44,764 nt of DNA, from the IMG/VR virus record IMGVR_UViG_3300045988_107297, one strand, 5' to 3'. The position numbers and the translations under genes are program-made. This stretch comes from a virus. This document shows, in pieces, positions 1 to 44,764 of the stretch (positions within the stretch are counted from its first letter, which is position 1; the number at the start of each line of letters is the position of its first letter). A model generated the notes under the pieces. It searched no databases. It was not told the DNA's origin and saw only the letters and a list, made by a program, of their open reading frames with translations.

Positions 1-119
1 GGGATGGAGCAGCACAGAGGCAACGTTCGCTGCCACCTTTGATGTTGTCGAAGACGTGCGGTTTTCGGCTGACCTTAGTAGTACAGATGCAACATTCGAT
101 TTCTCTTTCAGTGGGGGAA
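1..119. repeat. terminal direct repeat, copy 1 (identical to 44646..44764)
   Basis: Read directly: bases 1-119 recur verbatim at the window end. This is the typical overlap of a circular or circularly permuted assembly. Confidence 0.95.
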
Positions 120-295
120 CCGCATTGCCGGAGAATTACCTCGGCCCGTATGAAGTAACGCCGAAAGGCAGCGAACAAGAACTCGAAACGGAAAACAAAT
201 ATCTCACAGACAACATCATAGTGCGAGAAATCAAACGCTGGGACGTGGGCAACACGTCGGGCGGGAACACAGTGTACATCGGGGAGGATGCATAA
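2..295 (+). CDS. tail-associated protein, 3' portion (gene starts at ATG 44641 and wraps the contig junction)
   Basis: The reading frame is continuous with 44641..44764 through the terminal repeat. The C-terminal motif NTSGGNTVYIG is shared with the next ORF. Confidence 0.6.
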   Translation, partial: GWSSTEATFAATFDVVEDVRFSADLSSTDATFDFSFSGGTALPENYLGPYEVTPKGSEQELETENKYLTDNIIVREIKRWDVGNTSGGNTVYIGEDA

Positions 296-296
296 C

Positions 297-884
297 ATGC
301 CAGCAGCTACTTACAACAGCAAAGTGATTTTTAACGGCGACGTCTTGATGGATCTCACCGGCGATACCGTCACCGCCGATAAATTGCTTGCCGGGGTCAC
401 AGCCCACGGGAAAGACGGTGCGCCCGTTACTGGAACCTGTGACTTCGATGCCGCAACGGGCGACGCCACCGCTACGGCGGCAGAAATTCTGTCTGGGAAA
501 ACCGCATATGTGAAAGGCACAAAAGTTTCCGGCGAAATGCCTAATCGTGGGGCGGTGACCGGGACAATCAGCACCAAGGCCGGGGCCTATACCGTGCCCC
601 AGGGCTACCACGACGGCAGCGGCAAAGTGACCATCGACAGCACCGAACAGGCAAAGCTCATCCCTACCAACATCCGCAAGGGCGTGACCGTGCTTGGGGT
701 CAGCGGTACAATGTCCGGGAGTGAGGGCATGAAGCCTCAAAGCAAGAGCGTAACGCCCAAAGCTACTGCGCAAACGGTGCTGCCGGATACAGGCTATAAC
801 TGCCTGTCACAAGTGGTTGTGGCCGCCATCCCCTACGCGGTGAGCGACAACACATCTGGCGGCAAAACCGTGACCATCGGGTAA
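297..884 (+). CDS. tail fibre / receptor-binding-like protein
   Basis: ORF 288..884; GGAGG at 281-287 favours ATG 297. It has internal repeats of the form LLxGxTAxGxDGxxVTGT. Its N-terminus NSKVIFNGxVLxDLTxDTV is paralogous to ORF 884. Confidence 0.55.
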   Translation: MPAATYNSKVIFNGDVLMDLTGDTVTADKLLAGVTAHGKDGAPVTGTCDFDAATGDATATAAEILSGKTAYVKGTKVSGEMPNRGAVTGTISTKAGAYTVPQGYHDGSGKVTIDSTEQAKLIPTNIRKGVTVLGVSGTMSGSEGMKPQSKSVTPKATAQTVLPDTGYNCLSQVVVAAIPYAVSDNTSGGKTVTIG

Positions 885-1636
885 TGGCTATGGGCAACAG
901 TAAAATCGTTTTTAACGCCAAGGTGCTAATCGACCTGACCAAGGACACCGTGGCGGCGGCGAAGCTGCTGGAAGGGGCCACCGCCCACGGCAAGGACGGC
1001 GAGCAGGTGACCGGCACGATTTTGAACCGGAACACGGTGGGCAAGCATGGGGCTGTTGGTGCATCTACCGCCTTCCCAAGCGTCGCTGTCACACCCGTGG
1101 AGCGAGACACGCAAGCCTACCAAAATACGGACGGCGTGTCTCGGCTCTTTCTGAAGCCCCCGGCGGGCTATTATAGCGGCGAAAGCTATGTGGGCGAGAC
1201 TTTTGCCAAAGTCGCCTCGACCATCGGCCTGAACGACGGGAACCTCTGTGCCGGGAATACGGTGCTGGGCATCACCGGCAGGGGCCACGCCATGGCGATG
1301 TTTGCCGCCGTTGGTGACGGCCGCTGGAGCGGTGGCTCTTACAACCGGCTCAAGCTGGCCTATACGGTGGGCGGTACCTCCGGCTTCGGCGGCTGGGGCT
1401 GTTGGCTCCCGGCGGGCACTTACCGGGCGTGCGGAGCAATCGCTGACCTGACCGGCTGTTATATCGCGGATGCAGGCACCTTGTCCACCCGGATTTACGG
1501 CGCAGAGCGGGAGTATAACAGCTCTCAGTGGGGCGGGCAGGGCACATTTACGCTTAACGGCAGTCAATGGGTTTCCGTCACCAGCGGCAGCAGCAACTAT
1601 AGCGAGTGCGGGGCCGTGGCCATTTACAGAATTTGA
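884..1636 (+). CDS. tail fibre paralogue
   Basis: TAATG overlap with the previous ORF. Residues about 46-134 (NTVG..DGVSRLxLxPPAGxYxGxSYVGETFxKVAS..LCAGNTVLG) are paralogous to 42992..44299. Confidence 0.6.
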   Translation: MAMGNSKIVFNAKVLIDLTKDTVAAAKLLEGATAHGKDGEQVTGTILNRNTVGKHGAVGASTAFPSVAVTPVERDTQAYQNTDGVSRLFLKPPAGYYSGESYVGETFAKVASTIGLNDGNLCAGNTVLGITGRGHAMAMFAAVGDGRWSGGSYNRLKLAYTVGGTSGFGGWGCWLPAGTYRACGAIADLTGCYIADAGTLSTRIYGAEREYNSSQWGGQGTFTLNGSQWVSVTSGSSNYSECGAVAIYRI

Positions 1637-1653
1637 TCGAGAGGATGAGAACT

Positions 1654-1821
1654 ATGACTTACGAGCAAAAGCAAGAAGCCATCAAGGCCCTTGTGTATGG
1701 CGGCACACAAAAGGCAGCCGCCGATGCGGCTGGTGTGCCCGTCTACGCACTGGCCGAAATCACGCAGGCTGAAATCGACGAGGTGCGAGCCGATCTGAAA
1801 GAAATGGGGTGGCTGGATTGA
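1654..1821 (+). CDS. small hypothetical protein, possibly HTH-like
   Basis: Part of ORF 1606..1821. GAGAGG lies 9 nt upstream of ATG 1654. The segment GTQKAAADAAGVPVYAL looks helix-turn-helix-like. Confidence 0.4.
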   Translation: MTYEQKQEAIKALVYGGTQKAAADAAGVPVYALAEITQAEIDEVRADLKEMGWLD

Positions 1822-1823
1822 GC

Positions 1824-2798
1824 ATGATGGAGGGCGTTGACGTATCGAAGTATCAGGGCACCATCGACTGGGCCAAGGTGAAAGCATCCGGCATGGGCTT
1901 TGCGATGGTGCGGCAGGGCTGGATTAACAGCGACGGAAGCATCACAGAGGACCCTTTTTATCGCCAAAACATGGTCGGGGCAAAGGCTGCGGGCCTGCAT
2001 ACGGGCGTGTATCTGTACAGCTATTGCACGAGCGAAACCGCCATGCGAGCGGCTGCAAGCGCCTGTGTCGCCATGTTGGACGGCTTTGTGTGCGATATGC
2101 CCATTGCTCTGGACTTTGAGCACGCCACGCTGTACAAGCGCTTTTCGCGCGCTGTGAACGCGAGCCTCTGCGCGGCGTTTTTGAGCCGCATTGAGGAGCT
2201 GGGGCGCTACTGCATCATGTACACCTACAAGTCTTTCGCTGCGGCCTATCTTGACATGGCCGCGTTGAGCCGCTATGACTTTTGGCTGGCCCACTACACC
2301 GCCCGCACGGACTACACTGGCCCCTATGGGATGTGGCAGTATACCAGCAGCGGAAGCGTCCCGGGCATTTCCGGGCGCGTGGACTGTAACCACGCTTACA
2401 AGGACTATCCGGCGATCATCACCGGCGAAAAGAAGGAGGATACACCCATGAGCGATCTTCTGAAAGTTGGCCCGGTATCGGGCGGCGACCGCAAGACCCT
2501 GGCAGCCCTGGCCGACAGCCTAGGCCTGCCCCACGAGGACGCGGGCGACTATCTCATCATCGGCCCCGCCAGCGCAGGCGACCGGAAGGCCATCGCCGCA
2601 AAGGCCGCCGCTCTGGCGGTGGGCTGCGTGGAGTATACCGCGCCCGAACCGGAACCTGAACCCGAGCCGGAACCCACGCCTGCCCCCACTCCGGCCCCGG
2701 ACAGCGGCAAAGACGACACCGCCGAGCAGCTGGGCCGCATTGAAGCCAAGCTGGACAAGCTGCTCGGTCTGGTGAACCCCGCACTGCTGGAGGGCTGA
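1824..2798 (+). CDS. endolysin, GH25 muramidase with PE/PT linker and C-terminal repeats
   Basis: N-terminus GVDVSKYQGTIDWAKVKASGMGFAMVR is the GH25 signature. PEPEPEPEPEPTPAPTPAP forms a linker. The duplicated VGPVSGGDRKTLAAL / IGPASAGDRKAIAAK segments look like a wall-binding module. Confidence 0.85.
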   Translation: MMEGVDVSKYQGTIDWAKVKASGMGFAMVRQGWINSDGSITEDPFYRQNMVGAKAAGLHTGVYLYSYCTSETAMRAAASACVAMLDGFVCDMPIALDFEHATLYKRFSRAVNASLCAAFLSRIEELGRYCIMYTYKSFAAAYLDMAALSRYDFWLAHYTARTDYTGPYGMWQYTSSGSVPGISGRVDCNHAYKDYPAIITGEKKEDTPMSDLLKVGPVSGGDRKTLAALADSLGLPHEDAGDYLIIGPASAGDRKAIAAKAAALAVGCVEYTAPEPEPEPEPEPTPAPTPAPDSGKDDTAEQLGRIEAKLDKLLGLVNPALLEG

Positions 2799-2799
2799 T

Positions 2800-3051
2800 A
2801 TGCAAGAATGGACGGTGGTTGGCGTTGTTGTTGTGCTTGTAGGGCTGATCGGCTCTGTGAGCGGCCCGCTCATCAAGCTCAACAGCAACATTACAAAACT
2901 GACAGTCGCAGTGGACAACTTCCAGCATGCTTTGGATAAACTGGAAGGAGAAAACCGCGAAAGTCACAAAATTTTTTACAAGCGGCTGGACTGCCACGAC
3001 AAGGAGCTGGCCCAGCATGAGCAGCGCTTGAAGGCGCTAGAGGAGGAATAA
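2800..3051 (+). CDS. membrane-anchored coiled-coil protein (BhlA/XhlA-like holin-associated?)
   Basis: One N-terminal TM segment (VVGVVVVLVGLIGSV) followed by a charged coiled coil. It lies between the endolysin and the holin. Confidence 0.4.
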   Translation: MQEWTVVGVVVVLVGLIGSVSGPLIKLNSNITKLTVAVDNFQHALDKLEGENRESHKIFYKRLDCHDKELAQHEQRLKALEEE

Positions 3052-3053
3052 TC

Positions 3054-3314
3054 ATGGATATTTCGTTCATTTCTGAGTACATGGTTCCCGTTATCGTGGG
3101 CATCTGCCTGTGCGTTGGATACGTCGTCAAGTCGTGGGTGAAGGATGTCGATAACAAATACATCCCCACCATGTGCGCCGTACTGGGTGTGATTCTGGCC
3201 GTGTGGATGCACTGGCCTGCCGTGGACGCTGGTGTGATTTTGTCCGGCCTTGCGTCCGGCCTTGCGTCCACCGGTCTGCACCAGGTGTTTAAGCAGCTGC
3301 TTGGCGGGGAGTGA
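3054..3314 (+). CDS. holin
   Basis: 86 aa with 2-3 TM segments. Motif KYIPxxxxxLGVxL...SGLASGLASTGLHQVFKQLL resembles clostridial phage holins. It is adjacent to the endolysin. Confidence 0.75.
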   Translation: MDISFISEYMVPVIVGICLCVGYVVKSWVKDVDNKYIPTMCAVLGVILAVWMHWPAVDAGVILSGLASGLASTGLHQVFKQLLGGE

Positions 3315-3587
3315 TTGAGTATGGCACATCAAGTGCCTTGGAACAAGATCATTCTCGAAGAGTTTATCCGGCTTGCTATCCTTACGAAGGACGAGGAAGC
3401 GGTAATGCGGACGCGGGTTGCCGGGTGGACACGGGTTGAACAGTCTATGAAGTTGGGTATGTCTCTAGCGAAAGTGGACAAAATCACTGCAAGACTAAAG
3501 AAAAAGTACGATGGTGTGCAGAGATACAGCGTAATTTTGCCGCCCCGCAAAACCAGCACGAAAGAAACGTACATGGATACGCACTAA
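3315..3587 (+). CDS. sigma-70 region-4 / LuxR-like HTH regulator
   Basis: The segment LTKDEEAVMRTRVAGWTRVEQSMKLGMSLAKVDKITARLKKK resembles a sigma region-4 HTH. Confidence 0.45.
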   Translation: MSMAHQVPWNKIILEEFIRLAILTKDEEAVMRTRVAGWTRVEQSMKLGMSLAKVDKITARLKKKYDGVQRYSVILPPRKTSTKETYMDTH

Positions 3588-3717
3588 CTTTCAGGCGAAA
3601 AGCGTATAACAATACGGCTGTAAAAATACGGTTTTACGTCCTTTGTTTGGAGTATGATTATATCAGGGGAGGAAAACGCCTTCCCTGTAAACGAACCAAA
3701 CGAAAGGAGAAAACCGT

Positions 3718-4284
3718 ATGGAAATGACCTATGCATCCAGAGGTGTGGCAAATGCTGGCCTGGCCACTGGCATTGTCGGCGCCGCCCTTGGCACGCTGAA
3801 CGCTGTGGGCGGCCTTGGTGCCATGGCATTGAACGGTGGGCGTGTTGCCGAGTGCAGCGATAACCAGCCTATCAACCGGTACGAGCTCGATCTCGTGCAG
3901 AAGAACGCAAAGCTGGAATCCGACATTGCGCTGCGTGACGCGAACACCTACAATGACCAGAAGACGCTGGAAATGTACAAGTACATTGACGGGCGGCTGC
4001 GTGGCATTGAGGAAGTGCAGGCGGCGCAGGCCGTCCACAACCAGAAAACCGAGGACAGCTTCGTGCTGGCCCGGCAGGACATTGCCGCTGTGCGTGACAG
4101 CCTGACCGAGAAAATCAAGCTGGAAGCCGAGCGCCGGTGCTGCGGTGACAACTCCATCTTGAATTACGTGAACGCCACCTTCTACCCGAAGATGGTTGCG
4201 GACGTGACCACTGGAACCGGCACCACCGCACAGACCCTGTACAACCCGCTGCCTAAATGCGGCGAGTGCTGCAACGGTAACTGA
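3718..4284 (+). CDS. hypothetical protein: Gly/Ala-rich hydrophobic N-terminus, coiled coil, Cys-rich C-terminus
   Basis: RBS GAAAGGAG lies upstream. The N-terminus is GVANAGLATGIVGAALGTLNAVGGLGAMAL. The C-terminus carries RRCCGDN and KCGECCNGN. A hairpin terminator follows. Confidence 0.6.
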   Translation: MEMTYASRGVANAGLATGIVGAALGTLNAVGGLGAMALNGGRVAECSDNQPINRYELDLVQKNAKLESDIALRDANTYNDQKTLEMYKYIDGRLRGIEEVQAAQAVHNQKTEDSFVLARQDIAAVRDSLTEKIKLEAERRCCGDNSILNYVNATFYPKMVADVTTGTGTTAQTLYNPLPKCGECCNGN

Positions 4285-4288
4285 GCCG

Positions 4289-4324
4289 ATGGGGGCGGGG
4301 CTAGGCTTCGCCCCCATTCTCTTT
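4289..4324 (+). terminator. rho-independent terminator or attenuator
   Basis: ATGGGGGCG (4289-4297) pairs with CGCCCCCAT (4309-4317) and is followed by TCTCTTT. Confidence 0.6.
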
Positions 4325-4338
4325 GAAGGAGGATGGTT

Positions 4339-4680
4339 ATGGTTAGCATGGACATGGTACAGCGGGGCATTAACCGCTATATGGAGCAAGAGATCATCAG
4401 CCGACTGCCGGAAGGAAGTCTGGGCCGGTTTGCCGCAAATGCCGCTAAATATGTGTTTGTCGCACGAAGTGGAAACGCCATGAATTCGCTTGCAGAAAAC
4501 CCCATTGCAAAGGCGTTTGGACTGACAGCTGACGGGCAACTGGACATTGACCTAGCGGCAGAGGCGGCGCGGGAGAGCATCCCCGACAACGGTTTGAAGG
4601 TTGACGTGCCGGTGCTGGGCAGGATGACCTTCCACCGTGGAGATGTGGACACACTGCTGCGCATGATTATGGAGGGCTGA
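4339..4680 (+). CDS. hypothetical protein
   Basis: ORF 4333..4680. GAAGGAGG at 4325-4332 favours ATG 4339. Confidence 0.55.
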   Translation: MVSMDMVQRGINRYMEQEIISRLPEGSLGRFAANAAKYVFVARSGNAMNSLAENPIAKAFGLTADGQLDIDLAAEAARESIPDNGLKVDVPVLGRMTFHRGDVDTLLRMIMEG

Positions 4681-4683
4681 GGT

Positions 4684-5253
4684 ATGACCCGAGAAGAAAT
4701 CTTCTCCGCTATATCCGCCCGACAAATCGAAGGCATTATGTTGCACGACCAAATGGCGCAGTGCTTCACGTTCCTGCATCTTGACGGTTACAAGCGGCTG
4801 CAAGAGTTTCGCTTCATGGACGAGGCCGCCGAACATCGAAACATGGTGCGGTTTTACATCGAGCGTTACAACCGCCTGATACCGGGCGCACACGCAAACA
4901 ATCCGGCGATCCTGCCGGAAAGTTGGATGGGCCGAACCCGACTTGAAGTGGACACGGCAACAAAGCGCATGGCCGTGCGGGATATGTTTAAGCGCTGGGT
5001 GAATTGGGAATCCAGCACATTGAGCAGCTTGCAAGCACACGCGCAAATCCTGTACAACAGCGGAGACGTTGTAGGCGCTGACTACATCGGGCGCATGGCG
5101 AAAGATGTGGCAGACGAGTTAAAGACCGCAACCGGCATGATGATTGACTTGGATGCGGTGGACTACGACATGGCCGTGATTCTCGACAGACAGCCAGCGC
5201 TGCACCGAAAGTACAAACACAAGTTGAAGGAAATCGGAGAAGCGTTTTCCTGA
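4684..5253 (+). CDS. hypothetical helical protein (loosely ferritin/Dps-like)
   Basis: RBS GGAGGG lies upstream. There is only a loose resemblance (LHLDGYKRLQEFRFMDEAAEH) to ferritin-like four-helix bundles. Confidence 0.5.
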   Translation: MTREEIFSAISARQIEGIMLHDQMAQCFTFLHLDGYKRLQEFRFMDEAAEHRNMVRFYIERYNRLIPGAHANNPAILPESWMGRTRLEVDTATKRMAVRDMFKRWVNWESSTLSSLQAHAQILYNSGDVVGADYIGRMAKDVADELKTATGMMIDLDAVDYDMAVILDRQPALHRKYKHKLKEIGEAFS

Positions 5254-5257
5254 CAAC

Positions 5258-5290
5258 AAGCTCTGAGGAGAAATCCTTGGAGCTTTTTTA
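5258..5290 (+). terminator. weak rho-independent terminator
   Basis: AAGCTC (5258-5263) pairs with GAGCTT (5280-5285) and runs into TTTTTT. The loop is rather large. Confidence 0.45.
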
Positions 5291-5308
5291 TCTAGAAAGG
5301 ATGGGAAT

Positions 5309-6073
5309 ATGGCAAGAAAGCTTGTAAGCCTGGGTGACTATGAAAAGCAGGCTGCTGCACAAGGCGGCGCTCGAAAAATGTACAACAACAGCGGATGGAG
5401 CGTGGGCAACAACGCGGGGAATGCTGCCTCTGTGCGAAAGACGTACTCCGGAAGCAGCGGCGGTTCTTCGTCTGGCAGATCCTCTTATTCTGCACCTGCC
5501 GTTCAGGCCGCACCCGCTTCCAGTGGCCCCAGCTATGCGGACGCATATGCAGATGCATTGGCCTCTATCATGGCAGAACAGCGGCGACAGCGGGAAGCAG
5601 CGTATCAAAAGGCAGCGGCAGCCCAGAAGGAAAACCTCAGCTTTGCCACAAATCAGCTGACCGACACCACCAATGACGCGCTGAAACAGGCTTACATCAA
5701 CAAAATGCAGACCCTCCGCAACCTGCCCCAGCAGATGAGCGCGCAGGGCTTGAACGGTGGAGCGTCGGAAACCACTCTGGCGAGCATGAATAACAACTAC
5801 GGCAACGCCCGGAACCAGCTGGAAACCGAGCGGTTGAAGCAGCTTGCCAGCCTGCAAAACACCTACCAAAACAACCTTGCACAGCTGGAAGCTCAGCGGG
5901 CCAGCGGCGATGCGGCACAGCTCTCCAACATTGCCCCCACGCTGGCCAACCTTGTGGCCACTAACACCCCTGCAAGCGTGAACATCACGCAGGGAAGCGG
6001 CGGTAACGCTGGCAACGTAAGCGCATGGCTGCGTAAGCTGATGGGTTACGACGACGAGGACTATTACAACTGA
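5309..6073 (+). CDS. low-complexity Ser/Gly/Ala/Gln-rich protein, possible internal virion protein
   Basis: RBS AAAGGATGGG lies upstream. The composition is coiled-coil-like (QLETERLKQLASLQNTYQNNLAQLEAQ). It lies directly upstream of the giant ORF. Confidence 0.5.
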   Translation: MARKLVSLGDYEKQAAAQGGARKMYNNSGWSVGNNAGNAASVRKTYSGSSGGSSSGRSSYSAPAVQAAPASSGPSYADAYADALASIMAEQRRQREAAYQKAAAAQKENLSFATNQLTDTTNDALKQAYINKMQTLRNLPQQMSAQGLNGGASETTLASMNNNYGNARNQLETERLKQLASLQNTYQNNLAQLEAQRASGDAAQLSNIAPTLANLVATNTPASVNITQGSGGNAGNVSAWLRKLMGYDDEDYYN

Positions 6074-6085
6074 TTTCATTCTCCG

Positions 6086-6115
6086 CCCGGCCTGAAACAC
6101 GGCCGGGATTTTTTT
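6086..6115 (+). terminator. rho-independent terminator
   Basis: CCCGGCC (6086-6092) pairs with GGCCGGG (6101-6107), followed by ATTTTTTT. Confidence 0.7.
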
Positions 6116-6132
6116 GAAATAAGGAGGACTCC

Positions 6133-9100
6133 ATGCCCTATTCTGACCAGGAAGCGTTTCTGAACGCCTACCTTAAAAACTATGCAAAGGCCCAACAAAA
6201 CGCCGTGAACAGCGGCAAAACCGGCCTGAGCAGCGCCCGCTACACCGGACAGCAGGCAATGAATGCTGCACCCACAACTCTGCCCGACTATGGCGACATT
6301 GCAGGCAGTTTCACCACCGCCTACACGAAGCAGCTGGCGGCCGTTGAAGCCCAGCGCGAGAAGGAAGCGAAGGCAGCCCAGGCAGCAGCAGAAAAAGAAG
6401 CAAGGGCAGCCGCAAGTGCGGCGAAAAAAGCATCCTCTTCCACCACAAAGAGCAAGAAGCTGAAGAAGGAAGAGCTTAAAGCACTGGATGCAGAGCTGGA
6501 AGAACTGGCCAAAACGCGGGTGGCCCTGCAAGAAAGAAAAGAAACCCAAGATGCGAACACCCGCGAGCGCATCAAGGAGAACGTCGGAGACACTGCCGGT
6601 ATTTCCAGCCTTACAGCCGCAAGCAGAACCTTCGCACCTGAAAGGAAAGGCAGTGCCACAAAGAAAAGCCTTTCGCAACGGATTGTCGCTGGCGTGAAAG
6701 GTTTGGCAAAAGTCCCTTCTGCCGTCAAAGACGGCGTTGTGCAAGGCACTGCGCTGCACAACCGGATGAAGGCCGCGCGTGGTGGAGTGTCTGCCGAAGA
6801 TAGTGTGGATTTAGGCGGCGTCCAAACCCCGCAAGCAACGGCAGCAAAACAAAAATCCAGAACCAAAGCCCGAGCCTCTGTAGCAAAGCAGAACTTCACG
6901 ACACAGGAGCTGGATGCACGTCTGACCGCGACAAACCAGCGTATGCGGGAGCTGCAAAAGCAGGGAAAGACCAAAACTCGGGAATACCGGCAACTGCAAA
7001 ACCAGCATGACACCTATGCAACCGCGTTGGGCGTGGACTCTTTTGCTGGCCGCGCAGGCGCAACCGGACTTGGTGCAGTCTCCGGCTTTGCTGCTGGCTT
7101 GGCGAACATGGGCGATGCCACGGCTCGCGCAATCCGTGGTCAGTCTGCAAGCATGGATATTCCGGAGTATGAGGCAGCATCGGACGACCTGCAAGAAGCC
7201 AACGAGCAGCGGGACGCTCTGATTCAGATGGGCCGGGCCTACACCGACACGCCGAACGGCCCTGTCGCTACGCCTGAATTCCAGCAGGTGCTTGACCGCA
7301 TTGCAAGCGCAAAGGGTGTGCGGGCTGAAAATCAAGTAACCCCCGAGCGCAATCAAGTTGTGAGCAATATGCTGGACTTTGCCCAGAACCAGAACCAGAA
7401 AGCACAGGCGGGCCTTGACAACACCGGCCGGTTTTTGGTGGGCACAATCGGAAGTGTCGCGCAGAACCTTCCTGCCTTTGCAGCAGCGGCGGCCGTGCCA
7501 GAAGCTGCCCCCGTTTTGATTCCCGCCCTCATGGGCGTAAGCGCGGCAGGCAACCGGGAAAACGAGCTGGAACAACGCGGTGTGCCTCTGAATCAGGCTG
7601 TGTTGCGCAGTGGCCTGAGCGGCGCAGTGTCCGCCATTACCAACAAGCTGCCCCTTGAGCAGGGCGCAGAACTCATGGCCGGAAACGGCCCCGGTTTTGT
7701 CCGCGCTATGGCCCGGCAAGCACTGAGCGAAGGCGGGCAGGAAGCCTCTGAGTATGCAGCAGACTACGGCCTCGACGTTTTGGCCGGAGACCCGGATGCA
7801 AACTTCAGCCTTGCCGAACTTGGGCAGCAGGCGCTGGGCGGCGCACTGGGCGGCGCAATCAGCGCGGCCGGAAGCTCTCTCATTGGCAGCGGCATGAATC
7901 GCGCAAGAGAAGCGCTTGGGGCCAACGGGAACGCCCCTATGGACACGGATGTGCAGCAGGCAGAACCGGTATCGCCCGCCCCTGAAAACTCCGTATCCCC
8001 CGAACCTGAATCTGTATCACCCAGTGCTGAAACCGCCACACAGCAGCCGCTGGAAGCCACGCAGGAAGGCATTCCGGAGCTTGGCGTGGTAGCACCCGAT
8101 GCAGCCCCGAAAACTGCCATTGACGTGATTGTGGACGCATACCGCAACGGCACGCTGACAAACAAGCAGATTGACCAGCTGAAACCCGGCGGCGAACTGC
8201 GGCAAGCGTTTGAAGAGGCCACGGGCGTAACACTCCCAGACACCAGCAGCGAGACGCGGAAGGCGTTGAAGGCTGGAATGCAGGAAGAAATTCCCTATCT
8301 GCGGCCTGTTGACAGCGCCGAAAACGCGGGTTATGATGGAACCAATGAAGCCTATACAGGAGGTGCGAGCTATGACGGAACTGGAAGAACGAGCGGAAGT
8401 ATTGCGCAACCGGACGGAGAAGGACGAGAGGGAATTCCAGAATTATTACGCAACCCTGAAAACAGGGGGTGGCAAGGAAGCGGCGCAAATAATGTGGCAG
8501 AGAGGAACTCCGTTGGAGGAAATCAAGTATTACATGGACTTCTGACCGATTCCCCAGAAATGCAAGCAGCCCTTGAACGAAGTGGAGCCACACCCCTTGA
8601 GCTGAGAGACACGACCAGTGACCCTCAGCTCTTTTCATCGGCCCTGGAAGAAGCCCGGCAGAAAAATCCCCATGGCCTAATGGTGAGCCCGAAAACCGTC
8701 GAAGAGCTGAACCAGCCCGGAACCCGCACCTTTATGAGCGCAGACAATATGGCCGGTGCGCTGGTGACGGCGGACGGAGACATTGAAGCGGTGTTCAAGA
8801 ACCCGCAAAGTAAGGCGAAGCAGGCGGCAACCTCTCTTTTGATTACTGCCGTGGAAAACGGTGGCCGCAAGCTGGATTGCTATGGCCTTGATTTAGTAAC
8901 ACAATACAACCGAAGAGGTTTTGAAGCAGTCGCCCGTATCCCGTTCAATGCGGGAGCGGTGGAAGACGGCTGGACATATGGCGCGAAAGATGTTTATGTG
9001 ATGAAGCTGCTCGACGGCGTAACGGCGCAAGACATTGCGGGACGATTACGTATGGACGAAGCTGACGGCGGCTTCCATATGCAGACCGATGCAGAGCTTG

Positions 9101-12100
9101 CCAACCTTCCCGTATTCGACGACTACGACGAGGCGCTGGCATACCGCGACAGTCTGCTCACCACCCCCGCCGAAAGCGGCAGCATTCCAGAACTCATGCC
9201 CACCGCAAACCAGAGTGTGCAAGAGCCTATCCCCACATTGGCTGACCACCCCAACACGGTAGGCGCGGCGCAACGGCAATTTGACCGGCCCGAAGTTGCC
9301 AGCCAGAGCCACATGACCCGCGACACAGACAATGATTACCTGCAACCTCTTGTGCAGAGAGATCAAGGCGGTGAGCAACAGTTTACCCACGAGCGCGTAA
9401 GCAACGCAGACCGAATGAAGATTGCGGCCAACAGCATGGAGACCGAAAGCCGCGACGAGATCGTGTCCCGCTTGACCAGCAAAGAGCAGTGGGACGCAGA
9501 TGACACCGCGCTGGCCGGAAGCGTACTACGCGAGTGGGATTCGGCTTTGGGCGATATGGACAAGAGCGGCGAGGCGTACAAGCAGGCCCTTGCCCAGAAG
9601 ATGAAGTTTACCCAGCGGATTAGTGAATCCAACACCATGAATGCGCAAGCACTGCAAATGACGCAGGAGTTTACCACTCCTGAAACCGCCGTGATGCAGT
9701 CGCAGAAGAGCATTAAGACTGCCGTTGACCGTGTAGCAAATGGCAAAAACAAGCGAAAGTTCGACCAATACAAGGGCGATGTGGAGACGGCCGTTGCAAA
9801 CGCAGAGGATACGGCCACGCAAAAAGCCAATGACGCGGTGCAGAAAGCCATTGAAGCTGTGCAGCAGCAGGCCACAGACACGGATGCACAGCCCAGCAAT
9901 GCGACAAAACGCGGCAAGCGGACAGAAAAAACGCAGGATGAGGCGAACCAGCCCTCTGCCGAAGATGTACTGAGCCGCAAGCTGGCGGCTGCCGTAAAGC
10001 GGCACGTAACGGACGGGAAAGAATCCAGTGTTGAGGACGTTGTACAAAGCGAAATGCTTTCCCAGCTGACCAAGATGGCGACAAGCGACACCGAAAAAGG
10101 TGCACGGCCCCAAAAGCCGAAGCTGACGGTTGAGGAAAAGCTGCAAACCGCGTTGGACAATCAAGAGACATACTCGCGGGTATGGGAAGCGGCAAAGGAA
10201 GCGCTTGCCGAAAGGTACAAAGACAACGCTGATATGAGCAGCCGCCTGCAAGCATTCTTCGATGACGCCGGAGAATCCGGTTTGTACGGAAAAGACACGA
10301 TAAAGCAACTTGTGTCCAAGTACACCAAAGACCAGGGGATTGACTTCAAGGCCCTAGTCAAAAAAAGTCGCGGAGACAAACAGGCTACCCTCCGGGAAAT
10401 TCAGGATCGCATTCAAGACACCTTCGACATGGACGACACGCAAGCCCAACGTATCGCCGAAATGGCCATGAACGAGTATTCCAAAGCATTGTCGGAAGCG
10501 GCGGACGCAAACCTGAAAGCCATCCGGGGCGGGAAAGGCAAAACGAGCAAGTCCACGCACGACCAATTTTTGGAGCTGTTGCGCATGGGCGTTTACGATG
10601 AAGGCGACGTGCAGGCGTATGCTGCATCCAAATTCGGTGTGCAGCCGTTGACCGCCGAACAGTGCCAGCAAATTCTCGACCTTGCAGAGCGGGCGGAACA
10701 GCTCCCCGTGAACAGCCGTGACCGGGTGTTGATGGAAAGTGAGGTAGCAACGATTGCGGCCCAAAATCTGAGCGGCTCTTTCCGCGATGCATGGGACACA
10801 TGGCGCTACACATCCATGTTGCTTAGTGCCCGTACCAACGAAAAAAACATCGGCGGCAACGTGTCGATGGGCCTGAATGCCCGCGCAAAGGACGTTGTTC
10901 TTGCAGCCATGGAGTGGATGATTAACAAAGTTGCCCCTGGAAAGGTTGAACGCACAACGGCGATTGTAACCCCGTTCACCGAGAACGGTCGCGCACTGCT
11001 TGCAGCTTCCGCCAACGATGCCGACTTGAACAGTTATCGTCAGCTTTCCGGCACAAGCGAGCGCATGAATCTGGCGCGGGACATGCAGCGGCACCGCGAA
11101 GCCTTCCGGAGCCTTGCATCCCCTGATAGTAACAACATTGTAACCAAGTTCCTGTCCGCTTTGGACAGCCTAGCTGCAAGGGCAAGCGCGCCACTGGAAG
11201 TCTCCGACTATGAGGGCACTTTTGGTGTATTGGAAGGTCTGCGCGGCATTAACAAAGCCATGGATGCCGCGATTGACTGGATTCAGGATTCTGCTGCGAG
11301 TGGCACAAACAAGGGCGTTCTCGGCGTTGCTGGCCTGAAAAACAACTATGCGTGGTCGTTGGCGCAATACCTCAAAGCAAACGGCGCAGACGCAAGCATT
11401 TTCGACGCGACGGACGCGCAAAGCCTGGCTCTGCTTGACAAGGCCAGAGCACACGCCATCCAACAGGCGTTGATTAACACCTACCATGCGGAGTCCAAAA
11501 CGGCCTCTGCCGTGGCCAAATTCAAGGCCGACTTGCGAGGTTCCGACAACTTTGCATCCCGTGTGCTGGGCGACATCGTGGAAGGCCAGCTGCCCTTTGT
11601 GAAAACGCCCATCAATGTGGCAAAGCAGAGCTTGCAGTATAGCCCGCTGGGCTTCGTGTCTACTGCCGCCGAGGGCGTAAAGGTTGCGCGTGGAACTGGC
11701 GATGTAAACCTTATGCTCGACCATGCGGCGGCTTCTGTCACCGGCAGCGTGTTGTTTGCTCTGGGCGGAATTTTGGCCGAGAAGGGCTTGCTCACCGCTG
11801 GAATTGGGGACGACGAAAAGGACAAGGCAAATCTGGAAGGCCGCCAAGAATACAGCCTCCAGCTGGTGGACGACGACGGGAAGCTGCACAGCTACACCAT
11901 CGACTGGGCCAACGCTGCCGCTATTCCGATGTTTGCCGGAGCAGAGTATGCAAAGCTGGCTGCAAGTGATGGGGCCTCTCTGAATAGCGTTGCGTCCGCG
12001 TCTCAACAAGTGCTTGAGCCTCTGCTGGAAATGTCCTTCTTGCAGGGCTTGAATAACAACCTTGAATCTCTGCGCTACTCCGAGGATCCTTACATTTACG

Positions 12101-12909
12101 GCATGGCGAAACAATCCCTGAGCAGCTATGCAACACAGGGTATTCCAACGCTTGCCGGGCAAGTCGCCAGAAGCATTGACCCCGTGCGGCGCAGTACATA
12201 CAGCGGCACGACCGGCATTGAATCCGACATCGGCTACACGGCAAACAAAATCCGCAACAGAATCCCGTTCCTGTCCGAGACTGGGCAGCCGTACATTGAT
12301 GCATTCGGCGACACCCAGTCGAATACCGGCGGAAGTTTTGCCGGGCGGCTGGCATACAATATGTTCTCCCCCGGCTACTATTCCGAGACGACGGACGACC
12401 CCGTGAAGCAGGGTGTGCTGGATTTGGCCAACAGCTCTGGAGACAACAGCGTAATTCCGGAAGTCGCAGAAAAGAAAGTGTCTTGGACAGTTGACAAGGG
12501 AAAGCACACCTACCAGCTTTCTCCGCAAGAATACACCGACTTTGCAACACAGCAAGGCCAACTGCGCAAGGACATGGCAGAAGCCGTGTTGGATTCCCGC
12601 TACACCGAAGAGCAGCAAGTGGAGCTTATCCCGGAGCTGTACGGCACCGCAGGCAAGATTGCGGCTCTGGACATTGTGCCCGACTTCTCCGTTGGCACCG
12701 AAGAGCGGAAGCGCATTGATATCTACAATCAGTATGGCATTGATGGGCTGATGAACTGGATTGCCTACCGGAAGTATGCGAACACGGACGGCAAGACGGG
12801 CATTAACCAGAGCGAGGCCCGTGCATGGCTGAATGACAGCGACATGAGCGATGCCATGAAGGATGCATTCTGGGCGGCGAGTTCGTCCAACTGGAAATCT
12901 TCTCGATGA
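6133..12909 (+). CDS. giant 2258-aa multi-domain protein (candidate virion-packaged ejection / polyvalent protein)
   Basis: One uninterrupted ORF with RBS AAGGAGG. It has an Ala/Lys/Glu/Gln-rich N-terminus, a hydrophobic stretch (nt about 7424-7560), a GNAT-like looking module (nt about 8620-9020) and a long C-terminal globular region. Confidence 0.8.
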   Translation: MPYSDQEAFLNAYLKNYAKAQQNAVNSGKTGLSSARYTGQQAMNAAPTTLPDYGDIAGSFTTAYTKQLAAVEAQREKEAKAAQAAAEKEARAAASAAKKASSSTTKSKKLKKEELKALDAELEELAKTRVALQERKETQDANTRERIKENVGDTAGISSLTAASRTFAPERKGSATKKSLSQRIVAGVKGLAKVPSAVKDGVVQGTALHNRMKAARGGVSAEDSVDLGGVQTPQATAAKQKSRTKARASVAKQNFTTQELDARLTATNQRMRELQKQGKTKTREYRQLQNQHDTYATALGVDSFAGRAGATGLGAVSGFAAGLANMGDATARAIRGQSASMDIPEYEAASDDLQEANEQRDALIQMGRAYTDTPNGPVATPEFQQVLDRIASAKGVRAENQVTPERNQVVSNMLDFAQNQNQKAQAGLDNTGRFLVGTIGSVAQNLPAFAAAAAVPEAAPVLIPALMGVSAAGNRENELEQRGVPLNQAVLRSGLSGAVSAITNKLPLEQGAELMAGNGPGFVRAMARQALSEGGQEASEYAADYGLDVLAGDPDANFSLAELGQQALGGALGGAISAAGSSLIGSGMNRAREALGANGNAPMDTDVQQAEPVSPAPENSVSPEPESVSPSAETATQQPLEATQEGIPELGVVAPDAAPKTAIDVIVDAYRNGTLTNKQIDQLKPGGELRQAFEEATGVTLPDTSSETRKALKAGMQEEIPYLRPVDSAENAGYDGTNEAYTGGASYDGTGRTSGSIAQPDGEGREGIPELLRNPENRGWQGSGANNVAERNSVGGNQVLHGLLTDSPEMQAALERSGATPLELRDTTSDPQLFSSALEEARQKNPHGLMVSPKTVEELNQPGTRTFMSADNMAGALVTADGDIEAVFKNPQSKAKQAATSLLITAVENGGRKLDCYGLDLVTQYNRRGFEAVARIPFNAGAVEDGWTYGAKDVYVMKLLDGVTAQDIAGRLRMDEADGGFHMQTDAELANLPVFDDYDEALAYRDSLLTTPAESGSIPELMPTANQSVQEPIPTLADHPNTVGAAQRQFDRPEVASQSHMTRDTDNDYLQPLVQRDQGGEQQFTHERVSNADRMKIAANSMETESRDEIVSRLTSKEQWDADDTALAGSVLREWDSALGDMDKSGEAYKQALAQKMKFTQRISESNTMNAQALQMTQEFTTPETAVMQSQKSIKTAVDRVANGKNKRKFDQYKGDVETAVANAEDTATQKANDAVQKAIEAVQQQATDTDAQPSNATKRGKRTEKTQDEANQPSAEDVLSRKLAAAVKRHVTDGKESSVEDVVQSEMLSQLTKMATSDTEKGARPQKPKLTVEEKLQTALDNQETYSRVWEAAKEALAERYKDNADMSSRLQAFFDDAGESGLYGKDTIKQLVSKYTKDQGIDFKALVKKSRGDKQATLREIQDRIQDTFDMDDTQAQRIAEMAMNEYSKALSEAADANLKAIRGGKGKTSKSTHDQFLELLRMGVYDEGDVQAYAASKFGVQPLTAEQCQQILDLAERAEQLPVNSRDRVLMESEVATIAAQNLSGSFRDAWDTWRYTSMLLSARTNEKNIGGNVSMGLNARAKDVVLAAMEWMINKVAPGKVERTTAIVTPFTENGRALLAASANDADLNSYRQLSGTSERMNLARDMQRHREAFRSLASPDSNNIVTKFLSALDSLAARASAPLEVSDYEGTFGVLEGLRGINKAMDAAIDWIQDSAASGTNKGVLGVAGLKNNYAWSLAQYLKANGADASIFDATDAQSLALLDKARAHAIQQALINTYHAESKTASAVAKFKADLRGSDNFASRVLGDIVEGQLPFVKTPINVAKQSLQYSPLGFVSTAAEGVKVARGTGDVNLMLDHAAASVTGSVLFALGGILAEKGLLTAGIGDDEKDKANLEGRQEYSLQLVDDDGKLHSYTIDWANAAAIPMFAGAEYAKLAASDGASLNSVASASQQVLEPLLEMSFLQGLNNNLESLRYSEDPYIYGMAKQSLSSYATQGIPTLAGQVARSIDPVRRSTYSGTTGIESDIGYTANKIRNRIPFLSETGQPYIDAFGDTQSNTGGSFAGRLAYNMFSPGYYSETTDDPVKQGVLDLANSSGDNSVIPEVAEKKVSWTVDKGKHTYQLSPQEYTDFATQQGQLRKDMAEAVLDSRYTEEQQVELIPELYGTAGKIAALDIVPDFSVGTEERKRIDIYNQYGIDGLMNWIAYRKYANTDGKTGINQSEARAWLNDSDMSDAMKDAFWAASSSNWKSSR

Positions 12910-12923
12910 GAAAGGAGCAGCAC

Positions 12924-13049
12924 ATGGACATTGGTAACAACATTCAGTTTGAGCGTATCCGCCGGATCACCGGCTATCTGGTGGGCACAATGGACAAGTG
13001 GAACGACGCTAAGAAGGCAGAAGAACGAGACCGTGTAAAGCACTTATAA
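12924..13049 (+). CDS. stand-alone NrdD-type glycyl-radical domain mini-protein (41 aa)
   Basis: RBS AAAGGAG lies 7 nt upstream of the ATG. The translation is MDIGNNIQFERIRRITGYLVGTMDKWNDAKKAEERDRVKHL. It matches the recalled C-terminus of class III RNR NrdD (RRVCGYLG..FNAGKQEEVKRRVKHL). Confidence 0.65.
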   Translation: MDIGNNIQFERIRRITGYLVGTMDKWNDAKKAEERDRVKHL

Positions 13050-13101
13050 TGCAACAATAGAGTAACAGTTCAACGTAATTGCGCTGAAAAATCGTCAAAA
13101 A

Positions 13102-13152
13102 CCCTGACTTTTAATCAGGGTGTCCGGGGTTCGAATCCCCGATGGCTCACCA
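13102..13152 (+). other. attP core candidate: 3' 51 nt of a tRNA-Lys(UUU) gene
   Basis: CCTGA-CTTTTAA-TCAGG anticodon arm, GTGTC, CGGGG-TTCGAAT-CCCCG T-arm, ATGGCTC-A-CCA. No matching 5' acceptor or D-arm lies upstream. The site is next to the integrase gene. Confidence 0.7.
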
Positions 13153-13156
13153 AAAA

Positions 13157-13196
13157 AGCACCGTGTAACGTTTGTTTACACGGTGCTTTTGTTGTT
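13157..13196. terminator. bidirectional rho-independent terminator
   Basis: Perfect 12-bp stem AGCACCGTGTAA (13157-13168) / TTACACGGTGCT (13176-13187). An A-run lies upstream and a T-rich run downstream. Confidence 0.8.
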
Positions 13197-13264
13197 TCTA
13201 TGAATACAGTTGTGTTCCAATTTCACGCAATTTGGCTCATAATGTAACGGATAGTGTAACAAAT

Positions 13265-14419
13265 TTAAGGGGTTTCGACGATATGTTTGACTTCATCCGC
13301 CAGCTTCGCGAATTCTTCCATCGCGGCAGAAATGTGAGAATCCTGTGAAATGTAATAATCGTCCGTAACGGAACTGCCGATCTGGTGGCCGATGGCAAGT
13401 TGCAATGCCTCTTTATCCACCTTCGCTTTGGTCGCAATGCTTGCGTATGTGTGGCGGCAAGAGTAAGGCACATAACGATGCGGGTTTTGTACACCAATTT
13501 CTTCCAGCCCGGAGTAAAATTCCCGCACCCGGAAGTTTCGGGTGTTCCACGCGCTTCCGGTCGGGCTGCGAAAGATTTTCTGCCCGGGCTTTGCGGCGTT
13601 GTAGAAGCGCATAAAAACGTCCCACGTGATGGGGTCGAGAACGATGTACCGGTTCTTCCCGGCGGCGGTTTTGGAGCCTTCCAACCAGATGCCGTGGCGC
13701 TCAAAGTCAATGCAATCGTTGCGAGCAATCTTTGCAAGGTCAGCCATGCGGCAGCCGCTCAAACAAAGAAACCAAATGATTCCCGGAACCCGCTCATGCC
13801 GGTGCTTGTAAAGCAAACGCAAATCTTCGTCATCAAACGGCACCCGCTGGCCCTTCACCTCGGCGGTTAGCTTCAACCCCTCGGAGTAGTCCGTCTGGTG
13901 GATTCCGTGCTGCACACACCACATACAGAGCTTGTGCATAAGAGAGCGCAACTTGTGCTGGTGGGACTTTGATTTGCCTTCATCCTCGGCCCGGAACAAG
14001 ACAGCCTCCAGCGTTTCTTTCCGCACGTTGATTGCCTTTATCTTGTGCAGCTCCTTCATGTAACGCCATGCGTACTCCACGTCTTTCAAGTATTTTTCCG
14101 AGTTTTGCCGGAAAGCGCGGTCTGAGATCACCGCGTCATACACCTGTTGCATGGTGTAGTTGCGATACTCAAGATCAGGCTCTTGCTCCGAGGCCGCGAG
14201 AATGGCCCTCTCCGCGTCTTGTTTGGTTTTGTAGCAACCGATATAGGCTCCCCTGTAAACGGCCTTGTAGGGCGAACTGCGCCCTTGCAGACGCGCAATG
14301 GAGCCGTTCCCCTTTGCCCTTCTTGCCTTTGGCCGTGTGGTTGCCGTCTGCCGTTTGCCACACCACGGGCAAAACAGCGCCCCTTCTGGGATGTCTCTTG
14401 CACATCTCACACACGTCAT
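13265..14419 (-). CDS. int: tyrosine recombinase / integrase with N-terminal zinc ribbon
   Basis: C-terminal HRCRHTYAS...LAIGHQIGSSVTDDYY is the R..HxxR..Y catalytic signature. The N-terminus carries CVRCARDIPEGALFCPWCG. GAGGTG lies 6 nt upstream of ATG 14419. Confidence 0.9.
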   Translation of the reverse strand: MTCVRCARDIPEGALFCPWCGKRQTATTRPKARRAKGNGSIARLQGRSSPYKAVYRGAYIGCYKTKQDAERAILAASEQEPDLEYRNYTMQQVYDAVISDRAFRQNSEKYLKDVEYAWRYMKELHKIKAINVRKETLEAVLFRAEDEGKSKSHQHKLRSLMHKLCMWCVQHGIHQTDYSEGLKLTAEVKGQRVPFDDEDLRLLYKHRHERVPGIIWFLCLSGCRMADLAKIARNDCIDFERHGIWLEGSKTAAGKNRYIVLDPITWDVFMRFYNAAKPGQKIFRSPTGSAWNTRNFRVREFYSGLEEIGVQNPHRYVPYSCRHTYASIATKAKVDKEALQLAIGHQIGSSVTDDYYISQDSHISAAMEEFAKLADEVKHIVETP

Positions 14420-14429
14420 GGCTTGCACC

Positions 14430-15008
14430 TCATTTCATGGTGTACTCGTTCTTTTTCATCTGGGCGGCTTGCCTGCCTGCATCGTGGGCGCTGTGCAGGT
14501 TTTGCAGGTTCGGTTTTGCTTTCTCCGGCTCCACCAAGTCGCCGGTGATGGATTCCAGCTCGTAGTTGTCAATTATCAGCCTGCACACGGCTGTCCGGCT
14601 TGCCATGCTGCAATGGGCGTTTGCTACGTACTCGTCCAGCATGGACGGCCATTCACTGCCGTGCGCGCCGAAGATCAGGAATGCCAGCTTGTCCACCTCG
14701 CCCGGCGGGCAATCAGCCAGGTATTTAAACAGCCCGTTCCGCCTCTGCTCCACATCCGCGTGGCTGCCGTCAAAGTCGGTGTACAACTCCGGGTGGGCCA
14801 GGCGGAGAACATCCGGGAACCAATTCAAACTCAACGCTCTGTACCAGTTTATAAACTCTTCCAGTGTGGGCGGCTTCTCCCCGTGCTCCCATCTCTGCAC
14901 CGTGCGCGGGCTGACGTGCAGCAGCGCGGCAAGCGTCTCTTGTGCAACGCCCGACCGTTCCCTTGCCTGTGCCATGAGTGCCGCAATCCTCTTTGCATCA
15001 TACAACAT
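14430..15008 (-). CDS. XRE-family HTH protein with unknown C-terminal domain
   Basis: N-terminal HTH: SGVAQETLAALLHVSPRTVQRWEHGEKPPT. RBS GGAGGA. Its stop abuts the int start, so the two form an operon. Confidence 0.7.
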   Translation of the reverse strand: MLYDAKRIAALMAQARERSGVAQETLAALLHVSPRTVQRWEHGEKPPTLEEFINWYRALSLNWFPDVLRLAHPELYTDFDGSHADVEQRRNGLFKYLADCPPGEVDKLAFLIFGAHGSEWPSMLDEYVANAHCSMASRTAVCRLIIDNYELESITGDLVEPEKAKPNLQNLHSAHDAGRQAAQMKKNEYTMK

Positions 15009-15040
15009 ATGTCATCCTCCTTTGTGCAAAAACACCAAAA

Positions 15041-15083
15041 GAGCGTTTCTCAGCTGTCGAATGCCGGGAAACGCTCTTTTTTT
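15041..15083. terminator. bidirectional rho-independent terminator
   Basis: GAGCGTTTC (15041-15049) pairs with GAAACGCTC (15068-15076). An A-run and a T-run flank the hairpin. Confidence 0.7.
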
Positions 15084-15152
15084 ACGCAATTTTAGACGTG
15101 GTAAAAGCCACGAGTTTATGCTATTGTGTGGACAACAAGTACAGCGGCAGTT

Positions 15153-15722
15153 TTACTCCACCGGCTCAAAGGTAAACGTCACGGCAAATTCAGCTGTGTT
15201 CCCGGCATACCGTCCGTAATCCTCCGTGACGATTATGTCTTGAGTGACAGTAAACGAACTCCACAAATCATCCTTGTGAATGACGATATACGAACTATCT
15301 TCACCTGTGTCTGGGTAAACATCCTCTTCCACACACTGTGCGTACAGATCCACATGGTCGCCCACATCGCAGGTAACATCCACTCCGCCGTTGGTCACAG
15401 TCTTTCCGTTGACCGTGGCGTAGAAATCCCAATCACTGCCCACGGAATCGTTATACGTTTCATCAAACGAAACTGTGACATTGTATGTACATGGGCCTGT
15501 TCGGGCCTTCGTGGATGCTGGGCTGTATGCGGTTGAGGAACCGTCGTCCAAACTTGATAAAGCCCAGATGACGTAAACCGCTGCTATGGCAGCAACCCCG
15601 AACGACCATTTCTGTATGCGTGTCATACCTTTGACGGGCGGGTTTTCGTGCTTTTGGTCTGCACGATCCCCGAAACCAACGATGAGAGCGAAAATGACAA
15701 CCACCAACGCTAAAGCAATCAT
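15153..15722 (-). CDS. membrane protein of the lysogeny module (possible superinfection exclusion)
   Basis: Two TM segments followed by a beta-rich acidic domain. AGGTGA lies 5 nt upstream of ATG 15722. The gene sits between the repressor and int. Confidence 0.6.
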   Translation of the reverse strand: MIALALVVVIFALIVGFGDRADQKHENPPVKGMTRIQKWSFGVAAIAAVYVIWALSSLDDGSSTAYSPASTKARTGPCTYNVTVSFDETYNDSVGSDWDFYATVNGKTVTNGGVDVTCDVGDHVDLYAQCVEEDVYPDTGEDSSYIVIHKDDLWSSFTVTQDIIVTEDYGRYAGNTAEFAVTFTFEPVE

Positions 15723-15757
15723 TGTAATCACCTATTATGTAAGGAAGTGAGGTAATC

Positions 15758-15871
15758 ATGAACGAACCGCGAAAAGAAATTGAAGAACTCATGCGAAAGC
15801 TGACGAGAGAACAACTCAAAGAGTTTATTGCTTACCTGCAAGTCCTCGAAGCATCAGCAGGGCAGCATTGA
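15758..15871 (+). CDS. possible 37-aa ORF convergent with and overlapping the repressor 3' end
   Basis: Strong SD AAGGAAGTGAGG before ATG 15758. Translation: MNEPRKEIEELMRKLTREQLKEFIAYLQVLEASAGQH. It is below the ORF-track cutoff and may be fortuitous. Confidence 0.25.
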   Translation: MNEPRKEIEELMRKLTREQLKEFIAYLQVLEASAGQH

Positions 15872-16196
15872 GTTTATCTGCATCCAAGCGATCAAGAATT
15901 TCCCTGGCTTCTTCCAGCTCTTCCTTGGACAGCCCTTCGCATTCCTTTAATAGTACACCCAGCCCAACGCCATCTAAGGCGTTGGGCTTTTCTTTTTTCT
16001 CGCTTTCGCCGGTGAGTTCTTCAACCGTAACACCTAGTGCATTGGCTACTGGCAAAAGCAGTTCATCTGGAAAGTCTCTGTCGGTAGTCAGCATTTGAGA
16101 GATGTAACCTCTGCTTTTTCCGATCTCTCTGCACACAAAAGATATATTGATACCTTTGTCAGCAGCGATTTTTTTAGCTCGCTCCACATTGCGCAT
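15825..16196 (-). CDS. CI-like XRE-family repressor
   Basis: HTH: INISFVCREIGKSRGYISQML. It is divergent from the cro-like gene across an operator-containing region. Confidence 0.8.
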   Translation of the reverse strand: MRNVERAKKIAADKGINISFVCREIGKSRGYISQMLTTDRDFPDELLLPVANALGVTVEELTGESEKKEKPNALDGVGLGVLLKECEGLSKEELEEAREILDRLDADKLNAALLMLRGLAGKQ

Positions 16197-16256
16197 AGAA
16201 AAAGACCTTTCTTTTTGTGCAAATAGCCAAATGTTTACGCGATTGAAAATTGACTA

Positions 16257-16285
16257 TTGAAAAATAGCCACTTGGCTACTATAAT
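16257..16285 (+). promoter_or_regulatory. early rightward promoter (TTGAAA-17 nt-TATAAT)
   Basis: -35 TTGAAA at 16257-16262, -10 TATAAT at 16280-16285, with an exact 17-nt spacer. Confidence 0.65.
16265..16278. promoter_or_regulatory. operator palindrome TAGCCACTTGGCTA
   Basis: A perfect 14-bp palindrome lies inside the promoter spacer. An extra half-site AATAGCCA lies at 16222-16229. Confidence 0.6.
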
Positions 16286-16425
16286 ATAAAGCACAGGGCA
16301 AACAAAACCAAAAGCCCCTGACAATATTATATCGGGCATACGCTAGATTCTATTCACTTTGTACTTCACATCTGCATAGTAGCATATTTTCTAGCGATTT
16401 TCAAGCCCAGAGAGGAGAATTGCTA

Positions 16426-16629
16426 GTGAATGTTTCAAAAATCGACCAGTTTTGCAAATTGCATGGTCTGAGCCGCACGGAACTTGAAGTTGCGGCAGGG
16501 CTGAGCAACGGCTCAATCGGGAAGTGGGAACGCAGCGTATACGGTCCCAGCATCTCGCAGCTGATTAAGGTTGCGAACTACTTCCGCGTATCGGTGGATG
16601 CGCTGCTCGTAAATGGTAAGGAGGTATGA
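16426..16629 (+). CDS. Cro-like XRE HTH protein
   Basis: HTH: LSRTELEVAAGLSNGSIGKWER. AGAGAGGAG lies about 9 nt upstream of GTG 16426. The ORF track starts at TTG 16420. Confidence 0.75.
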   Translation: MNVSKIDQFCKLHGLSRTELEVAAGLSNGSIGKWERSVYGPSISQLIKVANYFRVSVDALLVNGKEV

Positions 16630-16633
16630 GCGT

Positions 16634-17353
16634 ATGAGATCCATTCAAATCTTCAACAACCCCGAGTTTGGGGATATCCGCACGGTAGACCTGAACGGCG
16701 AGCCGTGGTTCGTGGGCAAGGACATTGCAGCAGCACTTGGGTACGGCGAAGGGAAGTCACTCGCCAACGCCGTAGCAAACCACGTTGATGATGTAGACAA
16801 GGGGGTCACCGAAATGATGACCCCCGGCGGAATGCAGAAAATGGTCATCGTCAACGAAAGCGGCGTGTACAGCCTGATTTTTGGCAGCAAGCTGGAAGGT
16901 GCGGTGCGTTTCAAGCGCTGGGTGACCGGCGAGGTGCTGCCTACCCTGCGCAAGACGGGCAGCTACACGATGCCCAAACTCAGCAAGGAGATGCAGGCGC
17001 TCTTCCTTCTGGATGACCGCACCCAAAAGCAGGATGCCCGGCTCACTGCGCTCGAGAACACCATGACGGTGGATTACGGCCAGCAGCAAACGCTGAAAAA
17101 GGCCGTTGGCCGGGTGGTTGTGGAAGCCCTGGGTGGCAAGACGGCCCCGGCCTACAACGACCCCCATGTGCGCGGCAAGCTGTTCAGCGAGTGCAACCGT
17201 GATGTGCAGGACTGGTTCCGGGTCAACAGCGTGTGCAACGTACCCCGCAAGGATTTCACTCAGGCTGTGGAGTACATCCAGCGCTGGAAGCCCAGCACCA
17301 ACTCCGTGATGCTCATTCAGCAGACCAACGCCCAGACCAGCTTATATGAGTAA
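16634..17353 (+). CDS. antirepressor (Bro-N domain plus ORF6C-like C-terminus)
   Basis: IQIFNNPEFGDIRTVDLNGEPWFVGKDIAAALGY is the Bro-N signature. ATG 16634 follows GGAGG. Confidence 0.85.
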   Translation: MRSIQIFNNPEFGDIRTVDLNGEPWFVGKDIAAALGYGEGKSLANAVANHVDDVDKGVTEMMTPGGMQKMVIVNESGVYSLIFGSKLEGAVRFKRWVTGEVLPTLRKTGSYTMPKLSKEMQALFLLDDRTQKQDARLTALENTMTVDYGQQQTLKKAVGRVVVEALGGKTAPAYNDPHVRGKLFSECNRDVQDWFRVNSVCNVPRKDFTQAVEYIQRWKPSTNSVMLIQQTNAQTSLYE

Positions 17354-17365
17354 GGAGGCACCGCA

Positions 17366-17602
17366 ATGACACGACCGACTTTAACCATCACTGAGTGCTG
17401 TGAGGTGCTTCGCGCCAACAACATTTCTGTGGACAACAAGGGTCTGGCGGCCGCCATTGAAGCGGGCCGTCTCCCGTGGGCGGTAGCCATGAACGCCCCC
17501 GGGGCAAAGCTCCAGCCAAAAATCTTCAAGCACAAGCTGGCCCGGTGGCTTGAAGAAATGACCGGGCATCCCCCCGTTGCCATTGAGCCCGAATGGCTCT
17601 GA
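17366..17602 (+). CDS. small DNA-binding protein (excisionase-like?)
   Basis: RBS AAGGAGG. The call rests on its 78-aa size and its position after the antirepressor. There is no strong motif. Confidence 0.4.
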   Translation: MTRPTLTITECCEVLRANNISVDNKGLAAAIEAGRLPWAVAMNAPGAKLQPKIFKHKLARWLEEMTGHPPVAIEPEWL

Positions 17603-18205
17603 AATGCGGCGGCAATGCACCGAGAACCTATGCAAAGGCTCGGCAATGTCTAGCTTCGCGGCGGCATTGAGTGGATGTGCAAGGCACAGCCACGGAATTG
17701 CATAGATGAGCAATGGCATGGAAAGGATTTGCGACGGATTAGCTACGCTGGGCAGAGCAAGGGAGAAGCGTTGAGTTGCCGCGGAAAAGCTACGATCTGC
17801 GACGGAAAAGCGCAGAGGTGAATTGCGGCGGAACTGAAGCGCACAGCGAAGCAGGGCAAAGGAGATGCGAAGCGACGATTAGCACCGCGCCACACCGCGA
17901 TGGATATGCAATTAACCGCGAAGCTATGGCACAGATTCGCGAAGAATTGACAAGCAACGGATACGCGAGGCGATGATACGAGATGGCGAAGATTTGCAAT
18001 GCTCGGCAGTGGCGAAGCAAGGCATGGACGCGCATGGCATAGGAATCGCAAGGACGGGCTCCGAAATGCAGTGGCATGGCGGTGCAACGAATTGAGTTGC
18101 CGAGGAAAAGCTCTGATTCGCAATGGAAAGGCTGAGCCACGACTTGCTGAGCAACGGAGCCGCAAAGAAAGCGAAACAAACACAATAAAAACGGAGGATT
18201 TAACG
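17603..18205. repeat. purine-rich non-coding region with degenerate iteron-like repeats
   Basis: At least 11 copies of a word close to GAT-N-TGCGA-N-GGA (for example 17725-17738, 17793-17806, 17819-17832, 18114-18127). A ~45-nt direct repeat pair lies at 17771-17815 and 18092-18135. All + frames are broken by stops. Confidence 0.7.
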
Positions 18206-18862
18206 ATGGAAAAAGCTTTGAAAATCAGGCTTACTCTGCTGGAAGAGGCGCTGGGCAGCAGCCCCAGCAATGAGGACTTGTTGGGCACGTACATTGCCAG
18301 CAAAGCCCCCAACGAAGAGCTATCCGCTCAGGAGGTGGAAAACATCAAGGCCCAGCAGGCCGAGGATCGCGCGACGGTGTTCCCGAAGCTGGCAGACGGC
18401 ACCCCCTTCATCTGGGACTACCAGATTAAAGGAATGTTCAAGGACAGCTGCAAGATGCTGGCCAAAGCCGGGAAAGCTGGCTATCCCGGCGGGAAGGCTT
18501 GTGCCGCCATCAAAGCATACAAACAGGCCATTGATGGGTTGCTCTTTGTAACCCCCCGTGAAATCCCCTTCAACCTGAACGGTATGAAGATGGACTACTG
18601 CGAACGGTCTTTGCGGGCCGACACTCCTATGGGGCCGCGTACCAGCATTGCGAAGTCGGAAAGCGTCCCGGCGGGCAGCACGTTGGAATTTGAGATTGAG
18701 TTGCTCGACCCGAAGCTGGAAGCCATGGTGCGGGAGTGCCTGGACTACGGCAAGCTGCGCGGGCTGGGCCAGTGGCGCAACAGCGGTAAGGGCCGCTTTG
18801 TGTGGGACTTGCTGGACGCAAGCGGCCGAATTATCGGCGGGAATAACGAGTTTGAAAAGTAA
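18206..18862 (+). CDS. RAMP / Cas7 (Csm3/Cmr4)-like protein, 218 aa
   Basis: RBS ACGGAGGA before ATG 18206. Four RAMP-like motifs occur in order: KIRLTLLEEALGSSP, PFIWDYQIKGMFKDS, GPRTSIAKSESVPAGSTLEFEIEL, and LRGLGQWRNSGKGRFVW (glycine-rich loop). Confidence 0.5.
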   Translation: MEKALKIRLTLLEEALGSSPSNEDLLGTYIASKAPNEELSAQEVENIKAQQAEDRATVFPKLADGTPFIWDYQIKGMFKDSCKMLAKAGKAGYPGGKACAAIKAYKQAIDGLLFVTPREIPFNLNGMKMDYCERSLRADTPMGPRTSIAKSESVPAGSTLEFEIELLDPKLEAMVRECLDYGKLRGLGQWRNSGKGRFVWDLLDASGRIIGGNNEFEK

Positions 18863-18873
18863 GGAGGCGCCCA

Positions 18874-19137
18874 ATGCTGTATGAATTGAGTAGTTGCGAG
18901 GTGATAGTCTTGCAGGCCGCCTGTGCGGTGGCCAAGGCCCGGATGGCGGAAAACGCCGAATCCTCCGAGCGTTGCGCAAACGACCAGCACTTGCCGAAGG
19001 CTGAGCGCGCCAGCGCGGCCCGGGTGGCCAGGTGGTACCAGAAGCGGGCGGCCACCTTTGAGGCCGTCAGCAAGTCACTTGACTGGGGCCAGGAGATCAC
19101 CACCCTGGCGCAGGCCAAGGAGGCGCTGGAACGATGA
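18874..19137 (+). CDS. hypothetical protein
   Basis: RBS AAGGAGG, 87 aa. Confidence 0.6.
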   Translation: MLYELSSCEVIVLQAACAVAKARMAENAESSERCANDQHLPKAERASAARVARWYQKRAATFEAVSKSLDWGQEITTLAQAKEALER

Positions 19138-19286
19138 GGGTTTTGCTGAGCCTGCTGCCCTGGCTGGGGCTGGCAGCGCTGATCTGGTACATGGCCGCTT
19201 GTGTGGCGGCCGACAAAAAGCCCAAAGCAGCCCAGATGGTGGCGCTGATGCTGGCCACCTGGCTGCTGGCAATGTGGGCGGAATGA
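19134..19286 (+). CDS. 50-aa two-TM membrane peptide
   Basis: ATGA overlap with the previous stop. Translation: MRVLLSLLPWLGLAALIWYMAACVAADKKPKAAQMVALMLATWLLAMWAE. It is below the ORF-track cutoff. Confidence 0.5.
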   Translation: MRVLLSLLPWLGLAALIWYMAACVAADKKPKAAQMVALMLATWLLAMWAE

Positions 19287-19298
19287 GGTGAAACAAGC

Positions 19299-19763
19299 GT
19301 GGATAAAGCGAAATTACAGGTAGAAGCCTTCAAGGAGCTGGTCACGCGCAGGGCGTTTGTAGCCTACGAGTGCAATGACGGCGATACGTACATCACATTT
19401 GACGGTTATTCAGCGTTTTTGGTGCCCACCGAAGACGTGTGCATTGACATCTCAAAAATGCGGCATATGCCTTCGCTCAAAAATCTTTTTGAGCTGAACG
19501 AAGGCTACCGCGAGGCCCGGCTCACAAAACGTTGCGCCATGTTTGATGCCAACGGAGGGATCCTCCGCGAGTATCGCGCCGTTGACGATGCGGCGAAACG
19601 CGTGTGGGTGCGTGAAAGCATGATGAAGAGGTACGGCTCTGAGAAGTGCACGGCATACATCCGCGACGAACTGGGCGCCGTGAAATTCGTAAATCAAGCA
19701 ACCGGTAAGGTGGACCACATTATCTTACCAGTGCGCGTGTGTAATGGAGGCAATGATGACTGA
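19299..19763 (+). CDS. hypothetical protein
   Basis: GTG start 7 nt after GAGGTGA, 154 aa. Confidence 0.6.
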   Translation: MDKAKLQVEAFKELVTRRAFVAYECNDGDTYITFDGYSAFLVPTEDVCIDISKMRHMPSLKNLFELNEGYREARLTKRCAMFDANGGILREYRAVDDAAKRVWVRESMMKRYGSEKCTAYIRDELGAVKFVNQATGKVDHIILPVRVCNGGNDD

Positions 19764-20043
19764 ACTTTACATTACTGTACAGAAAAAGGCCGCCCCGGCT
19801 GGAACCCAGAGCGACCTGCAAAGTGCCAAAGCTGCGCGCCGTGGCACCTATACTGTACGCCATATGCTGGCCCGCGTCAACTGGGGCGGTATCTTCGGCG
19901 GCATCTTCGGTGCGCTGGTGGCGGCCGCCATCTGGGTGCCGGTGGCCTATCTGACCCGCGGCTACTGGGCCGTGGGCGGCGAAATCTTTTTGATCGGCCT
20001 TGCGGCTGGTTTGGGCAGCTGGCTGGGAGGTGGCGAACCGTGA
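19756..20043 (+). CDS. membrane protein
   Basis: ORF 19744..20043. GGAGG at 19746-19750 favours ATG 19756. The C-terminal half is Gly-rich TM segments. Confidence 0.55.
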   Translation: MTELYITVQKKAAPAGTQSDLQSAKAARRGTYTVRHMLARVNWGGIFGGIFGALVAAAIWVPVAYLTRGYWAVGGEIFLIGLAAGLGSWLGGGEP

Positions 20044-20219
20044 AGTGCGATATGGATTGTGCACACTGCAAGCGGCCCGCAAGGAAGTGCCATGGTGGTA
20101 ACTTCCACACGCCATACGCAGACCGTGGAAGCCTGCCCACGAAGAAGCCCCCACAGGGGCCTACCCCGGAATATCTTCCCGCCGTAAACCGCTGCGGGAA
20201 ACGAGTGACAAACAAGTAA
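20040..20219 (+). CDS. 59-aa Cys-rich basic protein
   Basis: GTGA overlap, with GGGAGGTGG 7 nt upstream. The sequence contains CDMDCAHCKRPARKCH and RCGK. Confidence 0.4.
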   Translation: MKCDMDCAHCKRPARKCHGGNFHTPYADRGSLPTKKPPQGPTPEYLPAVNRCGKRVTNK

Positions 20220-20231
20220 AGGAGAAGAACA

Positions 20232-20474
20232 ATGGAAAACAATAACAACGTTTTTAAGCCTCTGGTGGACATTGATTACACCGGCATTATCCGTCCCACG
20301 TGCTTTAGCCTGTGCTTGGGAGAGCGCTACTTGGCGGAGATTCTGGAGCAGCTGATTCCTTGCGGGACGAGCTTCGCCGGGCGTGTCCGCCTGATTGTCG
20401 AGGACTACACGCAGAGCACGGGAATCCCCGAGCCGGAAGAGAAGAAGGAGGGATCCGAAAATGAATCTGTATGA
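20232..20474 (+). CDS. hypothetical protein
   Basis: RBS AAAGGAGAAG, 80 aa. Confidence 0.6.
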   Translation: MENNNNVFKPLVDIDYTGIIRPTCFSLCLGERYLAEILEQLIPCGTSFAGRVRLIVEDYTQSTGIPEPEEKKEGSENESV

Positions 20475-20925
20475 GATTGACAAGGCCATTCTGGCCTGCA
20501 TCGACCCCGAGACCGGGGAGCTGATTGACGAAGAGGCGCTGGCAGCTCTCCAGATGGAGCGCACGGAGAAGATCAAGAACGTGGCGCTCTGGCTGAAGAA
20601 CCTGAACGCCTCTGTGACAGCCTTGAAGGCCGAGCGGGATGCCTTTGACGAGCGAATGAAGGCGGCGCAGAAGAAGGCGGACGGCCTGAAAAAGTACCTT
20701 GCAGACGCTTTGCAGGGGCAGAAATTCAGCACCGACGAGTGCGCAGTGAGCTTCCGCCGCTCCGCTGCCGTGACCGTCTTCGACGCGGCCGCACTCCCGG
20801 CGGAATACGTGGCCGAGAAGATCAGCAAAACCCCCGATAAGGACGCAATCAAGGCCGCCATTAAATCCGGCATTGAGGTGCCTGGGGCTGCTCTGGTGAA
20901 CAACTTGAGTGTACAAATCAAGTGA
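20461..20925 (+). CDS. Gp157-family protein (Sipho_Gp157)
   Basis: MNLYEIDKAILACIDPETGELIDEEAL...KAERDAFDERMKAAQKKADGLKKYL...EVPGAALVNNLSVQIK matches the Gp157 layout. It precedes the annealing protein. Confidence 0.8.
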   Translation: MNLYEIDKAILACIDPETGELIDEEALAALQMERTEKIKNVALWLKNLNASVTALKAERDAFDERMKAAQKKADGLKKYLADALQGQKFSTDECAVSFRRSAAVTVFDAAALPAEYVAEKISKTPDKDAIKAAIKSGIEVPGAALVNNLSVQIK

Positions 20926-20933
20926 GGTGCAAC

Positions 20934-21554
20934 ATGGGAAATCTTGACATTTACAACAAGCTGCGGGAATGCCCCGATAACGCGATTAAACCTATCGCTG
21001 CGGGCCGGTTGAAGGGCATGAGCGACATCAGCCCCATGTGGAGAATCAAGGCCCTCACGGAAGCCTTTGGCCCGTGCGGAATCGGCTGGTGGTACACCAT
21101 CGACAAGCAATGGTTGGAGCATGGCAACGGCTCTGAGGTGGCGGCATTCTGCAACATCACCTTATTTTATAAGCTGAATGGCGAAGAGAGCCACGGCATC
21201 CCAGGAACGGGCGGCAGCGGCTTTGTGAAGGCCGAGAAGAACGGTGCCTACACCTCGGATGAGTGCTTTAAAATGGCGCTTACTGATGCAATCAGCGTGG
21301 CCGCAAAGGCACTTGGAGCTGCCGCCAACATCTACTGGCAGCAGGACCGCACGAAGTACGAGCAGCCCCCTGCACCGGCCCCTGAGAAGCCTATCTTGTG
21401 TGAGGGATGCAAGCAGCCCATCAAGCCGGTAAAGAAGCGTGACGGCACGATTATGACGGCTGCGCAGGTGGCCGATTGGACAAAGCACAAGCGCGGAAAG
21501 CCCCTGTGCATCGACTGTGAACGGGCCGCACAGAAGGCGGAGGATAAGGCATGA
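20934..21554 (+). CDS. Rad52/Sak-like single-strand annealing protein with C-terminal zinc ribbon
   Basis: LTEAFGPCGIGWWY core motif. C-terminus CEGC...CIDC. It lies between Gp157 and NinB. Confidence 0.6.
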   Translation: MGNLDIYNKLRECPDNAIKPIAAGRLKGMSDISPMWRIKALTEAFGPCGIGWWYTIDKQWLEHGNGSEVAAFCNITLFYKLNGEESHGIPGTGGSGFVKAEKNGAYTSDECFKMALTDAISVAAKALGAAANIYWQQDRTKYEQPPAPAPEKPILCEGCKQPIKPVKKRDGTIMTAAQVADWTKHKRGKPLCIDCERAAQKAEDKA

Positions 21555-22045
21555 AGCTGTGCATCAAGGCCCGCCAATTCCCCGACCACATCGGGAACCT
21601 GCTGCATGTGTGCCAGGGTTTTGAGCCTGAGCAGCTAATCGACATCCAGATTGACAAGCACCGGCAACGGCGAAGCCTTGACGCAAACGCTTACTGCTGG
21701 GTGCTGCTGGACAAGTTGGCGGCGGTGCTGCGCAAGCCGAAAACGGAGATTTACCGAGAGCTGATCCGGGAGGTTGGCGGAAACTGCGAGACCTACTGCG
21801 GACTTGAGAAGGCCGTGGATAAGCTGGTGCAGCTGTGGGAGAAGAACGGCATCGGCTGGTGTGCGGACGTGACCGACAGCAAACTGGAGGGCTGCAAGAA
21901 CGTGGTGCTGTATCAGGGCTCAAGCACCTATGACACCCGCCAGATGTCGCGCCTGATTGACCTTGTAGTGCAGGAGTGCCGGGCGCAGGGAATCGAGACT
22001 GCAACCCCGGCGGAATTGGAAAAGTTGAAGGAGGCGTGGCATTGA
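21551..22045 (+). CDS. ninB: NinB/Orf-like recombination mediator
   Basis: RSLDANAYCWVLLDKLA and QGSSTYDTRQMSRLIDLVVQECRAQGIE parallel lambda NinB (RSLDQNRKLWACLGDVS; GQSTSRMRVGEFAELLELIQ). Confidence 0.65.
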   Translation: MKLCIKARQFPDHIGNLLHVCQGFEPEQLIDIQIDKHRQRRSLDANAYCWVLLDKLAAVLRKPKTEIYRELIREVGGNCETYCGLEKAVDKLVQLWEKNGIGWCADVTDSKLEGCKNVVLYQGSSTYDTRQMSRLIDLVVQECRAQGIETATPAELEKLKEAWH

Positions 22046-22386
22046 CAAACGAGTACGGCGCAAGGCTTGACCGGAACGGATATGCCCCTAGCATTGTGCA
22101 GGAATACATGGATGAATGTTTCATTTGCAGAGCGAATGGATACCGTGACAAGCTAGATCGGCACGAGGTTTTTTTCGGGCCGTATCGGGACAAATCGAAG
22201 CGGTTGGGACTGTGGGTGAGCCTTTGCCACCACGCCCACCACATTGACGGACCATCGGCTGTGCACAACAACGCCACGGCCGACCACGCGCTGAAATGGT
22301 TTGCTCAACAGTGCGCAAAGGAGTTTTACGGATGGAGCGAAGATGACTTCCGCTCCGAATTTGGTAAGAGTTACCGGGAGGATTGA
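22042..22386 (+). CDS. Cys/His-rich small protein (HNH-like?)
   Basis: TTG start 7 nt after GAAGGAGG. The sequence contains CFICR..RHEVFFG..GLWVSLCHHAHH..AVHNN. Confidence 0.35.
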   Translation: MTNEYGARLDRNGYAPSIVQEYMDECFICRANGYRDKLDRHEVFFGPYRDKSKRLGLWVSLCHHAHHIDGPSAVHNNATADHALKWFAQQCAKEFYGWSEDDFRSEFGKSYRED

Positions 22387-22390
22387 GAAC

Positions 22391-22807
22391 ATGAATCAGA
22401 TCATCATTATGGGCCGCCTGACCGCCGATGTGGAGATGCGCCAGACGCAGGCCGGAGACGCAGTAGGCTCCTTCTCTGTGGCCGTGGACGGCCCGAAGAG
22501 CCGCAACGGCGAAAAGCACACCGACTTCTTCCGGGTGACAGCATGGCGCAAGACTGCCGAGTTTATCTCCGGATGGTTTCACAAGGGGGATATGATCGCG
22601 CTCAGCGGCTCCATGCACTGCCGGGAGTACACCGACAACAGCGGCAATCGCCGCACGACGTGGGAAATGACCGCTGACAGGGCTTTCTTCTGCGGCGGGA
22701 AGAATGACGGGGGCGCCCAGAAACAGGGCACAGCGGGCGAATTTGCCCAGTCAGCGGCGACGGATGACTTTGCGGTCATCGACGACAACGAAGATTTGCC
22801 CTTTTAA
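22391..22807 (+). CDS. ssb: single-stranded DNA-binding protein
   Basis: MNQIIIMGRLTADVEMRQT OB-fold start and an acidic tail ending DDNEDLPF. Confidence 0.9.
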   Translation: MNQIIIMGRLTADVEMRQTQAGDAVGSFSVAVDGPKSRNGEKHTDFFRVTAWRKTAEFISGWFHKGDMIALSGSMHCREYTDNSGNRRTTWEMTADRAFFCGGKNDGGAQKQGTAGEFAQSAATDDFAVIDDNEDLPF

Positions 22808-22821
22808 TCGGAGGCAGCGCC

Positions 22822-23514
22822 TTGAAAGATAACAATTACATCGTGATTCAGGGGTGGATGCGCTCCCGCCTGAATCTTACCGGCAACGCCCTGCTTGTGT
22901 ACGCCTGTGTTTTCGGATTCTCGCAAGCTGGTGAGTGGTTTACTGGCACGGCGGCTTATCTGGCTGACTGGTGCGGATGCAGCAAGCGGGCAATCTTCCA
23001 GCAGCTTTCCACCCTGACAGAGCGCGGGCTGCTGGAAAAGCGGACAAGAGATGTCGGCGGTGTGACCTTCTGCGACTACCGCGCAGTCGAGCCTGGACAA
23101 GAGCCGGAACCCGAAAAAACACCTGAAAAAGATAATGCGCCAGCTTCACCCCCCATGCAGAATTTTCATGGGGGTGATGAAAAAACTTCACCCCATAATA
23201 TAAAGATAAATAATACTCGAGTATCTAAAGATACTCTCGTATGCGCAAACAACGGGGGGTTTGATGCTTTTTGGGCTGCCTACCCCAAAAAGAAGAGCAA
23301 GGGGCAAGCATTATCAGCGTGGAAGAAACTTAAACCTGATAGCTCTTTACAGGCTGTGATCCTGAAAGCAATCGAAGCCCAGAAACGTAGCCCTGATTGG
23401 CAAAAGGATAAAGGACAATACATACCCTACCCAGCCACCTGGCTGAATGCAATGGCATGGGAGGATGAAATGCCCGCTGAACAGAAGCGAAGGGAGGTGC
23501 AATATTTGCCATGA
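22822..23514 (+). CDS. replication initiator / replisome organiser (winged-HTH N-terminus)
   Basis: TTG start 7 nt after GGAGG. It has an N-terminal wHTH-like segment and the C-terminal motif FDAFWAAYPKKKSKGQALSAWKKL...PYPATWLNAMAWEDE. It lies upstream of DnaB. Confidence 0.6.
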   Translation: MKDNNYIVIQGWMRSRLNLTGNALLVYACVFGFSQAGEWFTGTAAYLADWCGCSKRAIFQQLSTLTERGLLEKRTRDVGGVTFCDYRAVEPGQEPEPEKTPEKDNAPASPPMQNFHGGDEKTSPHNIKINNTRVSKDTLVCANNGGFDAFWAAYPKKKSKGQALSAWKKLKPDSSLQAVILKAIEAQKRSPDWQKDKGQYIPYPATWLNAMAWEDEMPAEQKRREVQYLP

Positions 23515-24704
23515 TCGAAGCAGAAAAGGCCGTCATTGGCTGCCTGCTTGTAAACCAGCAGGCACAGCCGTACATTCTGGATGCCATCACCGGCGAGGAC
23601 TTCAGCGACCCAGAACTTGGTGAAGTGTACGACAAACTGGCCAGCCTGTGGGCACGGAACCGGAAGCTGGACACGGTGAGCGCGGCCTCTGTGATGGGCA
23701 ATGAGCTGCTTGCAGAGTGCGCGGAAGCCCCCATTGCTTATAGCAACTACCCGGCGTATATTGCCGCCGTGAAAGACCATACGCTGGTGCAGCGAGCGCA
23801 GGCGGTGGGCCTGAAGCTGGCAAGCAGCGGATGCTCCAAAGATGATGTGGAGGGCGCGGCGCAGGAGCTGGCGCATATGCTGGCAGGCAAGCAGAGCACC
23901 GGGCGCTTCAACGCCATGGATTGTGCCACGTGGTTCATGCGGGCCATGGCTGGCGGGCGGCCGCCCTACTTCGCCACCGGTTTCGGGCGGCTTGACCGCT
24001 ACACTGGATGGGGGCCGGGTGACTTCGTGGTAATCGGCGGACGGCCCAGCAGCGGCAAGACGGCATTCACATTGCAGGTGGCCCGGCAGATCGCGCAGAA
24101 CGGCAAGCGCGTTGGGTATTACAGCTACGAGACGAGCAAAGAACGTCTCAGCATGAGGATTTGCACCAACATCATGCGGCTGCAATACGACAGTGTGAGG
24201 CGCTACTCGGTGCAGATGGACAACGCAAACGAGATTCAGCTGCGGGCACTCGACCACTTTGCCACTTGCCCGCTTGAAATCGTGGAAGCCAACGGGCGCG
24301 GTGTACAGTGGCTGAAAATGGACGCTCAAGCGCAGAAGTTTGATGTGGTTTTCATCGACTATTTGGGACTTATCCCTTCCCGTGGGAAGGACAGCTACGA
24401 GCGGGCCACAATGGTGTCGAAGGACTTGCACGACTTCGCCCAGCAGACAAAAATTTGCGTTGTGGCGTTGTGCCAGCTGAACCGCGCCGGGGCTGGTGAC
24501 CTGCCCACGATGGAAAACTTGCGCGACAGCGGCCAGATTGAGCAGGACGCGGACAACATCATTCTGCTACACAACGATAAAGAAACGGGTAAATACACCG
24601 TGCGCATTGCAAAAAACAAAGACGGAATTACAGGTGATTTGCCGTTCAATTTTGTCGGAAGTCAGCAGCGGTTTGAAGAGGTAGCGGTGAATGATTACAG
24701 TTGA
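23511..24704 (+). CDS. dnaB: replicative DNA helicase DnaB
   Basis: Walker A GGRPSSGKTAF, CQLNRAGAG, LRDSGQIEQDADNIILLH. Confidence 0.9.
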   Translation: MIEAEKAVIGCLLVNQQAQPYILDAITGEDFSDPELGEVYDKLASLWARNRKLDTVSAASVMGNELLAECAEAPIAYSNYPAYIAAVKDHTLVQRAQAVGLKLASSGCSKDDVEGAAQELAHMLAGKQSTGRFNAMDCATWFMRAMAGGRPPYFATGFGRLDRYTGWGPGDFVVIGGRPSSGKTAFTLQVARQIAQNGKRVGYYSYETSKERLSMRICTNIMRLQYDSVRRYSVQMDNANEIQLRALDHFATCPLEIVEANGRGVQWLKMDAQAQKFDVVFIDYLGLIPSRGKDSYERATMVSKDLHDFAQQTKICVVALCQLNRAGAGDLPTMENLRDSGQIEQDADNIILLHNDKETGKYTVRIAKNKDGITGDLPFNFVGSQQRFEEVAVNDYS

Positions 24705-25047
24705 TCTCCCCTTCCGCCTGCCGGGGGCAAATGAGTACACAAACGCTTGCCGACGGAACCGCTTCGCGGGCGGCAAAGTCAAGGCCGACTACACGCAGGC
24801 GGTGGCCCTCTACTTCCGGGGGCTGCCACCTGTAACCGAGCCGGTAAAAGTCCGCTTTACGTGGCACGAGCGTACACGGAGACGGGACAAGGACAACGTG
24901 GCCTTTGGCAAAAAGTTTGTGCTGGATGGGATGCAAGCAGCGGGCTTCTTGCCCAACGACAACAACCGGTGGGTAACAGGCTTTGAGGACTGCTTTGTAT
25001 ACGACGGGAGAGACGGAGTGACGGTGGAGGTAATCGAAAATGAATGA
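24691..25047 (+). CDS. rusA: RusA Holliday-junction resolvase
   Basis: 118 aa. The RRRDKDNVAFGKKFVLDGM motif is typical of RusA. Confidence 0.75.
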   Translation: MITVDLPFRLPGANEYTNACRRNRFAGGKVKADYTQAVALYFRGLPPVTEPVKVRFTWHERTRRRDKDNVAFGKKFVLDGMQAAGFLPNDNNRWVTGFEDCFVYDGRDGVTVEVIENE

Positions 25048-25408
25048 CAATATGTGCGAAAAGTGCAAATACAGAGAGGTTTCGACTTTTCGGCACCCGT
25101 GCATGACGTGCAAATACTCTTTCGTGCGCGGGACGTGTCAATTCGACAATAACGAAAGCTTCTTTGCACCAGAACACGAAGAGGCAGCACCGGCAGAGGT
25201 AGATCATCCTGCCCACTATGCGGGGAAGTACGAGTGCATCGACGTGATGCTGGACACGATGGGGCCGGAGGATGTAAAAGGCTTTTGTCTTTGCAACGCC
25301 TTTAAGTACCTTTGGCGCTGCAAAAAGAAGCACGAGACGCCCGAAGAGGATGTAGAAAAAGCCGTGTGGTACTTGCAAAAGTACCTCGATCTGGGCGGCG
25401 ACGTATGA
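25040..25408 (+). CDS. DUF3310-family protein
   Basis: HPAHYAGKYECIDVM...FCLCNAFKYLWRCKKK...DVEKAVWYL signature. Confidence 0.65.
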   Translation: MNDNMCEKCKYREVSTFRHPCMTCKYSFVRGTCQFDNNESFFAPEHEEAAPAEVDHPAHYAGKYECIDVMLDTMGPEDVKGFCLCNAFKYLWRCKKKHETPEEDVEKAVWYLQKYLDLGGDV

Positions 25409-25578
25409 AGCCGGGCTTTTGGGTGAGCTGGCGGCACCTGGGCAGCCTCAAAAAGGCCCGTTTTGATACCGCCGAAGAGAGAGCCGCCTTTGTGCGCACG
25501 TGGCTTAGAGACGGCAAACCGGCCCTATGGGAGACCAACTCACGAGGACAAAGGATTATCAGGAGGGCAAGAAAATGA
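25405..25578 (+). CDS. 57-aa hypothetical protein
   Basis: ATGA overlaps at both ends indicate translational coupling. Confidence 0.5.
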   Translation: MKPGFWVSWRHLGSLKKARFDTAEERAAFVRTWLRDGKPALWETNSRGQRIIRRARK

Positions 25579-26267
25579 AGGTGCTTGTCGCATGTGAGGA
25601 ATCGCAAACGGTGTGCAAAGCCTTCCGGGAGCGCGGACACGAGGCTTATAGCTGCGACATTCAGCCGCCGTCTGGCGGCCACCCAGAGTGGCATGTACAG
25701 GGCGATGCGCTTAAAATGTTACGAGGGGGTGAGTTTGAGACGATGGACGGACAAAAGCACTTTGTGGATGAGTGGGATTTGCTGATCGCGCACCCACCCT
25801 GCACATATTTGGCTGTTTCTGGGAATCGCTGGTTTAATGTTGGCCGATACGGCGAAAAAGCGCAGCAAAGGAACATAGCGAGAGCCGCTGCCGCAAAGTT
25901 TTTTATGGAGTTTGCGACGGCAAATGTAGACAAGATTGCAATTGAAAACCCGGTTGGGTACATGTCCACGCACTTCAGGAAACCCGATTGTATCATCCAG
26001 CCGTATGAGTTTGGGCATAATGCCCGAAAAAAAACGTGTTTATGGCTGAAAAACCTGCCGCAGCTAAGGCCCACAAGCATAGTCAGTGAAGGGACAATCT
26101 TGCCAGGAGGGTATAGTGTTGGGGCACATGCCAATTATGCCACCGACGAAAACGGGAAGGCTTTAAGATGGAACGACCCGCGAACGCAAAAAGCCAGAAG
26201 TAAAACATTCTCTGGCATTGCCGCCGCTATGGCGGAGCAATGGGGAGCATTGGACAAGGAGGACTAA
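25575..26267 (+). CDS. putative DNA (cytosine-5) methyltransferase-like protein
   Basis: MKVLVACEESQ...GHEAYSCD...WDLLIAHPPCTYLAVSG. The PC dipeptide resembles C5-MTase motif IV. This family is common in phages. Confidence 0.5.
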   Translation: MKVLVACEESQTVCKAFRERGHEAYSCDIQPPSGGHPEWHVQGDALKMLRGGEFETMDGQKHFVDEWDLLIAHPPCTYLAVSGNRWFNVGRYGEKAQQRNIARAAAAKFFMEFATANVDKIAIENPVGYMSTHFRKPDCIIQPYEFGHNARKKTCLWLKNLPQLRPTSIVSEGTILPGGYSVGAHANYATDENGKALRWNDPRTQKARSKTFSGIAAAMAEQWGALDKED

Positions 26268-26609
26268 ATGGCAAAATACGTTGACGCACAGGCCCTGCGG
26301 GACTGGCTGAAGCACATCCCGCTAAAAGACTTATCCGATGGACAGGGGCTGTGCCGGGTTATCATGGAGGATGACTTCAAAGCGGCGATTAGGTCCCTGC
26401 CCGAAAGTGCGGTCGCGGACATGGTTCCGGTGGTGCGCTGCAAGGATTGCAGGTATAGCCGCCCGAGAATAGCAGTCGAAAAAGAAGTTTTACGCGAAAA
26501 CGTGGTAATTTGCACAGCCATTAGCAGTGAATATATTACTAAGTGGGAGGATGATTTTTGCAGCGAAGGTGTACGCAAGGAGGCATCTAATGGCGGCGAT
26601 GCTGATTAA
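26268..26609 (+). CDS. hypothetical Cys-rich protein, paralogue of 26723..26992
   Basis: Shared pattern: DAxALxxxL ... RCKDCRY ... DDFCSEGVRKE. Confidence 0.6.
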   Translation: MAKYVDAQALRDWLKHIPLKDLSDGQGLCRVIMEDDFKAAIRSLPESAVADMVPVVRCKDCRYSRPRIAVEKEVLRENVVICTAISSEYITKWEDDFCSEGVRKEASNGGDAD

Positions 26610-26736
26610 AGCTCTGACGGCGCTTGTGGTGCTGATTGTGGTGCCGATTGCACTGCTGGAATTATGTATTATTGTTGCAGGCTTGTGGACGCTGTTCCAC
26701 TGGCCGAAAGGAGGATGGAAAGATGCGAACGATTGA
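26590..26736 (+). CDS. 48-aa membrane peptide
   Basis: RBS AAGGAGG before ATG 26590. Translation begins MAAMLIKALTALVVLIVVPIALLELCIIVAGLWTLFHW. Confidence 0.5.
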   Translation: MAAMLIKALTALVVLIVVPIALLELCIIVAGLWTLFHWPKGGWKDAND

Positions 26737-26992
26737 TGCTGATGCGTTGATGAATGAGCTGATACGCCTTGGGTATGCGTATAGCGAAAAAGAACAGCGG
26801 GCCGTGGTTGCGGATTGTATCGAATGCGTGGAGGAAGCGCACACTGTTAAGGCTGAGGAAGCGACACGGTGCAGGGATTGCGTCAATTGCCAAAATCCTG
26901 TGCATAATTGGTGGTATTGCAAAATGACTGGCCTGACTGTAAGCCCTGATGGATTTTGCAGCGATGGAGAAAGGAAAGAAGAAAATGGATGA
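26723..26992 (+). CDS. hypothetical Cys-rich protein, paralogue of 26268..26609
   Basis: RBS GAAAGGAGGATGG. The sequence contains RCRDCVNC...PDGFCSDGERKE. Confidence 0.6.
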   Translation: MRTIDADALMNELIRLGYAYSEKEQRAVVADCIECVEEAHTVKAEEATRCRDCVNCQNPVHNWWYCKMTGLTVSPDGFCSDGERKEENG

Positions 26993-27179
26993 GCTGAAGA
27001 AATACCCGTTTTGCGGCGGAAAAGCTGCCGTGTTTGTGCACAACGGCGTGAAGGTTTTGTGCCTCACCTGTGGCGCGCAGACCGATTCCCACATTGATTT
27101 TATGATGCGGCCCGGCCATAGCTCCAACGCCGTGCAGCAGGTCGTGGACGCATGGAACAGGAGGACTGACAATGGCTAA
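26985..27179 (+). CDS. Lar-family restriction alleviation-like zinc-ribbon protein
   Basis: YPFCGGKAAV...CLTCGAQ...VVDAWNRR matches the Lar_restr_allev pattern. Confidence 0.55.
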   Translation: MDELKKYPFCGGKAAVFVHNGVKVLCLTCGAQTDSHIDFMMRPGHSSNAVQQVVDAWNRRTDNG

Positions 27180-27810
27180 AGCGGTACTTATCAGCATCCG
27201 CCCGGAGTGGGTGGAGAAGATTGCCAACGAGTGGAAGACAATCGAGGTTCGCAAGACAAAGCCATATTTGGAAACGCCTTTCAAGTGCTATATATACTGC
27301 ACAAACACAAGGCCGTTCCTTGTGTGGGGTGATGTTTTCCGGGGCGATTGGTTTACGGAGTTTACCCATCTTTCGGGGTATGGCAGAGCAGAAGCAGATA
27401 AAATCTGGGACGTTTTCAACGGGCATGTTGTTGGGGAGTTTGTGTGTGACAAGATCACATGGCTAACTCACATCGGTTTTTCCGGGTTGCCTGGGATTCG
27501 GCTAGCCGCGATGAAAAACGGGCACACGATAGATGATTCCTTTGACTTTTCCAAAAGCTGCCTAACAACGCCCCAAATTGAAAAATACCTGGGCGGTAAG
27601 GATGGGTACGCTTGGCACATTTCCAAGCTGGAAATCTACGATGACCCGAAACAGCTCAACCGGTTCAAACCGTGGATCCGGGAATGCAAATACAACGACT
27701 TGGGTTTTGCAATTCCAAATTGCGGGACGTGCCAAGATTGCATTGTAAAAAAACCGCCCCAGAGTTGGTGCTATGTGGAGGAATTAAAACCGGAGGGTGC
27801 GGGACGATGA
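27172..27810 (+). CDS. ASCH/PUA-like domain protein
   Basis: The N-terminus AVLISIRPEWVEKIANEWKTIEVRKT is ASCH-like. Confidence 0.5.
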   Translation: MAKAVLISIRPEWVEKIANEWKTIEVRKTKPYLETPFKCYIYCTNTRPFLVWGDVFRGDWFTEFTHLSGYGRAEADKIWDVFNGHVVGEFVCDKITWLTHIGFSGLPGIRLAAMKNGHTIDDSFDFSKSCLTTPQIEKYLGGKDGYAWHISKLEIYDDPKQLNRFKPWIRECKYNDLGFAIPNCGTCQDCIVKKPPQSWCYVEELKPEGAGR

Positions 27811-27847
27811 ATGATTGCATCAACACAGCTTCGGGAGGAGAAAAGCA

Positions 27848-28303
27848 ATGATTAAAGACAGCGGAGATCGCCGGGAGTACGCAACCGGCGCGGTTAGAGA
27901 CATGGCGGAGGGAAAAGGCCGGTGTGACCTGCTTCCGCTTGATGTTGCGGCCGTGATATTGCAAGATAGTAAGGTCATGGGGCGGATTGCAGAGTTTCAA
28001 AGAAGCGAAAAAGCGTTTTTTTTGTATGAGGCGCTTGACAATTTTTGCGAAAGTTGCGACTGGGATGTTACAACCATGTTGCTGGAAGTCGCAAAGCACA
28101 TGGAAGAGGGCGCCAAGAAGTACGGCGAACGCAACTGGGAAAAGGGGCTGCCGGTCGATTGCTACATTGACAGCGCGGTACGGCACTACCTTAAATGGCG
28201 GCGCGGAGACTGGGACGAGCCGCACGACCGGGCGTTTTGCTGGAATGTGATGTGCTGCATCTGGACAATCATGCACAAGACTGAAAAGGGGTGCGAGCAA
28301 TGA
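27848..28303 (+). CDS. DUF5664 / dATP-dGTP pyrophosphohydrolase-like protein
   Basis: SGDRREYATGAVRD..GKGRCDLLPL...GAKKYGERNWEKGLP...RHYLKW. RBS GGGAGGAG lies before ATG 27848. Confidence 0.55.
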   Translation: MIKDSGDRREYATGAVRDMAEGKGRCDLLPLDVAAVILQDSKVMGRIAEFQRSEKAFFLYEALDNFCESCDWDVTTMLLEVAKHMEEGAKKYGERNWEKGLPVDCYIDSAVRHYLKWRRGDWDEPHDRAFCWNVMCCIWTIMHKTEKGCEQ

Positions 28304-28506
28304 GTGATTACATCACTTTTGCACAACTGGCGGACGCTCTGAGGCGCTGCGGCAGAACACCGACATCATCGGACCCATGCAAAGGCTGCGCTTACAATGA
28401 TGGCACAGTGCGGTGCGTGGCGAAAATGACTTCGCGGGCCGCGCAGGTGATTGAGCTTTTCGCGGCGGATGAGCCGAAGAAGGGAGGTGAGCCTAGTGAC
28501 GTATGA
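28300..28506 (+). CDS. hypothetical protein
   Basis: ATGA overlap, 68 aa. Confidence 0.5.
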   Translation: MSDYITFAQLADALRRCGRTPTSSDPCKGCAYNDGTVRCVAKMTSRAAQVIELFAADEPKKGGEPSDV

Positions 28507-28903
28507 CGAGCGAAAAGCCTGGCTGAGGCGTTACCAGGACGCGCTGGACGACTACCGCATGGCAACCGCCCGGCTGGAAGAGGCCAACACGCAAGCCACG
28601 AAGTGCACGGCCAGCGTGTCCTCTACTCTGGGACGCGGCGGCACAAGCGACCACATCCCGGCGGCCGTGGAGCGGATCGAAGCCATACGCGAGGATGCAA
28701 ACCAGGCCATGGCAGAGGCAAAGGCCGCGCTGGTCGAAATTTCGGCCGCGCTGAAAAAGCTGGAAAGCCGGACAGAGAGGACAGTGCTTGCGTTGCGGTA
28801 CGTGGACGGCTGCACATGGCAGCAGGTGGCGGACAAATGCGGCTATAGCATTGACTGGGTTTATGCACTGCACCGAGCCGCCGTGAAAAATCTGGATAAA
28901 TAA
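28496..28903 (+). CDS. sigma-70 region-4-like late transcription regulator
   Basis: GTG start after AGGGAGGTGA. The C-terminus ERTVLALRYVDGCTWQQVADKCGYSIDWVYALHRAAVKNL is a region-4 HTH. In many Firmicute phages the equivalent gene sits just before terS. Confidence 0.6.
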   Translation: MTYDERKAWLRRYQDALDDYRMATARLEEANTQATKCTASVSSTLGRGGTSDHIPAAVERIEAIREDANQAMAEAKAALVEISAALKKLESRTERTVLALRYVDGCTWQQVADKCGYSIDWVYALHRAAVKNLDK

Positions 28904-28906
28904 AAT

Positions 28907-28946
28907 AAGAGGCCACATCCAAAAGGGTGTGACCTCTTGTTTTTTA
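28907..28946. terminator. bidirectional rho-independent terminator between convergent units
   Basis: AAGAGGCCACATCC (28907-28920) pairs with GGGTGTGACCTCTT (28925-28938), with one mismatch and one G-U pair. T-runs are present on both strands. Confidence 0.75.
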
Positions 28947-28950
28947 TTCG

Positions 28951-29268
28951 TCAAATTAGCCCGAAATGTTCCGCCAACAAAAAGCGGATATAATCCGGAC
29001 AATTCCGCTGTGACCCACACCAGTTTTGCATGGTGCGCAGAGGGATGCAAGCAGCCCGGGCAAAGGCAGATTGGCTCATTCCGGTGGCTTCTGCGAGTTC
29101 CCGCATATTCATGTGCGCAACGTCCCAAAAGCGGGACAGACGTACGACTTCGGCGTCGAGATCAACGCAACCCGGCGCGTCGTCGGGGACGCTCATGGTC
29201 ACATTGTTTTTAAAGACTTCCTTCGGCTGCTCTTGAGCCATTGCAAAGAGTTCTGCTTTGTTCCACAT
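28951..29268 (-). CDS. HTH DNA-binding protein, Aca-like terminal gene of the operon
   Basis: RBS CAGGAGGAAA before ATG 29268. HTH: MRELAEATGMSQSAFARAACIPLRTMQNW. Confidence 0.65.
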   Translation of the reverse strand: MWNKAELFAMAQEQPKEVFKNNVTMSVPDDAPGCVDLDAEVVRLSRFWDVAHMNMRELAEATGMSQSAFARAACIPLRTMQNWCGSQRNCPDYIRFLLAEHFGLI

Positions 29269-29294
29269 TCTTGATTTCCTCCTGTTGATATCTT

Positions 29295-29329
29295 GTTTCA
29301 ATCCACGTCCCCCGCACGGGGGGGACGAC
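29295..29329 (-). repeat. solitary type I-C-like CRISPR repeat unit
   Basis: The minus strand reads GTCGTCCCCCCCGTGCGGGGGACGTGGATTGAAAC. Compare the I-C repeat GTCGCGCCCCGCACGGGCGCGTGGATTGAAAC. There is a single copy, no spacer array and no cas genes. Confidence 0.7.
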
Positions 29330-29332
29330 ACA

Positions 29333-29749
29333 TCACCAGATAGGTGATACTGCCTCGATGGTAAACGGGATGTTTTCCCGCTTACCAGACTTTGTGGGAG
29401 CGGAAACAACGATCGTTTTGATCGCTGCGTCTATTGCGGCCTCAACGCTTCCGGTCACGCGGATTGGGTCGCATGTGATTATTACGAGGTTGGCGTTGCC
29501 GTCACTCGTCCGATAGGCGGAACGAAGATGCCAGCCATCCTTTGTGATGTAGTCCGGCAGCGAAAGCGCAACCCTTTTGTTGTGCGGTGCATCTCCCTGG
29601 AATCCGCACTCCCATTGCCAGCCGGAAGGAACGGGAAGGGCGGTAAACGAAAAGCCGTCCACCTGCGTGAAGCAGGCAGATTCGTCCGGCTCGCGGGTGG
29701 TTGAGCGCCTAACGGCGTATTTTACGGATACAACGACCTCAGTTGTCAT
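29333..29749 (-). CDS. hypothetical protein (138 aa)
   Basis: RBS AAAGGAGGA. No recognisable motif. Confidence 0.6.
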   Translation of the reverse strand: MTTEVVVSVKYAVRRSTTREPDESACFTQVDGFSFTALPVPSGWQWECGFQGDAPHNKRVALSLPDYITKDGWHLRSAYRTSDGNANLVIITCDPIRVTGSVEAAIDAAIKTIVVSAPTKSGKRENIPFTIEAVSPIW

Positions 29750-29827
29750 GGCTATGTCCTCCTTTGGCCTGCCTCATCAGTACCGGGCGGCCATCCCCGG
29801 CAGACGGCCCGAAGGCCGTTTCGGCTG

Positions 29828-30181
29828 TTATGCGGGCATCCCGTCACGCATGGGGATTCGACGGTACCCGGTGAGCTGCCCAACTTCACGGATAAGTGGC
29901 CACATAAACTGTGGGATGTCGGAATACTCCTCATCCTCGTGGAGCATACTGCCGTATGTCGCGTGGTATTCGAGGCCGAAGGCTTCGACCTCCACATAAA
30001 TGCGGCTGCCAAAGTCGCCGCAACTGCAATCGTCAATGGTAACTGTTACGTTACCATTACCCACAACGATTGTGGGCTGGGGGTAGTTGCCGCCGTTGTT
30101 GGCCAGCTCCGGGCGGTTGGGGTCGTAGGTCGCGGCCTCAACATATGATAGGACGCGCAGGGGTTTGCCGGTGAGTTTCAT
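29828..30181 (-). CDS. hypothetical protein (117 aa)
   Basis: RBS GAAGGAGGGA before ATG 30181. Confidence 0.6.
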   Translation of the reverse strand: MKLTGKPLRVLSYVEAATYDPNRPELANNGGNYPQPTIVVGNGNVTVTIDDCSCGDFGSRIYVEVEAFGLEYHATYGSMLHEDEEYSDIPQFMWPLIREVGQLTGYRRIPMRDGMPA

Positions 30182-30204
30182 GGTTATTCCCTCCTTCTTT
30201 GTGT

Positions 30205-30279
30205 ACCCATGAGCGCCCACCCCTTACGGGGTGGCCGGGCTTGCACCGGCGGCGCGTGAGCGTCGGCCTTGCGGGTCAG
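30205..30279 (-). ncRNA. 75-nt structured intercistronic element, copy A
   Basis: About 80% identical to 32246..32320. Three hairpins are preserved by compensatory changes. The strand assignment is assumed from the operon direction. Confidence 0.5.
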
Positions 30280-30620
30280 TTTTCGCGGAAGGTGGTGGTT
30301 ACATCGGGCTCAGGGAGTTCGTCGGGCGTTACTCTCCCGAGCCACAGCTCTGTGGTCTTGGGCTCGTCGGTCTCGGGGTCGTAGCCCACAAGCCCATCAG
30401 AGCCGCGCGCCGTGATGCTCAACACGGCGCCGACCTTCCCTGCGAAGATTTCCTTGCGGTACTCAAGGACAACCTTGCTGAGGCTGTAACCCGCCACGTT
30501 GCCGATTCGAGCGCGCTTTGCGATACGCTCGAAGTTCTGTTCCACCGCCTTGACAACGGTTTCGCCAGAAATTACGTAATCCGAGTAATAGTCCCAAAAA
30601 TGGACGCTGTACTTCTTCAT
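30276..30620 (-). CDS. hypothetical protein (114 aa)
   Basis: RBS AAAGGAGAAA before ATG 30620. The stop codon lies inside element A. Confidence 0.6.
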   Translation of the reverse strand: MKKYSVHFWDYYSDYVISGETVVKAVEQNFERIAKRARIGNVAGYSLSKVVLEYRKEIFAGKVGAVLSITARGSDGLVGYDPETDEPKTTELWLGRVTPDELPEPDVTTTFREN

Positions 30621-30634
30621 TGCTTTTTCTCCTT

Positions 30635-30838
30635 TCACATGAGTACCCAGGGACCGCGACGGAATGCCGACACGGACGGGGTGCCGATGTCCCAGCCGCC
30701 GCCGTACTTCTTCGATGCCGGCTTGTAGGGGTAAGCGGGTTCTGTGCCGCCGTTCTTCGTGCCGCGCAGGATACGTCCATTCTCCACGTACACATCTGCG
30801 CCGCAAATGCGGTGCCAGCCGTCTTTAATCTTCGTCAT
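30635..30838 (-). CDS. hypothetical protein (67 aa)
   Basis: RBS GCAGGAGGA. It is the first gene after promoter 30883-30911. Confidence 0.6.
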   Translation of the reverse strand: MTKIKDGWHRICGADVYVENGRILRGTKNGGTEPAYPYKPASKKYGGGWDIGTPSVSAFRRGPWVLM

Positions 30839-30882
30839 TGCTTTGTCCTCCTGCTTTTTCGTTTTGCTTCCTCGCTGTCTAC

Positions 30883-30911
30883 ACTATACCACTCATTGGG
30901 TGGTGGTGCAA
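30883..30911 (-). promoter_or_regulatory. sigma-70-type promoter TTGCAC-17 nt-TATAGT with TG extension
   Basis: The minus strand reads TTGCAC caccacccaatgagTGg TATAGT. On the plus strand, ACTATA lies at 30883-30888 and GTGCAA at 30906-30911. Confidence 0.6.
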
Positions 30912-30948
30912 TTCGCAATTTGCCTAAATTTTGAGATTCTTTTTTGTG

Positions 30949-30972
30949 CAGCCGTTGCAAATGCAACAGCTG
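30949..30972. promoter_or_regulatory. near-perfect 24-bp palindrome upstream of the promoter (candidate operator)
   Basis: The sequence is CAGCCGTTGCAA/ATGCAACAGCTG. The perfect core GTTGCA-AA-TGCAAC lies at 30954-30967. Confidence 0.5.
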
Positions 30973-31064
30973 GAAACAGCTACCCACACTACAAAAACGC
31001 ACGTGAATGTGATATATTTATGGTGTGAGGATAGGGAGAGGCGAAAGCCCCTCCCCTATTTGCA

Positions 31065-31964
31065 TCACAGGTCGAGCGCTGAAATCTCATCCAGAGCCCG
31101 GCGGGCGGCGCGCTTGCCGTTGTCGGTGAGCTGGCGCTGCCATGCCTGGTTGCGGGGGGACCAGCGGAAAGCCCACTTTTTGAGGATGGCGCGGACCTCT
31201 TCGGCGGGTTTGCCGTCAAAAATCAGCTGTACCCGCATTTGCTCGGGGTCCTCGCGGTAGGTGATGCCGTCGTGGTCCACTTCGGCGGGGGCGGCTTCCT
31301 GGGCGGCCTGCAGGCTCTTCAGCCGCTGCTCAACGCGTTTTGCGTTGGCGAGCGAGTTTGTCAGTACATAGGACGGGTAAGGGGTACCGACGTACCAGCC
31401 ACGCGCCCACATGGCCTCAATCCCATTCTGGGCGGCCGGGGTCAGCTCCGGGCACCCGTCCAGGGTACCGTTCTTCCGATAGTAGGCATTCACGGCCTTC
31501 ATCGCGGCGTGCTCCGCCTTCAGGCCCTCCAGCTTTGCGGTCAGGGCCTCGATCGCCTCGGGGTCGTTGCTCTTGATGGGCTGGGTGTGGGCGGTGCGGA
31601 GTAACTGCAAGTAGTGCTCTGCCCGGTTAAAGGTCTCCCGGTTAGCGTCCCACGCGGCCACCTGCTTGGCCTTCTTCGCGGTCGGGAAATTGCCAGCGCC
31701 GGAGATCATGACGGACGGGCACCGGGTGCCGATCTCGTTGTCACGGTTGATGGCCTCCGCCAGGGTTGCGGCGTACCGGTCAAGCAGGTATTCGGCGCGG
31801 TCTCGCTGCGCCTCGGTGGCGCACTTGGCTTTGACGGTCTCCAGGATTCGCGCGGCCTCGTCCACCTGGGCGGTGTAGCTGGCGGTTGCGCTCCCGGGCT
31901 GGTAGTCGCTAAAGCTGCGCATCTCATGCGCCCGGCGGGCGGTGTCCTCGTTGATAGTGTACAT
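31065..31964 (-). CDS. DUF3560-like protein (299 aa)
   Basis: The C-terminus LIFDGKPAEEVRAILKKWAFRWSPRNQAWQRQL resembles the DUF3560 module seen in conjugative elements and polyvalent proteins. Confidence 0.55.
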   Translation of the reverse strand: MYTINEDTARRAHEMRSFSDYQPGSATASYTAQVDEAARILETVKAKCATEAQRDRAEYLLDRYAATLAEAINRDNEIGTRCPSVMISGAGNFPTAKKAKQVAAWDANRETFNRAEHYLQLLRTAHTQPIKSNDPEAIEALTAKLEGLKAEHAAMKAVNAYYRKNGTLDGCPELTPAAQNGIEAMWARGWYVGTPYPSYVLTNSLANAKRVEQRLKSLQAAQEAAPAEVDHDGITYREDPEQMRVQLIFDGKPAEEVRAILKKWAFRWSPRNQAWQRQLTDNGKRAARRALDEISALDL

Positions 31965-31991
31965 GGTGTCTCCTCCTTGTGATGGGCCGCC

Positions 31992-32210
31992 TTAGCGGCT
32001 TAGCTGGGTGTAGGTCGTGCCGTCCGCGGGCCAGCCGTTAGCGGCCGCGAAGGTGTCAAGGTCGCGGTAGCCGTCGATGGCTCCGATATACTCTCCGTTG
32101 CGCTCGACGATGTAGCAGATACCCTCGTCGGTGACTACGTAGGTGGAGCCGCCATGCGTCCAGCTGGCGGCGCACGGAAAGCGGCGGGACATGGCGCTAG
32201 ATAGCTTCAT
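31992..32210 (-). CDS. hypothetical protein (72 aa)
   Basis: RBS CAAGGAGG before ATG 32210. It lies directly downstream of element B. Confidence 0.55.
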   Translation of the reverse strand: MKLSSAMSRRFPCAASWTHGGSTYVVTDEGICYIVERNGEYIGAIDGYRDLDTFAAANGWPADGTTYTQLSR

Positions 32211-32245
32211 GGTGTAGCCTCCTTGTAGATGTGCTAGGGCTTTCA

Positions 32246-32320
32246 ACCCATGAGCGCCCGCCCATCTGGGCGGCTGGACTTGCACCAGCGGCGGCGGATG
32301 CCGTCGGCCTTGCGGGTCAG
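32246..32320 (-). ncRNA. 75-nt structured intercistronic element, copy B
   Basis: Paralogue of 30205..30279, with the same length and the same position relative to the flanking ORFs. Confidence 0.5.
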
Positions 32321-32409
32321 ATCATGCCCAGGCAGTGCAGCCATAGCATGGGGAGCGATACGCCCCAGCCAAAGCCCAAAGCCAGGCACTCCATGCGGGT
32401 GAGTCTCAT
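32317..32409 (-). CDS. 30-aa hydrophobic peptide
   Basis: AGAGGGAGG lies 7 nt upstream. ATGA overlaps the upstream stop. Translation: MRLTRMECLALGFGWGVSLPMLWLHCLGMI. The stop codon lies inside element B. Confidence 0.4.
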   Translation of the reverse strand: MRLTRMECLALGFGWGVSLPMLWLHCLGMI

Positions 32410-32744
32410 GCTCTCGCCTCCCTCTGCCGGAGGGGCTGGAAAGAGTGGCTGCAGGGGCCTAGGGTGATGCAGTACTCGCGGCGCTTGGCGTCCGACCATG
32501 TGCGCCGGATAGCTGCCAGCAGCTCGACACTCCGGTCGGGGTCTGTGGCCGCGATGCCGACCGGCACGAGATGCGTGCCGCAGTTGCGGGTGATCCATAT
32601 GTACTGACCATAGCGGCCGGTTTCGACGGCCTCGGTCAGCTGGGCGCGGTCGATCTCAAAGTCGGTGGCGTAGTGCTTGACCTCGCGGGATACGTGCCAC
32701 GCCATCTTTTTGATGAGCTCATCGGTGGTAAGTGCTTTGCTCAT
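32406..32744 (-). CDS. hypothetical protein (112 aa)
   Basis: RBS TAAGGAGGA. It is the first gene of the upper reverse operon. Confidence 0.6.
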   Translation of the reverse strand: MSKALTTDELIKKMAWHVSREVKHYATDFEIDRAQLTEAVETGRYGQYIWITRNCGTHLVPVGIAATDPDRSVELLAAIRRTWSDAKRREYCITLGPCSHSFQPLRQREARA

Positions 32745-32793
32745 GTCGTCCTCCTTACTCTTCTGCTCGCGGCCCTGTGCCGCTTGCTGTGAC

Positions 32794-32897
32794 TATATGA
32801 TAGCACATATATGCTAGCATATGCAATAGGCAATGTGCACAAAGATATGTGCTATCATATGTGCAAGATGTATGCTTGCATATAACCTCCGTATAAT
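32794..32897. promoter_or_regulatory. operator-rich divergent promoter region
   Basis: A 16-bp perfect inverted repeat pairs 32795-32810 with 32845-32860. The palindrome ATATGCTAGCATAT lies at 32809-32822, and TGCAAG/CTTGCA at 32862-32880. TATAAT lies at 32892-32897 on the + strand. TTGCAT-18-TATCAT lies on the - strand at 32797-32826. Confidence 0.6.
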
Positions 32898-32924
32898 GTA
32901 TCATATACTTGGAGGTGATATGGC

Positions 32925-33245
32925 ATGAGCACGACAGAGGCACAGCGCAGAGCTACGGCGCGGTATCTGGCAAAGCAGGTCACCCTCACGGTGCGGGTGT
33001 CGCCAGAGCAGGCCGAGACGCTGAGAGCCGCAGCAGCTGGCGCAGGCATGAGCTTGACACGGTACCTGGTGAGCGCAGCAGAGGCCCGGCGGGCAGCACC
33101 AGAGGCAGAGCCAGACGGCGACCGCATACGGCTCAGCCTGAGAGCTGATGCAGTCCAGGGCCTAGAGGCTGACGGCGAGACGCCAGCGCAGACAGCGGCA
33201 CGGCTGCTAGCTGACGCTATCAGGCAAGCAAGACAAGACACATAA
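32925..33245 (+). CDS. ribbon-helix-helix DNA-binding protein
   Basis: RRATARYLAKQVTLTVRVSPEQAETLRAAAAGAGMSLTRYLVSAA has a beta-strand plus two-helix RHH layout. RBS GGAGGTG. Confidence 0.6.
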   Translation: MSTTEAQRRATARYLAKQVTLTVRVSPEQAETLRAAAAGAGMSLTRYLVSAAEARRAAPEAEPDGDRIRLSLRADAVQGLEADGETPAQTAARLLADAIRQARQDT

Positions 33246-33301
33246 TGACGGGGCGACCTTCACGACGTGGGGGCCGCCCTCTTTTATAAGGGGGCGAGGA
33301 T

Positions 33302-33778
33302 ATGGCGCAAAAAAATCCTGCGTCGCTGGCAAACCTGCGCACCACGCGGGACATGAGCCCAGAGGAGCAGCGGGACTTTGCTCGCAAGGGGCAAGCTGCA
33401 CTTGTAGAGCAGCGTCGCCGAAAAAGGGCGCTGAGGGATGTGCTAGACGCGATACTCAGCAAGCCCGCAGACCTGGCAGACATCACCGAGGGCAGAGAGC
33501 TCGCCGAGATGGTGCGCCAGACGGCAGAGGATGCGGCCGTACCGCTGGACCAGTACGATGCCATCGCCATCGCCCAGGTGGTCAAGGCTCGCAGCGGCGA
33601 CACGGCGGCCGCCGCATGGGTGAGGGACAGCGCAGGCGACAAGCCCGGCGAGACGGTGGCGGTGCAGCAGCTGAGCGCTGAGGATGTAGAGCTGGCCCGC
33701 AAAGTCGCGGCCCGGCTGGATGCATCCGGCACCAAAAGTGCAGATGCTTCAACAGTAAAAGCCAAAAAGAAACGATAA
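33302..33778 (+). CDS. terS: terminase small subunit
   Basis: NPASLANLRTTRDMSPEEQRDFARKG at the N-terminus, and AIAQVVKARSGDTAAAAWVRDSAGDKP. Its position is upstream of terL. Confidence 0.55.
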   Translation: MAQKNPASLANLRTTRDMSPEEQRDFARKGQAALVEQRRRKRALRDVLDAILSKPADLADITEGRELAEMVRQTAEDAAVPLDQYDAIAIAQVVKARSGDTAAAAWVRDSAGDKPGETVAVQQLSAEDVELARKVAARLDASGTKSADASTVKAKKKR

Positions 33779-34245
33779 AACGTTGAAAGCTATTTCGTTT
33801 AATTATGATTTAGCGAAATAGGACTAGCCTTTGGCGACTTCGAGGGGCTGCCGCATATAGCAGTATAGATATTCTGTACCTCTATTCTATGGGGGAGGGG
33901 TATCCCCCCCTGAAGGGGAAGGGCGGGGTTCCGAGGACGGGGCGGGCTATAGCGAAAAAGGCTTCTCGCCAGACTTTTTTTCAAAAAATACCCCCCCCCA
34001 TCGGGTTCACTCCACCCCGCTTCTCAAAAGGGTGGTACTCGAAAAAAATATTTTTTTACCATTCACAACCATTGTTGTTCTCCGGCCCTGACAGACGGCA
34101 TTGTAGTCTGTTTTCATGGGCTTTGTGAGGCTGGTACCCATATCAAAGCATTAAAGGTTTTGTTGGAACCCCGTGCCGTGTGGCGGGTAAGTTCACACGG
34201 GCGGTCCTACACGCAAAGTGGGAAGGGGCGGAAACGCCCCAATAT

Positions 34246-34318
34246 GCCGTCATAGCTCAGTTGGCAGAGCGGCTGCCTTGTAAGTAGCAAGCCGAGGGTT
34301 CGAGACCTTCTGACGGCC
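34246..34318 (+). tRNA. tRNA-Thr (anticodon UGU)
   Basis: Manual fold: GCCGTCA acceptor, GCTC/GAGC D-stem, GCTGC-CTTGTAA-GTAGC anticodon arm, GAGGG-TTCGAGA-CCTTC T-arm, TGACGGC. CCA is not encoded. Confidence 0.85.
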
Positions 34319-34428
34319 CCCCAAGGCCGATGACCCGCTAAAATATTTTGTCTGTGTCCAGGTGGGATTTCGCGGCAGGCCTTCCCCGCGCGCCTCTCTC
34401 TGATGCGTACCATGCGGGGCTTTTTTAT

Positions 34429-34502
34429 TGGGCTGTGGCCAAACGGTAAGGCATGGGACTTTGACTCCCAGATAGCAGGTTCGACACCTGCCAGCCCATC
34501 CA
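34429..34502 (+). tRNA. tRNA-Gln (anticodon UUG)
   Basis: Manual fold: TGGGCTG/CAGCCCA acceptor, GCCAAACGGTAAGGC D-arm (as in bacterial tRNA-Gln), TGGGA-CTTTGAC-TCCCA anticodon arm, GCAGG-TTCGACA-CCTGC T-arm. CCA is encoded. Confidence 0.85.
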
Positions 34503-34633
34503 ATGGGTGAGCCGGGCACAGGATAAGCCCGGAGGGCGGGAACGGGGTGTGCGTGCAAATAGATGGGCAAGCGGGAAAGCCTCCGCCCAGTAAGGCCCTG
34601 CAATGGGTCTGCGCACAAGGGAAAGGAAGAAGT

Positions 34634-36115
34634 ATGGCAGGATTTGCAGACGTAAGAAAAGCGGAAGCGAAATACTGCATGGAGCATCCGGCCTACTTCG
34701 TGGAAACGTATGTTCACATTGAGGACAAGGACGCGGCCGAACTGATTGTCCCCTTCAAGTTGTGGGACGGGCAGAAACAGGCATTGCAGACGTTTGCGAA
34801 CGACCGGCTGGTTGTTGTACTGAAAGCGCGGCAGCTTGGTTTTACATGGCTTGCGTTGGCCGAGGCAAGCAGGCTGTTGGCTTTGAATACGGGCCGAACA
34901 GTCGTTGGCTTGTCCAAAACAGAGGAAGAGGCAAAAGAGCTTGTGCGCCGCATGGGCGTGGTTCTGCGTTATATGCCGGAATTCATCGCAGAGGAAGGCG
35001 CTGTGCCCGCCGGGTGGAGCGGCCCTGTTTTCAAGGCCTCTGCATTGGAGGTGCGGATAAAGTGGCCAGACGGTCCGGAAGGCTCGTTCAAGGCGTTTTC
35101 TTCGTCCCCCTCTGCCGGTCGTTCATTCACGGCTGATTTAATCATCATCGACGAATGGGCGTTTCAGCAGTTCGCGAGAGAAATCTGGCAGGCTGCTTTT
35201 CCTGTTGTCAACCGTCCCACGGGTGGCCGGGTCATTGGCCTGTCCACAATCAAACGTGGAACACTGTTTGAGGAAATCTACACAAACCCGGACAACGGGT
35301 TCACGAAACTTTTCCTGCCGTGGAGTGCTGACCCCCGCCGGGATGAAGCATGGTACAAACGAACTCTGAACGCGCTGGGCGAAGATGAAACCTATCAGGA
35401 GTACCCCGCAACTGTAGATCAGGCGCTGGAAGTCCCCGGCGGCGCGTTCTTCCCAGAAGTGAGGAAGGAAACCCATTGTGTGGATAAACTGCCCGCAAAG
35501 GGCAGGCGCTATTGCGTGATGGACTACGGCCTTGATATGCTGAGCGTCCATTGGGTAAACATTGATGTAACAGGCCATGCCTGTGTGTACAAAGAGTATA
35601 ACGAAAGCAATTTGCCCATCGGCGCGGCGGCTGAAACCGTCTTGAAGCTGTCGAAGGGCGAAGAAGTTGAGTTGTTCTTGGCCCCCTCTGACCTGTGGGG
35701 ACGCAGCCAGGAAAGCGGCAAGAGCCGGGCGCAGCTGTTCCTTGAAGCGGGACTTCAATTGGTGCAGGTGAGCCGGGACTTCCCTGCCGGATGCGCGGCC
35801 ATGAAGGAATGGTTCCGAATTGACCCGGCGACTGATACGGCATGGCTGACAATGTACAAGACCCCGACACTGTTGAGGTGCCTACAGAAAATTCAAAAAG
35901 ATGAGCGCAAACCGGACGTTTACGCAAAAGAACCGCATAGCTTGACACACTCCGTGGATAGCTTGCGGTATTTTTGTGTCTGGTGGACGGCGCCCGCCGA
36001 GGCCACGCAAACAAGGAAGCACGTCACATGGGAATCTGACCTGTGGGAGGATTACTACAACGCTGACGAAGAGGGCAAGGCTTACATGATTCAGAAATTT
36101 GGAGACCCGTTTTGA
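34634..36115 (+). CDS. terL: terminase large subunit
   Basis: Walker A-like VVVLKARQLGFTW, Walker B DLIIIDEWAF, nuclease-domain CVMDYGLDMLSV. RBS GGAAAGGAAG lies before ATG 34634. Confidence 0.85.
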   Translation: MAGFADVRKAEAKYCMEHPAYFVETYVHIEDKDAAELIVPFKLWDGQKQALQTFANDRLVVVLKARQLGFTWLALAEASRLLALNTGRTVVGLSKTEEEAKELVRRMGVVLRYMPEFIAEEGAVPAGWSGPVFKASALEVRIKWPDGPEGSFKAFSSSPSAGRSFTADLIIIDEWAFQQFAREIWQAAFPVVNRPTGGRVIGLSTIKRGTLFEEIYTNPDNGFTKLFLPWSADPRRDEAWYKRTLNALGEDETYQEYPATVDQALEVPGGAFFPEVRKETHCVDKLPAKGRRYCVMDYGLDMLSVHWVNIDVTGHACVYKEYNESNLPIGAAAETVLKLSKGEEVELFLAPSDLWGRSQESGKSRAQLFLEAGLQLVQVSRDFPAGCAAMKEWFRIDPATDTAWLTMYKTPTLLRCLQKIQKDERKPDVYAKEPHSLTHSVDSLRYFCVWWTAPAEATQTRKHVTWESDLWEDYYNADEEGKAYMIQKFGDPF

Positions 36116-36127
36116 TGAGGTGGAAAC

Positions 36128-37981
36128 ATGGCGGTACATTTTAGAGTTCCCGATCAGGTTTCCCCTAGCACAATGGTTGTCGATACGTTTCTGGGCGTGG
36201 ATTACAGCAACGCCCCCGGCAACGTGGACAAACGGCAGTCCCCGAACGGGCAGAACATGATCCGGGACGTACCCGGCAAAGTGCGCAAATCCATGGGCTA
36301 TGAGCTTGTGAGAACGTTTGATGGGAAAATCAACGGGTATCACAAGCTGAAAAAGGATAAAGAAGGCATTATCCATGCAGGAACAAAGCTGTACCGTGAA
36401 AACGGGACGGTTTTATACGAACAAGCGAACAATGCCCCTTCCAAAAGCTGGCAGCTCAATGATAGTTTGACCATCATTGACGGCGCGCACATCCTGATTT
36501 ATGACGGCACCAGCGTAAAGAACGCGGCAGAAATTGCAAAGGTTCCGCTGTTTTCTATCGCGAAGTCGCCAAAAGGCGGCGGCACGGACTATGAAGCGCT
36601 GAACCTGCTCTCCCCGAAGTTTCGGGAACGGTTTGCCGGTACAAAAGACGATACAGTCTATCATTTGAGCTTTTCCGGGCTGGATGATGCGCCGGTAACG
36701 GTGAAAATCCTGAACTCCGATGGCGCATGGGTGGACAAAAACGATGGTTTCACGGTCGATAGAACCAAAGGCACGGTGACATTCAGCACTGCGCCCGGCG
36801 TTTCTCCACTATCCGGCGAAGATAATGTTGAAATCTCTGCAAGCCGGACTGTTTCGGGGTACGCTGACCGCGTTGTGAAATGCGATATTGGCATTTTGTT
36901 CGGCGTGAACGGCGCGTCTGACCGCCTGTTTTTGTCGGGCAACCCGGATTATCCCAATCAGGACTGGTATTCCGGGCAGTACGACACGACATATTGGCCC
37001 GATACAGGATATTCGCAGTTGGGCACGGCTGGCAGCGCGATCATTGGGTACAGCATTATCAATAACTACCTTGCCACGCACAAGGACGATGCTGAACCTG
37101 ACCGGAATGTGATTGTCCGGCGCGGCGATCTGGTGAATTCCACGCCTGCCTTCCCTATTATCAATACATTGCAAGGCCCCGGTGCCGTGGCAAAGCGCTC
37201 TTTTGCGTATCTGTCCACGGAACCGGTGTTTTTGACAAAACTGGGCGTGTTTGCAATTACCCCGTCCGACATCAGCGGCGAACGATACGCGCAGAACCGG
37301 AGCTATTACATCAACGAGAAACTGAAGAAAGAAAAGAATCTCGAGGATGCGGTGGCTGTGGTGCACAAGGACTTGTATTGGCTGGTTGTGAACGACCATG
37401 CGTACATCCTTGACGGCCTGCAAAATATAGGCCGGGCGGCCTCTGAGCCGTATTCTACACGACAATACGCTTGCTTCTTCCGTACCAACGTACCGGCAAG
37501 CGCTATGTGGGTGATTGATGAGCGGCTGTATTTCGGCACGGCAGACGGCAAGGTATGCCGTTTCTATGACGACCCGGCCAGCCTTGACAGCTACAACGAC
37601 ATGGGCGAACCGATTGAAGCATGGTGGGAAACCCCTGATATTTCGGGACGCCTTTTCTATAAGAACAAGACATTCAGGTATCTCGCAGTTAGCGTTGCGG
37701 CCGCAGTTGCCACCAGTGTGGATATGCGGGTGTTGCGCAAAGGCGAATGGAAAACCCTGAAACGGAATGCATTTAATTCACGCTATCTGTCCTTCGCACA
37801 GCTTGTTTTCTCGAAGTTCAGTTTTTCCAGCGACACCACGGCACGCACCTTGCACACCAAAGCGAAGTTGAAGCGGGTTGACAAGACCCGGTATCGCTTT
37901 GAAAACAAGACGCTGAATGAGCCGTTCGGGCTTACAGCATGGGCAATTGAGTTTATTGAGAGCGGAAAGTACAAGGGGTGA
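36128..37981 (+). CDS. virion structural protein (possible tail nozzle / tubular-protein-like)
   Basis: 617 aa, beta-rich, located between terL and the scaffold gene. No confident motif. The function is inferred from size, position and the lack of other tail-tube candidates. Confidence 0.35.
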   Translation: MAVHFRVPDQVSPSTMVVDTFLGVDYSNAPGNVDKRQSPNGQNMIRDVPGKVRKSMGYELVRTFDGKINGYHKLKKDKEGIIHAGTKLYRENGTVLYEQANNAPSKSWQLNDSLTIIDGAHILIYDGTSVKNAAEIAKVPLFSIAKSPKGGGTDYEALNLLSPKFRERFAGTKDDTVYHLSFSGLDDAPVTVKILNSDGAWVDKNDGFTVDRTKGTVTFSTAPGVSPLSGEDNVEISASRTVSGYADRVVKCDIGILFGVNGASDRLFLSGNPDYPNQDWYSGQYDTTYWPDTGYSQLGTAGSAIIGYSIINNYLATHKDDAEPDRNVIVRRGDLVNSTPAFPIINTLQGPGAVAKRSFAYLSTEPVFLTKLGVFAITPSDISGERYAQNRSYYINEKLKKEKNLEDAVAVVHKDLYWLVVNDHAYILDGLQNIGRAASEPYSTRQYACFFRTNVPASAMWVIDERLYFGTADGKVCRFYDDPASLDSYNDMGEPIEAWWETPDISGRLFYKNKTFRYLAVSVAAAVATSVDMRVLRKGEWKTLKRNAFNSRYLSFAQLVFSKFSFSSDTTARTLHTKAKLKRVDKTRYRFENKTLNEPFGLTAWAIEFIESGKYKG

Positions 37982-37985
37982 TAGC

Positions 37986-38141
37986 ATGAAGTGTCCTAGA
38001 TGTGGCATTGAAATGAAGGTCAACGTCATCGGGGAGCTGCTGACGTTTATTTGCCGCAACAAGCAGTGCAGCGGCTACGGCCAAGCACAGGCAGAAAAAG
38101 ACCTGAGTACGGAAGGAAAGGAGGAGCGTCATGAAGATTGA
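37986..38141 (+). CDS. 51-aa zinc-ribbon protein
   Basis: The sequence contains MKCPRCG...FICRNKQCSGYG. Confidence 0.5.
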   Translation: MKCPRCGIEMKVNVIGELLTFICRNKQCSGYGQAQAEKDLSTEGKEERHED

Positions 38142-38238
38142 GAATGGCAACAAGAGTACCGCCAGCGTGAAGGCCACCAACAGCTCTAGCAGCAAAAAGC
38201 CTACCGTTACCAAGGGCGGCGATCTGCGCAGCAAGTGA
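38131..38238 (+). CDS. possible 35-aa basic Ser/Lys-rich peptide
   Basis: GGAGGAG lies 4 nt upstream of ATG 38131. It overlaps the previous ORF by 11 nt. Confidence 0.3.
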   Translation: MKIENGNKSTASVKATNSSSSKKPTVTKGGDLRSK

Positions 38239-38254
38239 CAACAAGTGAGGAACT

Positions 38255-39052
38255 ATGGAAGAGAATACCAGCGGCGTTATGACTGAAGAAGTCGAGCAGG
38301 AGGCAGCCGCACCTGCACAAGAAGAGACTACCGGAGAACCTGCAACCAATGAAGGCGTAGGTGATGCTGCCGAAGCCGGGCAGCAGCAGGAGATCCCTAA
38401 CGAAGTATGGGAAACCAGCCGGAAACGTGCTGATGCAAAGGCCAAGCAGCGGTACGACCGTATGGTAACTGAGCGGTTCGGGCATTTGGTAAACCCGTCC
38501 ACCGGTGACCCCATCCGAAGCATGGACGATTACTTCGCAGCACTGGACGCGCAGGCGGACATTCAACGCCGCCAGTCCTTGCAGCAGAAGGGAATCGACC
38601 CCAAAATTCTCGATGATGCAATCAACAACAGCCCCGTCATCAAGCAGGCGAAAGAAGCAATTCAGGCCCAGCGCGAAGCGGACGGCCAGCGGCAATTCAA
38701 TGAGCAGATGCGGCAGATCACCGCACTGGACGGCGAATTCCGGACACTGGGCGATCTTCGTAATGCCCCTGAATTTGACACTTTTAACCAGCTTGTGATG
38801 AGCAACGTTGATATGGTGAGCGCTTTCAAAGCGGCCTTCTTCGATCGACTGGCCGCCAAGAAGAGCGCAGCGGCCACGCAGGCAGCCATTAACACCGCCA
38901 AGAGTAAAGACCACATGGCCCCAATTGGCGGCGGGAATGACGCAAGCGACGGCCTGACCGATGAAATCATCGCGGAATATCGCAAGTTTAATCCTAAATG
39001 GACGCGCGACCAAATCGCAGCGTACCACAAGAAATATGGAAAGGATCAGTAA
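38255..39052 (+). CDS. scaffolding protein
   Basis: It has an acidic N-terminus and is helical and Gln/Ala-rich. It lies immediately upstream of the decoration-like and major capsid genes. Confidence 0.55.
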   Translation: MEENTSGVMTEEVEQEAAAPAQEETTGEPATNEGVGDAAEAGQQQEIPNEVWETSRKRADAKAKQRYDRMVTERFGHLVNPSTGDPIRSMDDYFAALDAQADIQRRQSLQQKGIDPKILDDAINNSPVIKQAKEAIQAQREADGQRQFNEQMRQITALDGEFRTLGDLRNAPEFDTFNQLVMSNVDMVSAFKAAFFDRLAAKKSAAATQAAINTAKSKDHMAPIGGGNDASDGLTDEIIAEYRKFNPKWTRDQIAAYHKKYGKDQ

Positions 39053-39054
39053 CC

Positions 39055-39423
39055 ATGTTTATCGTTGTAATGCGAGACATTGCGGACGTGGAACCTTTTG
39101 AGCACCAGCCCGGTGCTGCCAATCTGGCGCGCGGCTCTGCCGCTGTGCTGACCGCTGGCAGTCTGGCCAAGTGCGGCGCGACCGCTAAACCCTCTCACAT
39201 CGTTATGGGGCCTGCCGACGGCAACGGCCTGTATCCCTGCATCCGCGTTCAGCCCACCACCGTGTTTGAGACCACCAGCACCGCTGCCGTGGCTTCTGCC
39301 GGTGCCAAGGTGACCCTGAACACCGATGCACTGAGCGTGACCGCCACCGCCACTGACGGCGTGTTTACCGTCGATTCCACCGAGAACAAGGCCAACGGCG
39401 TTGTCCGTGGCCGTTTCCTGTAA
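39055..39423 (+). CDS. DUF2190-like head decoration / capsid-associated protein
   Basis: 122 aa, Gly/Ala/Thr-rich and beta-type. It lies directly before the major capsid gene. Confidence 0.45.
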   Translation: MFIVVMRDIADVEPFEHQPGAANLARGSAAVLTAGSLAKCGATAKPSHIVMGPADGNGLYPCIRVQPTTVFETTSTAAVASAGAKVTLNTDALSVTATATDGVFTVDSTENKANGVVRGRFL

Positions 39424-39432
39424 GGAGGATAT

Positions 39433-40443
39433 ATGGCTAACATCATTTTTTCTGAGGGTTCCGGCGTTGCCAACAGCGTGTTCGGCAAGAGCCAAGAACC
39501 CATCAAGGCGATGATCGAGAGCGGCGTTGAGGCGTTCGAGGAGAAGAGCCTGATTTCCAACATCTTCAACATGGAAAGTTCCACCAACTTCGCCGAGAAG
39601 TACACCAACGAGACCAGCGTGGGTGACTTCGAGGACGTGGGCGAGAATGGCGCTTACCCCAAGACTGGTATGCAGGAAGGCTTCTCCAAGGTCATTGAGC
39701 CTACCACCTGGAAGTCCAGCTTTGAGGTTACGCAGGAGATGATCGAGGATGCAAAGATCGGCAAGATCAAGAGCCGCGCCGGTATCTTCTCCACCAGCTA
39801 CAACCGCACTCGTGAGAAGTTCGCCGCTTCCCTGCTGGCCGGTGGCACTGGCACTTCCGTCAAGATCCAGAACAAGACCTACAGCACCGCTTCCGCTGAC
39901 GGCGTGGCCCTGTTCTCGACTGCTCACCCCAGTGCCACAAAGGGCACCAAGCTGACCCAGAGCAACTTCTTCAAGGCTGATTTCAGCACCAGCATTCTGG
40001 ACCAGGTTCAGGAGGCCATGCAGAGCTTCACCGACGACGACGGCAACCTGCTGAACGTCGCCCCTGACACCATCATCATTCCCAATGTGGCTTCCCTGAA
40101 GCGTGCCGTTCTGGCTGCCGTGTCCAGCGACCTGGACCCTGAGAGCAACAAGAATGCAATGAACTTCCAGGCTGGCCTGTGGAACGTGCTGATCTGGCCC
40201 TATCTGCCCAAGTCCATCGGCGGCAAGCCTTTCTTCCTGATGATGGACAGCCAGTTCAAGGACGACTATCTGTGTATGCCCTGGGTTGACCGTGTTGCCC
40301 TGACCGTCAAGAGCGAGATTGACCCCAACACCGACGCCAACGTGTTCCGTGGCCGCGCCCGTTTCGGCGCTGGCTTCAACAACTGGCGTTGCATCGCCCT
40401 GTGCGGCGGCGGCGTGACCGGCGGCACTACTCTGACTGCCTAA
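39433..40443 (+). CDS. major capsid protein (HK97 fold)
   Basis: 336 aa with a strong RBS TAAGGAGG. The pattern ALFSTAHP...LLNVAPDTIIIPNVASLKRAV...WPYLP is typical of HK97-like MCPs. A terminator follows. Confidence 0.8.
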   Translation: MANIIFSEGSGVANSVFGKSQEPIKAMIESGVEAFEEKSLISNIFNMESSTNFAEKYTNETSVGDFEDVGENGAYPKTGMQEGFSKVIEPTTWKSSFEVTQEMIEDAKIGKIKSRAGIFSTSYNRTREKFAASLLAGGTGTSVKIQNKTYSTASADGVALFSTAHPSATKGTKLTQSNFFKADFSTSILDQVQEAMQSFTDDDGNLLNVAPDTIIIPNVASLKRAVLAAVSSDLDPESNKNAMNFQAGLWNVLIWPYLPKSIGGKPFFLMMDSQFKDDYLCMPWVDRVALTVKSEIDPNTDANVFRGRARFGAGFNNWRCIALCGGGVTGGTTLTA

Positions 40444-40464
40444 TTAAACTTACCTGATTTACCG

Positions 40465-40497
40465 ATGTCCCTGCCTGATGGTGGGGACATTTTTTTG
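40465..40497 (+). terminator. rho-independent terminator after the capsid gene
   Basis: ATGTCCC (40465-40471) pairs with GGGACAT (40484-40490), followed by TTTTTTT. Confidence 0.7.
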
Positions 40498-40505
40498 GAG
40501 GAGCC

Positions 40506-42413
40506 ATGTTCGAGAAGCTGAAACACGCTGCTGACGATGCCACAAAGCGGGGGAAATGGCAAAGTCGGCTGGATGACGCAAGGAAACAGTACGACCGCAC
40601 CATTATGGATACCCGCGAAGCGCTGTACCGTGGCGATAAAAACATTCGTGGCGCAAACGGCACAGACGCAGATAAAAAGGCAACCAACGTCCGCAACATC
40701 GTGTACGAGCTAATCGAAAGCCAGGTGGATTCCTCTATCCCCGCCCCCCGCGTAACGGCTATCCACGAAGAGGACAAAGAGCTTGCAAAAAAGATTGAAG
40801 CTCTGTTGCTGAACCTGAGCAAGCAGCTCAACCTGAAAGAGCTGAACGACCTGCAAGAACGAACCGTCCCCATTCAGGGCGGTGACTTCTTCCACGTTGA
40901 GTGGGACCCGCATGGCGGCTATCACTGTATGTTGGGCGACGTAACGCTGACGGAGCGCCACCCGAAGCAGGTTATTCCGCAGCCCGGCGTGTACGACATC
41001 GACAAGATGGAGTACATTTTCATTCTTGTAAGCCAGCCGAAACGCTACCTTGAACGGCGGTACGGCGTTGAAATCAAGGATGAAACAGAGGATGATGTGG
41101 CGGCCAGAGGGCAGAATCCGAGCTCTGTAAGTGGCATTGTTACTCAAAATATCGCGTATTATCGTAACGATGAAGGCGGCGTTGGCCTGTACAGCTGGTG
41201 CGGAGACGTAACTCTGGAAGATTTGGACAACTGCCAGAAACGGCGCGGTAAAGTGTGCGCGAAATGCGGCCGCCCGAAGTCCGGCGATGTGTGCGAGTGC
41301 GGCAGCAAAAAGTTTGTGGAAGGCCCACTGGATGTGCAAGAGCTGACCGAGGACATCACCATTTTTGGCGGTGAAACTGTTGCGGCAAGCACCCCGGGTA
41401 AAGACGAACTTGTGATGAACCCGGACGGAACCCCGCAGGTGGACGAGGAAGGCGTGGCTGTTACCATGCCCGGCCCGAACGTGCCCACGCAAATTCCGTA
41501 CTACGAGCCGAAAGAAATCCCCGTTGTTCTCCGCAGCAACGTGCGAATGTTCGGCCGCTTCTTGGGCGTGAGCGACGTTGATGTGATTGAAGATCAGCAA
41601 AACGCGATCAAGAAGTTTGGCACGAAGATTGAAGAGAAACTGCTCAAAGGCGGCAGCTATGTTACGCTTCCGCAAGGCGTTCAGGTTGAAACCAGCGACA
41701 AAGAGCTGAAAATCATGCGGCTGAAAAACCCGGCGGAAAAGGCGTTGATTTCTGTTATCAATGTTCAGCCCGACACAAGCCGCGAACAGCAAATGCTGGA
41801 AAGCAATTACAGCTGGGCAAAGAGTACGCTGGGCATTAACGATTCGTATCAGGGCAAGTACGATGCATCTGCAACCAGCGGCAGCGCAAAGCAGTTTGCT
41901 GCACAGCAGGCGGCTGGCCGTTTGCAGTCCAAACGCGAGATGAAGAATCAGGCGTATGGGCGGCTGTACAAGCTGCTCTTCAAGTATATGTTAGCCTATG
42001 CCGACCAGCCATACCCGATGACTTACACGGCAATCGGCGGAGAACAGACGTTCGCCCATTTCAACCGATGGGACTTTTTGAAGCGAGATGCCGCCGGGGA
42101 ACTGTACTGGGACGATGAGTTTATTTTCGGCGTTGACCCGTCTCCGAACATGGATGCAAACCGTGAACGGCTGTGGGATATGGCCGACGTGAAGTATCAA
42201 GCCGGTGCATTTGGCCCGATTAGCGAACTGACTACCAGCTACCGATTCTGGACTTATCTAGAAGATAATGGATTCCCTGGAGCTGGGAAGGTAAAAACCG
42301 AAATCAAACAGCAGATGGACGAGCAGCAGCAAATGCAACAGGCTGCACAGCAAGTAATACAGCCGGATATGATCATGACTGACAGTGACCATTTGGAGGG
42401 GGCAGACGTATGA
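40506..42413 (+). CDS. portal protein (with a zinc-ribbon insertion)
   Basis: ALYRGDKNIRG...NVRNIVYELIESQVDSSIP and VSDVDVIEDQQNAIKK parallel SPP1 gp6-type portals. The insertion reads CAKCGRPKSGDVCECG. Confidence 0.7.
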   Translation: MFEKLKHAADDATKRGKWQSRLDDARKQYDRTIMDTREALYRGDKNIRGANGTDADKKATNVRNIVYELIESQVDSSIPAPRVTAIHEEDKELAKKIEALLLNLSKQLNLKELNDLQERTVPIQGGDFFHVEWDPHGGYHCMLGDVTLTERHPKQVIPQPGVYDIDKMEYIFILVSQPKRYLERRYGVEIKDETEDDVAARGQNPSSVSGIVTQNIAYYRNDEGGVGLYSWCGDVTLEDLDNCQKRRGKVCAKCGRPKSGDVCECGSKKFVEGPLDVQELTEDITIFGGETVAASTPGKDELVMNPDGTPQVDEEGVAVTMPGPNVPTQIPYYEPKEIPVVLRSNVRMFGRFLGVSDVDVIEDQQNAIKKFGTKIEEKLLKGGSYVTLPQGVQVETSDKELKIMRLKNPAEKALISVINVQPDTSREQQMLESNYSWAKSTLGINDSYQGKYDASATSGSAKQFAAQQAAGRLQSKREMKNQAYGRLYKLLFKYMLAYADQPYPMTYTAIGGEQTFAHFNRWDFLKRDAAGELYWDDEFIFGVDPSPNMDANRERLWDMADVKYQAGAFGPISELTTSYRFWTYLEDNGFPGAGKVKTEIKQQMDEQQQMQQAAQQVIQPDMIMTDSDHLEGADV

Positions 42414-42991
42414 CGTGGGGAGAATGCAAAACCGCAACCTTGCAAAAGATGTTTACCTCGGAAGATGAGGGCGCAGAGGACTACCTCGCGGCAATGCCGC
42501 AAGCCGCCAATGAAGCGATCCAGATGATTGCGACAACGGATGCGGGTAAACACATCCGTTCGCACGATACGCTGACGAAAGATCCGGCACAATCCAGAAC
42601 GTTTGACCTTGAAGATGAACTCATTGACTTCCTCAATGTGGGAGACTTTGAAACATACTGTATGGACGGAGACGAACCACGGCCTGTGTCCTTGAAACTT
42701 CTGGGCGGGCATTTGCTGGTGGTTCCAAAAGGCATTGAATCTGTGCTGGTGTATTACAACGCAAAGCCTGCCAGAATCACAGAGAACACGCCGGACGCGC
42801 AAGAAATCGACCTGCCGGAAGATGCTGCGGCACTTGTGCCAATGTACATGGCAAGCCAGCTGTACAAGGACGATGATCTGGCGATTGCGACAACGTACCG
42901 CAACGAGTTTGAAACGGCGTTTGAGCGCCTGCAAAACCGGCAGGCGGAAAACATCGACACGGAATTTACAAGCGAAAGTGGGTGGTGGTAA
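42410..42991 (+). CDS. head-tail adaptor / connector-like protein
   Basis: ATGA-coupled to the portal gene. The sequence contains DYLAAMPQAANEAIQMI ... LPEDAAALVPMYMASQLYKDDD. Confidence 0.45.
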   Translation: MTWGECKTATLQKMFTSEDEGAEDYLAAMPQAANEAIQMIATTDAGKHIRSHDTLTKDPAQSRTFDLEDELIDFLNVGDFETYCMDGDEPRPVSLKLLGGHLLVVPKGIESVLVYYNAKPARITENTPDAQEIDLPEDAAALVPMYMASQLYKDDDLAIATTYRNEFETAFERLQNRQAENIDTEFTSESGWW

Positions 42992-44299
42992 GTGGCCTTC
43001 ACAAAAATCACAGATGAAGATTTGCAAAACAAAGGCGTTATTGGCCTGCCTGATACGCCCGGCCTCTCCACAAGCGAGATGCAGGCAAAGTTTGAGCAGA
43101 CGGCGCGGGAAGTTATCGTGCCGATGTTCAATAAGCTAGTGGACGAACTTTTAGGTCCTTCGGCGGCAAGTCAAATCGGCGCCAAAGGCAAAAACCGCAC
43201 AGTGCAAGGCCACATTGACAACCTGGAAAATCCGCACAATGTAACTGCGGAACAGGTTGGGGCGTATACAAAAGACCAGACAGAAAAAGCAATCAGCGAC
43301 CGCATTTCCCAGATTGGTAGTGCGGATATGACGCAAGCCACGTATGACCCGAACCACAGGCGACAGGACATCTTCGCCTATGCCGACTCTCGCGGCGTAA
43401 GCACTTACACGCACACCAAGATGGACAACGTGCACCACTTTAACGGCTCTGGCACAAGCGGCCGCGCCAAGATGACGGCTGACGTGGAAGCCGGGGACAC
43501 GGTGATGCTGGACGGAAAGGAAGTGCCCGCCTATGTGGGCGCGGAAACCTTTGCCGATGCGCTGGCCGGTGAATCCGTCACGGGCCGGTGGCTGACCTTT
43601 ACGCAGGACGGTACGCAGATAAATTTTAATGGTGGCGGGGGCCTGTCGAATACCAAGCTCGCCCTCGCCACTGCCGACACCGGAGACGTGATTTCTGGCA
43701 AAAAGTTTTATTCTGGCGACAAAACGCTTAAAACCGGTGAAATCCTGCCACGCAACACCGTCGGGCAAAACGGTACCGTAGGAATCAGCCAGTATTTTCC
43801 CGAGGTGGCCGTATCCAAGGCGAATAGCGACAACACGCAAACAAACAACAACCTTGATGGGGTTTCTCGCTTGTGCTTGCAGCCCCCTGCTGGATTTTAC
43901 GATGGGAACAGCTATGTGGGCGAGACTTTTTCCAAAGTGGCCAGCGCAATCGGCCTGACAGCGGGCAAGCTTTGCGCCGGGAACACGGTGCTGGGCGTAA
44001 ATGGGGCCGGTGTGACGAAAGCGGTTTGGAATGGATCTATTCCAAACGACACCTCGACGCATAGTCTGGCTACCACTCCCGCCGCTGGTACTCTGCTTTT
44101 CTTCTTCGCGGGCAACGCCGATCACGATATGCAAATCAAATCAATTACCATTGGCAGTAAGGTGGTGGCAACGCCAGGGCGAAACAACATGTACTTTGCT
44201 ACGTTCTCTGTGACTGCAAACCAAAACATTTATGTGCAATGGGATATCAACTTCGGCGGTGGTAAACCAAGCGGGAAGGGCGTAATTTGCTACGTGTGA
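42992..44299 (+). CDS. tail fibre / receptor-binding protein
   Basis: The N-terminus ITDEDLQNKGVIGLPDTPGLSTSEMQAKFEQTAREVIVPMFNKL is a conserved Firmicute phage fibre anchor. Its central module is paralogous to 884..1636. Confidence 0.7.
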   Translation: MAFTKITDEDLQNKGVIGLPDTPGLSTSEMQAKFEQTAREVIVPMFNKLVDELLGPSAASQIGAKGKNRTVQGHIDNLENPHNVTAEQVGAYTKDQTEKAISDRISQIGSADMTQATYDPNHRRQDIFAYADSRGVSTYTHTKMDNVHHFNGSGTSGRAKMTADVEAGDTVMLDGKEVPAYVGAETFADALAGESVTGRWLTFTQDGTQINFNGGGGLSNTKLALATADTGDVISGKKFYSGDKTLKTGEILPRNTVGQNGTVGISQYFPEVAVSKANSDNTQTNNNLDGVSRLCLQPPAGFYDGNSYVGETFSKVASAIGLTAGKLCAGNTVLGVNGAGVTKAVWNGSIPNDTSTHSLATTPAAGTLLFFFAGNADHDMQIKSITIGSKVVATPGRNNMYFATFSVTANQNIYVQWDINFGGGKPSGKGVICYV

Positions 44300-44326
44300 T
44301 TAAAAGCAATAGGAGGTGTGACAAAC

Positions 44327-44641
44327 ATGAGCACCGTAATCTCTAGCGGCACAACCGTAACGAATAGAATTACGTTGCCTGTGACGCAGAGCGAACTGGC
44401 AAGTTTGTATGTGACGTATGAGCAACGTAACAAGACCGTGGTGGAAAAAAGTTTGGAAGAGTGCCAAATGGTAGGCACGGATTTGCTGGTGCCTCTTGGG
44501 CAAGAGGACACCCTTGCTTTTAACCCGAAGGCAGGCAAAATCAGAATCCAAGTCCGATTGCGCAAAAAAGATGGCACAGCGCTCAAAAGTGATATTGTTG
44601 AGGCTGAGACCGATGAAGTGCTCAAGGACGGTGTGATTTAA
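44327..44641 (+). CDS. hypothetical tail-associated protein
   Basis: AGGAGG lies 10 nt upstream of ATG 44327. The stop overlaps the next start (TAATG). Confidence 0.5.
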   Translation: MSTVISSGTTVTNRITLPVTQSELASLYVTYEQRNKTVVEKSLEECQMVGTDLLVPLGQEDTLAFNPKAGKIRIQVRLRKKDGTALKSDIVEAETDEVLKDGVI

Positions 44642-44764
44642 TGCCGGGATGGAGCAGCACAGAGGCAACGTTCGCTGCCACCTTTGATGTTGTCGAAGAC
44701 GTGCGGTTTTCGGCTGACCTTAGTAGTACAGATGCAACATTCGATTTCTCTTTCAGTGGGGGAA
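44641..44764 (+). CDS. 5' portion of the gene continued at 2..295 (truncated by the window end)
   Basis: ATG 44641 is in frame through the terminal repeat. Confidence 0.6.
   Translation, partial: MPGWSSTEATFAATFDVVEDVRFSADLSSTDATFDFSFSGG
44646..44764. repeat. terminal direct repeat, copy 2
   Basis: Identical to 1..119. Confidence 0.95.

Follow-up and report, generated by a model that had tools for sequence, protein, structure and literature searches.

Why would a phage carry a gene for the last few dozen residues of an enzyme of which it encodes no other part? The question is raised by the window, that is, the whole stretch of DNA analysed here (44,764 nucleotides; IMG/VR virus record IMGVR_UViG_3300045988_107297), in which a mini-ORF follows a giant gene and encodes a 41-aa peptide homologous to the extreme C-terminus of NrdD, the catalytic protein of class III (anaerobic) ribonucleotide reductase (RNR). 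The reading that we favour, at a probability of roughly two in three, is that the mini-ORF is a phage copy of an autonomous glycyl-radical subunit: host NrdG would charge Gly17 of the peptide, which would then dock in the large NrdD subunit of the host (NrdD-large) and sustain NTP reduction. The window is the complete circular genome of a very common gut phage, in which 119 nt are identical at both ends, leaving 44,645 bp, and it encodes a terminase, a capsid protein, a GH25 lysin, a DnaB helicase and an integrase. The phage host is an Oscillospiraceae MAG species of ~64% GC. Neither an nrdD catalytic gene nor nrdG was found in this complete genome by tblastn with a host-type NrdD catalytic subunit and NrdG (E ≤ 10), so NrdD-large and NrdG must be supplied by the host.

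The mini-ORF lies at 12924..13049 on the plus strand, with an ATG at 12924 and a TAA ending at 13049, and its 41-aa product, MDIGNNIQFERIRRITGYLVGTMDKWNDAKKAEERDRVKHL, corresponds to the glycyl-radical segment of NrdD (Gly loop, short helix and C-terminal tail). It is separated by 14 nt from the stop codon of the preceding giant gene (6133..12909, plus strand), which encodes 2258 aa. The original prediction had given the mini-ORF a Shine-Dalgarno (SD) sequence of its own at a spacing of 7 nt; this AAAGGAG is readily read at 12911..12917 (plus strand), but its spacing to the ATG is 6 nt when counted. A 47-aa reading from an ATG at 12906, which overlaps the giant-gene stop codon (ATGA), was considered and rejected. 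In most of the 27 loci of the phage family, ATA or GTA stands in place of this upstream ATG, or a TAG or TAA follows it in frame, and because it is not conserved, the 41-aa reading is the conserved one. The mini-ORF thus has its own SD and ATG, in-frame stops upstream and no fusion to a barrel, as is likewise the case for the host small ORFs described below. No promoter-like site was detected in 12000-14700, hence none between the giant gene and the mini-ORF, so that the two are probably co-transcribed. A hairpin terminator at 13154..13190 (plus strand) ends both this unit and the convergent integrase gene.

Homology to the very end of NrdD, proposed when the sequence was first read, is borne out by profile and structure searches, well above the level that chance would give. 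Residues 5-40 of the peptide match positions 529-562 of the 562-position Pfam NRDD model (PF13597; E = 2.3e-9) with 36.9 bits, above the curated cut-off of 26.2. The NCBIfam NrdD equivalogs (TIGR02487, NF005497 and NF011292) are matched in just their last ~35 positions, at scores of 57.2, 46.8 and 36.9 bits that fall an order of magnitude below the whole-protein cut-offs of 736, 764 and 326. Judged by its sequence, the mini-ORF is a fragment-sized homologue of NrdD and not an NrdD enzyme. Among solved structures, the best phmmer match in the PDB is NrdD of Prevotella copri (PcNrdD; 8p23, chain residues 707-739, E = 1e-7), in which chain residues 715 and 716 align to G17 and Y18 of the peptide; these would be the radical Gly711 and the Tyr712 of PcNrdD, provided that the 743-residue chain has 4 extra N-terminal residues relative to the 739-residue protein. 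The stretch R13-R14-I15-T16-G17-Y18 contains the RxxGY radical motif, in which the glycine is followed by tyrosine. The codons at 12972..12977 (plus strand) specify the predicted radical glycine and the conserved tyrosine of R-I-T-G-Y, as placed by the PcNrdD alignment and with the roles described for that enzyme (PMC11226230). Both columns are invariant in the two homologue alignments and across 27 homologues, in agreement with the radical glycine originally assigned. The glycyl-radical domain of PcNrdD spans residues 676-739 and is composed of a Zn site, a buried Gly711 loop, a short helix (723-730) and a tail (PMC11226230); by this comparison, the mini-ORF product appears to comprise the Gly loop, helix and tail but to lack the Zn site. 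For the isolated peptide, AlphaFold2 with a 27-sequence alignment returned one long helix (pLDDT 87) and no Gly finger, a result that bears nothing on the bound state.

The phage family compared here consists of 27 loci, the window and 26 related loci fetched from metagenomes and IMG/VR. The giant gene, the mini-ORF, the att site and then usually int follow one another in the same order in every one of them, and AAGGAG together with the ATG at the position of 12924 is kept in 27/27. Across these loci the ORF occurs as 19 DNA haplotypes that encode 6 proteins. Eleven of the 33 core codons (codons 9-41) are variable, ten of them only synonymously and one as I/V, and among codons 1-8 a residue change is found in three of the six variable codons. 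Within the family, the 32-codon core has pooled Nei-Gojobori values of pS 0.174 and pN 0.003, which are descriptive, as the pairs are non-independent, and the selection statistics as a whole rest on 33 codons. The same protein, residue for residue, occurs in 1063 sample blocks of the index, and the mini-ORF persists in a 10-kb chromosomal prophage remnant. With its synteny kept and its core under strong purifying selection, the gene is conserved; as far as can be read from its DNA, it is translated and strongly constrained, unless it imitates such a gene very well.

Relatives of the peptide indicate how such a segment is encoded in bacteria. A search of 5.8 billion proteins gave at least 7990 matches, partly on phage-sized contigs and partly on megabase chromosomes, and the best 120 of them are all 39-60 aa long. 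One chromosomal match of 48 aa, labelled 'MULTISPECIES Eubacteriales' (P0100), is present in 1966 sample blocks of the index. In seven Allofournierella loci, nrdD encodes a 761-aa protein with ATP-cone and NRDD domains and is followed by a spacer, a 48-aa ORF with its own SD (AAAGGAGG, followed by ATG), and then nrdG. This 761-aa NrdD terminates in DPVCGYVGVIGDVCPRCGRRSGEALSPEKLDELRKKYPGVPTFCGCE and a stop codon (CPRCGRRSGE...FCGCE), without RxxGY. Of the 746 positions of NCBIfam NF005497, 1-711 are accounted for by the large protein and 709-743 by the small ORF, and because the two tile the model, the Allofournierella NrdD is split and not duplicated.

The same arrangement is widespread among the 80 best-matching species-representative genomes, at least 45 of which have a split nrdD-large and small ORF, with nrdG immediately after in 41 of these and often overlapping by 7 nt. 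A fused NrdD, with FERIRRITGY 6-9 residues past the Zn ribbon, is found in 14 of the 80 genomes, a short ORF without nrdD-large within 6 kb in 11, and a contig-edge locus in 9. Labels carried by the split-form genomes include Allofournierella, Faecousia, Acutalibacter, Pygmaiobacter, Neglecta, Oscillospiraceae and Lachnospiraceae, and the split form is dominant among the Oscillospiraceae genomes of this census. The small subunits are 44-60 aa long in the hosts, the spacers that separate them from nrdD-large range from 6 to 490 nt, and an SD lies ahead of every small ORF. An 84-nt tandem repeat makes up the long spacer of Allofournierella and accounts for its length variation; this spacer gave nothing in Rfam at E ≤ 1. 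An intron in the host spacer was rejected on the lack of an Rfam match, on spacers as short as 6-16 nt and on the separate SD of each small ORF; a split intein is implausible by reasoning, as the ~28-aa tail of the large subunit and the N-terminus of the peptide (8-20 variable aa) are too short. This tail (GE.I..E...EL.K.YP..P.F.G.E) is conserved among split large subunits and absent from fused NrdDs, which argues that the split form is an evolved lineage rather than a product of decay. Stand-alone versions of ~97 aa also occur in Anaerovoracaceae, away from any nrd gene. Taken from relatives rather than from the phage's own host, these loci indicate that many gut Clostridia, including Oscillospiraceae, build NrdD from two polypeptides. 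No description of a split class III RNR or of an NrdD spare part was found in the literature searched, in which journal coverage was incomplete and an earlier description is possible.

The small ORFs that Clostridia carry between nrdD and nrdG, such as the 48-aa WP_394980142.1, are thus direct homologues of the phage peptide and share its length class, its SD-led independent translation and its invariant residues. They are chromosomal and embedded in an operon (nrdD-large, small gene, nrdG), whereas the phage copy is unlinked from both partners; an nrdD-large without the glycine, with nrdG alongside, is found in host-type loci and not in the phage. Over the 32 residues compared (FERI...VKH), the phage peptide and the Allofournierella small subunit have 100% identical cores, and their DNA differs by 12 synonymous and no non-synonymous changes (pS ~0.58); the phage peptide retains all residues that are invariant in the host subunit, Gly17 and Tyr18 included. 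GC content is 48% in the mini-ORF, 56% in the phage and 62-64% in hosts. The identical core, the purely synonymous differences and the GC contrast together argue for an old phage resident that is held to the host sequence by selection, and a host-like sequence under selection is what would be expected if the peptide must fit host NrdD-large and NrdG. Fused NrdD C-termini in related Clostridia, at 30-31/32 identical residues, are almost as similar to the phage core as split ones, so sequence alone does not tell a split from a fused partner. Ahead of FERI, the phage peptide has 8 residues and the host small subunits have ~10-20 (4-12 longer), in a region that is variable in hosts and short in some host-type copies. 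This shorter phage N-terminus, along with the lack of a promoter-like site directly upstream, counts against the main reading.

The gene is not confined to the window's family. A search of other gut phages, of the kind envisaged with the original prediction, found it in at least four phage contexts besides the 26 related loci. IMG/VR contains 482 relatives, and among the best 80 of these 482 most are full nrdD genes (640-662 aa), usually with nrdG, six have the order nrdD-large, ~98-aa small ORF and nrdG, ten belong to the window's family, and two (L140 and L171) are short ORFs with neither partner nearby. The stand-alone small gene of L140 follows a tail-fibre gene, and that of L171 is found beside a dATP/dGTP diphosphohydrolase-like gene and DUF2800. 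Two other stand-alone versions are located in an early-gene region that also encodes a DUF5906 primase, Tad3 and MazG (P0096; L183-185), and between a GH25 lysin gene and tail genes (P0065; L186-188). Neither nrdD-large nor nrdG was found beside the small gene in these four or more contexts within the ±5 to 8 kb inspected, an interval that applies to the other phage lineages, the whole genome having been covered for the window's family. In the GenBank phage collection, searched as DNA and as protein, the matches were confined to short metagenomic fragments, C. difficile phages that have a full nrdD-nrdG, and a single Eggerthella phage.

In the favoured model, the phage would provide the peptide alone, with no catalytic subunit and no activase. 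The NrdD-large of many gut Clostridia (~761 aa) contains an ATP-cone, the barrel, a Zn ribbon and the ~28-aa tail, and ends short of the radical glycine. The host activase NrdG would abstract a hydrogen atom at Gly17 of the phage peptide, whose Gly loop would enter the barrel of NrdD-large beside the catalytic cysteine and serve as the radical store for ribonucleotide reduction. The glycyl-radical domain of NrdD is known to be a highly mobile unit that leaves the barrel for activation (PMC11226230). The peptide would be the part that is lost when oxygen attacks the radical and also the cheapest part to remake, so that extra phage copies would be expected to keep or raise dNTP synthesis. The gene, which closes the late-strand unit, may act late in infection, or it may act in the lysogen, where it is attR-proximal. 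The benefit would lie in more or renewed radical subunit whenever this runs short, as it might while phage DNA is being made or after exposure to oxygen.

Small stand-alone proteins made up essentially of a glycyl-radical segment, as the phage peptide is, are known in E. coli GrcA/YfiD and T4 Y06I, which serve pyruvate formate-lyase (PFL) and are the only spare parts recognised in a 2026 review (PMC13450708). Oxygen cuts the chain at the radical glycine, and GrcA/YfiD and T4 Y06I restore PFL in trans (PMC13450708); Y06I is in this respect a phage-encoded example of an autonomous glycyl-radical cofactor. GrcA and the phage peptide are alike in that activation by a cognate radical-SAM activase and complementation of a catalytic barrel in trans would be expected of both. 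At ~127 aa, GrcA is longer than the 41-aa phage peptide and is homologous to the C-terminus of PFL (Pfam PF01228, Gly_radical), whereas the phage peptide is homologous to NrdD. A Pfam scan of the peptide at E ≤ 1 gave NRDD only and no match to PF01228, so the likeness to GrcA is one of functional analogy and not of family membership. GrcA, moreover, serves a full-length PFL from which oxygen has removed the radical domain, whereas NrdD-large of related bacteria never had the segment fused, and the peptide would therefore be a constitutive subunit and not only an emergency replacement.

Other RNRs provide further points of reference. The last ~34 residues of fused class III NrdDs (E. coli, T4, T. 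maritima and P. copri) are homologous to the phage peptide (RxxGY, short helix and tail), which is without the ATP-cone, barrel, catalytic Cys loop and Zn ribbon of these enzymes. Modules of nrdD and nrdG are common metabolic genes of phages, whereas this phage has neither the catalytic part nor NrdG. In the split class II RNR of Pseudomonas aeruginosa, NrdJa/NrdJb, the C-terminal module is likewise a separate polypeptide encoded just downstream (PMC9669993). NrdJa/NrdJb nevertheless belongs to another RNR class, with adenosylcobalamin as cofactor, and its separated part carries a Zn-finger and redox cysteines, not the radical. The separated C-terminal piece of NrdJ is not known to be carried alone by any phage.

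The original prediction had followed the GrcA parallel closely, proposing a spare part for an NrdD cleaved by oxygen. A stand-alone NrdD glycyl-radical gene in a phage that lacks nrdD and nrdG is indeed present, but the premise of a cleaved full-length partner is disfavoured, because many Clostridia encode the glycyl-radical piece as an ordinary separate subunit and the relatives are natively split; the analogy to GrcA may be said to hold in spirit. A spare part in the strict sense, in which the NrdD of the host is fused and the phage peptide replaces its C-terminal piece only after oxygen cleavage, is accordingly an unlikely, if the least unlikely, alternative. It would agree with the existence of fused NrdDs in related Clostridia whose C-termini nearly equal the phage core, with the precedent of GrcA and T4 Y06I for PFL (PMC13450708), and with the ~97-aa Anaerovoracaceae versions that are unlinked to nrd genes. 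Yet the nearest database relatives, as represented by the best 120 of at least 7990, are overwhelmingly separate small subunits, the split form dominates in Oscillospiraceae genomes, and a cleaved fused NrdD retains ~10-25 residues between Zn ribbon and glycine, which would clash with the N-terminal half of the peptide unless they were displaced.

Less probable again is a mimic that inhibits or rewires host dNTP synthesis, a peptide that occupies NrdD-large or titrates NrdG without supporting catalysis, for instance to restrict the dNTPs available to superinfecting phages or to control the growth of the lysogenic host. Its location in a moron region by attR, and its retention with the giant gene in the degraded prophage remnant, as protective cargo often is, would suit such a role. 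So would the shorter N-terminus of the phage peptide, given that the N-terminal region of GrcA aids radical installation, which is lowered by N-terminal truncation (PMC13450708); in some host-type copies, however, this region is also variable and short. Loss of the glycine or divergence would be expected of a mimic, whereas the phage peptide keeps all invariant residues, Gly17 and Tyr18 among them, in a core identical to that of a functional-looking host protein, and in other phages the gene is found in the company of replication and nucleotide-metabolism genes.

The position of the mini-ORF ~50 nt from attP and beside the integrase, and the frequency of complete nrdD-nrdG modules in phages, could also suggest debris, either a scar of host nrdD 3' DNA left by integration or all that is left of a phage nrdD-nrdG module after its deletion. 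The structure of the integration site makes this highly improbable. Downstream of the stop codon lies a conserved 26-nt spacer, TGCAACAATAGAGTAACAGTTCAACG (13050..13075, plus strand), which extends toward the att region, is identical in 17 of the 27 loci and near-identical elsewhere whatever the type of att core, and is possibly an integrase arm site. The attP core itself is a 3' fragment of tRNA-Lys(UUU), from the anticodon arm to CCA (13102..13152, plus strand), and falls outside the mini-ORF. ARAGORN found no complete tRNA at the attP region, and the Rfam tRNA model matches the fragment at a sub-threshold 22.9 bits, with the 3' half aligned and the 5' half broken. Beside attP is the gene for a tyrosine integrase (13265..14428, minus strand; PF00589, E = 1.8e-7; phrog_1 integrase, E = 2.3e-27). 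The core is of three types across the 27 loci: eight of them, the window included, have tRNA-Lys(UUU), most have tRNA-Arg(ACG), and two have a third variant. Two loci (L173 and L179) are integrated copies with a complete tRNA-Arg at attL (407-483) and its 3' fragment after the mini-ORF at attR, followed by host genes, and a third (L100) is an attR junction of the tRNA-Lys type, with the tRNA-Lys beside a fruK-like gene. In uninfected host contigs, the empty attB is a tRNA-Arg between a ferredoxin gene and asnA, and no nrd locus was found on the fetched host contigs that carry it. Two further loci (L176 and L180) have lost integrase and repressor and retain the mini-ORF intact.

The mini-ORF is phage-arm DNA beside the att core and not part of it. 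The nrdD 3' scar, raised with the original prediction as its possible undoing, fails as an explanation, since the core is the neighbouring tRNA fragment and the ORF, which is under selection, stays constant beside tRNA-Lys, tRNA-Arg and the third core and in integrase-less variants. Nor does debris of either kind fit the 10 of 11 variable core codons that are purely synonymous among 19 haplotypes, the invariance of SD and ATG, the position of the host small gene before nrdG and not a tRNA, or the occurrence of the gene in unrelated phage contexts. Hardly more credible is the idea that the peptide serves the neighbouring 2258-aa protein as its radical subunit, the two forming a new phage glycyl-radical enzyme: the 14-nt gap in every family member, the survival of the pair in the prophage remnant and a giant protein without recognisable domains (phrog_2563, function unassigned, only; no Pfam, PADLOC or PDB sequence match) would allow it, but that protein has no similarity to NrdD, the core of the peptide does not differ from that of the host NrdD small subunit, no large unannotated gene neighbours the peptide gene in the flanks examined of other phages, and the phage genome has no activase gene.

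An autonomous radical subunit shared by phage and host would have consequences beyond this locus. For the wider group we lean, if only slightly, toward a large clade of gut Clostridia with a two-polypeptide class III RNR in which a ~45-aa radical cofactor is charged by NrdG, whose phages carry the gene for this peptide alone, which would suffice to take over or sustain dNTP synthesis; in such a scheme the ~97-aa forms of Anaerovoracaceae would count as spare parts in the true GrcA sense. Glycyl-radical proteins that stand alone and RNRs that are split are kinds already known, of which the split class III enzyme and the phage radical peptide would be new forms. A 2026 review of glycyl-radical enzymes states that spare parts are known only for formate lyases, with others yet to be determined (PMC13450708), and a two-polypeptide NrdD is not mentioned in the RNR surveys examined. 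Automatic annotation labels the mini-gene as a full reductase or as hypothetical: small ORFs are named 'anaerobic ribonucleoside-triphosphate reductase' or 'hypothetical' by pipelines, and the first name is borne by WP_394980142.1 and by two GenBank virome records (DAG90699.1 and DAK05883.1) of a family variant (P0012) that is 95% identical to the window peptide.

The mini-ORF offers a concrete and abundant candidate for a spare-part-like radical subunit of anaerobic RNR, an enzyme essential to DNA synthesis in strict anaerobes. If the favoured reading is true, it would be the first plug-in radical part known for a class III RNR and would extend the spare-part principle from PFL to RNR. If confirmed, the radical element could be made, labelled, mutated and exchanged apart from the 85-kDa barrel, which would aid the study of NrdG activation and radical transfer. 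The peptide would also rank among the smallest auxiliary metabolic genes of phages, present in over a thousand metagenome samples, and the split enzyme would give sensitive gut commensals a cheap route to oxygen tolerance, in which only a 5-kDa peptide has to be remade.

The split class of anaerobic ribonucleotide reductase genes, in which a large NrdD subunit lacking the radical glycine is followed by a separate small Gly-radical ORF and usually by nrdG, varies in its arrangement among the bacterial and phage loci examined (L-numbers). One Clostridia metagenome-assembled genome (L022) encodes two tandem small Gly-radical ORFs of 44 and 48 aa (2941-3075 and 3410-3556), both placed between nrdD-large and nrdG. 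Following the zinc ribbon, split-type NrdD-large proteins share a conserved tail of ∼28 aa (GE.I..E...EL.K.YP..P.F.G.E; L001 7562-7639, with equivalents in 40+ loci) that is missing from fused NrdDs and could serve as a docking element for the small subunit. In Allofournierella, the spacer between the large and small genes contains an 84-nt tandem repeat of 1.9 copies (L001 7667-7828), which accounts for the strain-to-strain differences in its length, from 255 to 360 nt.

A second split type is found in IMG/VR phages (L104, L109, L148, L150, L154, and L172, junction around 4815-5150), where nrdD-large is followed after about 33 nt by a ∼98-aa ORF, composed of the extension described below for the stand-alone proteins and the Gly-radical segment, and then by nrdG. 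The large subunit of this type terminates in ...CPCCGRTEH.EIKEK.RR.K. The nrd locus of Eggerthella phage EL753P1 (OP172808.1; L189 626-4087) encodes a 960-aa NrdD that carries a LAGLIDADG intein-like insert and whose C-terminus is without the Gly-radical segment. Downstream lies a small ORF annotated as hypothetical (3873-4001), which reads ...GFERIRRI to a stop and continues in a different frame as TTGYLTGSADRWNDAKK..... Exactly at the radical motif there is a 5-nt insertion, which is due to a mutation or to an error in sequencing.

Stand-alone Gly-radical proteins of ∼91-97 aa (open frames of 94-131 codons) are encoded in Zhenpiania hominis BX12 (L051 5854-6147) and in L033, L041, L049, L060, L074, L078, L082, L087, and L089. 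They join an N-terminal extension of ∼55 aa (…DGEYADLNY.F.HVP) to the same NrdD Gly-radical segment as the 41-aa mini-gene product, and neither nrdD nor nrdG occurs within 6 kb of their genes; the neighbors in Zhenpiania encode a glycosyltransferase, CorA, and GluRS. These proteins may be genuine spare parts of the GrcA kind, serving NrdD.

Within the phage family, two probable virulent deletion derivatives (L176 10127-10560; L180 10127-10480) have lost the integrase and repressor and retain the mini-gene and att fragment, the latter decayed in L180. The 26 nt immediately 3' of the mini-gene stop (window 13050-13075) are nearly invariant among family members, independent of the tRNA core type downstream, and are possibly an integrase arm-binding site. 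Elsewhere in the window, three minus-strand ribozymes scoring well over their Rfam gathering scores cluster in 2.6 kb: a type II hammerhead (29763-29826, 64 bits) and two twister-sisters (30200-30279, 85.8 bits; 32241-32320, 78.3 bits).

The giant gene (6133-12909, plus strand), located in the moron region between attP and the lysis genes, encodes a 2258-aa product that returned no match in Pfam, PADLOC, or PDB sequence searches, its sole match being the function-unknown family phrog_2563 (aa 829-959). A degraded element of about 9.7 kb (L173 and L179, 400-10220) is inserted at tRNA-Arg(ACG), between asnA and a ferredoxin gene, in an Oscillospiraceae chromosome of ∼64% GC; the empty, intact site is present in uninfected contigs (L190, L196, and L199, around 6165-6244). 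This element comprises int, an HTH repressor, two small genes, the giant gene, and the mini-gene. In this ∼10-kb chromosomal prophage remnant the giant gene has survived intact (2200 aa) alongside the mini-gene, which suggests that the giant gene is useful to the host.

Follow-up and report, generated by a model that had tools for sequence, protein, structure and literature searches.

What does a lone Cas7-like protein do in the early region of a temperate phage, away from the partners with which Cas7 proteins work? The open reading frame examined here lies in a window of 44,764 nt (the whole stretch of viral DNA analysed, IMG/VR record IMGVR_UViG_3300045988_107297), and a first-pass annotation had read its product as an orphan Cas7-family RAMP protein of Csm3 size, encoded behind a long non-coding leader. 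The reading frame is real: its translation gives a 218-aa protein containing all four sequence motifs quoted in that annotation, and a ribosome-binding site, GGAGG (18193-18197), lies 8 nt upstream of the ATG. A longer in-frame alternative from 17999 (287 aa) is of low complexity and runs within a repeat array, and we therefore take 18206 as the start. The upstream gene stops at 17602, which leaves a gene-free stretch of 603 nt before the RAMP gene, in agreement with independent gene calls on the contig. The supposed leader thus stands as a gene-free segment but not as an ordinary leader, since it consists of a phased array with a unit of ~5.16 nt. The gene order (integrase, two repressors, Cro, Bro-N/ORF6C antirepressor, RAMP gene, Gp157/Gam-like, ERF-like, NinB, SSB, replication initiator and DnaB) identifies the locus as a phage early region, as had been proposed, and the phage as temperate. 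Upstream of the array, the sole strong promoter match on the + strand is the site before cro listed in Table 1, which presumably drives a transcript carrying both the array and the RAMP gene; no terminator-like site was found on this strand between 16200 and 20400.

The gene is a cas homologue in a viral genome that stands apart from arrays and cas operons, and the description as an orphan holds. Neither Tandem Repeats Finder nor Rfam found a CRISPR array, and none of the genes called within ~10 kb on each side of the RAMP gene belongs to a Cas Pfam family; over the same interval, the Cas5/Csm4, Cas10 or Cas14, and Cas11 partners of a CRISPR-Cas effector module are absent, together with their array. 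The phased array in the window lacks the 23-50-nt repeats and unique spacers of a CRISPR array. A solitary CRISPR repeat, also claimed for this genome, did not withstand inspection: it corresponds to an Rfam CRISPR-DR9 match at 29295-29331 on the minus strand, whose 23.3 bits (E=0.74) fall short of the gathering score of 45, and which therefore provides no evidence for such a repeat.

The assignment to the Cas7 family is carried by structure. AlphaFold models the 218-aa protein with confidence (pLDDT 92.7, pTM 0.87), and the top 50 Foldseek matches in the PDB are all Cas7 backbone subunits (E 9e-9 to 1e-5, probability 1.00, TM-score 0.44-0.63), out of 160 matches with E<=1e-3. In this model, the product has a Cas7/RAMP fold with a predicted RRM/ferredoxin-like core and an inserted hairpin. 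Its structural relatives include type VII Cas7, Csm3 and Cmr4, with type VII Cas7, and not specifically Csm3, as the best match; the protein resembles these type VII and type III Cas7 proteins in fold, in length (~200-220 aa), and in combining an RRM-like core with a long hairpin and, near the C-terminus, a glycine-rich loop. It departs from them in an identity of only 11-16% to Cas7 chains in solved structures, in falling outside the Pfam RAMPs model, and in an extra helical insertion modelled at residues 18-55.

At the level of sequence, the only significant profile matches are to RAMP proteins: searched against PDB sequences, the family profile matches type VII Cas7 (E=9.1e-6) and Csm4 (E=9e-4), with an alignment spanning the glycine-rich loop, which bears out the loop singled out in the first-pass annotation. 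Curated cut-offs are not reached by the Pfam RAMPs model or by the NCBIfam Cas7/Csm3 models. Pfam returns zero matches for the window protein even at E<=10, and its RAMPs family (PF03787) matches one of 85 family members (E=0.055); NCBIfam reports Csm4 alone, with 12.5 bits where the cut-off is 55; PHROGs gives no match; and the PADLOC model Cas7_IIId matches weakly, with E=0.0013 for the protein in the window and, among the 12 of 85 members that it recognises, 5.3e-6 at best. Likewise, an hhalign comparison of the family profile with one Csm3 sequence was not significant (E=0.18). The claimed likeness to Csm3 and Cmr4 is therefore supported at the level of fold, not of sequence. Since the hhalign alignment covers 16 columns only, it establishes no residue equivalence to the catalytic Asp of Csm3 (D32 in the S. 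epidermidis protein), which belongs to the loop that follows beta-1; Glu13, invariant in a 16-sequence alignment of closer members, and the Glu-Glu consensus of the family at positions 13-14 are candidates only. We conclude that the protein is a very diverged Cas7-fold RAMP that is no longer part of a CRISPR-Cas locus.

Three conserved elements stand out within this fold (Table 1). The first precedes and enters a helix modelled at residues 71-90; it aligns with helix alpha-1 of type VII Cas7 below significance (domain score -2.3), and we take it to be the counterpart of the motif PxIPGSSxKGxxR of type III Cas7 proteins such as Csm3. The second, a long hairpin, is possibly the Cas7 'thumb', judging from its topology. 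The third, the glycine-rich loop GLGQWRNSGKGRF, is kept across 85 members and aligns with the loops of type VII Cas7 and Csm4.

Table 1 Features of the RAMP gene and its array in the window.
Feature	Position	Strand	Basis
Promoter-like site TTGAAA-17-TATAAT, early rightward, upstream of cro	16257..16285	+	11/12 consensus matches; consensus only
Phased short-unit array, ~110 units G-[C/A]-[A>G/T]-N-N	17603..18180	+	Autocorrelation, spectrum, 26-nt stacking, segmentation, shuffles
A-rich spacer and ribosome-binding site of the RAMP gene; array extends to its edge	18181..18205	+	Sequence
RAMP gene, Cas7-fold 218-aa protein	18206..18862	+	Translation, model, structure and profile matches
Alpha-1 start motif DGTPFIWDYQIKGMFKD, codons 63-79: P67, D71, Y72, G76, invariant K79	18392..18442	+	Conservation in 85 diverse members
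Long beta-hairpin, codons 130-154: invariant R134; near-invariant R137, T140, G143, R145, S151, E152	18593..18667	+	Modelled secondary structure, conservation
C-terminal glycine-rich loop YGKLRGLGQWRNSGKGRF, codons 181-198, RAMP hallmark: invariant W190, G196	18746..18799	+	Conservation; PDB sequence alignments

The stop codon of the upstream gene marks the beginning of the array. About 81% of its units are pentamers and 18% hexamers, the extra base of the hexamers being G, and the hexamers recur every 4-6 units, so that a coherent register of 5.16-5.2 nt is maintained (composition: G 33%, A 31%, C 21%, T 15%). Its Fourier power at 5.18 nt is 19.6, compared with 2.40 ± 0.46 and a maximum of 5.3 in 1000 dinucleotide-preserving shuffles (z=37); the signal is unique to this segment within the window, and the repeat-rich character noted earlier is thus far beyond chance. 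Tandem Repeats Finder does not report the array, and Rfam 15 has no match to 17603-18205 even at E<=1. RNA folding of the array does not differ from that of shuffled sequences (MFE z -0.97 and -0.07), and with the absence of an Rfam match this led us to reject a structured-RNA reading of the leader; nor are array transcripts clearly less structured than a background of the same GC content (z -0.2 to +1.6).

The same design recurs across the family, in which arrays range from 30 to >200 units and from 150 nt to >1.1 kb. Among 8,913 units in 116 arrays, position 1 is occupied by G in 95% of cases and by C in 1%, and the mean unit length is 5.163 ± 0.029 nt, with associated proteins only 45-97% identical. 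This period is near-constant across lineages and host GC contents, and it stays while the primary sequence of the array turns over fast. The register is kept by the placement of the hexamers, whose additional base at the phase slip is G in 92% of cases: their fraction varies between arrays by half the binomial expectation, and their spacing has a variance of 2.5, against 26 for a random arrangement. The G anchors stay within 0.45 nt of an ideal lattice across stretches of hundreds of nucleotides, and phase coherence holds over up to 145 units. We also note that a period that is at once non-integer and phase-coherent is not expected of a simple RNA filament with one subunit for every n nucleotides.

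Array and gene are linked reciprocally and almost exclusively. In 146 of 166 related loci the array adjoins the RAMP gene, upstream, downstream or on both sides and often 3' of the gene, and in all 146 the G anchor is on the coding strand of the gene. Conversely, when the array pattern was searched on its own, 110 of the 119 matches had a RAMP gene no more than 1.25 kb away, on the same strand in 110/110. Among phages with an ERF-type recombinase, the periodic signal next to the gene is 6.4-12.5 in all 13 RAMP-positive loci, whereas none of 40 RAMP-negative loci exceeds 5.2. Sibling phages differ by a single insertion of 0.77-1.06 kb that holds gene and array between duplicated ribosome-binding sites; the two are gained or lost jointly, as one accessory cassette. 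The linkage persists in unrelated phage backbones and in remote members, one of which has a G/T-rich array of >1.1 kb that retains only the G anchor and the period; in one distant member (L286) no array is detectable. The arrays have no promoter or terminator of their own and always lie between a stop codon and the next ribosome-binding site, as is also the case in L116 and L354, where the array ends at the ribosome-binding site of the next gene. This strict linkage lends strong support to two of the roles suggested at first, namely a protein partner of a phage RNA and an exapted ssDNA/RNA-binding factor. A further protein partner, such as the products of small downstream open reading frames (~87 aa and ~50 aa), was considered and rejected, since no neighbouring gene family is common to more than 43 of the 146 loci (clustering of the + strand only). 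As a separate observation, the constant orientation of the arrays could have been inherited by tandem duplication without selection on strandedness.

We read the array as the protein's own nucleic-acid lattice, bound cooperatively, with gene and array forming a two-part accessory cassette, and put the probability of this reading at about one half. In the mechanism that we envisage, the array would be transcribed as part of the early operon, and RAMP subunits would assemble on it cooperatively, at about one for each unit with its G anchor, by means of the conserved Cas7-type elements, i.e., the alpha-1 start motif, the basic hairpin and the loop rich in glycine that contains an invariant Trp. 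The ~110 units in the window could then carry a filament of roughly 110 subunits. Cas7 backbone subunits polymerise along single-stranded RNA with a fixed nucleotide register, holding it in an extended, periodically organised form. From the Cas7 homology and the invariant Trp in the glycine-rich loop, we infer that a single-stranded ligand is favoured; binding of the protein to the array, one subunit per unit, with RNA rather than DNA as the ligand and an accessory biological role, is the most likely arrangement. Because the cassette is dispensable and early-expressed, this role is probably an accessory one, e.g., counter-defence or the control of early transcripts, rather than replication. 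A replication origin or a core recombination function was rejected as the primary role, as the cassette is absent from intact siblings and occurs with unrelated replication modules.

The proposed pairing would differ from known uses of Cas7 in what is bound and in where it is encoded. The ligand of Cas7 effectors is a guide RNA, gripped independently of sequence in a canonical register of exactly 6 nt, whereas the partner of the phage protein would be a genome-encoded, degenerate 5-nt lattice with a G anchor; at 5.163 ± 0.029 nt, the linked arrays do not have the 6-nt register. Cas7 effectors also come with a CRISPR array and cas partners, whereas the phage gene has neither nearby and no conserved neighbour. 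Another point of comparison is TRAP, an oligomer that reads single-stranded RNA through G-containing (G/U)AG triplets separated by 2-3-nt spacers, i.e., a 5-6-nt repeat with one subunit per repeat. The phage array, known from sequence alone, is similar in its short G-containing repeats of 5-6 nt. However, TRAP is a beta-sandwich 11-mer ring that reads 9-11 repeats, whereas the phage system combines 30 to >200 units with a RAMP fold and a non-integer, long-range register.

Beyond the pairing itself, we tentatively entertain a CRISPR-derived but CRISPR-independent 'self-templated filament', in which a phage descendant of Cas7 polymerises on a lattice written in the genome and the register encodes the geometry. 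Such a filament, a nucleoprotein in the megadalton range that forms in cis at an early stage of infection, might shield phage nucleic acid from, or titrate, host RNA-guided or nucleic-acid-sensing immunity. Were this possibility true, it would define a new class of counter-defence and a way of reading sequence through an incommensurate phased lattice.

The rival that survives best, although we regard it as unlikely, is a reading of the array in the form of duplex DNA. The protein would then contact G:C pairs every 5.16 bp, half a turn of a helix with 10.33 bp per turn, and coat two opposite faces of the DNA. Array and protein would together form a cis element and its binder, which might, e.g., act as a roadblock or timer within the early operon, resemble a centromere, condense DNA or nucleate spreading. 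A half turn of B-DNA is the best-known ruler of ~5 bp, and twice the array period (2 x 5.163 = 10.33) is near the helical repeat of B-DNA, which hints at such a ligand. The period has the properties that this reading calls for, being non-integer, coherent over up to 145 units and constant across lineages and host GC contents; a slip base that is mostly G is expected where a point of a rigid lattice falls between two positions, and no selection against RNA structure beyond composition is seen. Ferredoxin-like viral origin-binding domains provide a precedent, in that they read short duplex repeats, GAGGC pentamers in the case of SV40 T-antigen and GAGC tetramers in that of AAV Rep; these proteins share with the phage system a ferredoxin-like alpha/beta domain and G-rich direct repeats of 4-5 bp. 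Their sites, however, comprise 4-5 repeats in an essential origin served by HUH or SF3 replication proteins, whereas phages can do without the cassette, which occurs irrespective of the kind of replication module; this argues against a primary origin, and no viral origin-binding protein is among the top 50 structural matches. All significant structural relatives are instead ssRNA-binding Cas7 proteins, and the conserved motifs are those with which Cas7 contacts RNA. A duplex reading also sits poorly with an anchor that is nearly always G (95% of units, against 1% with C), in a single orientation and always on the coding strand (146/146 loci, 110/110 pattern matches). Furthermore, the array spectrum has no 10.3-nt component and successive units show no GC/GA alternation, as would be expected for alternating DNA grooves or dimers, even though successive half-turns present different grooves. 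Finally, no partition NTPase is linked to the array.

A decoy subunit that poisons host effector complexes, the remaining role in the first-pass annotation, has lost ground, and we consider it improbable. On this account, the protein enters host type III or type I effectors or titrates their subunits, and the array is incidental or a pseudo-crRNA. Orphan viral cas genes are established as anti-CRISPRs, and the report on them (Katz et al., 10.1101/2023.06.24.545427) describes a situation like the present one: a lone cas-derived viral gene in an accessory position with no array or operon. The examples given there retain recognisable similarity to host cas genes, with no cis-encoded repeat lattice described, and the RAMP family is not named in the passages on the search for orphan viral cas genes (10.1101/2023.06.24.545427). 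The phage protein, by contrast, is only 11-16% identical to solved Cas7 chains and, in the window, has no Pfam RAMP match, which makes conserved interfaces with host Cas10, Cas11 and Cas5 doubtful. The cassette is accessory, moron-like and early-expressed, in keeping with a decoy, and in one distant locus (L287) the RAMP gene is flanked by two AcrVA2-like genes; beside the RAMP gene in the window, however, there is neither a known acr gene nor an aca-type regulator. A family of 1,580 clusters at 50% identity, spread over genome bins of many assigned bacterial lineages, does not fit a single cognate CRISPR subtype, and the strict linkage to an array of 5.16 nt, not the 6-nt register of Cas7, is left unexplained. 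AcrIIIA1 shows that a phage protein can act with RNA against type III CRISPR-Cas, and is thus a precedent in principle, but it differs in that it is not reported as a Cas homologue, binds host tRNA/tmRNA fragments without a cis-encoded array, and targets Csm2 (PMC11662646).

Just as improbable, in our judgement, is a toxin-antitoxin-like or abortive-infection system with type III logic, in which a harmful RNA-binding or RNA-cleaving RAMP is held in check by an excess of sites on a co-transcribed repeat RNA. The general layout is that of toxI-toxN, where a repeat array directly adjoins the protein gene: the phage array lies beside the gene of its expected binder, in one transcription unit and a single inherited cassette. 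Some Cas7 proteins (Csm3, Cmr4) are RNases, which would supply a toxic activity, but no catalytic residue could be assigned in our comparison with one Csm3 sequence. ToxI repeats are ~36 nt long and near-identical, a terminator separates toxI from toxN, and in CsrB the repeats are structured GGA hairpins; in both systems the repeat RNA titrates or neutralises its binding protein. The phage cassette departs from ToxIN and CsrB-CsrA in its protein fold and in having a phased lattice. Its units are degenerate and 5 nt long, not near-identical repeats of ~34-45 nt; array and gene are not divided by a terminator, and in many loci the array lies on the 3' side; and the structure matches do not show a ToxN/AbiQ-like fold. 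Moreover, the cassette belongs to a lytic early operon, whose expression would not be expected in the lysogen.

The least probable account, that the array is a mere untranslated spacer or a translation or stability element hitch-hiking with a gene whose product acts elsewhere, draws on the arrays always ending at a ribosome-binding site and on their purine-rich sequence with many Shine-Dalgarno-like words, but a spacer needs neither a lattice exact to ±0.45 nt over hundreds of nucleotides nor a period conserved at 5.163 ± 0.029 nt amid rapid sequence turnover, and would not be essentially confined to the neighbourhood of the RAMP family, on either or both sides of the gene.

If the protein reads the array, it would be a Cas7 descendant that works outside CRISPR-Cas, with a sequence-specific lattice encoded in the genome in place of the guide RNA, and would extend the viral exaptation of CRISPR components. 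It would also embody a new recognition rule, one G anchor per 5.16 nt, with the phase maintained across hundreds of nucleotides. The choice between a single-stranded filament and half-turn reading of duplex DNA is a structural question posed by sequence data alone, and the module is common, with natural siblings that carry or lack the cassette. Even if its role is modest (e.g., autoregulation), the array would be a ready-made binding scaffold of high valency.

The family comprises 4,414 clusters at an identity of 90% and 1,580 at 50%, and the genome bins in which it is found are assigned to many bacterial lineages. Its carriers are temperate phages, with prophage copies mostly in genome bins of gut Clostridia, and some very large phage-like contigs. 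When the region was compared with INPHARED phages by megablast, no match was obtained, PLSDB plasmids contain no homologue, and tblastn recovered only four unannotated faecal metagenome phages, so there is no cultured phage or experiment to draw on; our literature search found no published description of the RAMP family, the array or their pairing. Since neither Pfam nor PHROGs matches the protein and both Tandem Repeats Finder and Rfam miss the array, the cassette represents a large piece of gut-phage 'dark matter'. Covariation between protein residues and motif variants of the array is weak and confounded by phylogeny. A tandem RAMP-RAMP fusion (P0156) was considered as a proxy for subunit packing and dropped, as it is a singleton on a 1.7-kb contig without fused relatives. 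In four loci, a signal of period 6.0 near the gene arises from the coding sequence of a hexapeptide-repeat protein and is unrelated to the array.

The protein encoded by the first gene after the leader is present as the first-pass annotation had described it, a 218-aa product with GGAGG 8 nt 5′ of the ATG of its gene, and the long non-coding leader is likewise real: 603 nt separate the RAMP gene from the preceding gene, which ends at 17602, and this gap is also gene-free in independent gene calls on contig ena:ERZ27229825:k119_160374, which encodes the identical protein. The surroundings are those of a phage early region, as had been proposed, and of temperate-siphophage type. The minus strand carries integrase and two repressor genes, and a promoter-like site is followed by Cro, a Bro-N/ORF6C antirepressor, a 78-aa ORF, the gap and the RAMP gene, 3′ of which come small ORFs and then Gp157/Gam-like, ERF-like recombinase, NinB, SSB, replication initiator and DnaB genes. 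The nearest prophage copies (76–80% identity) are in Gemmiger and Subdoligranulum genomes. The L161 gene calls place in the same early operon a gene for Lar-type restriction alleviation (PF14354) and another whose product has a dGTP_diPhyd_N domain (PF18909); thus, known or likely host-interference genes lie further along the RAMP transcription unit.

The earlier assignment of the protein to the Cas7-family RAMPs holds at the level of the fold. The A1 profile, built from 85 diverse members of a family comprising 4,414 clusters at 90% identity (1,580 at 50%), retrieves only three PDB sequences at E<0.1, all CRISPR RAMP proteins, namely a type VII Cas7 (E=9.1e-6) and two Csm4 proteins (E=9e-4 and 0.06), with alignments to type VII Cas7 and Csm4 that span the hairpin and the glycine-rich loop. 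The PADLOC profile Cas7_IIId matches the window protein over most of its length (E=0.0013) and 12 of the 85 family members. The AlphaFold model built with A1 is confident (pLDDT 92.7, pTM 0.87), and Foldseek against the PDB, the structure comparison proposed earlier, returns Cas7 backbone subunits alone among its best 50 hits (type VII Cas7, Csm3 from four species, Cmr4 and a type III-D fusion; E from 9e-9 to 1e-5, TM-scores 0.44–0.63), with 160 hits at E≤1e-3. At the level of sequence families, however, the assignment does not hold: Pfam RAMPs matches 1 of the 85 members (E=0.055), and hhalign of the family against one Csm3 sequence stays below significance and yields no placement of a catalytic Asp. 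For the window protein itself, Pfam and PHROGs give no match and NCBIfam only weak sub-threshold ones. A 50% identical viral protein in BFVD bears the name 'Cas system-associated RAMP superfamily protein', and in nr the names of some entries were taken over from a type III-A Csm structure; both read like automatic assignment from structure matches. Rare, single-contig proteins (P0212, P0288, P0306/P0308, P0156) fuse the RAMP domain to a PLD-like nuclease, an RNase T-type exonuclease or an SF1 helicase, one of the set being a tandem RAMP–RAMP fusion; gene calling may have created these proteins artificially, or they may reflect genuine links to nucleic-acid enzymes.

The gene-free stretch shows a sharp spectral peak at 5.2 nt (power 15.8 against a window-wide median of 1.1), no other region of the 44.8 kb exceeding 3.3, and the array interval scores 19.6 compared with 2.40 ± 0.46 in 1000 dinucleotide shuffles (z=37). 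Stacked at 26 nt, it displays G columns spaced 5-5-5-5-6 and fixed columns that exclude T. Another phage backbone (PolA/VapE/SNF2 type, loci L162–L166) has a similar gene-free stretch 5′ of its RAMP gene, and both stretches are T-poor with autocorrelation peaks at lags 5, 10–11, 15–16, 21 and 26. EM/Viterbi segmentation of 116 non-identical arrays into 8,913 units yields the consensus G (95%), C (56%) or A (34%), A (51%), N, N, with 81% pentamers, 17.7% hexamers (sixth base G in 92%), 1.3% tetramers and a mean length of 5.164 nt. The placement of hexamers is non-random: gaps between them peak at 4–5 pentamers, with a variance of 2.45 compared with 26.2 under a geometric distribution, and neighbouring hexamers occur 31 times against 260 expected. 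The G anchors follow the ideal lattice x0 + 5.163k with an SD of 0.45 nt, which rises to 0.88 nt when unit order is shuffled, and each of 10 long arrays has a higher spectral power than any of its 30 unit-order shuffles. Mean unit length per array (5.163 ± 0.029 nt, range 5.08–5.22) and hexamer fraction, whose between-array spread of 0.021 is half the binomial expectation (0.045), are kept over host GC contents of 41–62% and 16 protein clusters. The primary sequence is not: even where the RAMP proteins are 97% identical, one array has 31 nt (about 6 units) inserted and 16 nt (about 3 units) deleted relative to the other, and at 82% protein identity the array middle is barely alignable. Tandem Repeats Finder did not report the array, Rfam matched no family to it even at E≤1, and RNA-folding tests led us to reject a structured RNA. 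A period-6.0 signal near four loci is unrelated to the array; its source is a gene 3′ of the RAMP gene in one clade (L025, also L013, L015 and L023) that encodes a 442-aa protein of (Y/S)GNAxV-type hexapeptide repeats and gives a strong period-6/18 DNA signal.

Gene and array are closely linked. Of 166 loci retrieved by way of the protein, 146 have a strong array directly adjoining the RAMP gene, which ends at the ribosome-binding site of the gene or starts at its stop codon, in some loci on both sides; the other 20 include several short or truncated contigs and several with a weaker adjacent signal in a 300-nt scan. The anchor is G on the RAMP coding strand in all 146, and internal order is alike in most arrays (C at +1.3, A at +2.6 and T at +3.4 nt). 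In the reverse test, a degenerate 12-anchor pattern carrying no protein information found at least 119 viral loci; among the matches listed, 110 lie no more than 1,246 nt (median 204 nt) from a RAMP homologue, always on the same strand, and the nine others are mostly near locus or contig ends or of low periodicity. In phages with an ERF-type recombinase and at least 4 kb of upstream sequence, all 13 RAMP-positive members have a periodic signal beside the gene (6.4–12.5), compared with 0 of 40 RAMP-negative members above 5.2. Sibling phages with flanks 90–97% identical differ by one insertion of ~773 nt, the RAMP ORF plus ~165 nt of array, between two copies of the ribosome-binding site AGGAGGAAA; a second pair differs by ~1.06 kb. 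Besides the array, no neighbouring gene is common to more than 43 of the 146 loci. Together, gene and array thus form a compact, mobile, dispensable ('moron'-like) cassette, which is absent from PLSDB plasmids and cultured phages. On a remote 181-kb contig (logan:SRR26786790_4516, L287), a 279-aa RAMP precedes a 2.1-kb gene-free stretch of which >1.1 kb has a 5.1–5.15-nt periodicity; this array is rich in G and T instead of G and A, which leaves the G anchor and the period as the sole universal features. In another remote contig, arrays flank the gene on either side. No 5.16-nt array was detected within the locus of a distant 265-aa RAMP on a 254-kb, 32% GC contig (L286); this lineage may lack the array, or its array may have diverged beyond what the scan can recognize.

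In Cas7 proteins, the loop after β1, the start of α1 and the glycine-rich loop contact crRNA. The conserved RAMP positions in the 85-member alignment and model concentrate in these elements (L16 and G17; P67, D71, Y72, G76 and K79; G186, Q189, W190, R191, N192, G194 and G196, respectively), and a basic hairpin (R134, R137, R145) is additional to them. In both arrangements the array is an intercistronic stretch from a stop codon to the next ribosome-binding site, and no promoter or terminator of its own was found; it is therefore transcribed together with the RAMP gene. In the simplest model, RAMP subunits would bind the array cooperatively, one per G-anchored unit, with the G held in a pocket formed by the invariant Trp and polar residues of the glycine-rich loop. 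We favour the transcript over DNA as the ligand, given that single-stranded RNA is what all significant structural relatives bind and that the anchor keeps strictly to one strand, the sense strand; the constant orientation could be inherited by tandem duplication, and the array transcript shows no clear avoidance of RNA structure. The weak point of the transcript filament is that the period is non-integer and phase-coherent, whereas a simple filament with n nucleotides per subunit predicts an integer, canonical Cas7 taking 6. A single strand held in a uniform extended conformation, in the continuous groove of a helical protein polymer, could act as a ruler in which the nucleotides per subunit need not be a whole number, as is known for filamentous-phage coats. 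The ruler could also be duplex DNA, 5.16 nt being half a B-DNA turn (10.33 bp per turn). The G that forms the extra base at phase slips fits any rigid-lattice model, and the association between RAMP residues and array motif is weak.

As intact siblings lack the cassette and phages with unrelated replication modules carry it, the data support an accessory, early role outside core replication. By analogy with orphan viral cas genes, counter-defence is plausible; other possibilities are a toxin–antitoxin-like pair and a role in autoregulation or in timing the early genes downstream. The suggestion that the protein is a decoy subunit acting against host CRISPR is unlikely given its extreme divergence and the many bacterial lineages whose genome bins contain the family, and it leaves the array unexplained. 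On the 181-kb contig, two AcrVA2-like genes (PF26125) flank the distant RAMP gene and its gene-free stretch, and ankyrin-repeat and STIV_B116-like genes lie nearby; this region may be an anti-defence island of a very large phage-like contig.

Full-text literature searches found no description of the RAMP family, of phage Cas7 orphans paired with a repeat lattice or of a 5-nt phased array in phages, and the module lacks defining features of each of the nearest known concepts. The protein alone is a new, very divergent Cas7-fold member, already flagged as RAMP in automated-looking database names; as far as can be told, protein plus lattice is a new kind of element.

The solitary CRISPR repeat reported earlier for this genome is probably a non-significant Rfam CRISPR-DR9 match. 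Elsewhere in the window, a minus-strand block with a primase-like gene has three ribozymes between its small ORFs, and these appear to be intercistronic elements whose self-cleavage processes a polycistronic phage transcript. A D12-methyl RNA motif overlaps the end of tRNA-Gln and reaches up to the 522-aa ORF.

Features of the window and of related loci
Feature	Position	Strand	Detail
2,258-aa ORF	6133-12909	+	single ORF; product without recorded Pfam family
Promoter-like site	16257-16285		precedes Cro
Array	17603-18180	+	
RAMP gene	18206-18862	+	
Lar-type gene	~26985-27179		
dGTP_diPhyd_N gene	~27848-28303		
CRISPR-DR9 match	29295-29331	-	sub-threshold, 23.3 bits vs 45, E=0.74
Hammerhead type II ribozyme	29763-29826	-	64 bits
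Twister-sister ribozyme	30200-30279	-	85.8 bits
Primase-like gene	31065-31964	-	phrog_19458, E=1e-83
Twister-sister ribozyme	32241-32320	-	78.3 bits
tRNA-Thr(tgt)	34246-34320	+	with tRNA-Gln, directly 5′ of 522-aa ORF
tRNA-Gln(ttg)	34429-34502	+	
D12-methyl RNA motif	34497-34544	+	51.6 bits vs gathering score 57, E=1.4e-6
522-aa ORF	34547-36115		
Hexapeptide-repeat gene, L025	6850-8178		
Distant RAMP gene, L286	8001-8798		
AcrVA2-like gene, L287	6815-7843		
AcrVA2-like gene, L287	11253-12308

Follow-up and report, generated by a model that had tools for sequence, protein, structure and literature searches.

The window, that is, the whole 44,764-nt stretch of DNA analysed here, is a temperate phage of gut Oscillospiraceae of about 45 kb, and it carries a tyrosine integrase gene at 13265-14428. 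No annotated relative was found by DNA similarity among 50,697 GenBank phages, and the only matches to the window in this collection were to a hammerhead ribozyme (two gut phages) and to one tRNA; within the operon described here, the hammerhead alone has such matches. The operon comprises five minus-strand genes, encoding proteins of 67, 114, 117, 138 and 105 aa, and runs from a promoter-like site to a bidirectional terminator in the order ORF1, ORF2, twister-sister ribozyme, ORF3, hammerhead ribozyme, ORF4, type I-C CRISPR repeat and helix-turn-helix (HTH) gene (Table 1). The five ORFs had been listed in a first-pass annotation of this DNA and are indeed there, each with an AGGAGG-type Shine-Dalgarno sequence in front. 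Since their dN/dS values against relatives are 0.10-0.34, all five are real genes. Gene content is mosaic among the related phages (n = 11), and the block formed by ORF4, the repeat and the HTH gene stays together in every one of them.

Table 1. Features of the operon and its surroundings (coordinates are those of the window)
Feature	Coordinates	Strand	Description
Phage genome	44,764 nt		IMG/VR record IMGVR_UViG_3300045988_107297; operon region 28,951-30,972
Bidirectional intrinsic terminator	28902..28943	.	19-nt arms, A and T runs on flanks
HTH gene	28951..29268	-	105 aa; N-terminal helical part and C-terminal XRE-type helix-turn-helix
Solitary type I-C CRISPR repeat GTCGTCCCCCCCGTGCGGGGGACGTGGATTGAAAC	29295..29329	-	Racr candidate; sense orientation
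ORF4	29333..29749	-	138 aa, beta-rich orphan
Type II hammerhead ribozyme	29763..29826	-	Rfam RF02276, 64 bits (gathering score 37), full-length
ORF3	29828..30181	-	117 aa, acidic, pI 4.6; variable cassette
Twister-sister ribozyme	30200..30279	-	Rfam RF02681, 85.8 bits (gathering score 34), full-length
ORF2	30276..30620	-	114 aa; variable cassette
ORF1	30635..30838	-	67 aa, basic, pI 9.8; first cistron
Promoter-like site	30883..30911	-	TTGCAC, 17 nt, TGgTATAGT (extended -10); read from sequence
Palindrome CAGCTGTTGCATTTGCAACGGCTG	30949..30972	.	24 bp, near-perfect; candidate operator about 40 bp upstream of the -35
Conserved hairpin	31034..31056	-	3' of the upstream 299-aa gene, between two minus-strand operons
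Second twister-sister ribozyme	32241..32320	-	Rfam RF02681, 78.3 bits (gathering score 34), full-length

The first annotation had noted GC hairpins between the cistrons and spoken of engineered mRNA segments. The instinct was good, and the segments are in fact natural self-cleaving ribozymes together with a putative Cas5d substrate, neither of which had been recognised. Its hairpin at about 29785-29812 exists as part of the hammerhead, whose ribozyme nature had been missed; the twister-sister of the operon had been overlooked. The hammerhead starts 1 nt past the ORF3 stop codon and extends right up to the ORF4 Shine-Dalgarno sequence; besides scoring above the RF02276 gathering threshold, it has intact CUGAUGA and GAAA cores and a GUC triplet, after which cleavage is predicted at 29803/29802. 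The twister-sister ribozyme begins on the ORF2 stop codon and is predicted to cut at 30211/30210 (C^A of CGCUC^AU, the cleavage step being taken from PMC5660989), which would leave a 29-nt leader before ORF3. A second copy of like design follows a 30-aa ORF in the upstream early operon, one protein of which matches a PHROG family annotated as primase, and both copies conform to the RF02681 model, with the C^A step of CGCUCAU present. In all 11 phages, each ribozyme begins at a stop codon and extends to within 13-30 nt of the following ATG. Equivalent junctions in relatives are occupied by pistol and RAGATH-5 ribozymes, and this use of non-homologous classes suggests selection for cleavage itself. 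Judging from these sequence features, the operon mRNA is probably ribozyme-segmented in vivo. A further 31 viral loci with solitary repeats of the I-C type, 288 kb in all, yielded no ribozyme. The co-occurrence of ribozymes and repeat is therefore specific to one lineage, and it may be coincidental. Our literature search found no paper in which acr or racr loci are connected with self-cleaving ribozymes.

At the third junction lies a CRISPR repeat instead, separated from ORF4 by 3 nt and from the HTH start codon by 26 nt. What had been called a CRISPR-like repeat proved to be a true type I-C repeat, solitary and in the sense orientation, and a hairpin noted at 29306-29327 is its stem. It is present as a single copy in the 44.8-kb window, with no array, and occurs in all 11 related phages. 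Its hairpin (predicted energy -16.6 kcal/mol) is 98.6% paired, and two pairs are altered on both sides, i.e. they covary. The sequence is 1 nt off I-C array repeats of gut Clostridia, and the phage variants are within 1-2 nt of real variants; compared with the repeat of one host (L033), that of the window differs by a 2-nt loop insertion and the last base. Arrays of the same repeat class adjoin cas3-cas5d-cas8c-cas7-cas4-cas1-cas2. The repeat is swapped independently of its flanks, in a segment of about 65 nt: between the window and the relative L006, ORF4 and the HTH gene are 97% and 95% identical, and the repeat only 59%. The copy in another relative (L008; IMGVR_UViG_3300010266_000024, 16229-16261) is included among the I-C solitary repeats of the Supplementary Data of PMC10651486, a list produced with the published SRUFinder pipeline, from which the window's own contig is absent. 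The element has several properties of a Racr, being a solitary unit outside any array or cas neighbourhood, with a matching subtype in the host and pipeline detection in a relative (L008), and by its sequence it is likely to be an RNA anti-CRISPR decoy that would bind Cas proteins. A weak CRISPR-DR9 match at 33275-33301 was rejected as a repeat, being an ordinary intergenic hairpin. Apparent singleton repeats in bacterial genomes were likewise discarded as prophage solitary repeats, most of them being parts of arrays or mini-arrays.

The hosts, represented here only by metagenome-assembled genomes, target this phage through their I-C systems: I-C arrays of two Oscillospiraceae genomes (L024 and L032) hold spacers that match the phage at 34/35 positions (43553-43587), at 33/34 positions with a TTC PAM (41026-41059) and at 31/34 positions (31518-31551).

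The small proteins had been described as lacking recognisable motifs, and searches of ORF1-4 against Pfam, NCBIfam and PDB sequences were empty, revealing no resemblance to a known Acr, while PHROGs returned families of unknown function only. ORF1, carried by 10 of the 11 relatives and having just seven homologous clusters, matches phrog_33937. ORF2 (dN/dS 0.16) gives a marginal match to phrog_13298 and is swapped for an unrelated 87-aa gene in five relatives. ORF3, without a match in Pfam, NCBIfam, PHROGs or PDB sequences, is found in three of the 11 relatives, and in two more its C-terminal part has been recombined into another gene. The basic character of ORF1 and the fact that ORF4 is not acidic were counted against an acr reading.

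ORF4 exists as two diverged alleles (dN 0.17) and belongs to a narrow family confined to phages (21 clusters; 24 representatives among 1.84 billion proteins). Its AlphaFold2 model (pLDDT 86.5, pTM 0.82) had no fold match in the PDB by Foldseek, 49 of the 50 matches listed having a TM below 0.2 and one reaching 0.30; against BFVD, all Foldseek matches were uncharacterised phage homologues except for one longer protein, whose annotation is HTH regulator. ORF4 homologues always adjoin or are fused with a DNA-binding domain, be it of the operon's own HTH family, RHH_1 or HTH_3/HTH_26. In two proteins, P0154 and P0170, distant homologues of ORF4 are fused to HTH domains; P0154 joins the ORF4 domain to a homologue of the operon's HTH protein (34% identity, E 3e-15), and its gene lies beside an AcrVA2 homologue (negative in a Pfam scan, with the AcrVA2 homology given by a PDB sequence search). 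Elsewhere, a Lar anti-restriction gene adjoins an ORF4 homologue. Genes of the ORF4 and HTH families occur at moron-type sites in temperate phages, downstream of strong promoters. The HTH fusions of the ORF4 domain would equally fit a sensor domain of a regulator. Among the small proteins, ORF4 stands out as the strongest candidate for an anti-CRISPR protein or for a partner of the HTH protein.

The HTH protein was modelled with a pLDDT of 91.9. By Foldseek its HTH domain is weakly similar to those of HigA2, C.AhdI, Aca10 and Aca1, with HigA2 as the best match, and its 248 homologues are named YiaG, HTH or, in one source, antitoxin. Among PDB sequences the best match is Aca10, which is not significant (E 0.69 with the single sequence, 0.98 with the profile). 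Membership of Aca10 was therefore rejected, E being about 1 and the shared feature a generic XRE fold, and in a comparison with solved Aca structures the protein did not fall into a described Aca family. Most members of its family are paired with a small upstream gene other than ORF4; in distant homologues, a TTGACA-17-TATAAT promoter with a palindrome in its spacer precedes a 70-aa Asp/Glu-rich ORF and then the HTH gene. The description of the HTH gene as terminal is true of the window, but most relatives carry a further gene, of 244 aa, after it. By analogy the protein is a candidate Aca-like regulator, probably repressing the operon.

On the regulatory side, the promoter reads as had been described (-35 at 30911-30906, -10 hexamer at 30888-30883), but its qualification as near-consensus was overstated: the -35 equals TTGACA at three of six positions only, which is why the site stays below the scanner threshold. 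It is invariant in 10 relatives, as is most of the surrounding 150 nt, and a short inverted repeat (ACCAC/GTGGT) can be read inside the spacer. There is no promoter-like site directly upstream of the HTH gene, the sole scanner match, inside ORF4, being at chance level. The 24-bp palindrome was borne out, with arms of 11 + 11 nt that are 91% complementary; it is retained in nine of 10 relatives and broken in the other (L010), and no second copy above chance exists in the window. Because the palindrome is situated ahead of the -35 and does not cover the promoter, autoregulation of the operon by the HTH protein can only be inferred from sequence. This position and the loss in one relative were counted against an acr-aca reading. 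The terminator, also as first described, is a hairpin with flanking A and T runs, and is common to the operon and the convergent late-regulator gene (28451-28903, plus strand). The hairpin between the two minus-strand operons has compensatory arm changes across relatives and no clear U tract after it.

Taken together, we consider it somewhat more probable than its converse that this is an accessory counter-defence operon, cut by ribozymes, with the repeat as a Racr-type decoy, ORF4 as inhibitor candidate and the HTH protein as repressor. In such an operon, the extended -10 promoter would give a single transcript of about 2 kb from ORF1 to the HTH gene, and self-cutting by the two ribozymes would release the cassette genes as individual mRNAs that have structured ends and are shielded from adjacent genes. 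The repeat would fold like the host repeat and be bound and cut by the host Cas5d endonuclease; highly expressed, it could sequester Cas5d, Cas7 and Cas8c in useless complexes, as has been shown for Racrs. ORF4, encoded directly upstream, would be the best candidate for an inhibitor working beside the repeat, and the XRE-type HTH protein would probably be the operon repressor, in an Aca-like manner. The elements themselves, their conservation and covariation, the match to the host repeat and the host spacers against the phage are direct observations, from which we infer cleavage in vivo, Cas binding, anti-CRISPR activity of a protein and autoregulation. The original proposal of an acr-aca locus is thereby upheld in part: the I-C repeat, its position just behind ORF4 as in the validated AcrIC5-RacrIC1 pair, the I-C spacers against the phage and the associations of ORF4 with DNA-binding domains of several families speak for it, whereas no known Acr and no known Aca family is present. 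The HTH regulator does lie downstream of small genes within the operon, 26 nt after the repeat, but none of ORF1-4 is homologous to a protein known as an Acr by Pfam, NCBIfam, PDB or the ORF4 model. The profile and Foldseek searches that had been proposed as a check gave the same mixed picture, with no Acr among ORF1-4 in Pfam, NCBIfam or the PDB and no PDB fold for the ORF4 model on the one hand, and guilt by association, including the ORF4-HTH fusion beside the AcrVA2 homologue, on the other. We thus regard the locus as a candidate for an acr-racr-aca-type locus with a ribozyme-segmented mRNA, in which the protein functions and the regulation are those suggested by context.

It could also be that the repeat 5' of the HTH cistron is a sensor of host Cas activity besides being a decoy, which we think is quite unlikely. 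A Cas5d cut would leave an 11-nt crRNA handle on the HTH mRNA, and the Shine-Dalgarno sequence (+12 to +17) and AUG (+27 to +29) would fall within a pseudo-spacer of about 35 nt coated by Cas7. Active I-C proteins would then block translation of the repressor and the operon would stay on; without I-C proteins, the repressor would be made and the operon switched off. The ribozymes would give the other cassettes Cas-independent RNA ends as well as conserved exchange junctions.

Other explanations start from different parts of the same evidence. The locus might be a generic early or accessory (moron-type) operon for host-takeover or regulatory proteins, in which ribozymes act as insulators and the repeat is the sole anti-CRISPR part, present by chance. 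That no ORF resembles a known Acr in sequence or fold searches, that ribozymes also occur in the upstream operon with the primase-PHROG protein, that other I-C solitary-repeat loci lack ribozymes and that gene content is mosaic would all fit. We nevertheless find this unlikely, since the ORF4-repeat-HTH block is intact in all relatives, ORF4 homologues elsewhere adjoin an AcrVA2 homologue and the Lar gene, and genes of both families sit behind strong promoters at moron-type sites of temperate phages. ORF4 and the HTH gene could instead form a module of their own, either a toxin-antitoxin pair in higBA-like order or a regulator plus a sensor or partner domain, the repeat hairpin only tuning the ratio of their expression. 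The HigA2 antitoxins as best folds, the name antitoxin given to a homologue in one source and the constant association of ORF4 homologues with DNA-binding domains point in that direction. Against a HigBA-type module, the ORF4 model (pLDDT 86.5) finds neither a RelE/HigB toxin fold nor any other toxin-like match in the PDB. The tiny phage-only family is unlike typical toxins, and fusion of a toxin to its own antitoxin, which is unusual, would have to be assumed. The HTH family is mostly accompanied by another small gene upstream, and the precise mimic of the host repeat at the junction, tracking repeat variants, would be left unexplained, so that a separate module appears improbable.

Finally, the repeat could be a recombination relic derived from a host array, or the attachment site through which the phage enters CRISPR arrays, with no function at the RNA level. 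The phage is temperate and has a tyrosine integrase, and array integration has already been proposed as a role of solitary repeats in work cited in PMC10651486. An attachment-site role was, however, rejected on account of the 15 kb between the integrase gene and the repeat. A relic would also not be expected in sense orientation within an operon in 11 of 11 relatives, with a hairpin maintained via compensatory changes and swapped to fit host repeat variants between flanks that are 95-97% identical, and we hold this explanation to be very improbable.

The closest known counterpart of the decoy reading comes from a Bifidobacterium pseudocatenulatum prophage (Camara-Wilpert et al. 2023, PMC10651486), in which RacrIC1, an inhibitor of type I-C, is cotranscribed with an acrIC5 homologue that ends 11 nt upstream of it. 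Both loci have a solitary I-C repeat just 3' of a small phage gene on one transcript (3 nt here, 11 nt there) and a host with the matching CRISPR-Cas subtype, and the relative's repeat (L008) figures in that paper's list. In contrast to RacrIC1, the upstream gene here (ORF4) is neither an AcrIC5 homologue nor a known Acr, the repeat is inside a five-gene operon directly 5' of an HTH gene, and the remaining gene junctions carry self-cleaving ribozymes. With the acr-aca operons (Aca1, Aca2 and Aca10; 7XI5, PMC9410881) the locus shares a strong-looking promoter, small orphans, an XRE-type HTH gene near the end and a palindrome near the promoter. Here, however, the palindrome overlaps neither -35 nor -10, the HTH gene is followed by another gene in most relatives, and the HTH protein, with its extra N-terminal helical half, resembles Aca10 and Aca1 in generic fold only (E 0.7-2). 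HigBA modules likewise consist of a small protein followed by an N-terminally extended XRE HTH protein, and HigA2 gives the best folds for the HTH protein; ORF4 differs from their toxins in its fold and its narrow, phage-only family, and a CRISPR repeat separates the genes. AcrIIA1 and AcrIF24 are fused Acr-Aca proteins. P0154 and P0170 similarly join HTH and ORF4 domain in a single protein, whereas the window has two separate genes with the CRISPR repeat between them and an ORF4 domain without known Acr activity.

Clusters of self-cleaving ribozymes near phage genes were reportedly described by Weinberg et al. in 2015. Hammerhead, twister-sister and pistol ribozymes near phage genes have been known for more than 10 years without a demonstrated role (PMC6765202). 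As in the phage clusters of hammerhead, twister, twister-sister, pistol and RAGATH ribozymes, for which processing of polycistronic mRNA has been suggested (PMC6765202), several classes occur within a few kb among small phage genes of unknown function. Here, however, every ribozyme is placed exactly, from stop codon to next ribosome-binding site, classes substitute for each other at equivalent junctions, and the CRISPR repeat at the third junction ties the cluster to a counter-defence context. The arrangement calls to mind synthetic operons, in which RiboJ-type ribozymes and Csy4 or Cas6 sites between cistrons serve as insulators. In both, RNA-cleaving elements between cistrons uncouple the expression of neighbours, but the design here is natural and its repeat site would rely on the host Cas5d.

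We know of no Acrs for gut Oscillospiraceae hosts, and our searches found none for Oscillospiraceae type I-C. The orphan fold of ORF4 and the new HTH family are nominated as Acr and Aca candidates, respectively, against the I-C systems of these bacteria. We offer the hypothesis that ribozymes may be natural insulators and cassette boundaries of counter-defence operons, and the locus, with exact junctions in a shuffled accessory operon and a host-dependent cleavage site, makes the role of phage ribozymes testable.

The most fitting description of this locus is a counter-CRISPR operon of the acr-racr-aca type, carried by a temperate phage of Oscillospiraceae; two self-cleaving ribozymes and a Cas5d-type site would cut the operon mRNA into segments. 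Its palindrome, five ORFs and bidirectional terminator were found as described in the first-pass annotation, and since all five ORFs are under purifying selection relative to related phages (dN/dS 0.10-0.34), they can be regarded as genes. The promoter called near-consensus in that annotation is present and plausible as the operon promoter, but its -35 hexamer agrees with TTGACA at only three of six positions and the site falls below the scanner threshold. It is invariant in 10 relatives, as is most of the surrounding sequence, and the palindrome, which does not overlap it, is lost in relative L010. The HTH gene is indeed terminal in the window, whereas one further gene lies 3′ of it in most relatives. 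At 31034-31056 (-), 3′ of a 299-aa gene, a hairpin with compensatory arm changes among relatives and no clear U tract after it could serve to terminate, stabilise or process the transcript. A divergent promoter region, AT-rich and dense in short palindromes (32745-32925), separates the early minus-strand operon from a gene for a TacA/NikA-like ribbon-helix-helix (RHH) protein (32925-33245, +).

Features of the operon, its surroundings and related loci (window coordinates unless a locus is named)
Feature	Position	Strand	Remarks
Palindrome, 24 bp	30949-30972		5′ of the promoter-like site
Promoter-like site TTGCAC-17-TGgTATAGT	30911-30883	-	Read from sequence
ORF1 (67 aa), ORF2 (114 aa), ORF3 (117 aa), ORF4 (138 aa), HTH protein (105 aa)		-	Strong Shine-Dalgarno each
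Twister-sister ribozyme	30200-30279	-	Rfam, 85.8 bits (gathering score 34); ORF2/ORF3 junction
Type II hammerhead	29763-29826	-	Rfam, 64 bits (gathering score 37); ORF3/ORF4 junction
Solitary type I-C CRISPR repeat GTCGTCCCCCCCGTGCGGGGGACGTGGATTGAAAC	29329-29295	- (sense strand)	Single copy in window
Bidirectional terminator hairpin	28902-28943		
Second twister-sister ribozyme	32241-32320	-	Rfam, 78.3 bits; early operon just upstream
Pistol or RAGATH-5	L005 3549-3615; L010 4291-4357; L011 3658-3710		Twister-sister junctions of other relatives
Protospacers of host array L024	43553-43587; 31518-31551		34/35; 31/34
Protospacer of host array L032	41026-41059		33/34; TTC PAM

The 44.8-kb window has three ribozymes, all within one 3-kb minus-strand island. 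In the window as in the relatives, every ribozyme starts at a stop codon and stops 13-30 nt short of the next start codon. The GC hairpins noted in the first-pass annotation are present at both sites, and are the hammerhead and the type I-C repeat. The ORF2 stop codon forms the start of the first twister-sister ribozyme and the hammerhead starts 1 nt past the ORF3 stop codon; the second twister-sister ribozyme is of the same design as the first, being located directly 3′ of a 30-aa ORF and 27 nt 5′ of a 72-aa ORF. Twister-sister RNAs cleave at the C^A step of CGCUC^AU (PMC5660989); the predicted cut at the ORF2/ORF3 junction falls between 30211 and 30210, and ORF3 would keep its ribosome-binding site on a 29-nt leader. 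Hammerhead cleavage is predicted after GUC, between 29803 and 29802; the ORF3 mRNA would then end in stem III and the ORF4 mRNA begin with stem I.

Across 11 phages (the window and ten IMG/VR contigs) ORF1, the promoter and the ORF4-repeat-HTH block are constant, and the genes between them vary: the ORF2 slot holds ORF2 or an unrelated 87-aa gene, and the ORF3 slot holds ORF3, a 208-aa plus an 82-107-aa gene, or a 99-aa hybrid. Near-identical twister-sister copies occur with differing genes on both flanks, and at the equivalent junctions of the upstream operon some relatives carry pistol or RAGATH-5 in place of twister-sister. Non-homologous ribozyme classes swap for one another at equivalent positions. 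Both the RNA elements and the way they evolve are directly observed here; the ribozymes presumably act as insulators, giving each cassette its own mRNA ends, and also as conserved linkers through which cassettes are exchanged. That such ribozymes process polycistronic mRNAs has been suggested, though not shown (PMC6765202). Within 34384-34544 (+), 3′ of tRNA-Thr(tgt) and just 5′ of the large terminase gene, tRNA-Gln(ttg) (34429-34502) has an Rfam match below threshold on either side, namely D12-methyl RNA (34497-34544, 51.6 bits, gathering score 57) and abiF RNA (34384-34420, 28.6 bits), the latter reaching 40 bits in relative L006, above the gathering score of 37.

The repeat lies at the same junction in 11 of 11 phages; in the window it starts 3 nt past the ORF4 stop codon and ends 26 nt ahead of the HTH start codon. 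In a scan of host repeats using one genome per species, the same repeat class was found in genuine arrays of 33-nt repeats (period about 67 nt) from Oscillospiraceae, Ruminococcus, Eubacteriales and other Clostridia, and since one such array adjoins cas3, cas5d, csd1/cas8c, cas7, cas4, cas1 and cas2, the subtype is I-C. The repeat of host array L033 is 1 base apart from the copy in phage L011, and the window repeat differs from that of L033 by that same base and a 2-nt loop insertion; likewise, host arrays L022, L041 and L043 are 1 base apart from the copies in phages L007 and L009. Among the 11 phages the repeat stem is 98.6% paired, with two pairs altered on both sides (GTCCCCC/GGGGGAC versus GTTCTCC/GGAGAAC). 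The repeat is swapped as a module: between the window and L006, ORF4 is 97% and the HTH gene 95% identical, the repeat just 59%, and comparison with L010 gives the opposite pattern. Such exchange, together with the match of phage repeat variants to distinct host variants, is the outcome that selection to fit the Cas5d of different hosts would produce, and is hard to reconcile with the repeat being a mere relic. The 15 kb between the repeat and the integrase gene make a role as attachment site unlikely. Elsewhere, between the endolysin and integrase genes, a 2258-aa ORF (6133-12909, +) encodes a very large accessory protein that lacks Pfam domains; its sole match, a weak one, is to a PHROG of unknown function.

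Viral solitary repeats are known to act as RNA anti-CRISPRs, or Racrs (Camara-Wilpert et al. 2023, PMC10651486). RacrIC1, which shares one transcript with an acrIC5 homologue, restored phage infection on a type I-C host and lies 11 nt 3′ of that gene (PMC10651486), a spacing larger than that from ORF4 here. Since the copy in relative IMGVR_UViG_3300010266_000024 (L008) is in the supplementary list of that study, typed I-C, our repeat is an already catalogued candidate Racr, and we infer that it is bound by Cas protein. Among 445 spacers from host arrays, those matching the window came from type I-C arrays of two Oscillospiraceae MAGs (SFJO01000020.1 and CAKSWY010000029.1; L024 and L032), pointing to Oscillospiraceae as the likely host and to a phage under type I-C pressure. 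Another L024 spacer partially matches the twister-sister region of relatives. Ribozymes and a solitary repeat are not generally paired: a further 31 viral loci carrying I-C-type solitary repeats (288 kb in all) contain no ribozyme scoring above threshold. A minimal I-C-like solitary repeat, ATGTTAGTCGCACTTCGGTGCGTGGATTGAAAC, with a 5-bp stem and a UUCG loop, recurs in many gut viral contigs (including L109, L113, L122, L144, L151, L154, L173 and L202), nearly all from IMG sample 3300045988, and no ribozymes were found near it in the eight such loci scanned. Mini-arrays in host genomes, each with a single I-C repeat, a single spacer and a degenerate repeat (L049 5273-5400 and L055 6120-6250), may be regulatory crRNA-like loci.

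The candidate Racr and the I-C spacers partly support the anti-CRISPR locus proposed in the first-pass annotation, but in the searches given below no ORF matches a known Acr, and the HTH protein was not found to belong to any described Aca family. Searches of ORF1-ORF4 against Pfam, NCBIfam and PDB sequences gave no match, and PHROGs gave only families of unknown function (phrog_33937 for ORF1, one marginal match for ORF2). The AlphaFold2 model of ORF4 (pLDDT 86.5, pTM 0.82) is a beta-rich domain without counterpart among PDB structures, and its family is tiny, one search giving 21 clusters and another, of 1.84 billion proteins, 24 representatives. Several distant members are associated with regulators: in P0154 (281 aa) the ORF4 domain is fused to a full-length homologue of the operon HTH protein (34% identity, E 3e-15), in P0170 it is fused to a Cro/C1-type HTH, P0151 is preceded by an HTH_3 gene, and P0149 is followed by an RHH gene in temperate phages, in the stretch that separates the lysis genes from the end of the prophage (integrase gene, resolvase gene or host genes). 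P0154 adjoins an AcrVA2 homologue (PDB 7CI1, E 8.6e-7) and a Lar anti-restriction gene lies near P0170. ORF4 and the HTH protein could instead constitute a toxin-antitoxin pair, against which the ORF4 model speaks by having no toxin-like fold, or a regulator plus sensor; even taken together, we consider these two readings improbable.

As to the HTH protein, its model (pLDDT 91.9) contains a generic XRE domain, the closest structures being HigA2, C.AhdI, Aca10 and Aca1, none of them significant; we infer autoregulation, and the protein functions are likewise presumed. Homologues 64-66% identical reside in temperate phages, and their operons have a terminator-like hairpin at the junction occupied by the CRISPR repeat in the window lineage. 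These operons (L061 5600-5990) begin with a consensus promoter, TTGACA-17-TATAAT, whose spacer holds the palindrome ACACGCAgTGCGTGT, followed by an Asp- and Glu-rich 70-aa ORF, an attenuator-like terminator and the HTH gene, a textbook acr-aca-like layout without CRISPR repeat. The acr-racr-aca kind of operon is known; what is new is its ribozyme-punctuated setting and the orphan ORF4 and HTH families.

Follow-up and report, generated by a model that had tools for sequence, protein, structure and literature searches.

A solitary type I-C CRISPR repeat unit in an operon of a temperate phage, a candidate RNA anti-CRISPR

Solitary repeat units have been described as RNA anti-CRISPRs (Racrs) by Camara-Wilpert et al. 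(2023, Nature 623:601; PMC10651486), who also cite Faure et al. (2019) for such units. The validated type I-C example, RacrIC1, lies 11 nt behind a homologue of acrIC5 and is bicistronic with it (PMC10651486). Viral mini-arrays and Cracr RNAs have been described as well, including crRNA-like regulators of type I-C (bioRxiv 10.1101/2024.10.29.618823). In type I-C systems, Cas5c recognises the cut site together with nucleotides of the downstream handle, and it sits at the handle end of Cascade (PMC8524198). The Cas5c of B. halodurans needs U22-G23-G24, and its cleavage is nearly abolished by a U22G change; that of S. mutans tolerates this change (PMC8524198).

The repeat unit within its phage operon

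The window, that is, the whole stretch of DNA that was analysed (44,764 nt; IMG/VR record IMGVR_UViG_3300045988_107297), has its first 100 nt recurring at position 44646, with ~119 nt repeated overall (1-119 and 44646-44764). This terminal recurrence identifies the window as a phage genome that is complete and circularly permuted, ~44.6 kb in length (about 44,645 bp). Genes were found for a terminase, a portal protein, a major head protein, a DnaB-like helicase, a methyltransferase and a GH25 lysin, together with an integrase (13265-14428, minus strand) that marks the phage as temperate. DNA matches to isolated phages were only short and distant, an example being a ~70%-identical stretch of primase gene shared with Faecalibacterium phage FP_Toutatis. 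Two phage tRNA genes, Thr(TGT) at 34246-34320(+) and Gln(TTG) at 34429-34502(+), are located just upstream of the terminase gene, and a 2258-aa ORF at 6133-12909(+), with zero Pfam matches, may encode a giant tail or host-interaction protein.

Read on the minus strand, positions 29329 to 29295 give the 35-mer GTCGTCCCCCCCGTGCGGGGGACGTGGATTGAAAC, which is the sequence that an earlier note on this DNA had singled out. From its sequence, uniqueness and fold, we treat this element (29295..29329) as a solitary type I-C CRISPR repeat unit (SRU) and a candidate RNA anti-CRISPR. The RNA folds (-16.6 kcal/mol) into a 2-nt 5' overhang (GU, 29329-29328), an 8-bp stem formed by the 5' arm CGUCCCCC (29327-29320) and the 3' arm GGGGGACG (29313-29306), a 6-nt loop (CCGUGC, 29319-29314) and an 11-nt 3' tail, the handle UGGAUUGAAAC (29305-29295). 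This is the type I-C repeat architecture as given in PMC8524198, as the earlier note had recognised, and a Cas5c cut is predicted between 29306 and 29305. The SRU occupies a 64-nt intergenic gap between a 138-aa ORF without named homologues (orf138; 29333..29749, minus strand) and a 105-aa helix-turn-helix (HTH) gene (28951..29268, minus strand). Of the two spacings reported previously, the 26 nt to the HTH start codon (ATG, 29268-29266) proved correct, but the 4 nt after the stop of the 138-aa ORF did not: its TGA is at 29335-29333 and leaves 3 nt (29332-29330). The ribosome-binding site of the HTH gene, AGGAGG at 29283-29278, begins 12 nt past the repeat handle.

Taken alone, the hairpin exceeds shuffled sequence in stability by a modest margin only (z = -1.8). 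Scanning the SRU against Rfam gave CRISPR-DR9 at 23.3 bits (E=0.018; gathering threshold 45) and CRISPR-DR37 at 18.2 bits (threshold 40), both below threshold; these two models cover repeat subfamilies other than that of the SRU. No U-run follows the stem, the tail being UGGAUUGAAAC, and the terminator scan did not report the SRU, which therefore lacks the make-up of an intrinsic terminator.

The absence of a second copy and of any spacer-repeat periodicity, claimed in the earlier note, was borne out. The 35-mer is unique in the window at <=3 mismatches (0 expected; 100 shuffles), while its 12-nt handle, GTGGATTGAAAC, has no further exact copy there, the few matches with 2 mismatches being distant and at chance level. 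When the SRU was locally aligned with the flanking +-400 nt on both strands, scores of 14-18 were obtained, against a 95th percentile of 20 for the genome-wide null; since the scores stay within this null, a second repeat, even a degenerate one, is absent. Unique 35-mer, uncopied handle and flanks at null level together indicate that the SRU is truly solitary. A type I-C array comprises at least two repeats with spacers of ~33-37 nt, and a Cracr or viral mini-array has a second (pseudo)repeat on the far side of its spacer; the SRU is a single copy with no spacer so bounded. Of the features that Camara-Wilpert et al. (2023) give for solitary repeat units and candidate Racrs, those evident from the sequence were found, namely a repeat match in sequence and predicted structure, no partner repeats, and an intergenic position on a mobile element that is not beside cas genes. 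No cas domains or genes were present among the ~30 window ORFs scanned, in agreement with the note.

The minus-strand operon that contains the SRU (early operon) has the HTH gene as its last cistron, and the SRU is close to its 3' end. The order of elements is orf112, twister-sister ribozyme, orf72, orf299 (of a PHROG family annotated 'primase'), orf67, orf114, twister-sister ribozyme, orf117, hammerhead II ribozyme, orf138, the repeat and the HTH gene. The operon head is formed by a divergent control region (32745..32924) carrying a perfect 16-nt inverted repeat, ATATGATAGCACATAT, at 32795-32810 and 32845-32860, which looks like the operator pair of a lysis-lysogeny switch; a ribbon-helix-helix gene with NikA/TacA-like matches (32925-33245) is found on its other side. 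This is likely the operator and promoter region of the operon, the promoter being assigned by inference, as a consensus scan gave no sigma-70 match there. At its other end, the operon terminates in a hairpin and U-run (28898..28938, minus strand; hairpin placed at 28914-28931 by the terminator scan) common to a converging sigma-70 region 4/DUF1492 gene (28451-28903, plus strand). The promoter scan found no dedicated promoter for the SRU, the sole promoter-like match nearby being at chance level. A candidate promoter recognised by eye at 30911-30883 (TTGCAC, 17 nt, TATAGT) was set aside, as the scanner was silent and the -35 box agreed at 3/6 positions.

Three other gaps of this operon hold self-cleaving ribozymes, all on the minus strand: a type II hammerhead just upstream of orf138 (29763..29826; Rfam RF02276, 64 bits vs threshold 37), a twister-sister between the 114-aa and 117-aa ORFs (30200..30279; RF02681, 85.8 bits) and a second twister-sister after the first cistron (32241..32320; RF02681, 78.3 bits). 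The hammerhead would set the 5' end of an RNA comprising orf138, the SRU and the HTH gene. In relatives of the phage (L096-L104), twister-sister, hammerhead II, pistol and RAGATH-5 elements were seen in the same operon. A hammerhead fills the gap upstream of orf138 in the window and six relatives, and in three other relatives a twister-sister does, so one ribozyme class replaces another at this syntenic slot; because the classes alternate, what is conserved in the gap appears to be cleavage and not the class of ribozyme. One relative (L105) has neither, its gap being short and its orf138 disrupted. No relative has a ribozyme in the slot of the repeat or a repeat in a ribozyme slot.

The proteins flanking the SRU were also investigated. 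By sequence, orf138 had no match in Pfam, PHROG or PDB, and only 21 protein clusters were related to it, all nameless and without a Pfam domain; those nearer to it come from contigs of phage size. AlphaFold gave a confident, beta-rich model (pLDDT 86.5), for which Foldseek found no fold match in PDB. The fold does recur in a 207-aa protein annotated helix-turn-helix, BFVD A0A8S5SFD7 of Myoviridae sp. ctuev19 (43% identity over 138 columns, TM 0.91), which, because of its extra length, looks like a natural fusion of the orf138 domain with an HTH, the two products encoded on either side of the SRU. On this reading orf138 is tied functionally to the HTH protein, which says nothing on orf138 being an anti-CRISPR; orf138 may be a protein partner, perhaps an Acr or a sensor domain. 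The HTH protein has weak PHROG transcriptional-regulator matches and >248 homologues, some named 'YiaG' or 'helix-turn-helix' at source. Compared with PDB sequences as a check for Aca proteins, it gave nothing significant (best E=0.69).

Related phages and matching host arrays

Relatives were gathered by pattern and protein scans of IMG/VR and by look-ups in metagenome assemblies. The orf138-unit-HTH layout was recovered in ~13 related phage contigs, every one of which has an I-C-like unit in the same slot. Units of a first group show loop-only differences (CCCCCGCACGGGGG, CCCCCGTGCGGGGG, CCCCTGTGCGGGGG and, in the window, CCCCCCCGTGCGGGGG). Those of a second group have altered stems with compensation, and read GTCGTTCTCCGCATGGAGAACG(G/A)GGTTTGAAAT in L096 and L098, GTCGTTCTCCACATGGAGGACGGGGATTGAAAT in L099 and GTCGTCCTCCACATGGAGGACGGGGGTTGAAAT in L105 and L130-L132; as patterns, this second family was written GTCGTTCTCC....GGAGAACG[GA]GGTTTGAAAT and GTCGTCCTCCACATGGAGGACGGGGGTTGAAAT. 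Across the alignment of units, 80/80 stem cells pair, two pairs have changed from C-G to U-A (one via a U-G intermediate), and the observed covariation and pairing were reached by 0/500 shuffles. The variants all fold alike. The linker from the unit to the ribosome-binding site varies by indels, and the ribosome-binding site of the HTH gene starts 4-12 nt past the handle in all relatives. These compensatory stem changes could instead have come about by import of whole units from host arrays through recombination, without selection in the phage. The second-family units of L096, L098, L099 and L105 have a G for U at position 22, and no arrays with the exact handle of this family were found.

The unit is restricted to a single clade and is lacking in more distant relatives: in L121, a terminator and promoter come after the orf138 homologue (57% identity), and in phages with ~65%-identical HTH genes (L122-L129, L133-L135) a terminator and an unrelated hairpin stand upstream of that gene. 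This short hairpin (e.g. CACCTCACATGGAGGTG) comes after the terminator, ~130 nt upstream of the HTH gene; its loop and inner stem resemble those of the second unit family and the I-C handle is missing; either decay of a unit or coincidence could account for it. The pattern used detected no prophage copy among 185k reference genomes. BLAST returned nothing from plasmids with the 33-mer as query, nor from phages with the 35-mer; the low-complexity filter may be responsible.

Arrays with matching repeats were then identified in bacteria. Among GTDB genomes, the pattern matched arrays in a Syntrophobacteraceae MAG and in the uncultured Clostridiales genome UMGS1206. In the UMGS1206 locus, genes for Cas8c/Csd1, Cas7, Cas4, Cas1 and Cas2 precede an array whose repeat is GTCGTCCCCCGCACGGGGGACGTGGATTGAAAT; the last repeat of this array ends in C and is identical at 33/33 positions to the units of two sister phages (L001 and L003). 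Among named relatives of the Cas7 encoded there, the nearest (87-88% identity) come from gut Oscillospiraceae and Oscillibacter. Within this array (L008, 405-995), a degenerate repeat is followed by 446 nt of non-repeat sequence and then by two more repeats. No literature on 'UMGS1206' was found. A pattern scan of metagenomes yielded 87 loci, for the most part arrays and many of them from human gut. One such array (L011), on a piece of bacterial chromosome that also encodes glutamine synthetase III and a P-type ATPase, has the repeat GTCGTCCCCCCCGTGCGGGGGACGTGGATTGAAAT, identical to the window unit at 34/35 positions. Each of the four phage loop variants (GCAC, GTGC, CCCCTGTGC and CCCCCCCGTGC; 4/4) also occurs as an array repeat, and a single array (L021; ERZ834769 NODE-18), which adjoins a Cas5d-domain ORF and ORFs sized like those of the UMGS1206 I-C operon, holds three of them (GCAC, GTGC and CCCCTGTGC). 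The final nucleotides differ, being ...GAAAC in the phage units and ...GAAAT in most host repeats of this stem family. In the array-bearing loci analysed, bacteria with this repeat carry I-C cas genes.

The expectations of the earlier note regarding hosts and relatives are consistent with these data. It had called for a host lineage with a matching I-C repeat, as seen in UMGS1206 and L011, and had guessed at Oscillospiraceae, the family to which the nearest named Cas7 relatives point. It had also set conservation at the same position in related phages against the drift of a mere terminator, and in the ~13 contigs both hairpin and handle are kept.

Several single I-C arrays of gut bacteria (L021, L023, L060, L011) mix repeat variants that differ in the loop only, including GCAC, its inverse GTGC, ATGC and variants in the length of a C-run, a hint that loops are flipped or that recombination inside arrays is frequent. 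In a different element (L038, L074, L094), a solitary I-C repeat, GTCGTCCCCCTTGTGGGGGACGTGGATTGAAAT, stands directly behind a good promoter (TTGACA...TATATT) with a hairpin after it, and this is the classic stand-alone Racr layout. Mini-arrays, in which a good and a degenerate I-C repeat enclose a single spacer, were seen in L058/L068, L080/L084 and L117 (6129-6228), the last an IMG/VR contig; L058 and L068 have equal flanks and different spacers.

Spacers (n=1052) were collected from the 87 metagenome and 3 genome loci and compared with the phages. The only non-chance match to the window was that of spacer 11 of a 110-repeat I-C array (L075_sp11; ERZ1026860), which agrees with 27210-27243(-) at 30/34 positions (E=1.4e-5 per query; ~0.015 expected over all queries). 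This protospacer-like site is inside a 212-aa ORF (27172-27810) and has the 5' flank CTC; the I-C PAM is given as TTC in PMC8406640. None of the 1052 spacers matched the window exactly, and against 234 kb of related phage loci they gave nothing at E<=0.001. The UMGS1206 spacers made only chance matches of 9-15 nt to the window and five sister loci. Junctions between phage and array were absent from the 87 metagenome loci.

Proposed action and alternative readings

On balance, we think it probable that the SRU is a phage-borne solitary mimic of the I-C repeat of its host, itself probably a member of the Oscillospiraceae, and that it is a candidate RNA anti-CRISPR of the RacrIC type, an interpretation that the computational tests support. 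In its favour are the I-C architecture and solitary state of the SRU, the units kept by relatives, the array repeats that match in stem, loop and handle, the single 30/34 spacer match, the validated RacrIC1 and the catalogued unit of a sister phage. The SRU would be transcribed within the early polycistronic mRNA, between orf138 and the HTH gene. Cas5c of the host would recognise the 8-bp hairpin and the UGG...UUGAAAC tail, bind the SRU, cut it between 29306 and 29305 and remain on the handle. Cas7 and Cas8c would then assemble on the downstream non-guide RNA, which is the HTH mRNA, and the resulting dead-end complexes would withdraw Cas subunits from phage-targeting crRNAs and so inhibit interference. 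The DNA of the phage itself would not become a target, because the repeat end (AAC) occupies the PAM position, as it does in arrays. Points against this interpretation include the G at position 22 of second-family units, given what the B. halodurans Cas5c requires; the ...GAAAC ends of the phage units compared with the usual host ...GAAAT; the lack of a recognisable Acr in orf138, of a dedicated promoter and of a prophage copy in the reference genomes searched; spacers with no exact match to the window and none to the related phage loci; and stem changes that recombination with host arrays could have imported.

Since neighbouring gaps hold self-cleaving ribozymes, the SRU could also be a Cas5c-dependent RNA processing site or regulatory switch, the final member of a row of RNA-cleaving modules between genes, although we consider this unlikely. 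In detail, and with no better prospects, cleavage of the orf138-HTH junction by Cas5c would start a Cas7 filament that covers the HTH ribosome-binding site. HTH expression and the stability of orf138 mRNA would then depend on an active I-C system, which is compatible with decoy activity. Ribozymes in three other gaps of the operon fit such a role, as does the upstream gap that keeps cleavage across the swap of hammerhead and twister-sister. Cas5c and these ribozymes leave identical ends, a 2',3'-cyclic phosphate and a 5'-OH (PMC8524198 for Cas5c). The ribosome-binding site, 4-12 nt past the handle, would fall within the first Cas7 footprints, and the orf138 fold occurs in the BFVD protein annotated helix-turn-helix. 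Against it, repeat and ribozymes never exchange slots in relatives, there is no precedent for a phage gene processed via a host protein that is absent from many hosts, and sister-clade phages have their HTH gene behind a terminator without such an element; the whole is drawn from layout.

Improbable, in our view, is a role at the level of DNA, in which the SRU would be the relic of a captured repeat or a patch of homology for recombination between phage and host array, any RNA activity being incidental. The phage loop variants are exactly those of host arrays, which fits repeated exchange, and array integration has been suggested for solitary repeats (PMC10651486, introduction). However, the phage has its own integrase, phage-array junctions numbered 0 in the 87 metagenome loci, and the position and orientation of the unit, 3 nt past a stop codon and ahead of a ribosome-binding site, are fixed while the linker changes.

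There is very little to recommend the SRU as half of a mini-array, or as a crRNA-like guide of the Cracr type, through which the Cascade of the host would repress a cas or toxin promoter in that host. Viral crRNA-like regulators including type I-C have been described (bioRxiv 10.1101/2024.10.29.618823), and other elements carry mini-arrays of the same repeat family (L058/L068, L080/L084, L117). Here, however, a second repeat is absent, even in degenerate form, and the would-be spacer consists of the ribosome-binding site and the HTH start, with indels among relatives. A generic GC-rich hairpin with a chance likeness to a CRISPR repeat, working as an mRNA stabiliser, attenuator or terminator, would agree with the z of only -1.8 and the sub-threshold Rfam matches, but it is the least credible reading of all, as no U-run follows the stem, the exact 35-mer is unexpected by chance, and the (near-)identity to true array repeats extends over 33-35 nt, the unpaired 11-nt handle included; these array matches effectively refute it.

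The SRU is a further, well-documented example of CRISPR-repeat mimicry, here in phages that probably infect gut Oscillospiraceae, bacteria that are difficult to culture and few of whose phage-host links are known. The repeat itself directs attention to hosts with one particular family of I-C repeats. The unit variants are natural mutants for probing what Cas5c needs for trapping, and the ribozyme-rich operon offers a tractable place to study self-cleaving ribozymes in phage mRNAs. Should the processing-site reading be true, the phage would sense the presence of CRISPR-Cas and retune a regulator accordingly.

Comparison with described systems

The I-C arrays of gut Oscillospiraceae (UMGS1206, L008; L021) share their repeat with the phage units, at 33/33 to 34/35 positions. 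They have spacers of ~33-40 nt, a leader and adjacent cas genes, whereas the phage has a single unit, probably inside an mRNA. Cracr RNAs and mini-arrays are, like the window unit, phage-borne CRISPR-like RNAs without cas genes that exploit Cas proteins of the host; they need a repeat-flanked spacer and complementarity to a target, whereas the window has one repeat and no spacer.

RacrIF1 (PMC10651486) follows the same proposed logic, in which the crRNA endonuclease processes or binds the mimic, leading to aberrant Cas7-containing complexes. It differs in being of type I-F, with Cas6f staying on the hairpin, and in being a small RNA with its own promoter. As Cas5c of type I-C stays on the downstream handle, the decoy filament in the window would form on the HTH mRNA.

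The SRUFinder table (PMC10651486) lists, as type I-C, the unit GTCGTCCCCTGTGCGGGGGACGTGGATTGAAAC at 16229-16261 of IMGVR_UViG_3300010266_000024, as well as a 32-nt I-C unit of UGV-GENOME-0223375. The former is the unit of one of the relatives analysed here (L101; contig range 12288-20602, HTH at locus position 4001), and occupies the same slot in the same phage family. Because the unit of a sister phage is in a published catalogue, the window unit is of an already known, catalogued kind; its own 35-nt variant, with a loop 2 nt longer, was not in the part of the catalogue searched. Unlike the present analysis, the catalogue comes without context, conservation or host arrays, and what is gained beyond an entry is the fixed slot, the compensatory stems, the loops in common with arrays and a further family of units whose handle is altered.

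The concept on which the earlier note had relied, that solitary repeats of phages act as Racrs, is published, and RacrIC1 (PMC10651486) validates it for type I-C. Found in a prophage of Bifidobacterium, RacrIC1 has a recognisable AcrIC5 homologue upstream, and rescue of a targeted phage has been demonstrated for it; the window unit, by contrast, has upstream an ORFan without a known Acr match, an HTH gene directly after it, and probably an Oscillospiraceae host. Both are solitary I-C repeat mimics of temperate phages, a few nt behind a gene for a small protein. RacrIC1 is co-transcribed with its protein gene and predicted to engage Cas5, and the same layout, with probable co-transcription, is seen in the window.

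Follow-up and report, generated by a model that had tools for sequence, protein, structure and literature searches.

Twister-sister self-cleaving ribozymes were reported in 2015 by comparative genomics (PMC8782182, PMC6765202) and are known from a crystal structure, cleavage in vitro taking place at C62-A63 (PMC5660989). Processing of polycistronic transcripts has been suggested for them, while the biological role of the bacterial and phage representatives is largely unknown (PMC6765202). In prophages, arrays of hammerhead ribozymes flank genes of varying identity and are active both in vitro and in vivo, and processing into gene-length mRNAs has been proposed (PMC3088659). Published work already covers the twister-sister family, from structure and cleavage site to the way it clusters with other ribozymes between variable phage genes. 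In the following sections we compare with these systems a locus in a temperate phage, for which the window is the whole stretch of 44,764 nucleotides deposited as IMG/VR record IMGVR_UViG_3300045988_107297.

Identity and fold of the two repeats

Two 75-nt copies, pointed out in a sequence-only reading of the window, are present at 30205-30279 and 32246-32320 (copies A and B). Their gapped global alignment has 65 identical columns out of 78 (83%); BLAST within the window returns 80.5% over 77 columns with an E value of 3e-14, the next best match having an E value of 0.03. The shared ends on the plus strand are ACCCATGAGCGCCC and GTCGGCCTTGCGGGTCAG, as quoted in that reading, and similarity drops off abruptly beyond them. 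The longest exact runs that the copies share are 14 and 19 nt.

The sequence-only reading matched the copies to no RNA family and implied that they were novel. The Rfam scan that it proposed gives RF02681, the twister-sister family, for both: copy A (TS-A) scores 85.8 bits (E 1e-18) and copy B (TS-B) 78.3 bits (E 2e-16), each over model positions 1-81 of 81, on the minus strand only and against a gathering score of 34. A model built in this analysis (R1) scores them at 93.6 and 94.2 bits. By these matches we assign both repeats to the twister-sister class of self-cleaving ribozymes; they have the four-way-junction form and are encoded on the minus strand. They belong to an already described family in its typical context and are no new kind of element. 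The core of the earlier proposal was right: a structured RNA under selection is encoded by the minus strand and separates a stop codon from the following ribosome-binding site. The elements and their parts are as follows.

30200-30279, minus strand: TS-A, match to RF02681 and R1; structured core, P1 to P1, from 30276 to 30205
30276-30273 / 30208-30205, minus strand: P1 of TS-A
30272-30268, minus strand: 5′ strand of L1 of TS-A, GCAAG
30267-30265 / 30217-30215, minus strand: P2 of TS-A
30262-30260 / 30255-30253, minus strand: P3 of TS-A
30250-30247 / 30237-30234, minus strand: P4 of TS-A
30246-30238, minus strand: SL4 loop of TS-A, GUGCAAGCC
30233-30228 / 30223-30218, minus strand: P5 of TS-A
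30214-30209, minus strand: 3′ strand of L1 of TS-A, GCUCAU
C(30211)/A(30210), minus strand: predicted scissile bond of TS-A, GCUC/AU mapped to C62-A63 in the numbering of PMC5660989
32241-32320, minus strand: TS-B, match to RF02681 and R1; core from 32317 to 32246
32313-32309, minus strand: 5′ strand of L1 of TS-B, GCAAG
32285-32277, minus strand: SL4 loop of TS-B, GUGCAAGUC, identical to the crystallised SL4
32255-32250, minus strand: 3′ strand of L1 of TS-B, GCUCAU
C(32252)/A(32251), minus strand: predicted scissile bond of TS-B, mapped on the numbering of PMC5660989

All 20 model pairs form in both copies, and the internal loop L1, with the active site, separates P1 from P2. The hairpins drawn in the sequence-only reading find their places in this fold: hairpin 1 is P5, with A-U in copy A and G-C in copy B; hairpin 2 comprises P4 and the G29-C37 pair of SL4 (C-G versus U-A); and the third is P3 with the G13-C24 / A14.C23 extension known from the crystal structure. 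The ACCC/GGGU pairing also exists and is P1, but it does not close the four-way junction, which is the part played by P2 (GCC/GGC). The conserved nucleotides of L1 (G5 C6. A8 G9 / G59 C60 U61. A63 U64) and of SL4 (G29 U30 G31 C32 A33 A34 G35. C37) are intact in TS-A and TS-B, both of which read GUGCAAG(C/U)C in SL4. In each, the 3′ strand of L1 also offers C-A as the predicted scissile step and includes the essential A63. The element is a predicted self-cleaving catalytic RNA, with an active site of unpaired conserved nucleotides, and not a passive regulatory hairpin cluster.

Single-sequence folding energies on the minus strand are no better than chance against shuffled controls (z = -0.6 and -0.7), and those on the plus strand are just as good or better (z = -2.1 and -2.3). 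The sequence being GC-rich and lacking a folding-energy signal, it is covariation and the covariance-model match, not thermodynamics, that support the structure. Local compensatory evolution following duplication in this genome does not account for the differences between the copies, which belong to two widespread sub-lineages, one with GCCG in P4 and CGC in P3 (copy A) and a commoner one with GCUG in P4 and CGGC in P3 (copy B); positional orthologues in the related phages L006 and L011 retain the same types.

The operon and its phage

TS-A, TS-B and a type II hammerhead ribozyme each lie in a layout of stop codon, ribozyme, SD and start within a leftward operon of small ORFan genes, listed here in the order of transcription.

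32406-32744, minus strand: g1, 112-aa ORFan, first gene of the operon; homologues in L021, L044 and L072
32317-32409, minus strand: g1b, ORF for a 30-aa hydrophobic peptide, MRLTRMECLALGFGWGVSLPMLWLHCLGMI; its TGA overlaps the first P1 nucleotide of TS-B
31992-32210, minus strand: g2, 72-aa ORFan, first gene past TS-B
31065-31964, minus strand: g3, 299 aa; phrog_19458 “primase” (E 8e-84), weak match to DUF3560
30635-30838, minus strand: g4, 67 aa; phrog_33937, unknown function
30276-30620, minus strand: g5, 114-aa ORFan; its TGA (30278-30276) overlaps the first P1 nucleotide of TS-A
29828-30181, minus strand: g6, 117-aa ORFan between TS-A and the hammerhead
29763-29826, minus strand: type II hammerhead, RF02276, 64 bits (gathering score 37), model positions 1-66
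29333-29749, minus strand: g7, 138-aa ORFan, first gene past the hammerhead

The placement of the two repeats agrees with the sequence-only reading. The upstream stop falls in the first bases of each element, the TGA codons at 30278-30276 and 32319-32317 (minus strand) overlapping the first P1 nucleotide, and the next SD, GGAGG, follows 10 nt (copy A) or 23 nt (copy B) past the last P1 nucleotide, with start codons at 30181 and 32210, respectively. The hammerhead is found 375 nt downstream of TS-A on the same strand, between the stop of g6 (29830-29828) and the start of g7 (29749). Its core motifs CUGAUGA, GAAA(C) and GUC/U are present, a pseudoknot between loop I and the 3′ tail (UGGC/GCCA) is possible, and cleavage is predicted at C(29803)/U(29802). 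A search of the window for further sub-threshold ribozymes found none.

The g1b peptide has 90-97% amino-acid identity in L021, L044, L072 and L081; g2 is 96-100% identical in L006, L011, L020 and L115, directly after a twister-sister ribozyme each time; and g3 is the gene commonest near twister-sister, with tblastn matches in 58 of 120 viral loci bearing the ribozyme. One relative, L032, is without g6 and the hammerhead, and its twister-sister is followed directly by g7. Comparison of the flanking proteins with Pfam, PHROGs, NCBIfam, PADLOC and PDB yielded only the PHROG “primase” label of g3, for which no PDB relative was found, and an HTH-like match of g8. No promoter or terminator defining the transcription unit was confidently predicted in a scan. 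Among deposited phage genomes there was no close relative, the sole match being to a tRNA. The host is probably a member of the gut Oscillospiraceae or related Clostridia; since the genome stretches with the motif have only the ribozyme in common with the window, this host is read solely from the taxonomic distribution of the motif.

The family at large and alternative explanations

Over 120 viral contigs of IMG/VR and 85 genome stretches, mostly from gut Oscillospiraceae, carry this motif. Twister-sister arrays have up to six copies, and relatives carry arrays of twister-sister, hammerhead II and RAGATH-5. All copies are on one strand in each of the 46 multi-copy loci (46/46), at a median spacing of 555 nt. 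An upstream ORF ends within 150 nt, and an SD and start lie downstream, in 136 of 149 instances, compared with 26 of 149 on the opposite strand; the upstream ORF mostly ends 0-11 nt before P1 and the start codon follows at a median of 35 nt.

The compensatory changes that the two copies first suggested hold up in an alignment of 98 distinct family members, in which 98.5% of the pair cells are paired (34-60% with slid partners), double-sided changes occur in 14 of the 20 pairs, P2 being uninformative because its pairs are fixed by the search motif, and none of 500 shuffles reaches the observed values. The loci were gathered by an exact motif spanning L1, P2 and SL4, and conservation of these parts in the alignment is therefore partly by construction. 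An asymmetry of G.U over A.C in the family alignment (29 versus 18) weakly favours the minus strand. Of natural core variants, A7U and C62U occur, and A63 is invariant among the rows listed; the first two are reported as tolerated and A63 as essential (PMC5660989).

Blocks of homology that the window shares with its relatives stop at the edges of ribozymes, namely at 32316/32317 (L115, L006, L011, L020) and further at 30276, 30195-30204 and 29764-29830, and around TS-A only the ribozyme itself is shared with L006, L011 and L066. Pairs of related instances share the upstream gene only in 378 cases, the downstream gene only in 300 and both in 190, and cassette content varies among relatives. The ribozymes coincide with mosaic breakpoints and go with no fixed neighbour on either side; breakpoints are also found at ribozyme-free gene borders (28951, 30613-30631, 31063, 31962), so that there is no demonstrated excess at ribozymes. 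It is conceivable, though we would not expect it, that the interchangeable classes (twister-sister, hammerhead II and RAGATH-5) act as “plug-and-play” insulator junctions in gut Oscillospiraceae phages, the conserved 72-nt sequence maybe also serving as a recombination joint. If so, ribozymes bracketing each small accessory gene would reset the mRNA ends, and cassettes could shuffle between phages with expression undisturbed.

The block ends at ribozyme borders, the relatives that share only the ribozyme around TS-A, the 378, 300 and 190 instance pairs and the differing cassettes would also suit REP- or MITE-like selfish repeats or recombination linkers, some 75 nt being kept by spreading or by homology in cassette swaps and RNA cleavage being secondary or irrelevant. 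We consider this improbable. The breakpoints at ribozyme-free gene borders are what ordinary phage mosaicism gives, none of the 46 arrays has an opposite-strand copy, placement is almost always intercistronic (136/149), and copies A and B have only short exact runs in common (14 and 19 nt). Moreover, the unpaired nucleotides of the catalytic core are conserved and the stems covary, which argues for selection on RNA and not on DNA homology. Nothing in the orientation, placement or core conservation resembles a known mobile repeat spread at random, which the sequence-only reading had named as the finding that would speak against it. A passive RNA, be it an intercistronic stabiliser, an RNase processing site, a terminator-like hairpin cluster or a ribozyme relic that does not cleave, would agree with GC-rich multi-hairpin elements right behind stop codons, and a simple scan does give one terminator-like site in TS-A. 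That site is on the plus strand only, however, and the coding (minus) strand is without a U-tract after the element; a relic should show core substitutions, whereas the core is fully intact in both copies and their scores (78-86 bits) equal those of the best family members in other loci. This makes a merely passive role very unlikely.

Least credible of all is an ssDNA structure (serving, for instance, in replication, in packaging or as the target of a recombinase) or a tRNA-like element, an explanation that is effectively refuted already. It could draw on the plus strand, which folds slightly better than shuffled sequence (the z values of -2.1 and -2.3), and on a 75-nt cloverleaf-like shape with three hairpins that initially resembles a tRNA; but neither ARAGORN nor Rfam (RF00005) finds a tRNA at either site. 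The ssDNA alternative left open by the sequence-only reading is unsupported, the twister-sister match being strand-specific and the orientation always that of the flanking genes, and the G.U pairs of the family would become A.C mismatches on the other strand.

Proposed processing and comparison with known systems

The reading as a whole, in which minus-strand twister-sister ribozymes lie in a polycistronic operon and would cut its transcript, is in our judgement very probable. Cutting of a polycistronic phage transcript into gene-length mRNAs, a role long proposed, is the most likely function. What the analysis shows is the family identity, the intact core, the covarying structure and a same-strand position between genes, clustered with other ribozymes; that TS-A and TS-B themselves cleave, and do so for mRNA processing or insulation, is inferred.

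On transcription each element of about 72 nt would fold into P1, L1 and P2, the last closing the junction with P3, P4 and P5, and the conserved SL4 loop (GUGCAAGYC) would dock onto L1 (GCAAG / GCUCAU). A Mg2+-dependent internal transesterification would cut the backbone between the C and A of GCUC/AU. The upstream mRNA would have as its 3′ end nearly the whole compact, GC-rich ribozyme with a 2′,3′-cyclic phosphate, and the downstream mRNA would have a 5′-OH, a short leader of 29 or 41 nt that does not depend on context, and its own SD. The 3′ product of TS-A is expected to start 5′-OH-AUGGGU, 29 nt ahead of the g6 start codon, and that of TS-B to have a 41-nt leader ahead of the g2 start codon. 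TS-B, TS-A and the hammerhead would together split the transcript into g1-g1b, g2-g3-g4-g5, g6, and g7 onwards, the cuts by TS-A and the hammerhead releasing a 408-nt monocistronic g6 RNA (30210 to 29803). The stability and translation of each unit would be uncoupled from its neighbours.

Unmasking of the SD by cleavage was considered and rejected: predicted accessibility shows no consistent change on cleavage, and no specific translational mechanism is therefore supported. Leaderless translation from the AUG that cleavage would leave at the 5′ end (C/AUGGGU) was likewise considered and not adopted. Of 239 instances, 145 have a run of at least 30 open codons in the frame of this AUG (control frames, 125 and 92); within the window it begins only ORFs of eight and two codons. 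Leaderless mRNAs with a 5′-OH are poor substrates in E. coli.

For the annotation, an unknown structured repeat gives way to three catalytic RNAs that have names and predicted cleavage sites, and the accessory-gene operon of this temperate gut phage can be divided into its likely mRNA units. The question is why phages put fast self-cleaving ribozymes between small genes. For this the window is a convenient, though not unique, test case, having a 408-nt g6 unit bracketed by two ribozyme classes and natural relatives without one or the other ribozyme.

The window elements resemble twister-sister RF02681 in the full-length model match, the P1-L1-P2 arrangement with P3, P4 and P5, all conserved nucleotides of L1 and SL4, a predicted cleavage between C and A in the 3′ strand of L1, and the location near phage genes and other self-cleaving ribozymes. 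Nothing of substance sets them apart, the differences being a family-typical sequence and length of P3 and P5 and, at position 36 of SL4, a C or a U. As in the prophage type II hammerhead arrays (PMC3088659), same-strand ribozymes flank genes or short blocks of varying identity, and one type II hammerhead (29763-29826) belongs to the window array. Twister-sister differs from hammerhead II in fold and active site; with the latter most of the ribozyme goes to the 5′ end of the downstream RNA, whereas with twister-sister it goes to the 3′ end of the upstream RNA. The twister ribozymes (RF03160, RF03154, RF02684) are similar in P4 terminal-loop sequence and helical layout and occur in similar genomic surroundings (PMC6154101, PMC6765202). 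Unlike twister-sister, twister depends on two pseudoknots, and the step that it cleaves, U-A, lies on the other side of the P1/P2 loop; no twister match was found for either window element.

A functional likeness may be drawn, by analogy, between the layout of stop, ribozyme, SD and start and the RiboJ-type engineered ribozyme insulators, reportedly the work of Lou et al. in 2012 in Nat Biotechnol. Located just upstream of an RBS or ORF, RiboJ-type ribozymes, and those of ribozyme-dependent translation in RNA viruses (bioRxiv 10.1101/2024.05.16.594327), remove the upstream RNA context and standardise the 5′ leader. In contrast to the window, RiboJ-type insulators are synthetic constructs, and ribozyme-dependent translation belongs to a eukaryotic viral system.

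Family identity of the two elements

A scan of the window against Rfam returns three ribozymes, all on the minus strand:

30200-30279, minus strand: twister-sister ribozyme RF02681, copy A (TS-A), full-length, 85.8 bits (gathering score 34)
32241-32320, minus strand: twister-sister ribozyme RF02681, copy B (TS-B), full-length, 78.3 bits (gathering score 34)
29763-29826, minus strand: type II hammerhead RF02276 (HH-II), 64 bits (gathering score 37)

No ribozymes beyond these were found in a permissive scan of the window. The sequence-only reading had correctly placed two 75-nt elements at 30205-30279 and 32246-32320; what it observed was accurate, and the structure it inferred was correct. It recognised no RNA family and proposed an Rfam scan, which assigns both copies to RF02681.

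The two copies are 80.5-83% identical, depending on gap treatment, and share identical ends with sharp boundaries. They match each other with a BLAST E value of 3e-14 within the 44.8-kb window, the next self-hit having an E value of 0.03. Model alignments show all conserved nucleotides in both, arranged as P1 (ACCC/GGGU), internal loop L1 (GCAAG opposite GCUCAU), P2 (GCC/GGC), P3, P4 and P5, with P4 capped by the SL4 loop GUGCAAG(C/U)C. In the four-way-junction crystal structure L1 is numbered G5-C6-A7-A8-G9 and G59-C60-U61-C62|A63-U64, and SL4 G29...C37; cleavage occurs at C62-A63, with A63 being essential (PMC5660989). The SL4 of TS-B is identical to the crystallised one. Mapping this numbering onto the window predicts scissile bonds at C30211|A30210 (TS-A) and C32252|A32251 (TS-B). 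The three hairpins in which pairing was said to be kept where the copies differ do keep it, and correspond to P5, to P4 plus the G29-C37 loop pair, and to P3 plus the G13-C24 / A14.C23 extension, respectively. The ACCC...GGGT pairing, which had been read as able to close a four-way junction, is P1 and lies beyond the catalytic loop; P2 closes the junction. Both copies possess every testable defining feature of the family, cleavage itself being predicted.

Covariation, strand and sub-lineages

Further loci were collected with the strict core motif GCAAGGCC...GGTGCAAG...GGCGCTCAT, which matches upwards of 120 IMG/VR viral contigs at the least, and 85 stretches of a species-representative genome collection. 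The latter derive mostly from gut Oscillospiraceae and other Clostridia, the genera including Oscillibacter, Dysosmobacter, Colidextribacter, Pseudoflavonifractor, Faecalibacterium, Gemmiger and Angelakisella. Public assemblies of viruses and bacteria contain near-identical copies in abundance. A7U or C62U is found in natural variants that the strict motif does not cover; both substitutions are reported to be tolerated (PMC5660989).

A covariance model of our own, built from 11 sequences and the published structure, recovers 134 instances from the window and 99 loci. In an alignment of 98 distinct sequences fitted to the model, 98.5% of pair cells hold standard pairs, versus 34-60% after a shift of the 3′ partners by 1-3 columns. 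Double-sided changes occur in 14 of the 20 pairs, and the observed covariation values were reached by none of 500 shuffles. The search motif fixed P2, L1 and SL4, leaving P1, P3, P4 and P5 as the only informative helices, and it is these that covary. Single-sequence folding energies are uninformative, the plus strand folding at least equally well, and the asymmetry of G.U over A.C (29 vs 18) points to the minus strand only mildly. The strand is therefore assigned on gene orientation, on the model match, which is strand-specific, and on which nucleotides are conserved at unpaired positions.

That the copies are paralogues with compensatory changes holds, but the differences did not arise by recent local evolution: two main sub-lineages exist among 301 instances. 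The B type (P3 CGGC with P4 GCUG) accounts for 178 of these, and the A type (P4 GCCG) occurs with P3 CGCA in 34 instances and in a few related CGC-type variants. Two related phages (L006 and L011) each have one B-type copy and one A-type copy, separated by about 2 kb and ordered as they are in the window, so the split is older than these phages.

The leftward operon and its predicted processing

The window appears to be the complete genome of a temperate phage. In addition to the integrase and terminase listed below, it encodes an anti-repressor, a DnaB-like helicase, a methyltransferase, a portal, a major head protein and an endolysin.

13265-14428: integrase
34547-36115: terminase large subunit
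34246-34320, plus strand: tRNA-Thr(UGU), just upstream of the terminase gene
34384-34420, plus strand: weak abiF-RNA-like match (28.6 bits vs 37), between the two tRNAs
34429-34502, plus strand: tRNA-Gln(UUG), just upstream of the terminase gene

Both tRNAs are conserved in five relatives (L006, L011, L020, L021 and L115). A sub-threshold candidate D12-methyl RNA (RF02950; 34497-34544, plus strand; 51.6 bits vs 57, E 1e-6) adjoins the tRNA-Gln 3′ end and stops 2 nt before the terminase start at 34547; the match is good over the conserved 3′ half (GGGUGAG..GGCACAG.AUAA..AGGGCGGGAACG).

The ribozymes are located within a leftward operon (about 32.8 to 28.9 kb), antiparallel to most genes of the window, in the order g1, g1b, [TS-B], g2, g3, gap, g4, g5, [TS-A], g6, [HH-II], g7, g8. 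The genes flanking both twister-sister copies are on the minus strand. The TGA stop of the upstream ORF (30278-30276 at TS-A, 32319-32317 at TS-B) overlaps each element at its first paired nucleotide. A GGAGG Shine-Dalgarno sequence follows 10 nt (TS-A) or 23 nt (TS-B) past the element, the start codons lying at 30181 and 32210, respectively. HH-II is placed 375 nt downstream of TS-A, after the g6 stop and before the g7 start. Against Pfam, PHROGs, NCBIfam, PADLOC and PDB, nearly all of the operon's products count as ORFans, save for g3, for g4, which belongs to a PHROG of unknown function, and for g8, which is HTH-like.

31065-31964, minus strand: g3, 299 aa, phrog_19458, labelled 'primase'; weak DUF3560
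32317-32409, minus strand: g1b, 30-aa hydrophobic ORF MRLTRMECLALGFGWGVSLPMLWLHCLGMI, overlapping the g1 end, with its stop inside TS-B P1

No relative of g3 was found in PDB. Its homologues occur in 58 of 120 viral loci with the twister-sister motif, among the matches listed, and the gene is strongly ribozyme-associated. Since g1b recurs in four other contigs with 90-97% amino-acid identity, and not always beside a ribozyme, it is probably a real gene for a small membrane peptide.

The sole long non-coding gap in the operon (30839-31064, minus strand) may be an internal promoter/operator that splits it; a simple promoter scan called no promoter there. By eye, it contains a GC-rich hairpin without a U-tract just past the g3 stop (about 31031-31060), an inverted repeat GTTGCA-AA-TGCAAC (30954-30967) and an extended -10-like TGGTATAGT on the minus strand (30891-30883).

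The analysis establishes the identity and architecture of the ribozymes; their cleavage chemistry comes from the literature, and we infer that TS-A and TS-B are cleaved and for what purpose. Transcription of the operon would yield a polycistronic RNA in which each twister-sister would fold and be cut at C|A within L1. With the site so close to the motif's 3′ terminus, the four-way-junction body would stay entire on the upstream RNA, forming a structured 3′ end that carries a 2′,3′-cyclic phosphate, and the downstream RNA would begin 5′-OH-AUGGGU, with an SD-bearing leader of 29 nt (g6) or 41 nt (g2). HH-II would cut at C29803|U29802 with the reverse outcome, most of the hammerhead being left at the 5′ end of the g7 RNA. 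Four units are predicted:

upstream to 32252, minus strand: ...g1-g1b
32251-30211, minus strand: g2-g3-g4-g5, unless split by the hairpin and promoter-like sequence of the 31064-30839 gap
30210-29803, minus strand: 408-nt monocistronic g6 RNA, bracketed by TS-A and HH-II
29802 onward, minus strand: g7-g8

Stability and translation would likely be uncoupled between adjacent cistrons, an idea already proposed for ribozymes (PMC3088659, PMC6765202). No consistent cleavage-dependent change in SD accessibility is predicted, and the terminal AUG gives no clear family-wide signal as a start codon. The predicted TS-A 3′ product would open with an 8-codon ORF (30210-30182, minus strand), AUG GGU ACA CAA AGA AGG AGG GAA UAA, which stops 2 nt before the g6 start; the TS-B equivalent is only AUG GGU UGA. 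The window offers a clean natural test case for the purpose of phage ribozyme arrays.

Placement and mosaicism across loci

Placement between genes is highly non-random across loci. A same-strand upstream ORF ending within 150 nt, together with a downstream SD and start, accompanies 136 of 149 instances, compared to 26 of 149 in the opposite-strand control. The upstream ORF mostly ends 0-11 nt before P1, the start codon follows the ribozyme by a median of 35 nt, and the TGA/P1 overlap seen in the window recurs in 36 instances. Every copy is on one strand in all 46 multi-copy loci, with a median spacing of 555 nt (minimum 270), or about one small gene per interval. The largest arrays hold six copies within 3-5 kb and are found in Dysosmobacter and Oscillospiraceae genome contigs (L131, L158, L176). 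Relatives combine twister-sister, hammerhead II and RAGATH-5, the last typified by one contig (L017):

1539-1594 of L017, minus strand: RAGATH-5 RF02685, inside a four-copy twister-sister array (53.3 bits vs 50)

Both this placement and the single-strand arrays contradict a REP/MITE-like repeat. A passive hairpin cluster or terminator is contradicted by sequence inspection and the model alignment, and a single-stranded DNA structure or tRNA-like element by the Rfam scan and by ARAGORN, which reports no tRNA at either site.

Homology blocks between window positions 28900-32800 and eight relatives (L115, L006, L011, L020, L032, L072, L021, L066) frequently end at ribozyme borders: at 32316|32317 in four relatives, and also at 30276 and 29764-29830. 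The ribozyme alone is sometimes the shared part, and comparison of the proteins shows that relatives have exchanged the gene cassettes lying between ribozymes. In L032 the order is g5-[TS]-g7, and both g6 and the hammerhead are missing; in L115, TS-A is absent and g5 is fused to g6; L072, L021 and L044 have g1-g1b upstream of a twister-sister in common and differ downstream. Related instance pairs share only the upstream flank in 378 cases, only the downstream flank in 300, and both in 190. Since breakpoints also occur at gene borders without a ribozyme, an excess at ribozymes, or a role as recombination joints, is not demonstrated, and the pattern is consistent with ordinary phage mosaicism.

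Twister-sister was discovered via searches of intergenic regions near ribozyme-associated genes (PMC6765202), and the genomic setting observed here matches that route. The literature and Rfam already describe the element, its structure and its genomic setting; the finding is a known ribozyme class rediscovered in its typical setting.
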